DNA of 63,912 nucleotides, filler included, from Folioceros fuciformis (Eukaryota): assembly GCA_049999805.1 (NCBI GenBank). It is 13 parts of 13 records of this genome, joined end to end, with 100 filler letters (N's around TTAATTAATTAA, not from the genome) between each part and the next. Parts side by side here need not be neighbours in the genome. Positions count along the whole stretch, not along the records: positions 5,811 to 13,610 come from JBNGIO010001317.1; 12 more parts are not named here. One strand, written 5' to 3'. The notes under the pieces were generated by a model that saw only the letters and a list, made by a program, of their open reading frames with translations, made no database searches and had not been told where the DNA came from. The position numbers were made by a program, and so were the translations under genes. Shown here in pieces: positions 1 through 63,912 of the stretch. Position 1 is the first letter of the stretch. Every line of letters begins with the position of its first letter.

Positions 1-307
1 GAGTAGGACTAGTCCTACGCTGGTGCACAGCGAGCACGCACAGTCGCCCGCCCGCACAGCGACAGTATTTGCTCGCTAGCTTGCTGCTTGCTTTCACACA
101 GTCAGGCAAAGGACAGGTCCGGGCTCTTCTTTCCTTTTCGTCCCCTCCCTTCCCTTTCCGTTCGCTTCCGTGACGTGGGCTGGATTGGTGTGGGGTCAAG
201 TCAGTCAAGTAAGCCGCGGGCTTGGCACAGCTAGCTCGGACCGAGGAAGAAACGCTGCAAGAAGCTGTGACGTTGTGGGCACAGCCTGGGCAGTACTGGC
301 TGGGAAA

Positions 308-415
308 GTCCGGCTGGGCTGGGCTGGGCTGGGCTGGGTTGGGCTGGGCTGGGTTGGGCTGGGCTGGGCTGGGCGGGGCGGGGCTGGGTTAGGCTGGGTT
401 GGGCTGGACTGGGCT
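308..415. repeat. (CTGGG)n/(TTGGG)n pentanucleotide microsatellite
   Basis: Tandem gggct/gggtt units read directly. Confidence 0.9.
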
Positions 416-1884
416 CACCATGATTTCGGCACCCATCACTCTCTCGCTCTTCTCTCTGCCGCTCTCAGATGGGGCGAATGGCATGCACAGGCGCAGCGCA
501 CTCATGAATGCCCTCCAGCGCACCGCACCACGCCGCAGTGCACCCATTCTGCGCAGCTTCCCCCGACTCATACTCAAGCTTAACGAAGCCACAGAAAATA
601 ATAAAAAAATTGAAATTGGTTACTTAACTTGAAGGAATAGGGAGCAGGGTGGCGGAAGGAAGGGGAAGGTGACGGCTGGGGCCGAGGGAGGGATTGGAAG
701 GGAAGGGAAGGGAAGAGAAGAACGATGATGATGCTACTCTCACACTCCCACTCACACGCGACCCAGTGGCGTGCCACTTCCGGGAATTCTACGAACCAAT
801 ATCCTCACCACCCACCCGACTGGTGAGCGAGTCCGAGTGGCCATTGCCAACTTCCTACTCCTTCCTTCCAGCTTCCTCCACTCTGAGCTGTGAGCTCTGG
901 GCTCTGAGCTGAGCTCTGGAGCTCTGCGCTCTGAACTCTGGTCTCGGCTCTCTGCACTCTGCACTCTGCACTAGCGACGACCGCAGTACAGTACATGGTC
1001 TGTGTGCCTGCGACAGAGGTGTGACTTGTCACCGGCTCTAAGGGACATGCAAATCTTGACTGTTTGTGTCAAGTTGGCACGCAACACAACACAACTTGGC
1101 CAACTGCCCAAGTCACCGAAACTCCTGCATCCCCATCCCATCCCAGCTCAGCCCAGCCCATTCCATCCATGGTCAGAATAGAATAAAATAGAATGTCTCA
1201 TTCTTTCTTCCCTCTTTCCCCCCTTCCTTCCCTACGGCTTCGTTTCTTCCTTACTTCCTCCCGTCCTTGCTTGATTGCTTGCTTGCTTCCTTGCCGTGTG
1301 TGTTTGGGGTTGAGCTGTGAAGCTGGGCGGCGTCTCGTCTAGTCTAGTGTCGTGTCGTGTCGTCTGGCCCCCCGGCCCCCACCTGCGTGTGTGGGGGCGT
1401 GTGTGGCATATTCCGGATGGAGTGCTCCTTATATGGATTGGATTGAATTACGACTCCACAGCGACAGGCAGGTGGGGTCAATGGATGTGGGCACGCCACT
1501 GCGGGTTGTTCACCCCCAAAAACAGCCACAGCCTGGCCGTGTTAGTGCTACGCTAGTGCTAGTTTAGGACACTATGTGTAGGCGAGTTTTTGGCGTGACA
1601 AACGTGCACTCACATTCTTCTATCCTCCTGTACCCGCCATCCGCCATCAGGCCGTCCGCTTAACCGCTAACCGCCACACTTCCTAACCCGGGGGAAGAGG
1701 AGAGGAGGGGAGAAAACAAGGATAACGATACGGACTGGGGCTGGGAGTCGGAGCGGAGCGGAGCGGAGCGGAACATGGAAAGGAAGCGAATGGAAGAAGG
1801 AGGATCTGACCCGCCACGCGTTTTCATGAGACTGTGGCCGGGTCCCGCTCAGCGTCTCAGACCCGGCCCCCGACCACCGGAACC

Positions 1885-1957
1885 GGACTCCGGCTCCGAC
1901 TCCGACTCCGACTCCGACTCCGGCTCGGACTGGGACTGTGACTCCGACTACGACTCC
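1885..1957. repeat. (GACTCC)n hexamer microsatellite
   Basis: Tandem gactcc units with variants. Confidence 0.85.
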
Positions 1958-3325
1958 ACAATGGTGGGTGGCATTAGGGCTCTACACTCCAAAGCCGAAT
2001 CTGACTCCAACTTCCAGTGTGGTGAAAACACGGACATGGGCGCGCTTCGACACACACCTGCCTGCAGCCTGCCACACCGCCACCGCCAACGGCACCGCCG
2101 ATGCCACAAATTCCTAAAAAAGATCCGTGCCGGTCTTTGCCTTTGCCTGGACCACCTCCACTCCACTCGCTGAACACACAAAGCGTATGTATCAAAGCGT
2201 CTGGGTGTATGGCTTGTAAGTGTGTATTGCACGGGGATACGTGGCCTGGCCGGACCTCGGTCGCTGCCGCCGGCTTTCCCGAGGTGTCAGCAGCGCGGAG
2301 GAAATGGGGGACGCGATTCCAATTTCCGACCATTTTGTATGCTCATCACGCCAGTCTCATGTGACCGCCGGAGACCCTCACATGCGGACTCTGTCAAGTC
2401 CCAGGCTCTCCGGACCGCCTCTGGGCTCTCCTTTTTTAAAACTCGCATCAAATTCGTCATACTTCCGCGGCCCGCCAATGGACTTGGGTCTCTTGCTCCC
2501 TCTGTGTCCAACAGTTGGCAACACCATCTGCTGCCACTTCCGCAAACGCCACACAACAATCTACAAACTCCTAACACTCCTTCCATCAAAATCCAAACGG
2601 AAAAAGGCAAAGGCGGAAGAGAGACTTCTCCAACGCAGCCGGGTTGTTCTGGGCTGGGCTGGCCTGGCCTGGCCCGCCCTGCCCCTTGCTCCCCGTTCGC
2701 ATGCAATCTAGGCAACCCATGTTGCAGTGCAGTGCTGTGCTGTGCAGTGCCGTGCCATTCCGCGTAGTGCCGTTCATTGTTAGCAACACACAAACTTCCC
2801 ATGCCCATCCCACCTTCTGTCACTGTGACTTGCCAGTGCGCGTGCTAATCTTACAAAACCAAAAATACAACATGCACTTGTCATCACTCTCACTCACTGA
2901 CACTTGGGAGCTCACCTCCACCTCTAATTACAAGACTGCAATCAATCATCATAACAATTGTTTTTTCTCTCAAACTTCCTGTCCTAGCCAGCTAAATGCA
3001 CTGGCTCTCTCGCTTACTTCCTTAATCCCTACTTCTACTTGTACTTCTCTTGCTATTCTCTCTCGTCTGTCAGCTGTTTGTCTGTCTGAAGATATCGTGT
3101 GTCATCCAAAATTTGGCTGTGGCGCCTACCCTAGCTCAGCTACATGGAAACATGCGTGCAACCTCTCCCGACGACCATAGCTCCAGCTGGGTGGCACTCT
3201 CGCTTTTCCTCCGCAGTCTTCACGTCCTTCCTTCTTTTACTCTTCTTCCCTCCGACTTTACAAAAGAACCCCCGACTACAACACCACGTCATGTGACCCA
3301 GACACCAACTACCTCGCTTCCGCCC

Positions 3326-4822
3326 CTACACCCTAACTCTGTAATCGGCTTCCTGGAGGTATGACATGCTGCTATGTTGCTGTTGTTGTTGTTGTTGCTG
3401 CTGCTGCTGCTGCTGCTGAGCCAGCTCCGACAGTTCCTTTTGCCTTCGCATTTCAAGAATCTTCTTGTGAGAATTGGAATGCTTCTCGTTCACATAGCCC
3501 GGACTCCCAGCAGGCCTGTACTCGGGCAGCAGCCTGCCAGACTTGTACCTCACTCCGCAGGCGTTGCACAATGTCTTGGGTCCCATGGGCCCTGTTCTCC
3601 ACTGCGGGGTGCGCTGTGTTTGACAATGCATGCACCTCCTGGGCTGCATCACATCCTGCCCCTTCTTGCCGCCCCCGCACTTCTTGTACGTCTGTGTCTG
3701 TTTCCGAACCGACAACGACTCCTCTCCGTCAACATCACCTTCATCCTCCTCCTCCTCCTCCTCCTCCTCTTCTTGATCAGACGAAAACCTGTCCGTATCA
3801 CCATACAATACAGGCGACAGAGCGCGGCCCGGGCTGCGGCTGCTGCCCTTGCCCACCAACTCGCACCTCTTAATGCTCTTGTTGTGGGAGTAGGACTCCA
3901 GCGTGTCCCCCGAGGAAGACGAAGACAGAATGGTCATTGACGTCCACGCCCGCTGACCTCCTCGAGACCTCTTGGTCCGGGGCCGTCCACGCACAGACAG
4001 CTCAGGGTACTCGCTCGTCGCCCTTCCCGAACTCGCGCTGCTCTCCAACACCGAATTCGGGCTCCCGCTTCGGAATTGCTCCTTGTTCGAGCTCGCCTCT
4101 ACTTGCTTCTCATGCTTGTTGTTGCTTTGGCTCTGACAGCCGAACGCGCTGCCGGTACCCACATTTCTGAGCGTCTCACAGCTGGCGGATAGGGGGCCAA
4201 ATGTTTCTTCGTGCATTAAGTTGGAGAGCCACTCCAACTCCTGTAGGTCATCACACTGCCAGACCACGCACCACCAACAACCACTCTAAGCAAACCAACT
4301 CCACCTCACCCTTCTCTTTCTCCCAAGCAATACCAACTTTCAAGCCCTTGTTTCCAGACTCAACACACAGCAAAACACTCAGGGAAGGAAGCAAGGAAAC
4401 AAGGATGAGCCATCAAGAAGGAATGGAATGACATACAATGGAATGACATATTCACAAGGAAAGTGGACGGGACGAGACGGGACGGTGCTTACAGGCACAC
4501 ACAAGTCGTCAGAGCCCTTGCGAGTGTCCTCGTCTAAAACATTGGAGTATCTGCATCTGTCACCGGTTCCGGCACCCGACGAGGTGCAACTCACTGTCTC
4601 AATAGTGGACAGGGAGGACTCACCGGTGTCGTCCGACAATTGCATCCCAATGGGACCGGCGATGTCCTCGTTGGAGAAATCCAGCAAGTCATCTACCTGA
4701 AACGACATTTCGGCAATGCTACTCCCCTCGAACTCTGCTGCTGCTGCTGCCTTGCTAACCTGCCTTTTCATTTCAGCAGCGTAGAGCGTGGTGGAGACAT
4801 CCGCGCCACCGCCAAGAGCCAT
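3326..4822 (-). CDS. GATA: Class A GATA zinc-finger transcription factor, about 419 aa; exons 4822-4493 and 4255-3326, intron 4492-4256
   Basis: C-x2-C-x18-C-x2-C finger [52 protein letters not shown]-terminal VDDLLDFS and [15 protein letters not shown] motifs joined in frame by a GTAAG...CAG phase-0 intron; poly-E and poly-Q tracts. Confidence 0.95.
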
Positions 4823-5710
4823 GAGCTGCAAGCTAGATAGCTAGAGCTATACCGGCCTCGCAGACGCTGCCCCCCCCCCTGCGTCACTCCCTTCGTCCTT
4901 CTTTTCTGCTTGATGCTGCAGCACGCCCGTGTTGTGGTGCTACACCCTAAGCCCTGCCAGGTTCCTTGCTCACCACCGCGCAGCAGCAGCTGCTACAACC
5001 TTGTGTGGAGAATTTTCCTGCACGGCACACAAATGGTCTCAGTACGCCGGCCTTTACAAAGAAGCAAGTCTGGCAGCTTCTTGCAGTTACATGCACGCCT
5101 CGTGGCTATCAATGTGGAGGTGGTTCATGTGCGCGATGAAAGCAAGTTTAAGAGGTGACGCGGGTGTCAACCTGCTGAGCAGGAGGCATGAAAACGCAGG
5201 CAGGCAGGCAGGCACTCGCAATTGGCCCCTCTCTCTCGCGCAGCAACCGTAGCGGCAGCAGCGTTGCACCAGCTCCAACTCCACTTCCAGCCTGAGCTGA
5301 CAGGGGAAATTGCGCGCCGAGAAAGGAAAACGCGGCGTTCGATAGCGAAATTCCACGGAAAATACGAGCGGAAAATTTCCTCCGCCTCGCAGCTGCCGCA
5401 ACAAGAGGCTGAAACGCAAGCAACAAGTCCAGGCAAGCCAGGGGGAAATTGGCAACACGGACAAGCTCAAGCTCGAGAAGCGTGACAAGGCAGGAATGCA
5501 CGAAGCCTCAATTCTTCCTTGCTTCTTCTCCCTTCACCTTGTTTCCTTCCTTGCTTCTTCTCCCTTCACCTTGTTTCCTTCCCTTCCTTCCTTCTTCCCT
5601 CTTCCTTCTTCCTTGACTTCCCTTGCCTTTCTTGCCAGCTTCCGGCTGAGGCCAGATTGGCTTGGAGTCAGTCACTCGCAGGCTCACTCAGGCAGAGCGC
5701 TGAGCTCGGC

Positions 5711-5810
5711 NNNNNNNNNNNNNNNNNNNNNNNNNNNNNNNNNNNNNNNNNNNNTTAATTAATTAANNNNNNNNNNNNNNNNNNNNNNNNNNNNNNNNNN
5801 NNNNNNNNNN
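5711..5810. other. Artificial contig linker N44-TTAATTAATTAA-N44; also at about 13611, 15796, 19964, 22789, 36984, 45642, 49536, 51378, 54088, 61203, 62778
   Basis: Identical 100-bp block with a six-frame stop cassette, 12 times. Confidence 0.97.
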
Positions 5811-5997
5811 CTTTCCCTTCCTTTCCCTTCCTTTCCCTTCCTTTCCCTTCCTTTCCCTTCCTTTCCCTTCCTTTCCCTTCCTTTCCCTTCCTTTCCCTTC
5901 CTTTCCCTTCCTTTCCCTTCCTTTCCCTTCCTTTCCCTTCCTTTCCCTTCCTTTCCCTTCCTTTCCCTTCCTTTCCCTTCCTTTCCCTTCCTTTCCC
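5811..5997. repeat. (CTTTCCCTTC)n decamer pyrimidine tract
   Basis: About 18 perfect units next to a gap, upstream of the GATA gene. Confidence 0.95.
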
Positions 5998-6229
5998 ATT
6001 TCCCCGTTTCCCCGTTTCCCTCCCCTCCTTTCCCTTCTGCGCTTTGATCTCAGGTGCTCAATGAGTGGACAATTCAGCAGATCCAAATCCAGGAGGTTTG
6101 GAGGTTACAACGACAGTCCGACTGTGCAGGGTGGAGCTTTTAAAAGCGAAGGAGTCATGGGAGTGAAGAGGTGGAATGCAATTGGGAGTGCTTCTTGCAT
6201 GGCAAGCACCTCGAGGGAGAGAAGGAGGA

Positions 6230-6468
6230 GATCAAGTGACTCTCCATTCAAGAGAGTCGGCCGGAAATCGACGTACGGGGAGGAAATCACAAGCTGGAGT
6301 GGGAACATGAGTAGTAGGAGCGGAAGGGCTGCTGCTGCCTCTGGAAGAGGAGGAGAAGGTCAAGTGACTCTCCATTGAGGAGAGTAGGTCGGAAATCAAC
6401 GTACGTGGAGGAAATCACAAGTTGGAGTGGGAATGTGACCAACAAGAGCGGGAGGGCTGTTGCTGCTG
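6230..6468. repeat. Diverged direct repeat, period about 129 bp, 2 copies
   Basis: tcaagtgactctccatt...ggaaatcacaag..ggagtgggaa recurs at about 6231 and 6360. Confidence 0.8.
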
Positions 6469-7943
6469 CTGTAGTTCGTGATTCTTGTTACACAAATCAA
6501 CAGTCTGTGGGGAACTCATCTTAGGTGTGGAGGTGGAAGCTGCGGAGGCCTACGGAAGCCCAATGTGTCAGCAAAAAGTTGACAATGTTCATATTTGCTC
6601 TATTGCACGCAGATGGCATCACGATGTAGCCAGGGAGGAGCATGGATGGTGGTCATTGGGTTCTTGGACATGCCTGAAGGGCTGCGGGGTTGTAGGGCTG
6701 CGGGGTTGAAGGGCTGTGTTGCTCCTACCGCAACCTCACCTTCTGCTCATGCTCTCAAGTCATGGAGGCTAATGCAATCGACTAGATTGCAACTTACCGT
6801 CAATTTTAAGCGTAATGGAGGAGGAGGGGGGCATCGCAAATCTTTAGAGGTGTTGGAGGTGAACCACGAAAGGCAAGGCAAGGCCAGGTACCAACCTGGT
6901 TGCGTGAGCATGCTTCCACCTGCAAGAGGCCTGCACTTCGATGGTGGGTGGTGTTGTTAACTCTTGCTGAGTGCTCAGCAGGATTTGCCTTGTCCTTCAT
7001 AGCCTTCGCTAAATGGTTGGAAGTGCAATCATCTTAGACATATCTCCCTCCCAGGAATATTTTACACGACTGCTTTATTACATGGGATCATAGCTTTGAT
7101 GTAGGTAGGAGAGATTCGTTCTTGTGTTGCCAACATGGGTGGTTCGATTGTTCACGCATGTGTGTGATTGTTTGCATGTCTACAAGACTGTGGAAGGGTG
7201 TACACCAGTGCATGTTAGTCTTAGCTGTTCAACAGTTTGCCAAGGGCATATTATATTAGCCATACTAAGGCCCAAAAATAGAAGGCAAAGCATGTCTCAA
7301 CGATAGTTCTGGTTAGAAACGGTGTACAAACAATGTCATCTCGAAAACGAAGGAACACAAGCAACCTGTAAAAAGGATCTTGGGCCCATTATGTCTCAGC
7401 TTCACGAGGGTCTCACGCACCTCACGTACGAAGCCGGTGTGTCCAGAAATGGCACAACAGCTGGCCGTAGGGCATTTCGACTCTTCAAATCTTTGCGATA
7501 AAAGTTGGCCGCACACTTAAGACTTTCTCCAGCCACGAGATCCCCCACACGATTGCATTGTATGTATGCAACTTGTAGTTGCTTCAGAATCTGCCAACCT
7601 AATGTGTTTGTATTGAAATGTCCAAGCCGTGGGATCTAGAGGTTGAGTGGGCACTCCATCAAAACACAAGCACGGTGCAAAGCGTGCTTGCCTTAGGGTT
7701 TAAGCAAAATGGTTGTTGAAGCTTAAACCTAGTTTCATGGGTTGAACATGGGTTCATGGCTTAGACTAGGAGGTGGCAAAAGTGGGCAATACGAGTACGG
7801 GCAATCGCGGTATGTGATTTCCTGTACAAAGAGATGGGTGAAGAAAGATGCATGGCGGAGGATGGCGATGCCATGCCACGGGGGATTACACACTGGAGAA
7901 GCATTTATTGGATCGGAGATTGAGACGCAGGCGAGATGGATTA

Positions 7944-8312
7944 TGTAAGAACCTACTCCAGTCAGGAATGTACTCCGCATATTCGACCAAAATGGGTAGA
8001 ACATTCGATCCGCCATGAGCACATGACCCAACATATGGCTTATTGAGCACCACAAACAACTTATGGCTTATTGAACACTGCTCCTAAAAACTGCAAGGAA
8101 CTTTCTTAAACCCTAGAACTTGGAGAGGAAGCATGCCCATGGAATTGCTACTAATTGCAGAATCGAGCTTTATAAAAGCATCAATTAATTAAATAAAAAG
8201 GAAAGTAAAGTATCCTTTAAATACAAAATTGTATAGTGACTTTTGGGTTAAGTATTTAACCTCTAATTTAGCAGCTAGGGTATAAACTATGTTAGGTTTC
8301 TTACTCCTAACA
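7944..8312 (-). mobile_element. Putative 3' LTR of copia element A (TGTTAG...CTTACA)
   Basis: Starts immediately after the purine tract AGTGGGAG (8320-8313, - strand); imperfect terminal inverted ends; distal boundary inferred. Confidence 0.65.
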
Positions 8313-8569
8313 CTCCCACTAAACCCACATGGTTTATACAGCTAGGTATTTGTACTTCCGGCCATCATGCACTGTTAAGCACCAACAACTCTTAGTAATC
8401 GTGGCGTCCTTCCAGCGTACAGAACATGTAGCTCCTGAACGTCTTTGCTTATATGCTGAGCTCCCTCCTTGTTCAGCAAGTCGATTGCGTGTGTAGGCTC
8501 AAAGATGAAGACAAGCTCTGGAGCATCTCTCAGCGCCAAGACCCTGTTCAAGATTAGCAGCACAGCGAC

Positions 8570-9304
8570 ATGAGGAGCCCATTCAGCACTGGAGGAAGTG
8601 AAGTACGCGATTGGTCATCTGTAAGCGGCTTTGCTCTGCGAGCAGTTGAGCCAATAACAGAAGTTCTGCCTCTTAATGAGCGTCCACCAGTGGGGGCTCC
8701 GCCAGCAGCTCCGGTCACTGTTGAGTTAGAGTCCTTCGAGTTTGAGCCAAACATGACAAACATCGACCCAGTCGCCAATACCACAGACGAAGTGACAGAT
8801 GCTGTGGAGAGCTCCCTCCATCATCAAGCTAAAGATGGAGAGCAAACTCCCACTATTTCTGTACTTGAGCAGCAGGTTGCTGGTGTTATGGCAACCTTGA
8901 CTGAGATGGAGGCCCTGCTAGATACAAGGAGAGCTGAAGTGACCAGACAGCAAGCAACCCTAGTCGAGGAAACCGTGAATAGAGCTGTAGCTACCGCCGA
9001 CAGAACCATTAGCGACATAGAAGCCAGCAGAGCTGGAACAAACTGTGACTGCAACGTATGTGCTCATAGGTGCCGTCTGTGCCCTCTGTGTGGGAAAAAG
9101 CTGTACCAGGTATGGTTTTTTTTTTTTTTTTTTCTTCTACCTAACCTTGTTCCATGCTATAGTGGTGACTAAATCCAAGCTTTATGCTTCATCCACCAGT
9201 TACACACGTACAGTGTTTTAATCTAAGACCTGACCTATCTTTTACAGGGTGGCTCAAAGAAGCACAAAGTTGCTTCTCGTCACAGCAGTGGCAAAGGCCA
9301 CTAG
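8570..9304 (+). CDS. Antisense accessory gene inside copia A 3' region; exons 8570-9109 and 9248-9304, about 198 aa; coiled coil, Cys cluster and basic tail
   Basis: 180 open codons, then CAG|GTATG, T-rich intron, CTGAC branch-like motif and TTTACAG|; exon 2 reads GGSKKHKVASRHSSGKGH*; motif CDCNVCAHRCRLCPLC. Confidence 0.6.
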
Positions 9305-9369
9305 GATAAAGAAACAATGTGTGGACAACATTGTGCTTCAACTTTAGCCACAACACCTGCCTAGGATAG

Positions 9370-12300
9370 TCAGTTTGTTTTTATAGGGTAGCTGAACTCT
9401 CTCAGTCCTAGGGCCACCATATGCTGGAAGTGTTTGGCCTTTGGGAGTCCTTTTGTGAGTATGTCTGTAGTATTAAGGTGAGTGCTGATGTACTGAACTT
9501 TAATAGCTCCTCGTTCTGCTACATCCCTAATATAATGGGGATAGAGCTCAATATGCTTTGTTCGAGCGTGAAAATGGGGATTAGATACGAGAGCTATAGC
9601 CCTCATATTGTCACAATGCAGCAAGGTTGGTCCTATCTGTGTTTGATTCACTGATTCCAAAAATTGCCTTTGCCATTCATCTTCCTTGCAAGCATCTGTA
9701 AGCGCCTGGTACTCAGCCTCAGTGGACGAAAGAGAGAGTGAAGTTTGCTTTTTGCAACTCCAACTGACAGTGCCGAAGGCCAACAAACAACAATACGCTG
9801 ACAGGCTCTTCCTAATATTAGCATCGAACGCCCAATCGGCATCAGTGAATGAGATAAGTTCAAGCCAACAAGTTGCTCCCACTGCTTGTATATTGTATCC
9901 CGTAAGACGTTGTACCCTTGAAATAGCGGTAGATCCTTTTAACAACTGCCCAGTGCTATCCGCCAAGTGACTTAAGAAATTGGGACACCATAGACACAGA
10001 GTAACTGATATCTGGTCTTGTCTAGTTTGCAAGATATATCAAACAGCTAACTGCCTTTGCATGCAGTACAGCCTGCATGTCCTCAACCTCTTGTGCACTC
10101 TGAGGAGACATGGCAGATGTTAACTTTTCCCCCGCTGCAGAGGGAGTTGACACAGACTTAGCCCCATCCAGATAAAAGCTCTTCAGTATCTCTTTTAAGT
10201 ATTTGGTTTGATGAAGGGTTATCTGACCATGCGATCTGTGTCGCAGAATTTGAATGCCAAGACAAACTGGAGATCTCCCTGATCCGTCATTTCGAACTCT
10301 TGGCGCAGCATAACTTTTACTTCTTCAAGCTGATCCTTATTGTTACTGAGAAGAACGCAGTCATCAACGTAGAGGGCCAGGATAAAAAACAAAGGACCAA
10401 GGGCAAGATAGAAACATTGGTATCAGCAGGAGACTGCTGAAAACCTACCTTCCGTAAGTACTTCATAATTCTTTTGTACCAAGCTCAAGAAGATTGTTTA
10501 AGACCATAAATGGTCTTCAGCAACTTGCAGACCTTGCTTGCTGTGTTGGGACTTATGAAACCTTGAGGCTGCTCCATATTCAGGGTTTCCTCTAATTCTC
10601 CATGCAGGAACGCAGTACAGACATCCATTTGCTGTACTTCAAGATCATATTCTGCTGCCATAGCCAACAGGATGCAAATGGAGGATGGTTTAACCATTGG
10701 TGAAAAAGTATCACCATAGTCTATACCAGGTATCTAACTGAAGCCCCTAGCAACTAACCTGGACTTATATCGAGAAATGGTCCCATCCGCCTTAAGTTTA
10801 GTTTTGAAGACCCACTTGCACCTAATGGGTTTTCTGCCTTCAGGTAAGTCCACGGGTTCCCAAGTATTATTTTTTATAAGGGATGCATACTCTTCATTGA
10901 TGGATGTTCTCCAATGAGAACCATCAGGACCGTTAATCGCTTCACTATATGTTTGTGGATCAGGGCGAACTTCAGACACATTAAAATCAAACACATGTGC
11001 TCCTTGCCTAAAGTCCAATGCTTGGTAAGGAGGTTCAATCCACTGCTCATGAGGTCGTCTGTCACGTGCAGGGTATCTTGATTCTACGGTGACCGGTTCA
11101 TGAACAGGTGCTCCCACTTCTTGGACAGCAGGAAGATCACCATCTGGAATCTCTGCAACTTCGTCAAGATCGGTCCGTGAGCCAGTAGCCTCCGACTGTC
11201 CATCATGATCATGAAGCAAACCCTGATTTGTAGGAGGATCTGATGCAATCTCGTCACCATCAAAAACGGCATCCTCAACAGGTAATGAGCAATCGTCATC
11301 AGAATCAGGGTAATTAACTGTTGGTGGTGTAATAACTAATGAGGGAGAAACTGCTGCACATTCAGCTGGAATAGATGCTTCAGTGAGCAGTTTAAACCCT
11401 GGATTGTCTTCATCATCAGCCAGGATAGGTAGGTTGGTACCATTAATTTTAGCTGTACTCTTACGAGGGGATGAAAGTTCATCAAAAGTTACACTTCGAG
11501 CTAGTAACACTCTTCTGGTTGAAGGCTCATATAGCTTATATGCTTTCGATACTTCAGAATAACCAAGAAACAGCAGGGGCCTAGCCCTGTTGTCTAACTT
11601 GCGTTGTTTCCGTTTAGGAACATAAGCATACGCTATGGAGCCAAACACTCGCATGTGCAGAAGGCTTGGTTTTTTCTTCCAGAAAACCTCGTCAGGAGTT
11701 TTACCAGGTACAGAAGTAGTCAAAATCCGATTAAGTATGTAGGCAGCTATTGTGAGGGCTTCAGCCCAATATTGTTTGGGCAATCCTACCCATCCAAGCA
11801 TACTCCTAGTCGTACCCATTAGAGTCTGATTCTTACATTCAGCCACTCCATTTTGTTGCTATGTGTAGGGGACTGAAAGCTGGCGTATTATTCTATGAGT
11901 CTCAAACAACTTGTTATACTAGTGACCCATGAACTCTCCGCCATTATCAGTACGAAAGCATTTCACCAAGTTGCTAGTCTGTCTTTGTACCTTAGACATC
12001 CAAGATTCAATATACCCGAAAGCGTCACTCTTCAGGCGAAGTGGGTACACCCATGTGTACCTTGAGTAGTCATCTGTTAAGGTGAGATAATACTCTGCCC
12101 CACCTAGTGACTTTATCTGCAGCTTACCTGCAATGTCCGCATGGACAAGTTCTAAAACTGCCTGAGCTCTTTGTGCCTGTTTATTCCTGAAGGGTAGCTC
12201 CTTCTGTTTAGACATAATACAAGACTGACAAATAGGAAGATGCTTGAACCATGAGGGCAATTTGTCCCTAAATCAGTCCAAAGAGGCCATAAGATTCAAA

Positions 12301-13610
12301 TTATCCTTGTTGACATGTCCAAGCTGAGCATGCCACAAACTTGCTTCAGACACCGAAGAGGTAACAAACACTGCTGGGTTTGTAGTCAAGTTCAGTTGAT
12401 ATAGTTCGTTAACAAATTGTCCCTGAGCAATGCACCTTCCAGGTCTGGACAAGTCATAAGTGCAGCAATGACCTTGCTCAAAGGAAAGACCATATTTTCC
12501 AGACTAAGTGGCAGCGCGAACAGATAACAAGTTCTTCGACATAGCTGGCACATATAGAACATCTTCCAGCAAGATTTCAGATGCATTAGGCAAGGTAATG
12601 GAGACTGAACCTACTCCTCGTACGTCTACTCCCCTAGAGTCCCCCACGTATATTGACTGTGGTGCTACCTCCGTGATCAGTGTGGCAAACAGATTCTTGT
12701 TGTTACACACATGAGACGTGGCCCCGAGTCAATGAACCAAGAGTAGGAAACTTCAACAGAGGATGATAAACAAACTGTTACAATTAAAACAGTCGAGCTA
12801 CTCTTATGTGAAGCCGATCCCTTGTCCTCGGCAACAACATGTGCCTCAAAATGAGGATCCTTCTTAGGTTCTCCTGCCTTTTTCTTGCGACAGTCCCACT
12901 CCCAATGGCCAGGGATCTGACACCAATGGCAAACTCCTTGACGTTTGCTGGAGGGGGTTGAAGAAGCAAAGATGCTCTCAGTTGGAGTCTGGTAAGATCT
13001 CTTTTCTTTCCCCTTTCCCTTAACAAACGGTTTTCCCTTAGCTGCAAATAAAACCTTCTCACCTCTAGAGCAAGAACCCTGACCTGGCTTGTGTCTACTG
13101 GCCTCCTCTTGCAGAAGAGCCCCGACAACGACATTCAGATTTAGAGAATACGGTTTATTTACAGCAGCAGTGGCATATGCAGCAGCGAGGGCCGAGTTTT
13201 GTCCTGAAATGAATGTCTGATAGGATGGAGGTAAGGCAGTCAAAGTTGGGCGACCATTTGAACCTCGCTAATCTTGGCTCCTAGCGTAGACAATTGTGCT
13301 CGCATCAGCCTCAGCTTGGTGACACCGGGTCCAACAAGTTCTCCTTCTCGAATCCTAAACGAGTGGAAATCACTCCTGACATTCATTAAGCTACAAACAT
13401 TCTGCACTTCGTATGCGTCCTTGAGTTGAGTCCAGACCTCAGCTGCTGTAGCCAGGAACTCAACCTCAATGGCAGTCGTGGCATCCAACCCAGGAAATAA
13501 GATGGCAAATGCCACTTTGTTTCCTTTATCCCATTTCAATTTGTCATCAGCTGTAGGTTGAACAACTGATGTAGCTGGTACACTGTATGGATTAGGGATA
13601 TTGCCATCAA
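9370..13610 (-). mobile_element. Ty1/copia element A gag-pol, disrupted by frameshifts and stops; 5' end lost in gap
   Basis: Domain order gag (CHWCQIPGHWEWDC knuckle), protease WFIDSG, pre-integrase LWHAQLGH, integrase LVHAD..RTDNGGEF, RT YKSRLVARG/MDVCTAFLHG/YGLKQS/YVDD, RNase H DADWA..TEAEY..RTKHI. Confidence 0.96.
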
Positions 13611-13710
13611 NNNNNNNNNNNNNNNNNNNNNNNNNNNNNNNNNNNNNNNNNNNNTTAATTAATTAANNNNNNNNNNNNNNNNNNNNNNNNNNNNNNNNNN
13701 NNNNNNNNNN

Positions 13711-14626
13711 AGAATACAGCGTTTTGCTCTTCATCGGGATCGAGACTCCGAGGTTGGTTATTTTTCGTTCTACGTGGGGAGGATGGAGGACGTGCAATTC
13801 TTGGCCTCCATTGGTAAATCCGAGGGAGGACGATATTGTAAGCATCAGGAAGTGTTGCTCAGGAGGAAGATTATACTGCCTCTTCAGAGGCAAAGACTCG
13901 ATCGGTGCTGGTGGCGCCAGCTTAGAGATCTGGAGATTCGACCTGGAAGCTCAGGAGTGGACCTTCATTGACGACGTTTCCTGTGAAAGTCTGGACATAG
14001 AAGGCCAGTTCTTAAGCATGACGCTGGCTGGATGTGGCGACAGGATCTTCCTAGTTGTCACAGGCAGTGAAAGAAAACTTGTGGCGGACTTACTTGCTCC
14101 ATGTGCGGCGATTGTCGGCACACTTACCGGAAGAATGTGGATATCGGACATGTTTCATAGAAGGGGGATTGCAACCATCACAAGCAGCCAAAGAGTAGAG
14201 ATAATGGACAGATTTGGAGCACCGTGGGCCCTCGGACCTACCGAAAAAGTGTACAAGACGGACTCAGATGGTAGACCGATAAATAATCTTGTTCGAGTTT
14301 TCGAGTTGTTCGGGCATACCTCGTCCACCCATCACCAGCAGCCCAGATGGGAACGGATGTCGGATATGCCACCTGAACTTCTAGGCAGCATGCGCACAAC
14401 AAGACGCTGCCACCCTCGGTTCTACAAAGACCTGACCATTATGGATGCTGATGAACGCGCTATCTATTTCAGCCGAGATGAGTACTTCCCTTCTCAAACC
14501 ATAGTGATGTTTGACCATATCCACCAGATTTGGGAATTGTTGGAAGAGATCCCGACCAAGGGCATGCCTGCATGGTCATATGTCGAGGTCCTCACTTTCA
14601 AGCCAAACAAAGATGTCCAGCCATAA
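13711..14626 (+). CDS. F-box protein paralogue 1, C-terminal about 300 aa; 5' part missing in gap
   Basis: Colinear with the C-terminal part of 16094-17572 (IWRFD.EAQEWTF, GQFLSMTLAGCGDRIF, QQPRWERMSDMP, TFKPNKD.QP). Confidence 0.85.
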
Positions 14627-15321
14627 AGCTCTCTGAATCCGCCAAGCTTTCATATCCAGATCATGAAGTTTGTTTATTACCAATTACTACCATTTAATAG
14701 AGTTTAGGTTTTTTTTTACTTAAATGTACACATACTTGATTTTAAATGTTACTTATTTAAGCAAGCATTTTCATGCATCCAGGTGAATCGTAGATCTAGC
14801 CAAAATAGAGATATTAAGAATTTTCATAAATGATACTCAAAATTCTAGTGAGAAAAAAACTCTGTCAATCATTAGTCTTAAAATTACTCTTGCTCTTGGA
14901 TTTATGTTATATTTTTCTCTCATAATTTCAAACGTTCAAGCATTTGATCCACAAAGAGATAAGCTGGAGTGCAGTCCAAGCCAAACATCTCAAGATGGAA
15001 AATACGTCAAAGATTCTTACTACTTCTTCAAGTATAAATTGTTAGCAATTTTAGTGGTAAGTTAACCCTTTCTTTTTCCATACCATGATATTTTAAGTGC
15101 TATTGGTAGTCATTTCGCTTCAAGACATTTAGTTCCTAGGGTCCCAGTCATGATCTACCTCGCTCTTTAGAGGTAGATTAAGTTTTCTTTCTTATTTTTC
15201 TAAAATAAATAAAAACCTTGGTAGTTGTTCATGCCATTGAGCCTTTCTTGTACACAAATGCCAACTGGTTCTCGGCGCATAGTTGTCTTGTGCTAGCTGG
15301 TTCTGGCATGCTAATGAAATC

Positions 15322-15355
15322 CCTAATACTTTGAATTTAAATTCAAAGTATTAGG
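15322..15355. repeat. Perfect 34-bp palindrome CCTAATACTTTGAATTT|AAATTCAAAGTATTAGG; paralogous copy at 19188-19227
   Basis: Self-complementary by direct reading. Confidence 0.9.
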
Positions 15356-16093
15356 AATATAGGGCGAGGAAACAAATAAAACAAAGACTAAACCCTATGA
15401 TTGCTTGTGAATTAATTTATTGTGCCGGGATTCTCACCGGGCCCGTGAAGTTGTATCATGTGTGGGACTTATTATGTGGTGTGTGCCTAGCTTCAATTTC
15501 TCCTTCGCAGATAGAATTCCACGAATTTGTCGTAATACCTCCAGTCACCCCGAATTCGAAGAAGGTGGAACGCCCAAGAAACCAGGGCTGTGAAAACATT
15601 TTGCGGATCGTTTCCACTCCTGGATCTCCATTGTCCTGGAGCAAGACGTCGAGTGGTCTGAAGCGTGCTGCTGATATTTCTCACACACAAGTGCAAGATA
15701 CATGCAGACTGCCTTCAGTGTCACCTGATCGGAATCTCACATTGAAGAAGGTGGAACGCCAAAGCAACCACGGCTGGAACGGATACTTTGCCTGTNNNNN
15801 NNNNNNNNNNNNNNNNNNNNNNNNNNNNNNNNNNNNNNNTTAATTAATTAANNNNNNNNNNNNNNNNNNNNNNNNNNNNNNNNNNNNNNNNNNNNGGTGG
15901 AACGCCAAAGCAACCACGGCTGGAACGGATACTTTGCCTGTCCATTCCCCTGCCCGATCTCGATTCTCCAGGAGAATCGAGATCGAGAGATGTATGTAAC
16001 ACTGTGCTCTGCCTGCAGAAGGTCCTCGGCAGACAGAGAAAAGGGTTTGTTACAACTTGATACGGTCTGCCGACATTTTCAGCGTGCACCGGC

Positions 16094-17572
16094 ATGATGG
16101 ATGGTGGGGGCGAGTTGGTGGAGAAGAATTGCTTGCAAGATTTGAATAACGGGATATTCGATGTTTTCTCGGAACACATTCTACCGTGTTTGCGCTATTC
16201 CCACCTCCTATCCGCAGAACTGGTGTGTAAGCGTTGGCGAGAGGCATGTAGCTCGTGTAAAGTGCGGACGACTGGTACCTGCTTGGTTAAGTATTCCAGT
16301 TTCTTGCCTGCGATAGTTTTGAGGACAGTAAGAGCAGGACATGTTTATGGTAGTAATGACATTCTACAAATCCACAATCCTCTCTACACAAGATGGTTGC
16401 GACAGCGTGTACCAACGTGGCCTGCTGTTGGTCCATGGGACGGGTACGACCTGTTGGAAGCAGGGAATAACGGGCTTTTGGTTTTGTGGAGATGTGTGCG
16501 GGTTTTAGGGAGAAACAGGTTCCAACGGTACCGGCATTACGTGGAGGTGGTTAACCCGCTGTCGCCACATACAAAACGAAGATTGCCCTTTTGGGAAGAG
16601 AATGATTCACAACTGAAACTACTGAAGATGGTTCAGTCGGAGGACGACCGCAACGCAGCCCAAGAATACAGCATTCTGCTCTTCATCGGGATCGTGACTC
16701 CGAGGATGGTCATTTTTCGTTCTAGGTGGGGAGAATGGAGGACGTGCAATTCTTGGCCTACACTGGTAAACCCGAGGCGGAACTGTATTCTAAGCATCAG
16801 GAAGTGTTGCTCGGGAGGAAAATTATACTGCCTCTTCAGAGGCAGAACCACGACAATTGTTGGTAACGCCAGCATGTACATCTGGAGATTCGATGTTGAG
16901 GCTCAGGAGTGGACCTTCATTCATGAAATTTCCTCTGAAAATCTGGACATTGAAGGCCAGTTTTTAAGCATGACGCTGGCTGGGTGTGGCGATAGGATCT
17001 TCGTAGTTGTCAAAGGCAGCGAAAGAAAACTGGTGACGGACTTAGTTGCTACGCCGACGGCCAGAACACGCAGCGAAAGAATATGGATATCGGACATACT
17101 TGGTGAAAGGGGGATCGTGACGGTCACAGGCAGCCAAATTGTACAGATAACGGACTTACATGGGAGACCGCTGGCCCTCGGACGCAGCAAAAGAGTGTAT
17201 AAGACGGACTCAGCTGGTAAACCGAACATCAGTTTCTTGCGAGTTTTGGAGTTGGTAGGGCATAATTTGGACACCCAGCACCAGCAGCCGAGATGGGAAC
17301 GGATGTCGGATATGCCAGATGAGCTCTTACGTAACCTGCGCACATCCAGATCCTTCTACGCTCGGTTCTGCAAAGACTCCAGCGTTCTGGATGCTGATGA
17401 ACGCGCTATCTACTTCACCCAAGGTGAGATCACCTCTTCTCCAAACATAGTGATGTTCGACTATATCCATGGGTTTTGGGAATGGTTGGGAGAGATCCCA
17501 ACCAGCGACATGCCTAGAGCGCCATTGGTTGGGCTTATCACTTTCAAGCCAAACAAAGATGCCCAACCATAG
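16094..17572 (+). CDS. Intronless F-box protein, 492 aa, with beta-propeller-like (kelch/FBA-like) C-terminus
   Basis: N-terminal F-box pattern L...IFDVFSEHILPCLRYSHLLSAELVCKRWRE; NGLLVL and VVNPLS...RLP motifs typical of plant F-box proteins; W-terminated blades. Confidence 0.88.
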   Translation: MMDGGGELVEKNCLQDLNNGIFDVFSEHILPCLRYSHLLSAELVCKRWREACSSCKVRTTGTCLVKYSSFLPAIVLRTVRAGHVYGSNDILQIHNPLYTRWLRQRVPTWPAVGPWDGYDLLEAGNNGLLVLWRCVRVLGRNRFQRYRHYVEVVNPLSPHTKRRLPFWEENDSQLKLLKMVQSEDDRNAAQEYSILLFIGIVTPRMVIFRSRWGEWRTCNSWPTLVNPRRNCILSIRKCCSGGKLYCLFRGRTTTIVGNASMYIWRFDVEAQEWTFIHEISSENLDIEGQFLSMTLAGCGDRIFVVVKGSERKLVTDLVATPTARTRSERIWISDILGERGIVTVTGSQIVQITDLHGRPLALGRSKRVYKTDSAGKPNISFLRVLELVGHNLDTQHQQPRWERMSDMPDELLRNLRTSRSFYARFCKDSSVLDADERAIYFTQGEITSSPNIVMFDYIHGFWEWLGEIPTSDMPRAPLVGLITFKPNKDAQP

Positions 17573-18629
17573 AGCTCTCCGAATCCGCGAAGCTTTGATA
17601 TCCAGATCCTGAAGTTTGTTTACTACCAATTATGCGGCTTCCAAAAATCATGTACATTTAACAGCTGTGTAATAAAGGGTTTCTCCTCGTACCGTCTTCT
17701 GCTTAGAGAGTTTTTTTTCTATGCTGAATAATTTAAAAGAAAATGACCATTTCACAGAGTTTAAGAGCTTCTTTTAAATAAATATAAATATACTCGATTT
17801 TAAATGTTTCTTGATTCAAGGGTTTTCATGTACCAAGGTCAATCGTAGATCTATCCAGCATACTAAACCTCATAAACCTCAAAATTCTAGTGAATAGAAC
17901 TGCTAAGAATTTCATAAAAGATACTAAACATTCTAATGAGGAAAAAGCTTTTTCAACCGTTTGTCTTAAAATTACTCTTGCTCTTGGATTTTTATTATTT
18001 TTTTTCTCATAATTTCAAACAAAAATTTGTTCAAGCTCTCATGCTCTCGATCCATATGGTATGCTAGAAAGAGATACACATCATCAGCACTTGGAGTTGA
18101 GTCTAAGCCAAACATCTCAAGAAGCAAGATACGACAAAGGTTTCTACTGCTTTTTAAGTGCAAGCTGTTAACAATTCTAGTGGTAAGTTAACCCTTTCTA
18201 CTTCCAGACCATGATATTTTAAGTGCTATTGGTAGTCACTAGGCTTGAAGGGGGTTAGACCTAGTGTTCCGATCATGATCTATCTCCCTCTTTTTCCCCT
18301 CTCGTCTTTATAAAATAAATAAAACCTTTCCCTTCTTCAAGATCATGAGGAGAAAGATGAGGACTAGTAAACATTGGCTCATATTCAAACTACAAAGGTG
18401 CACAACAAGGATAGAACATGATAAAACAATCTTTGAAATTAACAAATCCTCAAATTATAGTAAAATATTAGAAAAATATTAGAAAGTTATAGAGGGAGTG
18501 GCCTGCCCTTACACGTGCCAACCTCTTAGAAACAAGATTTTTTTTTAGCTAAGCATGTATGTGTATTTAGAGTTGGTAACCATGTGGGTCTTTTGTGTTG
18601 GTAAGCATGTGTATATTTGGAGTTGGTTG

Positions 18630-18896
18630 ATACACACCAACCAATGCTTGGGGTGCCATTGCATTAGGCACACACCAGCCAATTCCTAGGGTGCCATTGC
18701 ATAGGGCACACACCAACCAATTCTTTAGGGTGGCATTGAATAGAGCACACACTAACCAATCCTTGGGGTGCCATTGCATTGGGCACACACCAATCAATTC
18801 TTGGGTTGCCATTGCATAGGGCACACACCTACCAATTCTTAGAGTGGCATTGAATAGGGCACACACTAACCAATCCTTGGGGTGCCATTGCATAGG
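18630..18896. repeat. 38-bp minisatellite, about 7 copies
   Basis: Unit gcacacaccaaccaatccttggggtgccattgcatagg starting at about 18630, 18668, 18706, 18744, 18782, 18820, 18858. Confidence 0.9.
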
Positions 18897-18907
18897 GTAG
18901 CCAGCTC

Positions 18908-19115
18908 CTAGCTAGGAGTTGTTCATGCTCATGAGCTATTAGTAGCACTTTTAAGTTAGGAGTTGTTCATGCTAGTGAGCTATTAGTGGCATTTTTTAGC
19001 TAGGAGTTATTCATACTAATGTGCTATTCATGGCACTTTTTAGCTAGCAGTTGTTCGTCCTAGTGAGCTATTGGTGGCACTTTTTAGCTAGCAATTGTTC
19101 ATGCCAGCGAGCTCT
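18908..19115. repeat. 44-bp minisatellite, about 4.7 copies
   Basis: Unit tagctaggagttgttcatgctagtgagctattagtggcactttt. Confidence 0.88.
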
Positions 19116-20063
19116 TGTTGTACGCAAGGGCCAACTGGTTCTTGTTGCATACTTGTGTGCACCGGCTGGTTTCAGCATGCTAATGAAGTTCCTAATACTT
19201 TGAATTTAAATTCAAAGTACTAGGAACATTGAAAGAAGAAAGAAAAAAAAAAAGACTAAACTTGGAATGATTCGCCCTTTAAACAACCATTTGTAGACGC
19301 ATCGAAGGTCACTAACATCCTTCATATTACTCGTGCGCTTGTGAAGAAATTGTTTCCAGAACATAAAAAGAAAATATTTGTGTAAAAAATATACAATAGT
19401 AAGCTTTTCAGCAATATCATCACAGATTAGTTCAGACTACTTTGAATTACTTTATGGAAAGCGATGCAATTCACTAGTTCAACAAAGGAGCAACTGACGC
19501 AACAGAATCTACCCTAAATTTCATAAAACATAGTCTTTTGCTAAAAAACATAATGTGCTAAAATTACCATACATTAGAAGCTTCATATGTACTCACCCGT
19601 GCTAATCCTTAGTGTTCACACCATATGTGGTCATTTCTGCAAGTGGGTTCCACATTAGAATGAATTTTCTCTCTTGAAACCCGATGAAAGATTATTTAGG
19701 GCCTACAAAAAAGAATAAAATAATTAAAACATTACAAAACATTATTAGGATTTTCATTAAAATCTCATTTGACTAAAGAAACCCCTTTTATTTTAGACAT
19801 CATTTAATGTACATTAAACCACGAGGAGGGGAGAGGGACTCATGAGGACTAGCTCATAGCACTAGCCTTGGGGGATCATAACGCCTGGGAGGAGGAGGGT
19901 TCACATCACCAAGTGGGAGGATAAGGTGGAGGCGAGGCTTATAGTGCAAGAGGGGTAGGAGCTNNNNNNNNNNNNNNNNNNNNNNNNNNNNNNNNNNNNN
20001 NNNNNNNTTAATTAATTAANNNNNNNNNNNNNNNNNNNNNNNNNNNNNNNNNNNNNNNNNNNN

Positions 20064-21180
20064 TAGCAAGGCAGCGCGATCATCAGGGTTGGGAAGCATC
20101 GGCTTGGAGGAATAAGCGGGAGGCGCAACAACGACTTGGGGAGAGTGCGTAGCAGCCGAGAAGGAGGCAGGCGTCTGAGGGAACGAGGATTGGAGTGGAG
20201 CGGAGGATGATGACTCAAACATGGCTAGCGATTTCCATTGCGCAGTGGCCCAATATGGACCATTGGAAAATAAGAGCTTGCGGTCTTGTGCAGGAGCTGG
20301 GTTTGGAGTCCATGTAGAAGAAGTGGTGCTATGACAGTCCCACTTTGGTGATGGAGTGTGCTAGCTACTTGAGGAGCAATGTACAGGGAGGGACGTTGAG
20401 GCAAAGGCCATAAGATTGGAGTCAGGGACTCTTTCGGGCAGTTTACGGAAGAGGGGAGGCTGAAGAGGGGGACTTGGTAATGGATCTCCAATGGAAAAAG
20501 ACCCTGAGGGAAGCATGTGGAGTCCACATGGTAGATAGATCCCCTAGAAAAATGGTAGTGTTTGTTTGTTTTTGAGTTTTGATTGAATTCCTTGGGAAAG
20601 TAGTTAGGAAACTAGGCTAGGTAGGTCGGTCAGGACGTGGGTAGTGGTTGTGGGCGGAGGGTGAACGACTAAGTCATTGTTGTGCATCGGGTGTGCGTAG
20701 AACCCTAGGCCTGTGCGTGTGAGGCGGTCGGGAGGTGTTGGAATCATATGCGAGGGTTGCATGGCGCAAGAGCCAGCAGTGAGGATGGCACTATCGTGTC
20801 TCTTTCCCGGGCTTCACCTTACGGGTGGCGGGGCTGCGGACTTTCCTACAAGAGGCACAGGCCGGGGGCTAGGTTAGCATATCCAACTGAGCTGGATCCA
20901 AGAGGAGGGTAAGTTGGGTGGCACTGGTGAGTAGGAGAGGCACCGACGGTGCAGGTCAGGGCAGAAGGTGGCCGAAAGGGCGGCTATAAGCAAGGCCAAC
21001 AGCCGGACCACAGGAGGCCGGTCAGGTCAGATGCAACCTCGACCGAAACCATCTTAAGAGACCGGAGAGAGGGTCAAATGGCAAGTGGGCGGCCACCACG
21101 GGCTAGCGGCCAGGCAGTTAGCAGGAGGGTAAGGAGGCAACTCGGATCAGGCTAGAGTTGGAGGGCAGGTAGCCGGCTGG
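20064..21180 (-). repeat. Dispersed repeat shared with 43515-43735; probably a decayed non-LTR element 5' region
   Basis: About 220 bp at 20517-20745 (gtggagtccacatggt...gaaccctagg) aligns with 43514-43735. Confidence 0.6.
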
Positions 21181-21189
21181 CTAGCGTCC

Positions 21190-22720
21190 ATACAAGCGGC
21201 CTGTCCGCAGCCTTGAGAAAGCATGAATGAGTGGAACTTGTGATACCACTCCCTGGGTGCCTGCTTCAAACCATAAAGGCTCTTCTTTAACCTGCACACC
21301 AGATTCTCTTTGCCCTTCTCAATGAAACCCTCTAGTTGCTGCATGTGTACCTCTTCTTGGAGATCACCATGCAGAAATGCCGGCTTCACATCCATTTGGA
21401 CAAGTTCCATGTCATTCCTCACAACCAGAGCAAGCACACGTCGCAAAGTGGTCATTTTGACAACTGGTGAGAAAATCTCATCAAAGTCAATACCTTGCTG
21501 TTGCTTAAAACCCTTAGCAACCAATCAACTGGCGAAAAAATCTCATCAAAGTCAATACTTTGCTGTTGCTTTAAACCCTTAGCAACCCTTTTCTTGACTT
21601 GGGAGCCAACTTGTCCCGAAACTCCTTCGGAACATGGTAGTATGCCTCGCAGCCAAACACTCGTAGATGCTTGTATGACGGCTTCTTTCCAGACCACATC
21701 TCCTCTGGAACCTGCTCATCCACAGCCTTATTAGGAGATCTGTTAATAAGATGCACCGTAGTAACCGCTGCTTCTACCCAAAATCCGTTAGGCAATCCAG
21801 AGTTTGACAACAAACTACGCATCCTCTCCTAGATGGTCTTGTTCATCCGTTCAACCACACCATTCTAGGGAGGAGTATACAGGGCAGTCAATTCTCTCAT
21901 AATTCCCTTGGAATCACAGAATGACTGGAAAGCCTTCGAAACATACTCTCCTCCATTGTCCGTCCTTAGACACTTTAGTTGGAGGCCAGACTGCCACAAG
22001 GGTGACGAATTTCTGAAACACTGTGAGAACACCATCCTTTTTCCTCAAAGGATAAACCCACACCTTGCATGAGAAATCATCTATGAAAGTGACAAAATAG
22101 GATGCACCGCCTAATGATACATTGGGCATAGGTCCACAAATGTCACTGTGAACCAATTCAAGAGCTTTACTTTTGTGTTTACCTCTTGCTCCATGTGGTG
22201 ACTTCGTTTGTTTCCTATACAAACAGTGCTCACACACGAACGAAATTGGAGAAGTCAAAAGAAAGGACGTAACCAAAACGAGATAAGATCTTCATTCCTT
22301 TTTGAGACATATGTCTTAACCGACAATGCCACAAGGAAACACTTGGCTATTCCATTATACAAATCACATGATCCTTGATAGTGGTTACCTGAAGTGAGTA
22401 CAAAGTGCCACACTTTGATCCACGAGCTAACACAAGAGAACCTTTGGAGATCTTCCAAGAATTATCCCCAAACCAACAGTGGTAGCCAGCGTCATCCAAC
22501 TGCCTTGCGCTAATCATGCTTTTTGTCAACTTTGGAACATGCCTAACATCCTTTAGTTGGAATGAAGATCCGTTGTCAAACTTCAGCTACACATCACCAA
22601 CACCTGCAATCTCGCATGCGTAGTTATTTCAAAGCCGAACATATCCTTTCCTAGTAGCATCATAGGTGCTAAACCACTCCCTATGCGGTGTAACATGGAC
22701 AGATGCTCCAGAGTCAATTT
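21190..22720 (-). mobile_element. Ty1/copia element B pol remnant (protease, integrase, partial RT) with internal deletion
   Basis: IDSGASVHVTPHREWF; LELVHSDICGP..FIDDFS; HLRVFGCEAY; RT GIDFDEIFSPVVK, MDVKPAFLHG, LYGLKQAPREWY. Confidence 0.93.
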
Positions 22721-23362
22721 TGGAGCTCATGAACCTAATGTGGGGGTGTCAGTGGCGGGAACAGTCCACAACAGCGCAGCCAACGAGCNNNNNNNNNNNN
22801 NNNNNNNNNNNNNNNNNNNNNNNNNNNNNNNNTTAATTAATTAANNNNNNNNNNNNNNNNNNNNNNNNNNNNNNNNNNNNNNNNNNNNTCTGGTAAGGTT
22901 GTGGGGGGGGAGATATCCAAGAGGGGAGTGTGTTCCCTTCTTTCTTTCCTTTGGGGTTAGTCTAGTGACTCTTGCTGGGTAGGAAGAGTCAGTAGGGCAA
23001 TGTAGAAGGTAATGGTGTCGTTGCTGGTGTTGGTGCTGGAGTAAGAGAGTGAGTGAAGTGAGTGAGGGAAGTCGCAGATCTAAGAGGTTAGGGTCGTTGT
23101 AGTGACAGGAGTGAGTTTGTGGGCACCGAGAGAGGTGCAGCTGACCGCCGGACAGCGAGGCCTGTCCTACGCCTAATCGGAGCTGGAGGGGAGCCCTCGA
23201 ATCCATCATCGAGTCGATCAAGTCCGACCCTCCATCCACAGCAGCAAGGAACCCCATCGCTCCTTCGTGGGAACAAAACCCAATGTCTCAACGACAGTGG
23301 GATAAGTGTGGCCACTAAAGGTGGAACCCGTTGGCAATCAGTGCCCGGGGTTTTGCCTCCAC

Positions 23363-23599
23363 AGAGAGCCAGAGTAACACTTTACATGCTCTCTCAATCC
23401 AATGCTTGTTAGCAATTTTTTGCTCCTGTGATGGAGTACGATCCATCTCCGGTTCACTCTCATCACATGTGCAAAGGTCCCAATAGCCTCTACCTACGAA
23501 GAAGTTCTTCATCCTGAAGTTCCACAAAGCAAAATTCTTATTATCCAACTTCTCTCCCACAACGTGAGAGATATTGTCTGATCCATGCACGTTAGCCAT
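23363..23599 (-). mobile_element. Copia gag N-terminus, truncated (probably element B)
   Basis: EKLDNKNFALWNFRMKNFFVGRGYWD, typical copia gag start, downstream of the PBS. Confidence 0.85.
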
Positions 23600-24129
23600 G
23601 ATTCAGGCTTCTTTACGCGCTAACACTTGTCCTGCACCTCAATTTAGTTGCCTTCTCTTGCTTGCTGTGCCACCAAGTCCCTTGTGGACCGATTGTCAAA
23701 ACACTTTCATGCGTCTTCCAACATATGTTTTTGACAATCTTCAGTGCAACTCCCTACACTGCTGTAGAGCTCCAGCACTCCACAAGCCTCAATCAGATCT
23801 CAACAATTCCTGAATGTGCAACTGAATCTTCGTTAAGCAAAAATAGCCTTTGCTCAAGCTTTCAAAAAAACAAGAAAAAGTTCAAGCCTTCCTCCTCGCA
23901 AATCCTGGGCCAGCTGTGGCTTCCACGGCCTAGTTCCCTCCAGTCGTTGCTGCTCCTCCTGAGTCTCTCTCCATCTCGCGCCTCTCGTGCGCTCTTGCGC
24001 CTGTGGCGCCTATTGCGGCTTCCTACGCCGATGCGCCTCTCAATAACTTGCGTTTCCAGCCACCTTCACACTCATGGCCAAAGCCTCAAACCCCCGCCAT
24101 AGCCACCATGGCCGCCGGCGCTCTCTCTA

Positions 24130-24141
24130 GCTCTGATACCA
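24130..24141 (-). promoter_or_regulatory. Primer-binding site for tRNA-iMet (TGGTATCAGAGC)
   Basis: Exact canonical PBS abutting the LTR end CA. Confidence 0.92.
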
Positions 24142-24392
24142 TGTTGAAATAGCACCACTAGCTTAGATGGACTCCACAAGACATTACTTATGGTGCACAG
24201 GATGCTGCATATATACCCTTCAGGCGGGGCAACCCTCGATAAGGTAAGCCTTAGTCTCGAGGGTGCAATATCCTAGTGTATCCTGATAACACTTAGGTGG
24301 TAGATAACTATGAGTTCAATATGGGATAATCTACACTATCCTAAGTGTTGTATGCTGTTAATAACAATTCAGTTAGAGCTTGATTTCTAACA
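24142..24392 (-). mobile_element. 5' LTR of copia element (TGTTAG...CAACA, 251 bp)
   Basis: TG...CA termini, followed directly by PBS and gag. Confidence 0.8.
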
Positions 24393-26470
24393 GAACTGAC
24401 CCTCGCCTCAATAGCTAGGCTCCAGGGGCATTCTTTCTCCAATTCCAGCCCAGCGAGATTGGCAAATTCCCAGAAATTGGTGGATTCTGCAACGCCCGTG
24501 CCCAAACAGGCTGGAATTGGGAACGGGGAGCAGATTAATGCTCACATTCAGGAGAAATTTGACGAGCTATCCCAAGAATCAAACTCAGGCGAGCGCTCAC
24601 ATGGGAGGTTGATTTGCAGCCCTAGCATGCACCAGATTGGGCCCGCAAAAGGGCGCCCCAGATCGCCCGCTGTAGGGCATGCTAGATTGCTTGTGGAGGG
24701 GCGCGTCGGATCCCCTTCAAAGGGGCACACCTGTGCCCAAACGGGTCAACAGCTTGAGTTGTCATTTCGATGAAGGGGGTGTTTTCCCCCTCCCAATGGG
24801 TGTGAACCTGAGTTTTTCGAGCACCGGTTGCGAACCGGTTCTGCCCGGAGTAGGTCCACACTTGGGCCCCATCTTCTACTACTTCTTGCCTGACAGCCAG
24901 CGAGTTCTAGAGAATTGTCACGTGAAGATCGAGCCCGCCTTGACTGTAGAGTTATTAAAGCCAAATGTGCTTAGACTAATGTGTTTAGTCTAAGATTAGA
25001 GTCTAGATAAGTATCATTAGTTTAGATTAGCTTAAGCTAGTCTGTAGGAAGCTTCTTGCGCAGCTTCCTATGCGCTTCTTGTGAAAGCTTCCTTGGGAGC
25101 TCTTCTAGAGGGTATAAATACCCCCTTGAGCTCCCTTGCTATTGAGACTCTGTGTGAGAGTGTGACCTCTCTTTCTCCTCTCCTCCTTGCCTCCTCCTTC
25201 ACCATGCGGCTCCTCTAGCAATCCTTCATCGACACCCCTGCCTCTCATCGACCACGCCTCGGCACCTTTGGACTAGCTCCAACTCACTGCTGAGCATTTT
25301 GTGGACCTTGTCTATTGACTTTGCCGCCTAGTAGAGCCTGTCCAAGATAGTTCACCAGCCCCTTAACTAGTAGGACGTTGGTGGCACTTGTGCTAGGGGG
25401 ACACTAGAACAAGGTTTATGACCTCAAGTTATAGAGACATGGTTAATCAGCTTGTTGAACACTTTAATTCGCTCTCAATTAACCCTCCAGCTTCCATGGC
25501 CACCAGCACTATGGTCCTAGTACCCACAGGATCTATGCCAACATTCACCGACCATATAAAGGAAAATGACCGCTTTAATGGTCAGCATTACCCAGTATGG
25601 CGAGTTCGAATGAAGTCAATTGTGATCGACCGTGGTGTTTGGAAAATTGTTGATGGGAGCCACCCCAAGCCTGACCCCACTGCAACTCCTACTCCTTCTG
25701 CAGCCGACATTGAGAATTGGGAATACTTAAACGGAATTGCAGTGGCGCTCCTCATCTCTGGCTTAGACTTAAGCTTAGTGCCGAGCGTCGAGTTCCTCAC
25801 AGAAGCCTCTTCCATTTGGAATCAACTTTCCAACACTTACAATTGAATAATGTCCTAACACTCTACAGCGTCAGACAAGAATTCAACGCACTTAAGATGA
25901 AGGAGACGGACACAATCGCAGCACATACCTCCAAGTTTAGACAACTTAAAGGGCAGTTGGCCTCGCTTGGGTCACTAATGATCGAGACTGACGTTGCTGC
26001 TCAACTGCTCATGAGTTTGCCGGCCTCTTACCAACACTTTGTCACTAGCCTGATGCTAGTGTCAACCCGTGGCATCTCTGGATTCACCTCTTCTTTGACA
26101 GTGGAGGAAATCATCGGTGCCCTGTACCAGCACAAACAGAGTCGCCTCAATTCTGCAGCAGGGTCCAAGCCCAAGGCAGATAAGACACTTGCTATTCGTT
26201 TTAAGCCTAGGAAAATCAAGGGGAAGCAAGCCACTACCTCCAAGGGTGAGTCGACCTCAGCTCCACCACGCCGAGTAGGTAATTGCAATTGGTGCGGTAC
26301 ACCTGGTCACTTGGCACGAGAGTGCCGCAAGAAAAAGGCTGGAGAGCCACAAAAGCCTGGCCTGTGCTAGACCGCAAGTGTAGCTGTTAAAGGAAAAATA
26401 GTATATGAGGAGACGAAGACCATCAAGATTCTCGCCGTCTGCCTTAATACTTAGCCACAGCAAGTGTGGA
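24393..26470 (+). mobile_element. Copia family C copy 1: 5' region and gag, frameshifted near 25845, truncated before protease, interrupted by a solo LTR
   Basis: RFNGQHYPVWRVRM gag; CNWCGTPGHLAREC knuckle; homologous to 27500-28870. Confidence 0.88.
24945..25228 (+). mobile_element. Solo LTR (284 bp) with TSD TTGAC/TCGAC
   Basis: TGTAG...CTTCA termini, TATAAATA box; inverted copy at 38653-38934. Confidence 0.85.
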
Positions 26471-27456
26471 GGAAATATTGTATCCAGGGGTACCGCGAGG
26501 TCCACACCAACCCTCTATGTTGTTATAGTAATAGGATTCAATCCCAAGGGAATGATTTGTGTCAAGTAACACAAGTTTCTTCCAAAAATCAGTTCTAACC
26601 TAGGTCAGGCTTCACCTACCCCTAGTTCCTCTACCTACAGGTTCCACTACCACGACCCCCAAGTGGCCTAGCTACCACCACTCGACTCTACGACTCGAAG
26701 ACTCGCTCAACTACCATGGTAGGGGTCTCTACAAACATCTTGGCAGAGGTTCCTTGCATAGGTCTGGAGTGTTGTTGACCCTAAACCCTAAACCCTCTCC
26801 CACGGCATGCCTCGCCTTGATCTGATCCGCTCCCTCCCGACGCCTGCAGATGCCACATTTGCAAATTTGCAGAAGAAGAGGGGGCATAAGGCAGGAGGCA
26901 CACATAGCCTGCCCAAGGACACCCCTTTTGAAGCCAGATCTTGACAACATCTTTCGATGTTGGATGTTGAGAACTCTGGAGAGCAGCGCTAGTGTTTCCC
27001 GAGAATATATTTTCGATAATAGCTCAAAGTTTTAAATACAAAAAATATGTCATTTCATCCTAAAACAGCTACCACATTTCTAAATCATGATATATATTAA
27101 CTCATTCCAACTTATCCCAAGTGACGTGGTTAGTATAACTAGATCTAACTTATTAGGGTTTTTGACAGATCTGAGCAAAATTGGTCAAGATTTGAGAAGG
27201 AGTTGAGTGCATATGCCAGATTGTAGGACGATGGCCAATTCACAGCGAATTTCGATCTGAAATTTGGCAGATCTGGAGCCATCCCACAACAGGGGGAGGC
27301 GCATCAACCAAGAGCACTAGCATGGGCAGCCGATCGCACTCGCAACCTACTATAGGCGCTAGAGCAAGAGCCTGCTGTCACAGTGGAGCGCTGCGACATA
27401 GGAGTGCACCGCGGGCAAGCGGAGCCTAGTGCTCTCGCAAAGCGGTGACCGGGCCG

Positions 27457-27515
27457 AAACGACAACTTAAGTTGTCGTTTTGCAGGCGAAACGTTGCCCT
27501 GGGCAACTTAAGTTG
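27457..27515. repeat. 24-bp perfect palindrome AAACGACAACTT|AAGTTGTCGTTT plus second core CAACTTAAGTTG
   Basis: Direct reading at 27457-27480 and 27504-27515. Confidence 0.85.
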
Positions 27516-29332
27516 TCGGTTCAGCGTTGAACCGGTTTGGGCCGCCCCAACCAATGTGAATACGGTTTTTTTAGACACCAGTTCTGAACTAGTTCTCCCT
27601 AGCCCCATTTCACACCAGCATTTGGACCCTGGGAGTTTTGAACCACCAACAGTATATACGCAAGTGAAGATTGAGCCGTCTTCGCCTATCCTACAACCGG
27701 AATCTTCGGCCTTTGCGGATCAAACTTGTCTTCTGTGGGATCAACTCGAGCACAGAAACTCAGTGTTTGGTGGACCTAGTCTTTCGTCTTTGTCATATAG
27801 CAAAATCAGAGGTGGATAACTTGCAAATTTCTGACCAATCAGACACTAAGTGGTCCTAAGCACTTGAGTTTATGACCACAACCTACAATTCCTTTGTGGA
27901 CCACCTTATACAATAGTTTAACTCACTCATTAGACTCCGCAACAGCTTTGGGGAACAACACTTCGTCCACCTTCACAGGTGCAGGCCCCGTCTACACCAA
28001 TCATATGAAGGAAAAAGGACGATTCAACAGCCAGCACTTCCCGGTGTGGTGTGTGCACATGAAGTCCATCTCGATAGGTTGATCCCAACCCTTTTGCCAC
28101 TCCACCCCCGCCAGTCGCCGTCGTAGAGAGATGGGAATATTTGAATGAGATCGCAATATCTCTCCTCATTTGCGGACTTGACTCGAGTCTGGTGCCCAGC
28201 GTGGAGTTCCTCACGGAGGCCTCTGCAATCTGGGACCAGCTATCAAACACGTACAATGTTAACAATGTTCTAACCTTGTATGGTGTAAGGCAGGAATTCA
28301 ACTCCTTAAGAATGAAGGGGACAAATGCGATCTCTGCTCATACCTTGAAGTTCAAACGGTTGCGAGGGTAGCTCACCTCCCTTGGCTCCACCATGTCAAA
28401 GACCGATATCGCTGCACAATTGTTGATGAGCTTACCAGCCTCTAACGAAAACTTTGTTACCAGCCTGATGTTGGTATCTACCCACGGTAGGCACGACTCC
28501 CACCTTAATGGTGGAGGACATTATCGGCCCTCTGTATCAGCAGGAGCAGAGCCACCTTAGGTTTGCAGGAGGGTCCAAGCCCAAGGCAAAGAGGGCGTTT
28601 TCCACCCTCTTCAAACTTGGGAGGAATTCGAAGGGCAAGGCGAACTTCACCCCTAAAGATGACTCAATCTCTGCCCCTCCTCGTCGAGCTGGAAACTACA
28701 ATTGGTGCGGAGCTGCCGGCCATTGGGCACGAGAGTGCCCCAAGAAAGAGGCCGGAGAGCCGTAGAAGGCTGACTTGAGACAGGCAGCCAATATTGCAGT
28801 TAAGGGGAACTCCAACACAGCGGAGACAAAAACCGAAAAGATACTTACGATTTGCCTCAACACACAGTTGCATCAGGATGCGGGGTGGTATCTGGACAGT
28901 GGAGCCACCGCCCACATATGCAATGATCATACTCTATTCACCAAGCTGGATACTCGTCCTCTCAGGGAAAGGGTGTTACTCGGTGACGAACATAGTAGAT
29001 CTAGCTTGCCAATCATGGGACAAGGCACTTGTAAACTTCGGTCGGTTTAGTGCTTACCTTGGAGCTTGTGCTTCTCGTCCCACAAATGGGCAAGAACCTG
29101 GTCTCCATGACTCAGCTGCTGAAGCAAGGCAATCTTAAGATGCTTGCTTCAAGGGGGTCATGCTACTTTTTCAAGACTACAAATCCTGACTTGTGCCTCT
29201 TCATTGTCGTGCCTCAAGACAGCCTGTACAGGCCCTCATTAGCCTTCAGAGGGAGCGCATCAAAGAGGAGTGTCACACTCCATGGGAGATAGCCTCCACC
29301 ACTGGTTAGGTTACGTTCAACTTAAGAGGGAG
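27500..29332 (+). mobile_element. Copia family C copy 2: decayed gag and protease, followed directly by a PPT
   Basis: YNWCGAAGHWAREC knuckle, WYLDSGATAHIC protease; AAGAGGGAG at 29324-29332. Confidence 0.88.
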
Positions 29333-29918
29333 TGTTACGGAATGGATAATCTGCCCGTAACCCTACCGACCAGCTAGTTACCGTAGACCATAATTAATAG
29401 TGTTTAATAATTACGAACGGGTGTGCCTCTTTGGAAGAGACACCCAGTAACACTAGTTAAGACACACTTTGTATACACCTTTCGCAGATGAAACACGAAA
29501 TATCTTTCTGAGCATGGCGTCCTGATCATGCTAGATTAGATGGAATCCTACTGCTAGGATTTTGACAGTTAATCTGGCATTTACCGTTTCTATGGGTTAA
29601 TATGGTATTTATCGTTTCTATGGGTTAATATGGTATTTACCATTTATTTAATCTAGTATTTACCATTTCTATGAGTTAATTTGGTATTTACCGTTTCTAT
29701 GGGTTGATCTGGAACTTACTGTTTCTACTTGTTAGTAAATCTACTTTTATACGATCTGTTGCACGCTGCAGTTTTTGTCCCGTTGGATTGCTAGCACTTG
29801 CGCTATGGCAAGACGAAGTTTGCGTGGGTACCCTATTTGATGAGTGAGTTGTTGTGACACTTTGGTTTTTCTCTTGCATAGGCATCTTCCTTTTATGAGG
29901 TATGTCAGCATGACAACA
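29333..29918 (+). mobile_element. Putative 3' LTR (TGTTAC...ACAACA) containing a 28-bp minisatellite at 29571-29730
   Basis: Follows the PPT; unit aatatggtatttaccgtttctatgggtt about 6 times; right boundary inferred. Confidence 0.6.
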
Positions 29919-30509
29919 TCGCCACATGCAATACCTGCACCGATCAGCAAGTTAGAGCAACAACAGCCACAAAACCACAATCTTGTTTGTCGGTTTCCAA
30001 GAAAGAAGAGAAAAAGGTAATTTCATATTTTATTTTATTTTCTGGTTATTTACTACTAATAAATTACTTGGCTTAATTATTTCACTTTTATTTGGTCGGG
30101 CTGATTATTAGTGGTCATAAATATGTTATTTATGAGCTCAAGTTTGGTTTTTAAGCTAGAATCGTTTTGGCTATCTAGTGTTTAGTATAGAAAATACTTA
30201 AGTTACCAATGGTTATTTTCTTAGCTTAATCTCACCCCTATCTCATGGTGAGTGGGAGTGATAAAATAAATACTTATTTAGGGCACTATTCATTTGGGTA
30301 GTGTAAATCTCTAGAATTAATCATGTAAAGTTCTAGGGCTAGAAGTAGTTTCTTAGGAAGTTACTTAAGTGGTTAGTGGTCAAATCAGCTACAACTACCT
30401 ATGACTGTTTGTACTACACAAACACTTGCTCCAAACAATGTAATCAATGCTAAGTCCATCTTGGAGCTAAAACTGGTCTTGTCTCTTCTTCCTCAACTCC
30501 TATCTACTT

Positions 30510-31690
30510 TGATATTAGTGAACCTACATATGTAAGGAAGCCATTACAAGTAACGGAGGCAGAGTAATGAAAGCAAGCAATTGTGTCACACTATGATTTA
30601 GTTGTGGCAAACCATACATGGAAGCTGGTTGCGTTACATATCAGAGGATTGCAAACCAGTAACTACCTGTAAATGGGTTTTCAAGAAGAAGCTGAACACT
30701 GACAAAGAGTTGGGAGATATAAGGCCAAGCTACTTGCCAAATGTTATAGCCAGGTATCAGTTTTAGACTATAACAAAACCTTCTCGCTAGTGGTCAAGTC
30801 AACTTCTATACAAATCTTACTAGCTATAGTAGTGCAATTTGGTTTACAAGTTCATTAACTTGAAGTAAAGATACCCTTTTTAAATGGAATGTTGGGTGAA
30901 GAAATTTAGATGGCTTAGCCTGAAGGATTTGTTCTTGAACATGGGAAAGTTTGCCAGCTATTGAAAAAATTATATGGCCTTAAGCAATCTTCAAATGCAT
31001 GAAATGAAACTTTTCATGCCACATTGATTGGCTTGGGGTCTTGTATGTCTAGAAGCTGAAAGAGGTGTGTACATTGTGCAAAGGAGAATATTTATCATTC
31101 TAATTGTGTATGTAGACAATAACTTTCTTTTCAGCACCACACATGCATTGACGGAGAGAGTCAAGCAAACACTTTTATCTTGTTTTGAAATGAAAGACCG
31201 GAGGCTATTGAATTTTTCATTAAGCGTATGTTTTTACTTTTATAATGGGGGGCGTATAGTCGATATAAGTCAAGAACATTTTGTTCTTAAGCTCCTACGT
31301 TATTTTAACATGTTGGAAGCTAGGCCTATTTCAATACATATGGCAGTTGGAGAAAATTTGTCTAAGGAGCAATGTCCTATTGCCGAGCAAGAGAAGGCAG
31401 TGATGAGTACTCGACCGTTAGACAGGCAGTGGGTATTTATTGTATCTAGCTTCCTAGACACATGTTGATATTTCAAGAGTTGTTAGTGATGTGCCATCGT
31501 TTCTGGAAAATCCTGGAGATGTAGCTAGAGAACTAATATGAATTCAATCAATTCTTAAGGGGTTACAACAATTAGTAGTAGGGCCAACCATTCTTTGGTG
31601 TGACAATAAGTTAGCAATTGCACCACATGCAAACACATGGGGTTGAAACACATGCGCCTTAATGTGAAGTATCGAGCCCAATGAGACCAC
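30510..31690 (+). pseudogene. Highly decayed copia RT/RNase H fragment
   Basis: CKWVFKKKL, YKAKLLAK, LYGLKQS, IVYVDN and WCDN motifs with many stops. Confidence 0.85.
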
Positions 31691-32500
31691 CAACTTTGGC
31701 TAGTTTTAGATACTTATGTTTGTCTTCAAAGTATGGAGCTTTAACCCATTTGCTCTAAAAAAATTGAAGTTGAATTGTAACATATGGGTATAGCATAAGA
31801 ATGTCAATTAATTTATAAAGTGTGTGTTCATAAGTTATACAAGTACTTAGACAAGATAGGTATACAACTTATAATCAAACTTTTGTGCACCTTGTAGTAT
31901 TAGAATATTTTTCAAAGCTATAGTCAAGGTACCTTAATGAATTTGGAAATAAAGACCAAATTTGAGAAACGAGAAGCTTGCATGAGTTTGCTTGCTCTTG
32001 TCACTGATTTAGCTGCTCGTCCTGTTTTTGCAATCATAAGGTTTGGAGACATTGTTTCACAAATAGTGGGTATTAATGAAAAGGTTCCTAATAAGTCTAA
32101 CCTACAAGTGTAAATATTGCCAAACAATAAGTGCTTGAATAAAGCAAAAGAAACAATATTATATTATATTCTGATTTAATATAGATATCAGTCTTTTAAA
32201 TATTTAAGAACATAGTGCATATGTATTAAACTTATTTTTTCAAATAATTAGTATGAAAACACACTAGGATATCTATCATTTTGGTAGAAATTATGGACAA
32301 ATTTTAAAAAAGTAATTTGAAAATTCTAATTTCTTTTTATTTCATAAAATAAAAATTTAGAATTAAAACAATGACAAGCATTGAGATTAGTAGAGGCACT
32401 TTATGTCTGCTGAATGAATCCATAATAGAAGAATTAATGCTGGAATCATGATAGATTTGTATGAATCTCAATGACCTTACGATGTTATTTGTTCTTCCTT

Positions 32501-35500
32501 CACTACTAGAATGACCATGAAAAAATTACAGAGTTAAATACATCTATACTATGCATTTCACATTCATATAATGATAAGTCTAAGGTTGGTATTCGTTACC
32601 AAATCGTAGTTAAAAAATCATAATAGAGAAGACTGCTATGACGCCTACCTAGAAAACCAATTGCCGTAGTGGTGACCAGTTCACACCTCATGGTTCCTTC
32701 AACCATGGTTTAGGGTGCCACCATTTAGTTGTTCTGCCTAGGTTAAAGCGAGGCTCCTCATTGGTTCAAACTACATATACTAGCAGTGTCCTTGCTATTT
32801 GTACGCATGCTATGGTGTGGCACTTGAGTGTGGAGGATCTCAATCAAAAAGGACCGCATGGTTAATGACCACCCAAAGCATCCATTTCAAATTCCCCGTT
32901 CATTTCCCGCCCAAACATTGCCCGCGCCATTTAGTAGCGGTGTTGCCTCACAACTCGCTTCCAAACTTTGCTGCGTAAAGTAGTTGAGCATGTTCACTCT
33001 AATTCTGGTCAGATTATGCTATTTGTGCTCCTTGATTTTTAATTGTGCTCATAGGCCTCAATGCACAAATCGAGTCCCAGTCCCTTGCCCATTTACAATG
33101 TTTTTGGAGTCCGGCCATCTCTTACAAGACTTCAGGTTGGTCTCCATTGACCCCATTTGTTTCCACAATCATGGTCTTGGTCTTAGCCTCTTAGCAACAT
33201 TGTTGTCGTTCGCAAATATGGGGTCACGCTTTCTTGGTCTTCCACAAGGCTTCATCGAGGGTGCCACTTGCCATTGTGTGGCAAATGACAAAATTCTTAG
33301 AGTTGCTACCAAACTGTGAATGCAGCAAAGTGACCATATCCAACTAAACACGTATGACACTCACTATCTCATTTGCATTCGAGTTTGGGGCCGGACCACT
33401 ATTCCCCGCAATCATGGGGTCATTGTTTCTTGCTCTTGTTGTCACTGGTCTCCACACCTGGTGCCCTCCACCACTTGTTGCAATTGGGTTTTGCGCTTGT
33501 CCCCCTCTATTCCTCATATTGACCTGCATGTGGCCCATGAATTGTAAGGTGCATCTTAACAACAACCATTGGCATGGAGCAGAAAAAACACATCACCTAC
33601 AATTGTGTGTTGCGTTGAGGACAATGTGTTTGGTGTATTCCGAGTTGTAGATTCCAGGATGCACCGCTTGCACAGAGAAGCCGAATGTAATAACCAAGTT
33701 AACATTGCGCGTCGATGTTTCACACCTGTAACAATTTGGACTAGCCGCTTTAACTACCCTTGTAGCATCATGTGCCATTTGCTGGTGTCTATCATAAATG
33801 TCGAGGCTTTGGCTTGGGACCTGCTGCTCTTTGCTAGCGAGCCCGCTAGCTCAAGGGCTAATACCTTCCAACACACACTGTGCTCACATTTTCCCACATC
33901 ACATTCAGTTTCCACAACCCATGATCCCAACCAACTCCTCATGCAACCTTACTCTCTTAACTATAGCTTGTGTCACTCTCGTTTGCATGCGAGAGAGGAC
34001 CTCCTCTATCCACAGTGATCGATTCGGCTCCACTTCTTGCCTTGAAGATGCTACACTCCTAATGGGTGCATCTGTCGCGGGAACTTCTGGTAATGATGTT
34101 TGACCACCATCGCTTCTGCCCACCACATTTTGGCTTGGTTGTAGTGAGCTCTCTACATAGCCTGCATAGTGTGAGGGAATAAGTAAGTGCAAATGCTTAG
34201 TGCACGTTGACAAGCACCTACTACAAGGTGAATCTGCCTCTACCAAAAGCCTCCCGAGCTACCCAATACTTTTCCATGTCCTCGATCTTGCGGCCCTCAC
34301 ACAGCCAAACCTCTTCATCTTGCTTTGGTAGCTCGCCCCACCATATGAGAAACTGGGACTTCAACGTTGTGTACCCACCTCACCTGTAAGGGTTGGACCC
34401 CCAGCCTTCATACTTTAGGGCTCAGTTGCGGTCATTTGCTGTGGACTTGCTGTGGGCACCACTGTCCCCCGAGGTTGTTCAGAGTGCGTACAACATAGTC
34501 CTTTGCTATCTCCCAATCCTCGAAGCTAACAATGCCAGGTCTAAGCTATGCATCGGCATGTCCATTCGTCAAAATCTGCATAGCTGCTACTCAATCACGC
34601 TTCCAAGTGTAGAAATTCTGCAACCGTGAAACTTGCAAAAACTTCCCCTTTAGCCAAGAGCAATTCGTCACACTAGGAAATTATGATTGCACGCAATCCA
34701 TGAGCTCCATTCATAGAGCACTAGAATGTTTGCTCCAACTTTGCAACAATGTCAACCTCATTGTCACAAGCTTGCTAATCATTTCTAGCACACCAGTGGA
34801 CAGAGATGTCTCTGTTCTTCTGAAGAAATCCCCCTTAAGAGCATTGCACTCCTCAATTACCTCTCTTGTTGCAAGGGGAACTGCTTGCACTCTGTGTAGT
34901 TGTAGCAAAGCTCGTAGAACATCCTTCAGTGGGACACTCGGCATCAATGCTGTTATAGCAACCATTGTTTGGAATGGTGAAGCTCGAGTTAGGCCTACCT
35001 TCGTAGCTCTCATCTCCCACTCTTGCCGCAAAGGCCCTATCTCTCTTTGCACCTCCGAGCACACGGGACCTGCTTCCCTCCTCGATGAGGTCCCTTCCTC
35101 CTTCGACACCTCGTCGGGCACATAATTCGTATCTAGGATTTTATTTAGGTGGTCATCCTCGTCTTGCGTACCAAGCGGGTCTTCCCCTTCCCCGCCATTG
35201 TCCCCGCCATGCATGTCATCCATGCTATTCTCTATCTCCATTTTGCCAAGCATTTCGTCCTACCACAGCACCATTCCTTGTACGTTCTTAGTCCAGCCGC
35301 CAAGCATCTTTTTCCTAGTATTTTTTGCAACCTCCTCGTCCTCGCTGACTGTGATTGGGTCACACCACTAAAATCAAAAGTGAGTTAGAGCAAACGTCCC
35401 TGCAACCAAATCAAAGAGTCCACTTGCAATGCCATTTGTAGAAACCATCTAGGTACTACGTCACCTCCCAATGCATCAAATTTGAGTGGGGCAGGGTCCC

Positions 35501-35920
35501 ACACTTTTTCTTCTGAGCCATAATATCCATTCAGGGAGGTAGTAGGTGTTGATCTTGAGAATCCTTTTATAGTGAGAGAGGGGAAAGCTCTATAGGAAAT
35601 TCATGTTGCTTTGCCAGAACAGGGATTGCTGGACAAAGAATGGTATGCGCATGAAGAAGGAGAAAACTACATCGTCAAGAACTTTGACCCGATCCCTATT
35701 TTTTGGGTTAGTGGATACTTGGATGCATCTCAGACGCAGAAGAGGATTGTGGGATACATTCTCTGGATTTGGAAGCACGAAGTTCATGGCCAAGTTCAAA
35801 TGAAGATGCTCATTTGCCTGATTAAAGAGAAGTGCTTCCTTCGCAATTCCAATGTCCATTTGCTGCTAAATTTATCCACATATAAATTGATACCACGATG
35901 CTGCAACACACTAGGCTAGC
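32501..35920. mobile_element. Probable CACTA (En/Spm) element end with decayed ORF remnants
   Basis: CACTACTAGAA terminus at 32501 at the edge of an AT-rich tract; broken minus-strand ORFs (34711-35253; GRPRK at about 33240); matching other end not seen. Confidence 0.45.
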
Positions 35921-36012
35921 GGAGTGGATTGGATAGTGCGATGGCCGCCGACAAGGTCAGGTTTTCGCTCGATCCATTTTTTTTTAGAGGGTTTGATAGC
36001 AGGCCCGGACGT

Positions 36013-36435
36013 GGGCCTGAAGGCGCAAACTTGTTTGCGCTGTAAACTTGGCCTACGCAGGTTGGCGCGCAATTGTTTGCGCCAACACCTTGGCCTAGGC
36101 TTGATGGCGCAAACGTTTTTGCGCCGTCAGCATGGCCTGCGCAAGCTGGCGCACACTTGTTCGCGCCAACACCCTAGCCTGGGCTTGATGGCACAAACTT
36201 GTTTGCACCGTCAGCCTCGCCCACATAGGTTGGTGCACACTTGTTTGCACTAGCACCCTGGCTTGGGCTTGATGGCGCACACAAGTTTGCTCCGTTAGCA
36301 TGGCCTGCGCAGGCTAGTGCAAACTTGTTTGCGCTAGCACCCTAGCTTGGGCCAGATGGTGCAAACTTATTTGCACATTAGCCTGGCGTAGGACTGCTGG
36401 CGTGCACAAGTGCGCACTACTGCCTTGGGCATGGC
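36013..36435. repeat. 84-bp tandem array, about 5 copies, each with two GGCGCAAAC-TT-GTTTGCGCC hairpins
   Basis: Units start at about 36013, 36097, 36181, 36265, 36349. Confidence 0.88.
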
Positions 36436-36499
36436 CGGTGGCACACCCAAGGCCGCACCAATAGGCTTAGTCGACTATGCTATATGGCCCAAGGCTGCA

Positions 36500-39400
36500 C
36501 CAACAGGTTTTGCCTAAACAGCTGGTGTTGGCAGGGCCGTCTGGGTTGGTAGGAAGGCAAATGGTAGGAAGGCTGGGGCGGCAAGCTGGTTGGCAAGGCG
36601 TTGGCTACAGGCAAGGGATCTAGGCGGTTCCACCTTTCCCCCTAAATAGCGGGCTGGTTGCCCGATGCTGTTCAACAGGTCCGATCTGGAAGTCTGGCCG
36701 GGGAAGCTAGCGAAGGAAGTACCAAGGCCTTCCAGCCTCACCTGAAAATTCGGGAGCTAGAAGTAGGGAGGATTGAGAGGCTGCGAATAGTTGTGATGGT
36801 GACCCAGTTGGAGGCACTGCTGTGTGCATGGGAGGGTAGTGCGCGGAAGGGCGTAGCGTCAATAGGGGCGATTTCTAGGTACTGGGTATAGGCTGAACAA
36901 GGCACGGATTGATGACCTTCCTGCAGAAGCCGGGGAATGCCTATGGGTCGCCGGGGTTGAAGGGGAAACAATATCATGGATGGNNNNNNNNNNNNNNNNN
37001 NNNNNNNNNNNNNNNNNNNNNNNNNNNTTAATTAATTAANNNNNNNNNNNNNNNNNNNNNNNNNNNNNNNNNNNNNNNNNNNNTGCTTAGGGTGTCCAGA
37101 TGTGTGCGGAGTTGCCTGAGCGGCCAGGCAGGGCACAATGACGAGACAAGCCTCTGGAGAGTCGGGGCATGCTCGATCAGGGGTAGGGTAGAACGGGGCT
37201 CGGAGCGGACGCTGTCTACGTTGTCAAAGCCTAAGCACGAGCTGGGAAGGTAGCAGGACGGGATGTCCGGGCTGATGCGGTAGGGCATCAGCCGAAGCCG
37301 ATGACTAGTAGAAAAGGGACGCCGGCACCAGGCCAGGCGAGCTGCGAGGGGTCCAGCAGTTTGGCCGGCTGGCTGGACTGTGGCCAGCCGGTGGGCTAGC
37401 TGCACCATGACCGAAGTGGCATAGGGGGTTGGCCAGGCTGTAGGCAGGCATGGGGCAGCCAGTGCGTCGGCTGATGGCAAGTGACGGGCTGCTGAGGAGT
37501 CTCAACAGCAGCGAACCTGGGCCGGTTGCATGTAGGCAATAGGCGGGTTAGCAAGCTGGCCACCCGGACGGGTCCAGGAGGGCAGGTGGCGCTGGTTGGC
37601 TGTAGTGACCGATTGAAATGCGGCAGAAGTAGCACAAGGTTGGATTCCGGCTGGCTTACCAGCCAGCAGACCGGCCAGGCGGGGCGTAGTCGGCCTGGTT
37701 GGGCGCTGGAGGCTGGTTGCCTAGGCAGCTGGCAGCAGCTACTGAGGAGTAGGCCGCTCGGCAGGCACCTGGCAAGTGGCTGGGCCAGCAAAGGCCCGGC
37801 TACTTAGGAGCAACTAGGCTTGCGGGCTGCCTGCAAGCAGAGGGGTAGCCAGGGCGTGCACGCGGCCTGGTAGGTGGCTGGCCCACAGGCGGCCGGCTGT
37901 TGAGGAGTAGCCACACCTTGCACGCGGCCTGGCAGGGGGCCGGCCAGCAGAGGTTGGCTTGCAGGCTGGCTGCGGCTGGTCTAGCCTGGCGCGGGAAGGC
38001 AGCCTGCAGGTGACCTGCTGCTGGATCTAGGCCAGGCGGGTGGTGATTTGGTCTAGGCAGGCGGGCTACGCAGGCCATCGGGGTGGATCTGGGTAGGCGG
38101 CCTAGCTAGTCAGAGGGCAGGCTTGCTGCAAGCGAAGGGAAGGTGGGCTGGATCGCGATTAGGGGGCAAGATGATCGCAATGGCTAGGTCTATTGAAGGT
38201 CCCAATCGGGGGCAGGCCTCTCCGGCGGGCTGTGGCAAGCTGAGGTAGATCCATGGCAACAGGTTGCAAGGTGCAAGGCAGCAGGCAGGCTGAGCCGGAT
38301 CCAGTCAGAACAAGGCGGCTGGTGGGCTGCGGGCTGATCCAAGGTAGGTAGGCTGGCAAGCCGGATCCCAGCCGCTGCAAGGGACGCGCATCCTGGCAGC
38401 TGGCTAGAGCGTGGCCAGGCCTACAAGGCGGGGAGTAAGGTGCTGCCCTCAAAAGATGGCCGGGGCCGGATCCGGGAGCTAGGCAGCGGCCTAGCTGTAG
38501 GATCCCAAGCAATAGATGGCAACTAGGCTGGCGACTGGCTGGGGTGGATCTTGGCAGGCGGGCATGGCTAGCTGCAGTAGCAGATCGGTCTGCAAGTTGG
38601 CAGGCGAACCTGTATGCAGATTCGGCCTGGCTGTAGGATCCCAAGCAGTAGATGTAGGATCACTAGAGGAGCATGGTGGAGGAGAGGAGAAGAGGAGGCA
38701 GAGAGGAGAGGAGAAAAAGAGGTCACATTGAGAGTGGTTGGCAAGGGAGCTCAAGGGGGTATTTATACCCTCTAGAAGAGCTCCCTAGGAAGCTTCACAA
38801 GAAGCTCATAGGAAACTGCGCAAGAAGCTTCCTACAGATTAGCTTAAGCTAATCTAAACTAATGATACTTAACGAGACACTAATCTTAGACTAAACACAT
38901 TAGTCTAAGCACATTGGGCTTTAATAACCCTATAGTAGATGGCAACTAGGCTGGCGGCTGGCTGGGGTGGATCGTGGCAGGCGGGCATGGCTGGCTGCGG
39001 TAGCAGATCGGTCTGCAGGCTGGCAGGCAAACCTGCAGGCAGATTCGGCTAGGCAGTCGCCGGGCGCAAGCCGGCTGGCTGGAGGAAATCCTAGCTGGCA
39101 GGGCAAGGTGTAGGGGGCGCTGCCAAAGCTAGGTACCCACCTGGCGGCTGGCGATGGGATGAGCGGGGTCTAGGTGGGCTAGTTGCCTAGCTAGATCCGG
39201 AAGGTGGAAGGCCGGCGTGCGGCCTCTAGGCAGGTTGGTCGCGGCTAGGCCAGATAGGGGGAAGCTTAGCAGGGCTGGCTGGCCGCATGCAGCCCAAGTC
39301 GTCATTATGTGGACCGGCCCGGCAACAGCCGGCCCCACAAATCGGTTTGCAGGTTGGCGGGTTGGATTTAGCCAGCCAGGGGACTAGCCTGGCTGCAGTT

Positions 39401-40650
39401 GGAGGTGGCCAGGCAGATAGCCCAAGAGCTAGTAGGGTCCAGGCGTTGGCCGGCTGGGCAAGCAGCCAGAGGTGGCATTGGATCCAGGCCAGATGGGCCT
39501 CGGGCTGATCCAAGCGGTGATGGCTGGCAGGTGAGACTTAGGCAGATCAAGGTGGCCGGCAGGCCAAGGAGATCCTGGCCGAGGGGGAGTCCGGGCCGGG
39601 AGGGATCCTAGCGGGTGGCGGGCTACTGAAGAGCTTAGGCAGCAGCTGAGCCTAGCCCGACTGTTGGGAAGCAGGCAGCCGGTAGCGGGAGTCGGCCTGG
39701 CTGCTTGGCAAGTAGATCCTGGAGCCAGGCAGGCAGCCCAGCACCAGCGGCCAGCCCAGCCCGGTCCGGTTGCTAGCAGGCAGGCCGGCTTGCAAGCGCC
39801 TAGACTAGTCAGCAACAGGTCGGCAGAGCCAGGTCGAAGCTAGGAGCAGGCCAAGCAGGCTAGATGGATCGCAACCAAGCAGTAGGCGGGGCGGATGCAG
39901 GCTCATCGGGACCAGGGTTGGATATGAAGGCTAGCAAGCGTCCTAGCAGTAGGATCCCACGCAGCAGCTAGCTGGGTGAGATCATGGCAGGTAGCCGGGT
40001 AGGCCAGGCGGGCGGCCGCCAAGGTCGAAGATAGGACACTCTAGGCTGTGGCAGATGGCAGTGGAGTCCAGGCAAGTAGCGGCCTGCTAGTCGGCTGGGC
40101 AGAACTGGTTAGGCGGGTGCCAGGATCAGTCTAGCAGGCTGGATCGTGGTGGTTGGTTGGCCGGATCTGGCCAGGCATCTAGCAGGCGGCCTCCGGGCAA
40201 GCGGCCCGGCTGCTAGGCTAGCCAGTCTGGTTGGGTGGCTCGGAAGGTTGGAGGTAAGCAGCCGAGGCCGGATCGGGGAGCCGGCAGGCGGCACAGCAGC
40301 TGCCGGATCCAGGCAAGGTGGGTAGCGACTGGAGTCTAGCAGACAAGGAGGCGGCTGACCTGACCGGCGGGCTGTGGGAGGTCGAGGTGGATCAGGCGAG
40401 GTGTGCGTGGGTGGAGGCCGGATCGCCAAGACATACTGAGCATTCGAGTAGGGAGGCAAGCCAAATTGACAGGGCCCAGACGGGTTGGTGGGCAAGCAGA
40501 TGGTAGGAAGGCCGGGATGGCAAGCTGGCTAGCGATGGCAGCTACGAGCAAGCACAGGCGTTCGGCAGACGGCCAGGTCCAAAGGCAGGTGATGGCAAAG
40601 GCTTTGATAGCGCTGTGGAGGGGTGCTGAATCAGGATAGTGCAAAGCAGG
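36500..40650. repeat. GC-rich, strand-biased degenerate repeat tract (ggctgg/ggcagg/ctagc), probably TE-derived
   Basis: Low-complexity, G-rich + strand; internal tandem duplication of about 136 bp at 38495-39060; no coherent protein. Confidence 0.6.
38653..38934 (-). mobile_element. Solo LTR (282 bp) with perfect 5-bp TSD GTAGA
   Basis: Reverse complement of 24945-25228; GTAGA at 38648-38652 and 38935-38939. Confidence 0.9.
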
Positions 40651-43600
40651 GGCTAGTGTCTAGGGAAGAATACGGGCCCCATGGTAGCGATGTGTGCAGC
40701 CGGATGGGGGGGGCCATATGCATCGGTAAGACGCGCCTTCAACCATCAGCGGTTCAGGCACCATGCAATTCTTGGACACACTGCAGAGATACTTTCCGGA
40801 TCTGGAGAATAAGCAGCAGTGGAAGTGTCGGCCGGTGTGGTGTTCCTAGTGCCCTCGCTGAAGGAGGGGAAGCAGCCTGGGGACTGTGGGGTTGGTTCAT
40901 TGCACCAGTGAGCATTTTTCGGATCATCTTGGTGCACTAGAAATTGTTCGTGTTAGCTTGCAGTCCAAGGGGAAGCCAATAGGGGGTGTTCTGAGTGACA
41001 CCCCAAGGATGACAGGCCTTCCTAGCAATTTGAGGGAATGGAGCATTCCACCCTATGATCCTACGGCTTGGGGAGAAGGATTGGTCAATTTTGAAGATGT
41101 GACCACAATACTGGAAGAAGGGGAGGTCCGAGGGGTCTAAGCAAGTTAAGGGCAGTTTTGAGAGGCACTGATGATTGTTGGTAGGGGCAACTAGCGGTGT
41201 CCAAGGGGTAGCGGGAAATTAGGGTTAGGATTAGATTAGAGTTCGGCTCGCCTTAGGTCGGGGTTAGGATTAGGTCAGATTAAGGTTAGGTGAGAGTTAG
41301 GGTTAGGATTAGGTCAGAGCTAGGTTTAGTTTAGAGTTAGGTTTAGGTCAGAGTTAGGGGTAGCTTAGGTCGGAGAGAGACTGCTGGGCAGTTCACTAAG
41401 GCTAACCCTAGTAGACAGAGATGGAGGTTTGGGCCAAGGTAGTATAAGAGGCCAGACCAGCCATTGAGAAGGGAGTAGTCTTACGGTGTGATTCCCCTTG
41501 ACCTTGTGTGCAGGCTACCGGATTAGAGTGCTGATCCGGTGTGAGATTGAACCAAGGGCTTGATCCCCCTTGCCATTAGGGGGATGTAGTGGATCCCTAG
41601 ACTACGAGATCCGTGTGGTCGTATCCGCAATGGTTAACCGCTTTGCATGCATGCTGGCTGAGGTGAGGTTGCGGGCCGTGAGCCAAGGAGGCTATCCAGC
41701 CCTCGTCCACACACCTTTACCTTGAAGGCTGCAAGGGGAAAGGCTGTTGTGTCCCAAATTCCAGGAGTGAAGGGTTGAGTTGCAGATTTTGGGAGTTGAA
41801 GTGTTGAAGTGAGGAGTTGAGTTGAAGTGAAGTGCTAAGGCTGAAGTGAGGAGTCGGAGTGCTGGAGATGAGGTGCTGAAGTTGATGTGAGGAGCTGGAG
41901 CTGAAGTTGAGGTTCTCGTTCAGCTGCTGAGGTAGCTAGCACTAGGTGCTAAGAGTTGGAGGCCGGTGGGTGCTGGAGTCTCCTTTCAACTACAGAGGTG
42001 GCCGAAGCTTGGAGTTGAGAGTGGAGGCCGAGGTTGGAGCCGAAGCTTCCTCTCAACCGGCAAGAGGGCTAGGACTTGGAGCTAAGAGTTGGAGGCCGGA
42101 CCTGGGGCATGAGTCTCCTTTCAGCCACTGAGGTGACTGGTACTTGGAGCTGGGAACGGGGGCTGAAGATGATGCTGGAGTTCTCATTCACTTGATGCTA
42201 TGATTGATGTTGTGGTAGGAGTTGAAGATAGGTCTGGGGATTTTGACCTATTGCTGTAGCACTAGGTATCGGTTGATAGATAGGATCAGATTAGGGAATT
42301 GTAGGTAACCTTGACACTAGTTCACTCCCTTGGGAGCGGATCATAGGACTGCAACGATAATAAGGGGAAATGTGGCCCTGTTGGTGGTTCTTGGGTGTAA
42401 GAATCGCTCCACAATGAGCCCTGAGCAGTAGCCATGGGAATGTGAGGAGGAGCAGTGTAGATGCTAAAAATTATAGACCCAAAATTTGGAGTGATATTAC
42501 TTGGTCCAAAATTCCATTCTAGCACGGAGTGCCCAAGTTTTCTTCTTCAAAAGATAGTGAGAGTCTGACATGGCAAACGGACTATAGTAATCCTCTGGAC
42601 TAGATCCGCTGTGTTGGCGGACCACGTCAGGTCCATTGTGCTATCAGACTGGTCCGCCACTTTGATAAGACAAGAAGTCTAGACCAGAGGCTAAGCTGTT
42701 CATTGGACCTTGCTTTGGATGCTACTCTATGGACTCCGAGCATCGAAAGAGTCGATCATGGAACGGACCAACGACCCACCCTCCGGAGTACAAAAATTCT
42801 GGTTGAATTAATTGAACTCTTGCCACGCCAAGCTCACACGACGAGGATGGGAGATCGGATTCCCCAAGTTTGGCATTCACATATGCCTCGCTGACAAGAG
42901 AGGCAGCCAACATCCCTAGCAGACTTTCCTTGCACCTCCTCTACTGTCTTGCCCACTGAGTGGTTCATGGCAGGCCAACAACTTTTGCTTACGGCAAAGT
43001 AGCAAGTGGTTCTAGCGTAGGCCCAAAGAAGTGCATGGCAGTAGGTATTCTCCTCCGCATCCCCCTTCCCCCACCCTAAGCCCGACCTTCTTAGATTGGA
43101 ACTGGCACACTACTATCTCTCCGAATCCGACCTCGGCGTACCTCTTGGACATGCTCGCTGATGAAGGACTGGTAAAAAATTTCATGGTAACAAACCTCCT
43201 TGCGTACTGGGTGATACACAACAAGCTAGCGGACATGATTGGTGGCATGGCCTTCCAGCTGGACCTAGCCACCATAGGGATTCCCATAGCCCCGGTTCAA
43301 AGTTTGGAGGTGGAGGAATGGATCTTGTCCTTGCTGAGCCCACCTTGAGGAATGGAGGAATCAACAACAACTGTAGCGGCGGCCGCGTCTCCTTCTCTAT
43401 GTTTGCGATTGGTGTTAGCGGAGGGGGGAGCTCTTGCTAGAGTACGAGGAGGACGCATAGGGTGTGGTGTCCGCCAAGTGGATTTGTGGCCACCCAGGAT
43501 GCGCTGCTGGAGTGTGGAGTCCACATGGTGAAAGGATCCCCTAGAAAGATGGTAGTGTTTTTTTTTTTTAGGTTTTGGTTGAATTTTATGAGGAAGTAGT

Positions 43601-45640
43601 TAGGAAATTAGGCTAGGTAGGTCGCTTAGGACCGGGGTAGTGATTGTGGGCGAGAGGTGAATGGCTAGGTTGTTCTTGTGGCTTGGGTGTGCATGAAACC
43701 CTAGGGCTGTGCGGGTGAAGGCGAGCCGAGGTTTTCCTAGGAGGTGCTAGTGGTTCTTCTAGGGACGAAGAGAGACCGTGGGGCAGGGGCCTCAGTGCGG
43801 GGAAGGCTGGGTGCATACAACTTGGATCTGGTAGGGCCATTGGTGGACCGGATACTGCGAGCAAGCATGACTCATTACTATTACGGCATGGATTTGTTGG
43901 GCCTGGCCGAGATCCTGCCACATTCAAGCAGCTAAGAGGAAAGGAAGTCATGAACGGCCGCTAGGCCATGCTCGAGGTTGTAGGGCGCTTGTGACTCGAG
44001 ACGCTGCAGCCTGGTGATGGCAGGGTTTGGTTCATTGCTGCCAACGAGCATTTTTGCGAGTCATCCTGGTGCGCTGGAAGTGGGATTTCTTTTGTTCCTG
44101 GTAACAGCTGAGCTTGGGAGAGCGTGGGAATTGAGGGCCTGGACGGGACTCATCGGAGAAGAAGGTGGATGACCAAGTGGAGAAACCCTTCAAGCCTACA
44201 GAGCGGATCAATGGTTTCCAAGGTGTGAAGGATAAGGGTTCGTTGAAGGGCAGACCTGATACCAGCTTGAAGAAGGTGTAGGATGACTGGTGGGAGAAGA
44301 TGAAGTAATTGCAGGGGAGACTAGTTAGGGGGGAACTAGATTGGTTAGGGGGGAACTAGTAATGAGTTCCAAAAGGCCAACTCGCAATTTCTCATTGGCC
44401 AAAGTTAGGGTTAGGTTCTTGGTGGGTGTGAGAAAGATTTGTGAGCGTTTGACTAATACTAGCCCTGGTAGGTGGTGATGGGGGGTTCTTGGCCAAGATA
44501 GTATAAGGGGCCAGCCCTGTCATTTGGGAGGGCCCAGCTGTGATTCCCCTTGCCTTGCGTGCATGCTCCTAGATTGGGATGCTGTTCTAGTGTGAGTGTG
44601 CTGCTTGGGCTTATCCCCTTGCCACCAAGGGGACATGGTGGATCCTTAGGCTGCCAAGTTCTATGTGGCCAGATTCGTAGTTGTTGATTCTTCTTGTATG
44701 TTGGTTGAGGTGCTTTGACGTCCTCGAGTGGGTTTCCAAGGTAAGGGTTGTTGGGTTGTGAGCCAAAGAGTCTATCCAGCCAAGACCTAACATCTTTGCC
44801 TTAAGGCTACAGGTGGGAAGGCTGCTGCTGTGTTGCAAATTCCAGGAACTGGAGGGTTGTGTTGCGAATTTTAGGGTGATGAAGCAAGGAGTTGAGGTTG
44901 AAGAGTTGAAGTTGTGAGCCTAGGGGTACTTTTTTAGTTGATAGGTAGGATCCGGTTAGCACGCTAGGGTAGTTTAGTTGACTGCCTTGGCACGAGATCA
45001 CTCCCTTGGTAACGGATCTCAGGAGTGCAATGATAAGAAGGGCTAGTGTGGATCTTTTGGTGATTCTTGGGTCTAGAGGGCGACTCCACACTCCCTCATT
45101 ATCTTCATCGTCCAGAGCGTAGGGTTGTCTTGGACCCTGGCTGCGACGGCCTTCCCACGAGCAAAAAGCTAGCAGGGTCTTCTCAAACTCCCTAATAGTG
45201 GCAAGTGAATTGATGACCAGGGAAAACTGGAAAACGCTGAGCTCCCACTACTCCATCAAGTCGCCGATTGCAGTAATCCAAGGTGCCAAGTTGGGATAGG
45301 GCCTGGTCTAGATGTGCTCGGCGCTTATCTTCCAGCGGTTGCTGATCTTCAAGAACTGCCCCCGCGACATGATGATGGCTTGGGAGGCGACGAGGGCAAA
45401 GATGAGGTCGCTATAACAGAGAGTAGGTGCGCAAATGAGAGGAGTGCAGAGAGTCAAAGTGGCGAAGAGTGAGGAGTGGGAAGCGGGAGGGAGGTTGAGG
45501 AACATGGAGCGTACCGGCCAACGTAAGCAGGAGTAAGGTAAGAGTAAGCACTTACGCTCCAACTTTGGTACACCTGCAACCGCCCGTGGCGGTTACGCCC
45601 CTCCATCTGCATCATGTCAGAGTACCTGTTCTTGATAGGA
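40650..45640 (-). mobile_element. Decayed, partly duplicated LINE-like (ORF1-like) fragments
   Basis: Internal duplications 41390-41800 vs 44455-44900, 42315-42415 vs 44995-45090 and 40890-40940 vs 44025-44075; weak ORF1/zinc-knuckle-like remnant at about 42520-42900. Confidence 0.4.
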
Positions 45641-46599
45641 TNNNNNNNNNNNNNNNNNNNNNNNNNNNNNNNNNNNNNNNNNNNNTTAATTAATTAANNN
45701 NNNNNNNNNNNNNNNNNNNNNNNNNNNNNNNNNNNNNNNNNATCATCCCAGATGTTTCTTAAATAACTGAAGTGACACCCCCAAGAGAAGGGAACGTGCT
45801 AAACTCACGTGCGATACCCTCAATTGCAGAATCCAACGGCTCTCACTCCTCCTCAACGCTCCATGAACGAAGAGTGGAGAACGAGGTGTCGGTGTGCAAA
45901 CTGCTTCCACGCTCCTGCCACCAACTTGGTCCGCAGACTCACCAATACTGAATTATGGGAGCACTGCTGAGGTTGCCTGCCTCCGAAGTGCTTGCAGGGG
46001 GGATTTCATCCGCCTAGAAAACAATGTAGGCGATGGTGGAGGAAGGAGTAGCTGTGCATACAAGGCCGGACCCTGGCCCGCAAAATAGTTGCCCGGCGCG
46101 CGCGGGAAAATGTCCATACCCGTAGATGCACCATTGTAGCAGTTGATGAAAGCACACGATGAACGGAGATGCGACGGGCTGACAATTCACGGCAAGGACA
46201 GGTGGTGAGCTACCCGGAGAAAGCCGGCAGCGACAACGCGTGACCAACATAGAAAAACGCACGGCGAAGGCCATGGCACGGCCAGATGGCCGCAGAAGCC
46301 CTTCGTCTTCCAGCGCCGCCCTACTTTACAGATGTACCTCCCACATTAACCATCCCTGTACTACACTTGTGTAGTTGAGCTGGTATTAGTACTTGCTACA
46401 GTCGGCCTGAGGAACTTGTAAATGGGACCTCCCGTCCTATACCCTTCACTTCATAGTGTAAAAGATGGGATACTTTTTAAAATAATGATTAGGCAATTTT
46501 AATATATGTATACGAATTTTAATTTCTTAAATGAGTTTTTTTTTCAAAGAAAAAAAAGATCGAATAGCACTATCCCATCCATCAAAAGGAAGGAAGGGG

Positions 46600-47910
46600 G
46601 CTTGGGGTGTTGGCCAAGGAGGTGTGATGCTACCACGTAGATGCGATGTGCTAGCTTGGTGAGGTAAGGCCCCCTCTTTCATTTCTTTGCCCACCTTGCA
46701 TGTTTATGCTTCTGAGGCCCAGTTGAGTAGGCTGCTGGTCATAAAGAAGCCTACTTGGGGGTATGAAGTGGGTTGTCCTTCAAGTTGATGTGGAGAACAC
46801 TTTCAACCTTCAATACTGTTTTTTTCAGTGTGCCATCTTTCACAAGCTCTAAAACAGCAAGGAGGTAGTTTGCCAAGCTAATTCCCTTTGTCTGCTCTGT
46901 TTGCCAAGCTAATTCCCTTTGTCTGCTCTTTTTATGGATGACCTTCTCGCCTAGCCTATATTGTTAACATGGGCCCTTGGTGAAATGGGTTTGATGTTTG
47001 ACTTAGTGATATGAGAATCCTTTAAGGGGTGCTTGTCTGCCATGGATATGTGTGTCCTTTTGTGGTAGACTATATCCATATTGTAAGGGTTGGAGACAAA
47101 GGTTAAGGCAATATTTGATTTCTTCACCTCAAACCTCTCTCATCTCACAAGGTCAATGAGAACAAGGTTTGGTCTGCTCCTAGCATAGGTCCTCCTCTTC
47201 ACTATCTAAAGAGAGATATTGCTTCTCCACAAGGTCTTTGGGTTTTGCATGTCCTAGTTGGGCCCTGTTCTCCATTGCTATGGAAGACCCATTTAGACAG
47301 CACCGTTGTACCTTGCTTAAGAACATCTATGTTCTCCATTGTTGTGGAAGGTGGGTTATTCCCATTTAGAGAGCACCCTTGTAGTAATTTACCTTGCTTG
47401 AGGACATGTTGTTCACCATTGCTATAGAATGTGGATTATTCCTATTTAGAGAGCACCCTTGTACCTTGCTTGATGAGGTTTCTCCTTGGTCTTACCTATT
47501 TTTGACCTAGAGAGAATGAATCTTTTATTGCAAATGTGGTTGTTATTAATCCAACTTGAGATGGTGAATACTTAGTTTAAGCCCTCAACCCTCTAGGATG
47601 GGCAGCAAAAAGTTGCTCAATGGCCAAGGTCCACAAATACTCTTCTCTACAAGACACCACACATTCATCCTCCTAACCATCACAACTTAAGGGACCATGA
47701 GCTAGGGTTTCACTAAGTTTGTCAATGCATGTGCCAAGGCCTATTACAAGTGCAAGAGTCTCATTAAGTTTGACGAGACATGTGCCAAGGCCTATCATAG
47801 CTACAAAACTATGGCTAGTCTTCGCCTTTCTTGCATGGTTCATATTTTTAGGTAGAGGATATGTGTTGTTATGGAGAGGGCATTGGCTAATGGTTTCCAT
47901 CTCTTCTGTT
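46600..47910 (+). mobile_element. CRE-like non-LTR retrotransposon remnant (RT plus restriction-like endonuclease), heavily deleted
   Basis: In order: KWVVLQVDVENTFN, AIFHKL, LIPFVCSFYG, PQGLWVLHVLVG, IANVVVINPT, GWAAKS..AK..KY, HTFILLTITT, *RICVVMERA; these resemble CRE-type motifs (DxxNAFN, GxxVLGxPxG, DVVIADP, FIPxAxET, SIALQR). Confidence 0.65.
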
Positions 47911-49635
47911 ATAGACTCCACAATCTTCTTCTGTACACATTCATAGACCAATAGCTTTTTTCATGCATACTGCAGACTTATTTATGGAAGCAAGTTCTGC
48001 ATCAGATACAAATGCATATACTACAAACTCTTCTTCATTGGTTAACTTCTTTGAGAACCCTTAGCACTCTAGAGTGATTCTTTGTGCATAGTGTGGAAGA
48101 AGAGTACATATATTATAGAGAATACATATAAAATGTTTTGGCCGTACATCTAAGGACAGACCTATGATGGTTTTCTTCTGATAACACATTATGCACAAAT
48201 AGTTTAAAGTGTAGGGTATGTAATTTTAGTGTTTCCCTTTGTAACAAAAATACATATCACGTTGGTATTATCATGTCCATATTGATTCTTAATACTATGC
48301 AACACACATAGTATAATACCAACGTGATATACTTTTCAATTATCTTTTCAATTACATATTTATAATATCTAGAGCTACATCTACAAAACAACGCTTTACC
48401 ATTGTATAGAAATATAATTGGATATTGTAGTAGGAATATAATTGAATAGAGAGATATAGTAAAATTTATTTGAAAAACAAGATGAGAAACCCATCTACCC
48501 TTAAACAGAAAAACAACCTCGAATAAAGGGACCTGACTAAAGAGCCTAGCCTTAAGCCACTATAATTGGATCAATCATTTAATTTTATCAAAATTAAACT
48601 ATAATTATTAAAAAAAATCAGACGAAAAACAATGTAGGTATATGATTGCTCTCACTTGGATAAAATTCCACCTCGTTATTAAAATATCACCTCTTGAAAT
48701 TATTTCACATGAGAATACATCTTATTTAAAAAACATAAATATCACACATGTATGTATATGAAGTTTCATTGGATCCATAAAAGCATAAATTTGGTAATAA
48801 TGAATGGTAAGATGAAAAAGGCATAAAAACTTTTTTTATGAGTTGGAAAGATAGCATCCGCTTTCTTTAGCTATCTTTTACTTCAATTTTTGTTTTAGTT
48901 TCAAGTGATCAATGATCCTTATTCAAAGGACACCCTAATCCCTTCATCATTTTGAAGATATTACATGAATGGCTTAATTTTGATCAACACAACTCTACAC
49001 ATGTTTTTTTAGTGAAATGTATCTTTGTCAAGATGAAGTAATTAAGAAAAATAACTTTTAAATTGTAGTTTTAGTCATAAATATTAAATTACGTAGAACC
49101 AATTCTCGTCATAAAGCACTTTGCATCACTTAATAACAAAGAAGAATAATCTTCTGCATAGGTCATTACATTTTTAGGTTGAAGGATAAATATGTTTCTC
49201 ATAAATTTGTTGTATAGTAAAACTCATTCACTTTGTATCCCCTTCTATGGAAAACCATTTCACCTGTCACGGCAAAAAGTACACAATGGATTTCACTCTA
49301 ATATATAGAAATATTGTATTACAGCGTTCTTAAATTCTTAAATTACAGCTTTTCAGTATTTATAAAAAGGATTTATTAAGTGGGTTTTCTTACTACACTT
49401 TGCTTTATAGTAATATTGGTGCATATTTTGTGGAGGTGTTACAAGATCCAACCATGATGATACTTGGATCTACCAAACATAGTTAATCAGAAATTATTTT
49501 TATATCATATTATATGTATACCTAAGTGCATTGTANNNNNNNNNNNNNNNNNNNNNNNNNNNNNNNNNNNNNNNNNNNNTTAATTAATTAANNNNNNNNN
49601 NNNNNNNNNNNNNNNNNNNNNNNNNNNNNNNNNNN

Positions 49636-50165
49636 AGGAAGGGGGAAAGGGAGAAAGGGGGAGGGGGATGGGGGCGGCCGCAACCCCTTCCTCTAGCCCT
49701 AGCTAGGGCACAGCCTCCATGACCGTTTAGGCCAGCCAGGCAATCAGCCAGCCTGACGTCAGACCTTGACCCCTAACACTGACATACCCCACATATTCCT
49801 GTTCCTATGTTCAAACCATTATTTAATTATTTAATATTATTTTAATATTATTTAATCATTTAATACTATAGATCTCTAATTAATAATAAACCAATCACCA
49901 GACCTAAACTCAAACTTTCCCAACCCTATGGTCCGGTACCGGACCTAAACTTTCCCAGGTCTGGGACCAAACCTATACCCACTCTAATAACCAAACTAAC
50001 TATTTACTGGTTAATTAACCTAATTAGCACAAAGAAAAATAGGAAAAATGGCCAGAAAATAAAGGAAATTTAGGAAAAATAAATAGAAAAAGAAAACCAA
50101 ACCACACCACTATTAACCCTTTTTCAACCAAAATAAACCACTACCCCAAACTTTGGAGGTTCACA
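49636..50165 (-). mobile_element. LTR-like end (TGTGAACCTCC...), partial; same family as 62937-63912
   Basis: About 530-bp reverse-complement match with 62937-63470, both starting at TGTG. Confidence 0.8.
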
Positions 50166-50350
50166 AGACACTATAAGGAGGACACTGTAAACAGTCAGGA
50201 TTTAGTTTCATCGCACTCCTCAAGCCATAGAAGTAGTGGTAGATACATAATAGAGGTGCATAAGAACTTACTGTAAAAAGTTATGAAGTTTCTATTCTCT
50301 CCACCCCACCTGAACCAGCTCTCTCTCACTATCGCTATTCCAGTAATGGT

Positions 50351-51046
50351 TCAGACGTAGGCTTCAGGCGTGAGTGGGTCGTCCATTCCATTACCATCAA
50401 TCAACAGTCTCACAATCTTGGTCTTGTGTCCCCTAAGCAGGGTGTAGGGCCTTGGGTTGTATGGTGCAGGCATGACCACATACTCTTCTTCATTCGGCGG
50501 AGGAAGTTTTACTGCATTTAGAGGCCCAACTGGTGAGAAATGATTGTAGGTGTAAGTGGGAGCATCGACTGAAGCAGTAGGAACAGGTGGTGGATGATTC
50601 GTTCAAGGAGCCTGTTCGCCAGTTGCCTGGAGCTGTCTTCTAAGGGTTGAGACCTCGTGGGTGAGAAGAGCCTCACGCTCTTCAATTTGATGCACCCTCC
50701 TCATCCAGTGCATACTGACGCGCATGACCTCTCGCGCAACCTGTCTCAACCACTTCGGAGCACGGCCGTGTCGCGGGCAAAGAGGTGTTTTGTCTAGACA
50801 CACACACCTCGGAACTTCAACAGAGGTGTTAGTCTTGCGAGGAGCTGAATGGGGAGCCAGACAAGCTGCAATGCTAGCAGGAGGCTTCTCAGCTGCAGCA
50901 AGCGGTGCTGGCTTGTGGTCAACTAAACCCTACAGCTGCTGCTCGCCTACAACTTCCTCTCCAAGCTCAAGCTTTGTATGTTAACAAGCCTTGTCCTCGT
51001 CTTCAGAGCTATCGAATGAAATCGGCTGGCGCGCAGTTCCCGACAT
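50351..51046 (-). pseudogene. Decayed antisense accessory ORF (232 codons, 3 internal stops) upstream of a PPT/3' LTR
   Basis: Single frame MSGTARQPISFDSSEDED...RCVCLDKTPLCPRHG...coiled coil IEEREALLTHEVSTLRRQL...EAYV*; internal stops TAA/TAG/TGA. Confidence 0.55.
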
Positions 51047-51286
51047 GGCTATGTTGCACACCATGTCCTCAAGAGTCGACGCCTTTAGGTATCCCTAGCT
51101 CACCACAGCAGTCAGTGCTCTGCTCTGCGATACTTGGCCTTTTGAAGATGAAGACTTGATGGCGGCATGCGAAAGTGGGAGTTGGAGCAATTTTGTGTGT
51201 TCCACGTTTCCTTGCTATCCTCGTGTTACTAATATGGACCACATTAAATAGGTTTAGCATGCTTATACAACTAAGAAGTATGCAAT

Positions 51287-51377
51287 GAGTGGGAGTGTTA
51301 AACAAGTAAATATTAGCTGTTAGTACATTGCCTATACTCTTAGGGTTGTACCTTAGGTAGTTAGGTTTATCATAGCA
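51287..51377 (+). mobile_element. PPT (GAGTGGGAG) and start of a 3' LTR (TGTTA at 51296), cut by gap
   Basis: Same PPT-LTR junction as copia A. Confidence 0.6.
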
Positions 51378-52171
51378 NNNNNNNNNNNNNNNNNNNNNNN
51401 NNNNNNNNNNNNNNNNNNNNNTTAATTAATTAANNNNNNNNNNNNNNNNNNNNNNNNNNNNNNNNNNNNNNNNNNNNTGAGTGTGCGCTCATGCACACTC
51501 TGTTGATGTAAATTCCAAGTCCTAAATCCAAACGACCGTGTGAGCATAGGCTTCCCGTAGCACCTGCAAAGCATTGTGTAAGGGCGCGATGCCCACAGCA
51601 GCCCTCCCAAACCAACCTGTGAGTGCGTGGGCTGCTGATCGTCACATCTAGGAGGATGCAAATTGTGAAATCCAAGTAAAGCATCCTCGTCGTTGTTGGA
51701 GGCGTTGGCCAGCCTGTGTGTGAAGAGCGTTATGCTGTTGAAACGCTGGTTGGGCTGTATGTTAACCACGCTTTGGTGTTAAAATTGAAGCTGCGCTTTG
51801 GTATTAAAATTGAAGTAGAAGGCGGAGTGGCATTTAAGAATATATGGACAATGCGGGTGGTGCTAGAGGTGGAAGGCCTGGTGTTTTGCCTATGGCAAAA
51901 TACAAGAGATATTTGAGAGATACGGTGAGGGACATACAGGGTGCGAAGATGATGGACCATCTCCGAAGCATTTATTGCTTCAGAGATTGAGGCTTCGATT
52001 CGGAAGCCTACACATCAATACCCGATGGAAGTTAATGTCTGCCACAGCCCGTGCGATCACGCAATGGTAAACCATGCTTGGATCACGCGATAATAAACCA
52101 TACGCTTATCAGCCTATAGAGTTTCCCAGTTACAATGAACTTAATGTGTTGAGAGCGGAAGGAACACTGGC

Positions 52172-52810
52172 TTTGAGAGCGCGTTCATCTTTTGTCTCGG
52201 TGTTTCCTCTAGAAGAGTTGATTGCTTGTTTATCATACCTCGATGGAAAGCTTACAACAAGGTGGACAATCCGGTGTGAAGCACGCCCGGTTTCAATGAA
52301 AGGTGATAGAGATATGAGCAAAGAAAGCCTTTGAAAGGCATGCCATCTATTTCACTACCCGCTTTGTCCAGATGAGTCAAATGCTTTCTTATCATACTTC
52401 AATGGAAAGCTTACAAGAAGACAGACAAGCCGATATGAAGCACGCTAGGTTCCGATGAAAGAAGACGGAGATATGAGCGAAAGACGTTTTTGAAAGGCAT
52501 GTCATCTTTTGTCTACCCGCTTTCTCCAAATGAGTCAAATGCTTTCTTATCAGTCTTTGATGGAAAGCTTACAACATGACAAACTTGTCGATGTGCAGCA
52601 TGCCTGGTTTCGATCAAAGATGAAGGAGATATGAACCGAAGAAGCTTTTGAAAGGCAGTTCGCATTTTGTCTACCCGCTGTCTCCAGAAGAGTCAAATGC
52701 TCCCCTATCATACATCGATGAAAAGTTTACAACGAGATGGACAAGCCGGTATGCAAGCTACTTCACTTTGATCAAGGGCAACAAAGCTACTACGGAAAGC
52801 TGTCTTTGAA
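52172..52810. repeat. Tandem repeat of about 158-159 bp, 4 copies
   Basis: tttgaaaggca...gatggaaagcttacaa...gagatatga recurring at about 52172, 52330, 52489, 52647. Confidence 0.88.
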
Positions 52811-54331
52811 ACAATGGTCACAGTTTCCAAGTCACAACTTTTTTCTTCTTCCTTAGCACTTCATCAAACCCTCTGGACATAGTGGCATCCACTACTTTGT
52901 CCATCAAGATGTGAGCAACATGAATCACCCGCTGATGCCCATGTGCCCATTTCGAATGGCTCTGAGAGGAGCACACCCACTCCAAATTTGCAGCTGAGAA
53001 GTGTCCAGGTTTAGGCAATTGCACCACGAATGGTGTATCCTGAGGCCGCTCCTCAAAATTTTTGCACTTGGTACGATCCATGTACACTAAGCTCAATCAA
53101 AGCTGCCCTTGACAAGTAGGATCATCGGCCTAATTTGAACCCCTTTGATCAGCGTAAGCGGAAACTTTGAACATAGCAGACGTGAATTTGGGCAATCGCT
53201 TGAATGAACATTAGGTTTAATGGTGGTTGCCACGAAGCTAGGTATTGTAAGCGTAATTGGTGCGTGGTTTACTATCGCATGATGCTCGCATCGCCACACC
53301 GCGCGGCATAGCCTGTTGGTGTACACAACGGGTTCAGCTCACGGAAGGAGGATGAGAACTGGTAAGGCCGCGCCGTTGGGCGAAACAGAATGGCATTTGG
53401 CAGGCGTCGTAAGGCCTGGTACAACCATACCACACGGGTTGTGGCAGGCATTAACTTCCGTCAGGTATCGATGTGTAGGCTGTGTAGGCGGTCCGGAATG
53501 GCCCCCTGGACTGCACCGAGAGATGATGGAGATATTGTATGTATATTAATTGTGGTAGGGCTACTTAAGGTGTTTCCATATTTTAGTATCAAGGAGAGTG
53601 GAAATCCGTCTACCCCAAAGAAATTGGGAACAACTGAACTCAACCTTCAAAGGGCACTCAAACCAGAGAGTAGCTCCCAAGCTGCTAACGAATCGAAAGA
53701 AACGAATTCGGATGATGTTTCTCTGGTCCATGTTCCGAAGGCCAAGCCAGGGGAATTAATAAATTGTATAATCTTATACATGGACAGAATGATGTTCAAA
53801 ATGAAATTATTGTTGTTTATTGAGTTGTTTCAGGAGCCAGGTTAAGATTCCGGTTACGGTGGTTTGAATCTTGATTTCTTATTGTGAACAGGGCTTACGT
53901 CGTGCTAAGATGTATTTCCATCCTGAAATAGACAAAACTTCCTTAAGCGAGAGCATTGAAGCCTGAGATTGTGAGGGATCCATATTTTGTGTGTGAATAG
54001 ACTACCGTTTGTTGCATGTAAACGTCGCGGCGGAGAGGGCGACCCGGCATGGCCAGGTGTCTTTTCAAGGCCAGCACAGTTCCCGACNNNNNNNNNNNNN
54101 NNNNNNNNNNNNNNNNNNNNNNNNNNNNNNNTTAATTAATTAANNNNNNNNNNNNNNNNNNNNNNNNNNNNNNNNNNNNNNNNNNNNATTTAAGAGGTTA
54201 GGCTCTGCAAGCTTCCACACAAGACGAGACACTGACAAATCAACATGGCATTGCTTGCGCCAGAATAGTTATATGATAATCATCAGCACAGCAGCTGCAG
54301 GCAAGGGAAGCACTCAGTGACTGTGACTCAC

Positions 54332-56230
54332 TTGAAGGCGACGAGAGACCATACAATCCCGACCAAACTTGCGTAAGTGTTCGGGTTGCGGATGAGCTTC
54401 TTCCAAGCCATAGTGAGGATGAGCTTGGCCATAACCTTGGGGGCCGGCATCACAGATGGCGTTCTCTCCAGTATCTTGGTTGTGGCAGCGACGATTGAGC
54501 TCGGGCCATGCTTGGAATTGCTGGCCATGTCCAGCGGGTCGTCGATGAAGAGATGCGATCTGTTTCCGAAGCTGAAATCTTTTACAAGCCACGGAAATTG
54601 TAAAAAAACAAGGCGCTCACACAAAGACGTTTGACCAGATGAAGCAGCAGAAGGAAGAGCAGCAAAGGTGTCAGCTTCTAACCAGGTCCAATTCCTGCCC
54701 CTCCTCCTGTTCCTGCCGTTAACGTTGCAGCTGCAAAGGGGTCTGGCGAGGACTTGACGAGCAGGTGCACCTCCTTGGGCTGCTCCAAGTCGTGCCGTCC
54801 ATGGTCGTCCCCGAAGACGTGCAATCCTGCCTCTGAAGCCGGAGACGCAGCAGCGCTCCAGACAAACATGTGAAGCTCCCTCCCATCCTGCTCCACCCTG
54901 GACTCCGGCTTGGGACTTGCGGAGGAGAGCCTGGGCTCACTCACGAGCGCAGCTGCAGCTGAAGATTTCCTGGCCGCCTGAGCAGCAGTTGCGGGTGATG
55001 ATCCATCGAAGGTCGGGGCAGGCCCGCAAATCAGTCCTCTTCCAAGCAGGGAATTGGGTCCCGGGGCATACAGAGCTGCAGGGTAGCGAGGGGAATGGCT
55101 CGAAGGGTGTAAGGAGGTCTTGGGGTGGTTGCAGATGTCCTCATTGGCGTTGGAAGTCCTGGGAGTGGGAGCTCGGGAGGAGTGGAGAGAGTAGGCATCG
55201 GAGGAGTTGAAGTTGGACTGCCTGGGGCTGGTGGCGGAATGCAATCGCCCCCCCGGGCCAGCTGTCATGGAGAAGAATTCGGCATGGGTGAAATTGGACT
55301 CCCTGGGGGTGAGGTTGACAGAGGAGTGCATGGAGTAGATGTCGATGCCGGAGAGGTTGGAAGGGCGCGGAGTGAGCGCCTTGGAGGAGGGCATGGACCG
55401 CATGTGCATGGATGTTCTGGGAGTGATAGTGTCGGACCTGGAGGAGACCGACCTCCTGACGTTCACCACAATTGTTCCATCCTCCTGCACCAGCGCCTCC
55501 GTGTCGATCGGCTCCCTCCCGTCGATGGAGAGCACGTCCGAGTCCACCTTGAAGTCCACGATGCTGGCAGCTGTGGCGTCTGGGAAGTTGGTCATGATGA
55601 GCACCTTGGCTGCGCGGTATTCGTAGAGGAAGAGCAGCAGCGTGTACCAGATGATGGACTGCATCACCACGAACTGCACCATCAAGGTGTCTGCGTGACC
55701 TCCGTACCTGCAAACACAGGCACCCGGATTCCACAGTCAGCGCATTGCAGCAAGAGCGGACTGCAGTGCCACAGCTATGACAATGCTATGTCACTCTGTC
55801 ACATTGAAGAGAATTCCGCAATCGGTGAGTCTGAAAGCAGAACTTCGAACTTGGCTTACATGGACTGGAGGAGCGGAATTCCCATGACCAGCGTGTTAGG
55901 CAGCGTGGCGAGCATGAAGATGGTGATGAGCCACTCCAAGCTACCCGCGGAGGAGAACCAGGCCCAGACCGCCAGGGCCAGGAGCACCACCAATTTCTGC
56001 ACCACATCCGCCACAATGTACTTGGAGTTCATGTGGTAGGGGTTGTTGCTGGCGATGAAGTGGAAGGAGAGCAGGGGCACGGCGAAGACGGCGACGAAGC
56101 GGTTGATCCCAGAGCACTGCTCGGGAGTGAGGATTTTCCACCATCGCACCGAGCCGTAGGCCAGGATCATGGCCACGTAGAGCGGGATGACAGCGCTGAG
56201 CACGGTGTAGAGGTCGTGGAGGGAAATCAT
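54332..56230 (-). CDS. PIN: Canonical long-loop PIN auxin efflux carrier, 3'-partial; exons 56230-55860, 55707-54683, 54578-54332
   Basis: [66 protein letters not shown]; loop TPRxS motifs and [36 protein letters not shown] introns in matching phases (intron 2 boundaries less certain). Confidence 0.95.
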
Positions 56231-59200
56231 GGTTGCTAGCAGCCTGCTACCAAAGCTTCCTTCCGGGGACTGCGGCGACACAGCAAATCCGATATGAATG
56301 AAGCTGGATTGTGAGCTTGCAGAGGTAGGCGCTCCTCCCTCCCTCAGGATGAAACGTCAGCCATCTCCGTGCGGGAGGCTCCGAGCAGCAGGATTGGCAG
56401 CACCGGTCGCCAACAGCCGCAGGTCGAAGGGACACATGTATGGCAGGCAGCACAAAGGATTCAAATTGGGAGGAGCGAGGGAGGGAGGCCCTGGGGGGGC
56501 AGACAGGGGAAACTCACAGCACGCAAGCAAGCAAGGCCCCCAGAGACTGGAAGTGGAAATGGAAGACAACGCAATGGAATGGAATAAAAGGAGAGGGTGA
56601 GGATGAGGGAGAGGGAGCGGTAGCGGGCAACCTTACTGCGATGCCGGGCAAAGGGGCAGGCAGGCCGCAGCAAGTTGAAGAGCTTGCGCTTTCAAGGTTC
56701 CCTCCCGCTGCCTTGCAGCAGGCTGTGCGCAGCAGTGGTGCCGTGCTGGCGTGCCTGTCAGATCCCGACAAGGACTGAGAGGAGAAGAGAGAGAGCGGGG
56801 ATTAGCATGGCTCAGGCGGCTGGGGCTCCCCGATCTGAGATTAGGGCGGACTAATGCAAGCAGAAACGAACAAGCGCACGGAATGTGCTTTTGGCTGGCG
56901 ACGGATAAATTTCTCCAGACAGGGCGGGCCCTCCTTGTCCTCCCTCCCGGCGACAAGTCCCTCCCACGGGGCTCGGGGCCCAGGAGTCCGAGACTAGGCC
57001 CAGGACCAGGCCCGATGCTTCAACTCTTCAACTTCAGGGACCCGCCACTAATGCCTCCAGGTACGACCACATACATATGCAAATACCATGTTACAACAAG
57101 CCACGCTCTGCAACCTCCCTATTCACGCACTTCAACATACGTATATAGTTCCACCCAAAACAAATTTTGGGTCTCGTTAGAGCTTGTCTCTTGGACTTGG
57201 ACTGGCTCATCTCAACAATAGCCTCCATTTCAGGATTTTATGGAGTACAATCCGGGATTTTATTCCATACCTTCAAATTTGTGTAGTGGGAGCTGCAAAG
57301 AGGGATCTGAGCACATGATGAAATATATTATAATGAAATATTATATTTTCATCTTTTGTTTCTACAGTTCTCCTACATGAGATGTATATTATGGAATATG
57401 CGTGAGGATGAGCCTCAAACTTAGAATCCTACTAGGAGACAAGATGATTTTGAGTGTACAAAACTTGCATATCTTGAGAATAAGAGCATTAGGAGAAGCC
57501 CATCACCCCATCATGGATCATTTGTGTGTATTGGAATATCAAATTCAAACAAGACAATAAAAATGAAGCACCCAACTCTCATGGGTTCAAAACTTTTGGG
57601 ATATGGTTGGTGCTGCACACCAAACTTGAGGTCTACTTGAAATTGGCCACTTCAAGTAATCCCCTCAACTTGCCATGTCCCTTGTTTGTTGTCCTAGCAT
57701 GGGCAACAAGGAATGGAGGATTGGGTAGGCTCTTAAAGCTTTGAACAAGAAGTAACGAACATATTATGACTATAAGCTTCTCATGTTGGCTTGCCCTAGT
57801 GCATTGAATTGTACTCTATTATCTTCTTCTGACAAGCACACTTGGCAAACAAATGGATCCAATAATTAAGAGAGGGTGAACATAAGTTGCAAATAAGTTG
57901 TAAGAAAGAAGTGCTACATTGATAGGTGAGGCTCCCAAGTGATACAAGGAGCAATATGCAATATCGGAAAAGAAGGTGACAACGTGGCTTGTATTGTGGT
58001 GGATGGCATGAAATCTTGAGCATAAACCCAGGAGGCTAAAGTGAAGGAGGAAGAAGAGGTAAAGAGTGGCTAGTCCATGAAGAAGACACCAAGCATGGTA
58101 CGATATTGTTGTTGTTTCTCAAATAAGGTTGAGAAGGTGGCACGCTTGGGAAACAATGGTGGCAGAAACTTGCTGGCTTTGAGCCCCCATTTGATTTGTC
58201 ATTGCTGCTATCTCTCCAATTTTGCTAGTACACCAGGTATGTCGATTCTGCCCGCACTCTTGTATAAGGGTTACATTATTCATAGCATTATGAAAGAGCA
58301 ATTCATATTATATAGTGGGTATTGGGGGCTCGGGGCACATGTAAGGAGGCCACGCAACGTAAGGCAGCCGGCAACGTACCATACCGACATACTGTAGACG
58401 CTCCGAATCCCCCCATGCAAGTTGCCGGCCATTAGTGTTGGAAGCATATCTAGGGTAGCATGGCAAGTCCAAGATACACAAGGGTATGGGGCGTGGAGGG
58501 GACCACTCTATCTACGTTGTACAGAAAGCAACAACAAGCGTCCAGGGGAATGCTCAGTTTTGGGAGACGTGCTTGAATATGGGATATCAGGCCCATGGTT
58601 GAGGAAAGAGGCTCCCTGTGGAAGACGGATTATTAGGCACCAAATATCGGTGACCATGGAAAGTGAGTGGTGGCACTGGGCTTGGCGTAAGCAACCACGG
58701 GTCTTGTGGAGTGCTGCTGCTGACTGCTCTGCCTCGTCGCTGCCTGTGCTCTCGAGATGGTCGTAGGCACTGGGCAGCAGGCTGTGGAGGTTGCCGAGGT
58801 GGGTGGGCAGTGACAGTAGGCAGCTGCAGCAGTGGGGAGTGGGCATGGCTTGGCGCTGTCCACTCCTGCCCCCCTTGTCCTGTTGCGTACACCTCTTGCT
58901 CGCAACAAGCCTCCAAAGGTGTAGTACTGCGTACTGGCCTGAGTCCGACCCCGCCTCCTCTAGAGTCCTCTGCTTTGTGCCTGCCTCTTTCTGGTTTGTG
59001 TGATTACGGCTACTGGCCGGTGGTGTCAGTTGTTTACACTATTCTCTGCTTCCGTAATTTGTACACTGCACAAGCCGCTCTCACCAGAGCTGAGTGGACC
59101 GGACGGTCCAGGAGGTGACGAGGGAGTAATGTGGTGCGTGTCAGTAGGTGCCCTGGGAGACTGGGAGCAGCAGTCAGAACCCTCGGACTCGAGAACGAAC

Positions 59201-61639
59201 GGCAACACTGGATGGGGATGGAAGCTACCTATAAACAGCCCACAAGACGCTCTTTGTCAGCATGTCAGTTTGATGAAGATGCTTTCACTACAGCCTTCAG
59301 GGTTTGCTGGCAGCTGCTGCGCATGCTATCGCTACGGCGCGCTCCCCCTTGGGCTGCTACATGTATCCACAGTGTCATGTATGTATCTGCATTCGATGAT
59401 GGAGGCCGAGCCCACCACCTCCTCTGCCACTTGTGCCAAATGCAGCCTACCATGGAACCAGCCAGCCAGCCAGCCAGCCTCCATACCCGGGGGGCGATCT
59501 CATCGATGAATAATGCCTTGGAATGTTGGACCTGTAGTCAGTGCTGCAGTGCTGCACATCCCATTCCACTGCACACTGTAGCCACTGCCACTACAACTCT
59601 GGCTTGCCCCTTCTCCCCGCGCGGACACCCACACAAAGATTCCTGATTCCCGACTCCCGACTCCCGACTCCCGCAATTTCGCCCTGCACTGCCCAACAAC
59701 ACTGCCTATCCATGTATGTACATACACGCGCACACGGTGGTGACCCGCGCATGCGCACCTCAGATAAGGTACATTCTGTGCACGCTCCCGGACAGGATCA
59801 CGACCGCCTTCACGCCTGGGCCCGGGTGCGCCCTCCCTCTCCATCAGTCACATGCCCTAGCCCTGGTCTTTGGACTTGGTGTGGACGCTAGCTACATCCC
59901 TCTCTGATTCTGGGAGGATCATGTGGGCACCTGCAGCCCGCTGATCGCATTCCTCTCTCACTCATGAACCAAGGGGCGCAATGCGCTGCACAACAGCTAC
60001 ATTACACGCCCTTGCTTTTCACAAAAGATTGATGGTGCCAGACAGCGGCAGCAACCAGCAACCGCAGACTCCGCACCCTCTCATACATACCCAGCTCATA
60101 CTCTGTTACAAGCTCATGAACATGTCGGAAGCTAGCCAGAAAACTCTCCCACCTTACTCATGAATGCCCAGATTCCGGTCTGCCACTACCTCCCACTGGC
60201 ACTCGTGACAAAGCCTGACCGGAGTCCGGACTCCGCATGGACGGAGAGAGGGAGCCTTCAAGAGGGCCGGGGCCCGGGCCCAGTCCTCATCACACTTCGC
60301 CTCAACCACAACCTCAACCTCTTCTGTGTGGACACTGGACTCCGCTACCACCGACGTTGACCACATGCATCAACCATCCACCGACTTCGCCCATTGCCAA
60401 GCTTCAAATCAAACCGTCCTTGAAACAGAAAGCGCAATGCCCTCCCTGCCCAGCTCGGATTCCAAATGCTCATCATGAATCCCCGCATTATTGTCTACTG
60501 TGGGTTGTTACATGTACAAGCGTCCCATAGGCCACCAAACCTGCTGCCACAGCACGGCAGAATGCCCATTAGACGGTCCCATCACACGACAGGACCACTG
60601 GCCTGCACCAATTGACGGAGATTTCTTGTGCGTGTAAGCATGTGCATACACGCACACTTTGATTCACTCTTCTCACCCTCGTCACACCCTCACTAGCTCA
60701 GCGATGCATTAATTTTTTCCTCCTTGACAAAGGGCAACGAATTCCACAGCACAGCGTGCCAACCGCTCATTCCCAATGACAGCCTTCGGTGGAAAATACA
60801 GTCTCGTCTCGTCTCGGAGAGGTGCAACCCACGAGATCTCACCTGGGAGTAGCCAGCCCTCTACTAGTCTTGTCACCTGTTCCACACCATACTACCAGTG
60901 CAGACGAACTACACGTCGTAGCAGCCGTATGCAAGAGCAGTGGACGTCAATTTTCTTAAGCAATTGGATACTTAGCTTCGGTCCAGACTCCAGCAAGTCA
61001 GAGAAAGGGAAGACCACGACGAGTGGAGTACGCTCACACCTCCGCGAGCTGGTGCGTACTCTGCCTACCCACCTCATCCACCCGTCGCCAATCGGCCAAA
61101 CAGCGTGTGTGAAGGCCGAGAACAGGTGAAGCAGACGTTTGTACAGACGCTTCTTGAAGAGAGGGAGTAACCGGGAGTGATCGATCAGGACAGGTGGACC
61201 TCNNNNNNNNNNNNNNNNNNNNNNNNNNNNNNNNNNNNNNNNNNNNTTAATTAATTAANNNNNNNNNNNNNNNNNNNNNNNNNNNNNNNNNNNNNNNNNN
61301 NNGGCTGTAAGTATGTATGTATTTATATATATACGAGTGTGTACGAAGTAAAAAAATATTTTTTTTATATTTTTAACTTGGTTTAATATTTATTATTTTA
61401 TGTGTCATTTTTCATTATTTTTCTTTATTTTATGATGGTCTTAAGCCCCAGAATCCTATAACTATCTATCTATCTTGGCAGTTTTTTTTGACACTTTCAT
61501 GTGGCTTGGGAAGGAGCATGTTACCACACTCAAATTGTAATAGGTTTTAGTAACTCTTGTACTTATTGTTGAAGGCTTTTGATCTAACGTGTGTTCTCTA
61601 TTTAGGTACGTTCTGCCATTTAGGTCCAAGATAGAATGG

Positions 61640-62760
61640 AAGACATTAAAAGTATCATGGGAGGATACGAGCCTCAAGATATTTTTAACATGGATGAAAC
61701 ACGGTTGTTCTATAGATTGTAACCAAACAAAACATTAGTAACAGAGGCTGAGTGGGAAGAAAACTCCAAAGGAAAGGCTAACTGTTGCTTTCACAGCCAA
61801 TATGGATGGTAGTTATAAATTACCACCCTTTGTGATCAACAAATTCTTGAGGCGCAAAGCTTTTACTAGTCGCAACATTGGACGAGTGGAGAATTTGGGT
61901 ATTCATTGGCCAGCAAACTTAAATGCCCGGATGTCGATGCCTTTATTTGAGCAATTTATTTTCTTTTTTTTATGCGAACATGAGAGTTAGGGGCCGTACT
62001 AATGTCTTGCTTCTTTGGATAATGCTCATGTTCATAAACTATCAGTTGAGACACAAAGTAGGCTTCAAATTATAAGGGTTGAATTTTTTCCTCCTAATCT
62101 TACGGCTTGTTACCATCTCATGGATGCAGGCATTATATAATCTTTTAAGGCCAATTAGAGGAAAAGGCTTGTTCAGCATCAAACCCAAGAGATTCAAAAT
62201 GGTAATTCTCCTCTTAGTGAGGTATATCATGTTGTGACTATGTTGGAAAAAGCTTAGTGTATCGATGTTAAAGGGAAAATCATTAGAAATTGTTGGAAAC
62301 ACTCTGGGTTATGATAGGAGAGCAAGTGCTAACACGTGTTGGATATAAACTTGAATCAGCTTAGTTTCGAGACATTGAATGCTAACAATGATGATGAGCA
62401 ACAGCAAGACAACCAAGCAACACGTGAAGATTTGTTCAATAGAGATTACGCAGAAATAAAAATGCTTCTTTGTCAGCTGAGGGATTTGGGACTTGAAACA
62501 ATAGGATTGACCCCTCCAATGTCCACACAAGAATTTGTTGATTATGAGGTGACAAATGTATGTGCTATCTTTTCTACTCCGGATGCCGATGATATATGGG
62601 CTTCCATTCAACCTCCACCCGAAAATGAAGTTATTGATGTTGAAAATTCTTTTGAAGAATATTATCAAGAAAGGCCTATTTTAGGTCATGCTCAAGTGCA
62701 AGATGCACTTGGGGGTGATACGCATGTTTTTTGAGCAACAACCAAATGACATGATGTCTA
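61640..62760 (+). pseudogene. pogo/Tigger-like (DDE_1, CENP-B-related) transposase remnant
   Basis: DIFNMDETRLFY, KERLTVAFTANMDGSYKLPPFVI, VLLLLDNAHVH, FFPPNLT....MDAGII*SFK, IIRNCWKHSG; stops and frameshifts. Confidence 0.9.
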
Positions 62761-62936
62761 CAATTAGGAATTTGCAANNNNNNNNNNNNNNNNNNNNNNN
62801 NNNNNNNNNNNNNNNNNNNNNTTAATTAATTAANNNNNNNNNNNNNNNNNNNNNNNNNNNNNNNNNNNNNNNNNNNNCTCTGTTTCAAGCCATAGATGCA
62901 TTTAAGCAGCTTTAGGACTTTGGTAGGGTTGTCAGG

Positions 62937-63912
62937 TGTGAACCTCCAAAGTTTGGGGTAGTAGTTTGTTTTGGTTGAAAAAGGGTTAATAGTGGTATGG
63001 TTTGGTTTTCTTTTTCAACTTATTTTCCCTAATTTTCCTTTATTTTCTGGTCATTTTTCCTATTTTTCTTTGTGCTAATTAGGTTAGTTGACCAGGAAAT
63101 AGTTGGTTTGGTTATAAGAGTGGGTATAGGTTTGGTCCTAGACCTGGGAAGGTTTAGGTTTGGTACCAGGCCATAGGGTTGGGAAAGTTTGAGTCTAGGT
63201 CTGGTGATTAGTGTAATATTAATTAAAGATATATAATATTAAATAATTAAATAATAATATAATAATGTCAAATAATAAAATAATGGTTTGAACATAGGAA
63301 CGGGTATCTGGGTATGTCAGTGTCAGGGGTCAGGGTCTGACGATAGGCTAGCTGATTGCTTGGCTGGCATGAACGGCGATGGAGGCCATGCCCTAGCTAG
63401 AGCTAGAGCCAGGGGTTGCGACCGCCCCCATCCCCCTCCCCCTCTCTCCCTTTCTCCCTTCCTCCTCCATTCCCTTCTTGGCCCCTCTTCTTCTTCTTCC
63501 CCTTCCCTCTCATCTCCCTTCACATCTTTTTGTGCCTCTTCTTCTTTGGATCTAGATTGCAGGCAGGAGGAGGGATCGATGGGGATGGGATCGGATGTGT
63601 GCAGGAGAGGAGGCTGAGGCGAGCTGCAGGATTCGGCTGATGTAGGGCCAGGCCTGCCCTCGTCTTCTTCCCGATTTCTTTTCCCATTCCCCTCCTGCCC
63701 TGTTCTGATTTCCTCCCCAATCTGCAGTCCCTCTGTTGGCGTTGCCATCCCCGCTGCTGTCTTGATTCTCGCTGCTCGTGGCTGGGTAATTTGCTATTTG
63801 CCCCCTCCCCGCCGTCGGGCGCAGCCATCCCCCACCCTAGGCGCTGCTGTCCAGCCTCCTCTCCTCCTCCTCCGCTGCTGTCCATCTCCCCTTCCTCCTC
63901 TTGCCCACCTCC
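62937..63912 (+). mobile_element. LTR-like element start (TGTGAACCTCC...), runs off the window
   Basis: Inverted copy of 49636-50165. Confidence 0.75.

Follow-up and report, generated by a model that had tools for sequence, protein, structure and literature searches.

An antisense open reading frame behind pol of a degenerate Ty1/copia element, with a possible intron and a predicted helical product

The locus and its carrier element

The window, i.e. the whole stretch of 63,912 nucleotides of DNA from Folioceros fuciformis that was analysed, carries on its minus strand a retrotransposon with the domain order gag, protease barrel, pre-integrase, integrase, SH3-like, RT and RNase H (Table 1). 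Pfam matches were obtained on this strand from 13608 down to 10219 for Retrotran_gag_2, Pol_BBD, gag_pre-integrs, rve (24.6 bits, under its cut-off of 32.6), SH3_retrovirus and RVT_2. For the RNase H part, 1667 relatives were retrieved at E ≤ 1e-10, many with copia-type names, and the best one in the protein library is 51% identical. This domain order and the RNase H relatives bear out the Ty1/copia carrier proposed in the initial annotation. The pol stop lies at 9372–9370. gag-pol had been described as broken, and at least three frame changes and eight in-frame stops were counted, a lesion density of about 1 per 385 nt. The antisense ORF described below is absent from each of the other copia fragments in the window (21258–22237 and 25714–30993), and an Rfam search of the contig gave zero family matches.

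Table 1. Coordinates of the features at the locus (positions along the window)
Feature	Position	Strand	Basis
Putative 3′ LTR start, TGTTAGG...CCTAACA	8290–8312	−	Adjoins short G-rich purine run; sequence
Leader or possible promoter region of the antisense frame	8313–8569	+	ATGs, in-frame stop
Antisense open frame, proposed exon 1, 180 codons from ATG	8570–9109	+	Translation; shuffles; codon score; AF2
Codons of predicted long helix, residues 96–154	8855–9031	+	AF2 pLDDT 92–98
Cys cluster C-x-C-x2-C-x3-C-x2-C-P-x-C with one His, residues 159–174	9044–9091	+	Sequence; pLDDT 55–68
Proposed 138-nt GT..AG intron	9110–9247	+	Donor CAG/GTATGG, CTGAC 9230–9234, acceptor TTTTACAG/G
Tail of the unspliced frame: 20 codons, with many Phe encoded by the T run, and a stop	9110–9172	+	Translation
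T18CTTCT run, an A-rich purine run on the sense strand of the element	9116–9138	+	Sequence
Proposed exon 2: 18 basic codons and stop TAG (9302–9304)	9248–9304	+	Sequence
Degenerate Ty1/copia gag-pol	9370–13610	−	Pfam domains, frames and stops; truncated within gag, where the contig ends (13610)

The putative edge of the 3′ LTR has as its sole support the motif TGTTAGG at 8312–8306, behind a short purine run. A search for a second LTR copy in the window found none; the contig stops inside gag and is therefore without a 5′ LTR or PBS. CTAACA at 7218–7213 was considered as the LTR end (a 1.1 kb LTR, pairing with TGTTAG at 8312) and was rejected, as the odds of finding this 6-mer there are about even. 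No tandem repeats were found in 8312–9370. Repetition was also seen in the flank, as far down as 6600.

The antisense frame

Past the pol stop of the element, and on the strand opposite to gag-pol, lies the antisense frame. Translation recovered the three parts given in the initial annotation, namely the frame from ATG 8570, the 138-nt GT–AG stretch and the 18 further codons. The plus-strand frame is free of stops over 8558–9172 (204 codons stop to stop) and, without splicing, ends at 9172. An in-frame stop is found at 8555–8557, and upstream ATGs are present at 8329, 8367, 8426, 8453 and 8505. These five upstream ATGs, between 8312 and 8570, argue against translation of an antisense RNA started in the LTR.

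Dinucleotide shuffles of 8313–9369 were used to assess the length of the frame. A length of 204 codons was reached in 2 of 5000 shuffles (P ~0.0004), and an ATG frame of 200 codons in none of 5000. In the shuffle calibration the antisense frame gave 0/1000, as did each of three known coding regions; for two spacers nearby the values were 0.22 and 0.38. The GC content at codon positions 1, 2 and 3 of the frame is 0.61, 0.49 and 0.46, respectively; the third-position value (GC3) is 0.32–0.51 in the element genes, which the frame resembles, and 0.55–0.80 in five host ORFs of the window, which it does not. Codon scores were calculated with tables trained on ~3000 codons only: of the six frames, +1 scored highest with the element-trained table and with the combined one, and a single reverse frame exceeded it with the host-trained table. 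Length, calibration, composition and codon score all support a coding-like behaviour of the antisense frame.

The frame had also been remarked upon as open although gag-pol is broken. Both facts were confirmed; the argument drawn from them carries little weight, because at about one lesion per 385 nt a neutral frame of 600 nt stays intact in ~20% of cases, or about one in five.

Further unexplained frames of ~200 codons occur in the 64-kb window, one of which scored P = 0.07 in the calibration.

Proposed intron and second exon

The proposed intron has GT at 9110 and AG at 9246–9247, with CTGAC 14 nt ahead of the AG, and we take its donor, branch and acceptor to be consensus-like. Its A+T content is 65%, compared with 48% in the frame. 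The open second exon is without statistical weight, since 118 of 296 GT..AG pairs likewise keep at least 15 codons open after joining. A 138-nt intron can reasonably be predicted here, but it does not amount to a finding.

The length of the T18CTTCT run varies in a near-identical contig (record 9, 8872–9373; 3 other letters and 15 gap letters); reads over 9106–9145 are flagged as cut. Among the sequencing runs listed for this stretch there was no RNA run. One run guessed to be RNA gave pieces of 37–56 nt elsewhere and nothing on 8472–9641, and is uninformative on expression.

Predicted protein

The spliced product would have 198 amino acids. Residues 1–65 are acidic and Pro-rich and are predicted to be disordered. 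Helices were modelled at 67–87 and 96–154 by AlphaFold2 (AF2) run without an alignment, the latter comprising 59 residues with pLDDT 92–98, and the opposite-strand frame of the same DNA gave a mean pLDDT of 56 with zero residues at 90 or above. Of the coiled-coil heptad helix named in the initial annotation, the long helix was retained in the model; the heptad periodicity is not significant, the best register having 11 of 17 a/d positions hydrophobic, a value reached by 24% of residue shuffles (P = 0.24). The net charge of the helix region is −4.

The Cys cluster may form a small metal-binding knuckle. Its earlier description as the back half of a RING finger was not borne out: seven candidate ligands fall within 16 residues, and Pfam showed no RING or zinc-finger match, whether with the whole protein or, at E ≤ 10, with its 43-aa tail. 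As modelled, the folded parts of the predicted protein are complete without the proposed intron.

Homology searches

No homologue of the antisense product was found among ~5.8 billion clustered proteins. The sole HMMER match in 1.84 billion representatives, a protein of 1194 aa with 12 tandem repeats (P0001), was rejected as an artefact of summing weak per-repeat matches. Pfam returned sub-threshold noise only (NS1_C, CDK5RAP3, CT398_CC, SWIRM-assoc_1), with no match to TRP28 (PF04195) or SMC, and the best PDB sequence had E = 1.1. The ESM Atlas gave no usable match, with a recognition of 1411, under the level of most known families. Viral contigs yielded nothing for either the ORF or RNase H. 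A metagenome locus sharing the word ELESFEFE was set aside, as the word lies inside a 456-aa ORF that, read from its sequence, looks prokaryotic or phage-like. This lack of homologues counts little, because the libraries are without this copia family, its best RNase H relative being the 51% match given above. A literature search for an antisense protein-coding ORF in copia elements gave general reviews on antisense ORFs (aORFs) only; the available text of Neumann et al. 2019 (PMC6317226), whose supplements may list such ORFs, is silent on the matter.

Further copies of the segment

A second contig, ~83% alike (141–142 other letters and 23 gap letters in 868 nt), covers 8506–9373 and was found in two DNA runs of one sample of the same organism (records 2 and 8). 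It spans the antisense frame plus everything to the pol stop, across the A/T run, so that the segment is not a one-off. The exon differences listed for this copy, at 8736 and 8742, are both residue-changing (Phe to Ser). In a third library of the same sample (record 15), a contig bridges the pol stop (9174–9410). Among the pieces listed, this second contig is the only diverged one over the frame. Diverged contigs over pol are ~88–89% alike (records 3 and 10; 11–12% different), compared with a difference of ~16% plus gaps in the segment, a comparison in which the contigs perhaps come from different element copies. Searches of the window with blastn and tblastn found no other copies of the ORF. 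Read depth was 32–42 in the ORF bins, 45–226 in the pol bins and 10–14 for window-identical contigs in X1; this hints at few copies of the ORF segment, yet such depths are no copy number and were not used as evidence.

Interpretation

The reading that we favour, without calling it probable, is that 8570–9109 together with a short tail is a real additional ORF that encodes a protein and belongs to a low-copy Ty1/copia family in a plant-like genome, lying in the aORF-3R position, i.e. antisense between pol and the putative 3′ LTR. As modelled, its product is most likely an orphan of ~200 aa with a disordered acidic/Pro N-terminal third, a helix of ~60 residues and a C-terminal cluster of six Cys and one His, which probably binds metal. 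Antisense RNA would start from a promoter of its own ~60–250 nt upstream of ATG 8570 and not deep in the LTR, any intron, being antisense, would survive retrotransposition, and the protein, small, helical and metal-binding, would be an adaptor or a regulator in the life cycle of the element itself. Neither the nuclear or anti-silencing function nor the transcription from the 3′ LTR side that the initial annotation put forward gained support. A comparable regulatory role has been proposed for the Grande gene23 and Retand TRP28 proteins (PMC7264820; PMC11963269). The copy in the window, being in a dead element, may itself be a relic.

It is unlikely that the frame, although coding, is a piece of a host gene or of another mobile element behind or beside the copia element, with the second copy arising by segmental duplication. 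Such an origin would fit an LTR edge that rests on one motif, a flank that is repeated down to 6600 and the A18 run of the sense strand (9138–9121), which separates the frame from the end of pol, 230 nt past the pol stop, and might be where two unrelated pieces were joined; it would also fit the single diverged contig over the frame among the pieces listed, as transduced aORFs are known in one or few copies (PMC7264820). It is opposed by the absence of any similar host or transposon protein among the 1.84 billion representatives, by the GC3 of the frame (0.46, against 0.55–0.80 in the five host ORFs) and by the diverged contig, in which the frame is still joined to the end of pol, with the A/T run between them.

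A spacer that encodes no protein at all seems quite unlikely. The region would then be silent or transcribed in antisense, any function would reside in RNA, for example as dsRNA feeding small-RNA silencing, and the ORF would be due to chance, de novo origin or a by-product. The shuffle result (P ~0.0004) and its calibration against spacers and genes, the frame-specific codon signal and the strongly unequal AF2 confidence between the two strands all speak against this. They have to be set against the lack of homologues in the libraries searched, the five ATGs that an RNA starting at the LTR edge, or further out, would carry in its leader, heptads that are not significant, a Cys cluster that is unmatched and of low confidence, and the choice of this frame from a 64-kb window with other unexplained frames of ~200 codons (one with P = 0.07); non-coding antisense RNAs have been documented for retrotransposons (PMC7264820). 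A true coding strand on the minus side, with the plus frame as the open shadow of a decayed env-like or pol-extension ORF, is very improbable: over its 170 codons the minus frame 9063–8554 contains a single stop, and it shares its wobble positions with the plus frame, but its translation is of low complexity (rich in Ser, Thr, Ala, Val and Cys), it falls below frame +1 in the codon test with all three tables (frame −2), and it is interrupted, of low AF2 confidence and without a Pfam or other match.

Returning to a protein-coding additional ORF, we consider a bolder version improbable, in which a copia lineage of under-sampled plants would possess its own intron-bearing antisense gene for a helical, metal-binding protein controlling the transcription or silencing of the element, as a Pseudoviridae counterpart of retroviral antisense genes such as HTLV-1 HBZ. 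Such a gene would be kept through retrotransposition because its intron is invisible on the genomic RNA. At present the material consists of an intact copy, in an element that is dead, and a diverged one; these make a lead and not a result. A coding ORF with a helix and a Cys cluster in ~200 aa would offer a compact test object.

Comparison with known systems

The ending C-x2-C-P-x-C resembles the final pair of ligands found in many C-terminal RINGs, and the C-terminus of the antisense product is similar to the RING finger (C3HC4; Pfam zf-C3HC4) in this respect. RING fingers have eight Cys/His ligands in a cross-brace, whereas six Cys and one His are found here, with no loops between the pairs.

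HTLV-1 HBZ is a spliced antisense product with a leucine zipper. Like HBZ, the present candidate is an antisense gene at the 3′ end of a retroelement, where an intron would be tolerated because splicing does not remove it from the genomic RNA, and in both the product has a long helix (predicted in our case). The two have no sequence or family relation, and here no basic region precedes the helix, whose charge is negative. HBZ has its antisense promoter in the 3′ LTR (PMC7264820), whereas the five upstream ATGs of the present frame speak against an LTR start.

The env-like ORFs of Athila and Bagy2 (gypsy) are likewise extra ORFs in the spacer between pol and the 3′ LTR (PMC7264820). As described in the available text, env-like ORFs are in the sense orientation, larger, often transmembrane and expressed from spliced genomic RNA; the present ORF is antisense, and its modelled helices are only those at 67–87 and 96–154. 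Among copia elements, the SIRE lineage has sense env-like ORFs. Bidirectional transcription with antisense promoters is reported for the copia elements Mdoryco1-1 of apple and AtRE1 of Arabidopsis (cited in PMC7264820), which resemble the present case in being Ty1/copia with antisense transcription (putative in our case); the text available reports antisense promoters for them, as distinct from a conserved protein encoded in antisense.

The aORF-3R class consists of ORFs that lie in antisense orientation in the spacer from pol to the 3′ LTR, with gene23 of maize Grande, rice RIRE2 and ORF4/TRP28 of Silene Retand as examples (PMC7264820; PMC11963269). According to the accessible parts of the same sources, antisense extra genes are widespread in plant LTR retrotransposons, nearly all described cases being in Ty3/gypsy, and function is proven for none. 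One criterion for the class is presence in most copies of a family, with conservation like that of gag-pol (PMC7264820). The known carriers of aORF-3R are Ty3/gypsy elements (Tat/Retand) with spacers of 2.9–6.6 kb, whereas here a Ty1/copia element has a spacer of ~1 kb; aORF-3Rs occur in most copies of large families, some with transcription or nuclear localization, whereas the copy number here appears low. In common with this class, the present ORF lies behind pol, is antisense to gag-pol, extends over a few hundred codons and has no clear cellular similarity; a regulatory or nucleic-acid-binding role is proposed, and for Grande a promoter of its own upstream of the ORF has been reported. If true, a coding antisense ORF in Ty1/copia, possibly with an intron, would widen the aORF class.

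The antisense frame and its setting

The open frame on the strand opposite the Ty1/copia gag-pol (the antisense frame) is tentatively read as an additional ORF, orphan and antisense, carried by a low-copy copia family, in the positional class aORF-3R (additional ORFs antisense to gag-pol, in the stretch from pol to the 3' LTR). The sequence features listed in the initial annotation (frame, GT/CTGAC/AG, 18 further codons, Cys pattern and pol stop) were all found in place. The frame and its carrier element both lie on contig 5811-13610, one of 13 chained in the window by twelve linkers of the form N44-TTAATTAATTAA-N44; since the contigs are separate, genes on either side of a linker need not adjoin in the genome.

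Features of the antisense frame, the carrier element and the window
Feature	Position	Strand	Basis or remark
Start ATG	8570	+	In-frame stop four codons upstream
Open frame, 180 codons	8570-9109	+	Translation
Candidate intron signals	Donor GT 9110; CTGAC 9230-9234; acceptor TTTTACAG ending 9247	+	Sequence
18 further codons, then TAG	TAG 9302-9304	+	198 aa if joined to the 180-codon frame
Read-through without splicing	Across T18 run, stop at 9172	+	Translation
Cys cluster, C-x-C-x2-C-x3-C-x2-C-P-x-C, one His	Residues 159-174	+	Sequence
pol stop	9372-9370	minus	Opposite strand to antisense frame
Retrotran_gag_2, Pol_BBD (protease barrel), gag_pre-integrs, rve, SH3_retrovirus, RVT_2	13608 to 10219	minus	Pfam, in this order
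GATA zinc-finger ORF with poly-Gln run	3326-4285	minus	Host gene
Mem_trans (PIN-like) transporter, at least 2 exons	54678-56356	minus	Host gene
Paralogous long ORFs (families D2-D6)	13711-14626 and 16061-17572	+	DNA 75-85% alike, ~2.95 kb apart, different contigs
Linkers	5711-5810, 13611-13710, 15796-15895 and nine further places		Between contigs

Carrier element and other ORFs

The Ty1/copia element was assigned to the minus strand of the contig with Pfam, the rve match being under the cut-off. At E <= 1e-10 its last ORF (10038-9373) finds 1667 relatives, of which many are annotated as copia-type polyproteins; among the RNase H relatives, the best named ones come mostly from flowering plants. 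The contig end truncates the element inside gag, so that the 5' LTR and PBS are missing. The gag-pol is dead: its 4.24 kb are interrupted by at least three changes of frame and eight in-frame stops. The putative LTR edge at 8312 is placed by the word TGTTAGG, which follows a short run of purines, a second LTR for comparison being missing from the window; CTAACA at 7218-7213 would make the LTR 1.1 kb, with about even odds of occurring by chance. The flank below the putative LTR contains a perfect 10-nt repeat (CTTTCCCTTC, 18.7 copies) at the contig start (5811-5997) and a 128-nt unit (1.9 copies, 6218-6466).

Remnants of further copia elements, only 29-48% identical, were located on neighbouring contigs at 21258-22237 (minus strand) and at 25714-26538, 28502-28930 and 30763-30993 (plus strand), gag among them being confirmed by Pfam. 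No relative of the antisense frame was found in the other copia fragments of the window. Further window ORFs match GATA, Mem_trans (the family containing the PIN auxin carriers) and, weakly, F-box-like in Pfam; the last match (22.5 bits, under the cut-off) is in the longer paralogous ORF, and the shorter one matched no Pfam family. These ORFs and the flowering-plant RNase H relatives make a plant-like host likely. Opposite the Mem_trans gene, long open frames (55113-56039) probably just mirror its GC3-rich coding sequence.

Relatives and a second copy

No homologue of the antisense frame was found among ~5.8 billion clustered proteins (near-length comparison), nor a genuine one among 1.84 billion representatives searched in full with HMMER; PDB sequences and the ESM Atlas gave no similar protein, and viral contigs nothing. 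The sole HMMER match, a 12-fold tandem-repeat protein with summed weak per-repeat matches, was rejected, as was one metagenome-contig locus matching a common eight-residue word within a prokaryote-type ORF. This blank weighs little because the best match to RNase H, the most conserved part of the element, is 51% identical in the same protein library. The copia family of the carrier, and any close family, is missing from the protein libraries.

Comparative evidence was taken from the organism's public DNA runs, which include contigs identical to the window. An 847-nt contig in two runs of one sample spans 8506-9373 and differs from the window there at 141-142 letters, besides 23 gap letters. 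It is a second copy, ~83% alike, comprising the frame, the T-rich stretch, proposed exon 2 (9248-9304) and the spacer to the pol stop; its exon differences among those listed are at 8736 and 8742, both second codon positions, Phe to Ser. A contig of a third library from the same sample bridges the pol stop. The segment is thus joined to the pol end in at least two diverged copies rather than being a one-off. Diverged contigs over pol are ~88-89% alike, against ~83% over the antisense segment; if they belong to the same copy as the diverged spacer contig, the spacer is evolving faster than pol. In one library of that sample, differences over 6600-13610 are almost all C>T (283 places) or G>A (426 places), against 6-52 for each other kind; this is the pattern that bisulfite treatment would give, and the library is a possible source for the methylation state of the element.

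T18 run, candidate intron and transcript start

The T18 run (9116-9138, plus strand) reads as A18 on the element sense strand and comes 230 nt after the pol stop. Reads break at this run, and a near-identical contig (8872-9373) differs from the window chiefly by 15 gap letters, so that the run appears unstable and seems to vary in length among near-identical contigs. Possible readings of it are the U-tract of an intron, a second polypurine tract and the join between two pieces. A junction here, with the pol end on one side and the frame on the other, would fit a captured or adjoining non-element coding piece, segmentally duplicated, which we regard as doubtful; GC at codon positions 1/2/3 of the frame (0.61/0.49/0.46) is like that of the element genes and unlike that of five host ORFs (GC3 0.55-0.80).

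The donor and acceptor of the proposed intron (9110-9247) are the most consensus-like among the GT..AG pairs, and the stretch is T-rich (A+T 65%, against 48% in the frame); the candidate intron rests wholly on these two properties. The open exon 2 adds no information, 118 of the 296 GT..AG pairs (60-400 nt, same stretch) also leaving at least 15 codons open. An antisense RNA starting at or beyond the LTR edge, as initially proposed, would carry five leader ATGs (8329-8505) ahead of 8570, so that a start ~60-250 nt from this ATG is more plausible than one in the LTR.

Coding potential

In 5000 dinucleotide-preserving shuffles of 8313-9369, a 204-codon stop-to-stop frame arose twice in any of the six frames and an ATG frame of 200 codons never. 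Calibration with 1000 shuffles each gave 0 for the antisense frame and for three coding regions already known in the window, 0.22 and 0.38 for two neighbouring spacers, and 0.07 for a separate unexplained 201-codon frame elsewhere in the window. The length of the antisense frame exceeds chance. A small codon-usage model, with a training set of only ~3000 codons, ranked frame +1 above the other five under tables from element genes or from all genes; with a host-only table one reverse frame outscored it. That the frame is open although gag-pol is broken is a weak argument: at ~1 lesion per 385 nt in gag-pol, a neutral 600-nt frame survives in about one case in five. The frame is a single intact copy within a dead element, and an RNA-only or functionless frame is considered unlikely.

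Predicted protein

The AlphaFold2 model, made without an alignment, has disordered residues 1-65, a helix at 67-87, a second at 96-154 (pLDDT 92-98) and a Cys tail with pLDDT of just 55-68. A minus-strand frame of the same DNA, used as control, gave a helix with mean pLDDT 56 and no residue at or above 90; this difference in confidence makes the plus strand the better coding candidate, and a decayed sense-strand ORF is highly improbable. Neither the heptad-like helix nor the RING likeness of the initial annotation was upheld. The best register has 11 of 17 a/d positions hydrophobic, matched by 24% of residue shuffles; Pfam returned no RING or zinc-finger family, the 43-residue tail alone at E <= 10 being likewise blank, and RING loops cannot fit between seven candidate ligands within 16 residues.

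Comparison with known elements

By analogy with the aORF-3R class, the frame would be expressed from a promoter directly upstream, and its product may be a small helical, metal-binding regulator of the element's own cycle. The literature search turned up no account of a copia element with a protein-coding antisense ORF, though supplementary files may list some; for copia, the relevant part of PMC7264820 mentions just antisense promoters, in two elements. As portrayed in parts of PMC7264820 and PMC11963269, the aORF-3R class takes in Grande gene23, RIRE2 and the Retand TRP28 proteins, and almost all known cases are Ty3/gypsy; the products are without similarity to cellular proteins and without proven function, nuclear localisation and DNA binding having been suggested. 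The antisense frame, in contrast, sits in a Ty1/copia element and, if real, would be an aORF-3R unusual for its copia carrier and perhaps also for an intron.
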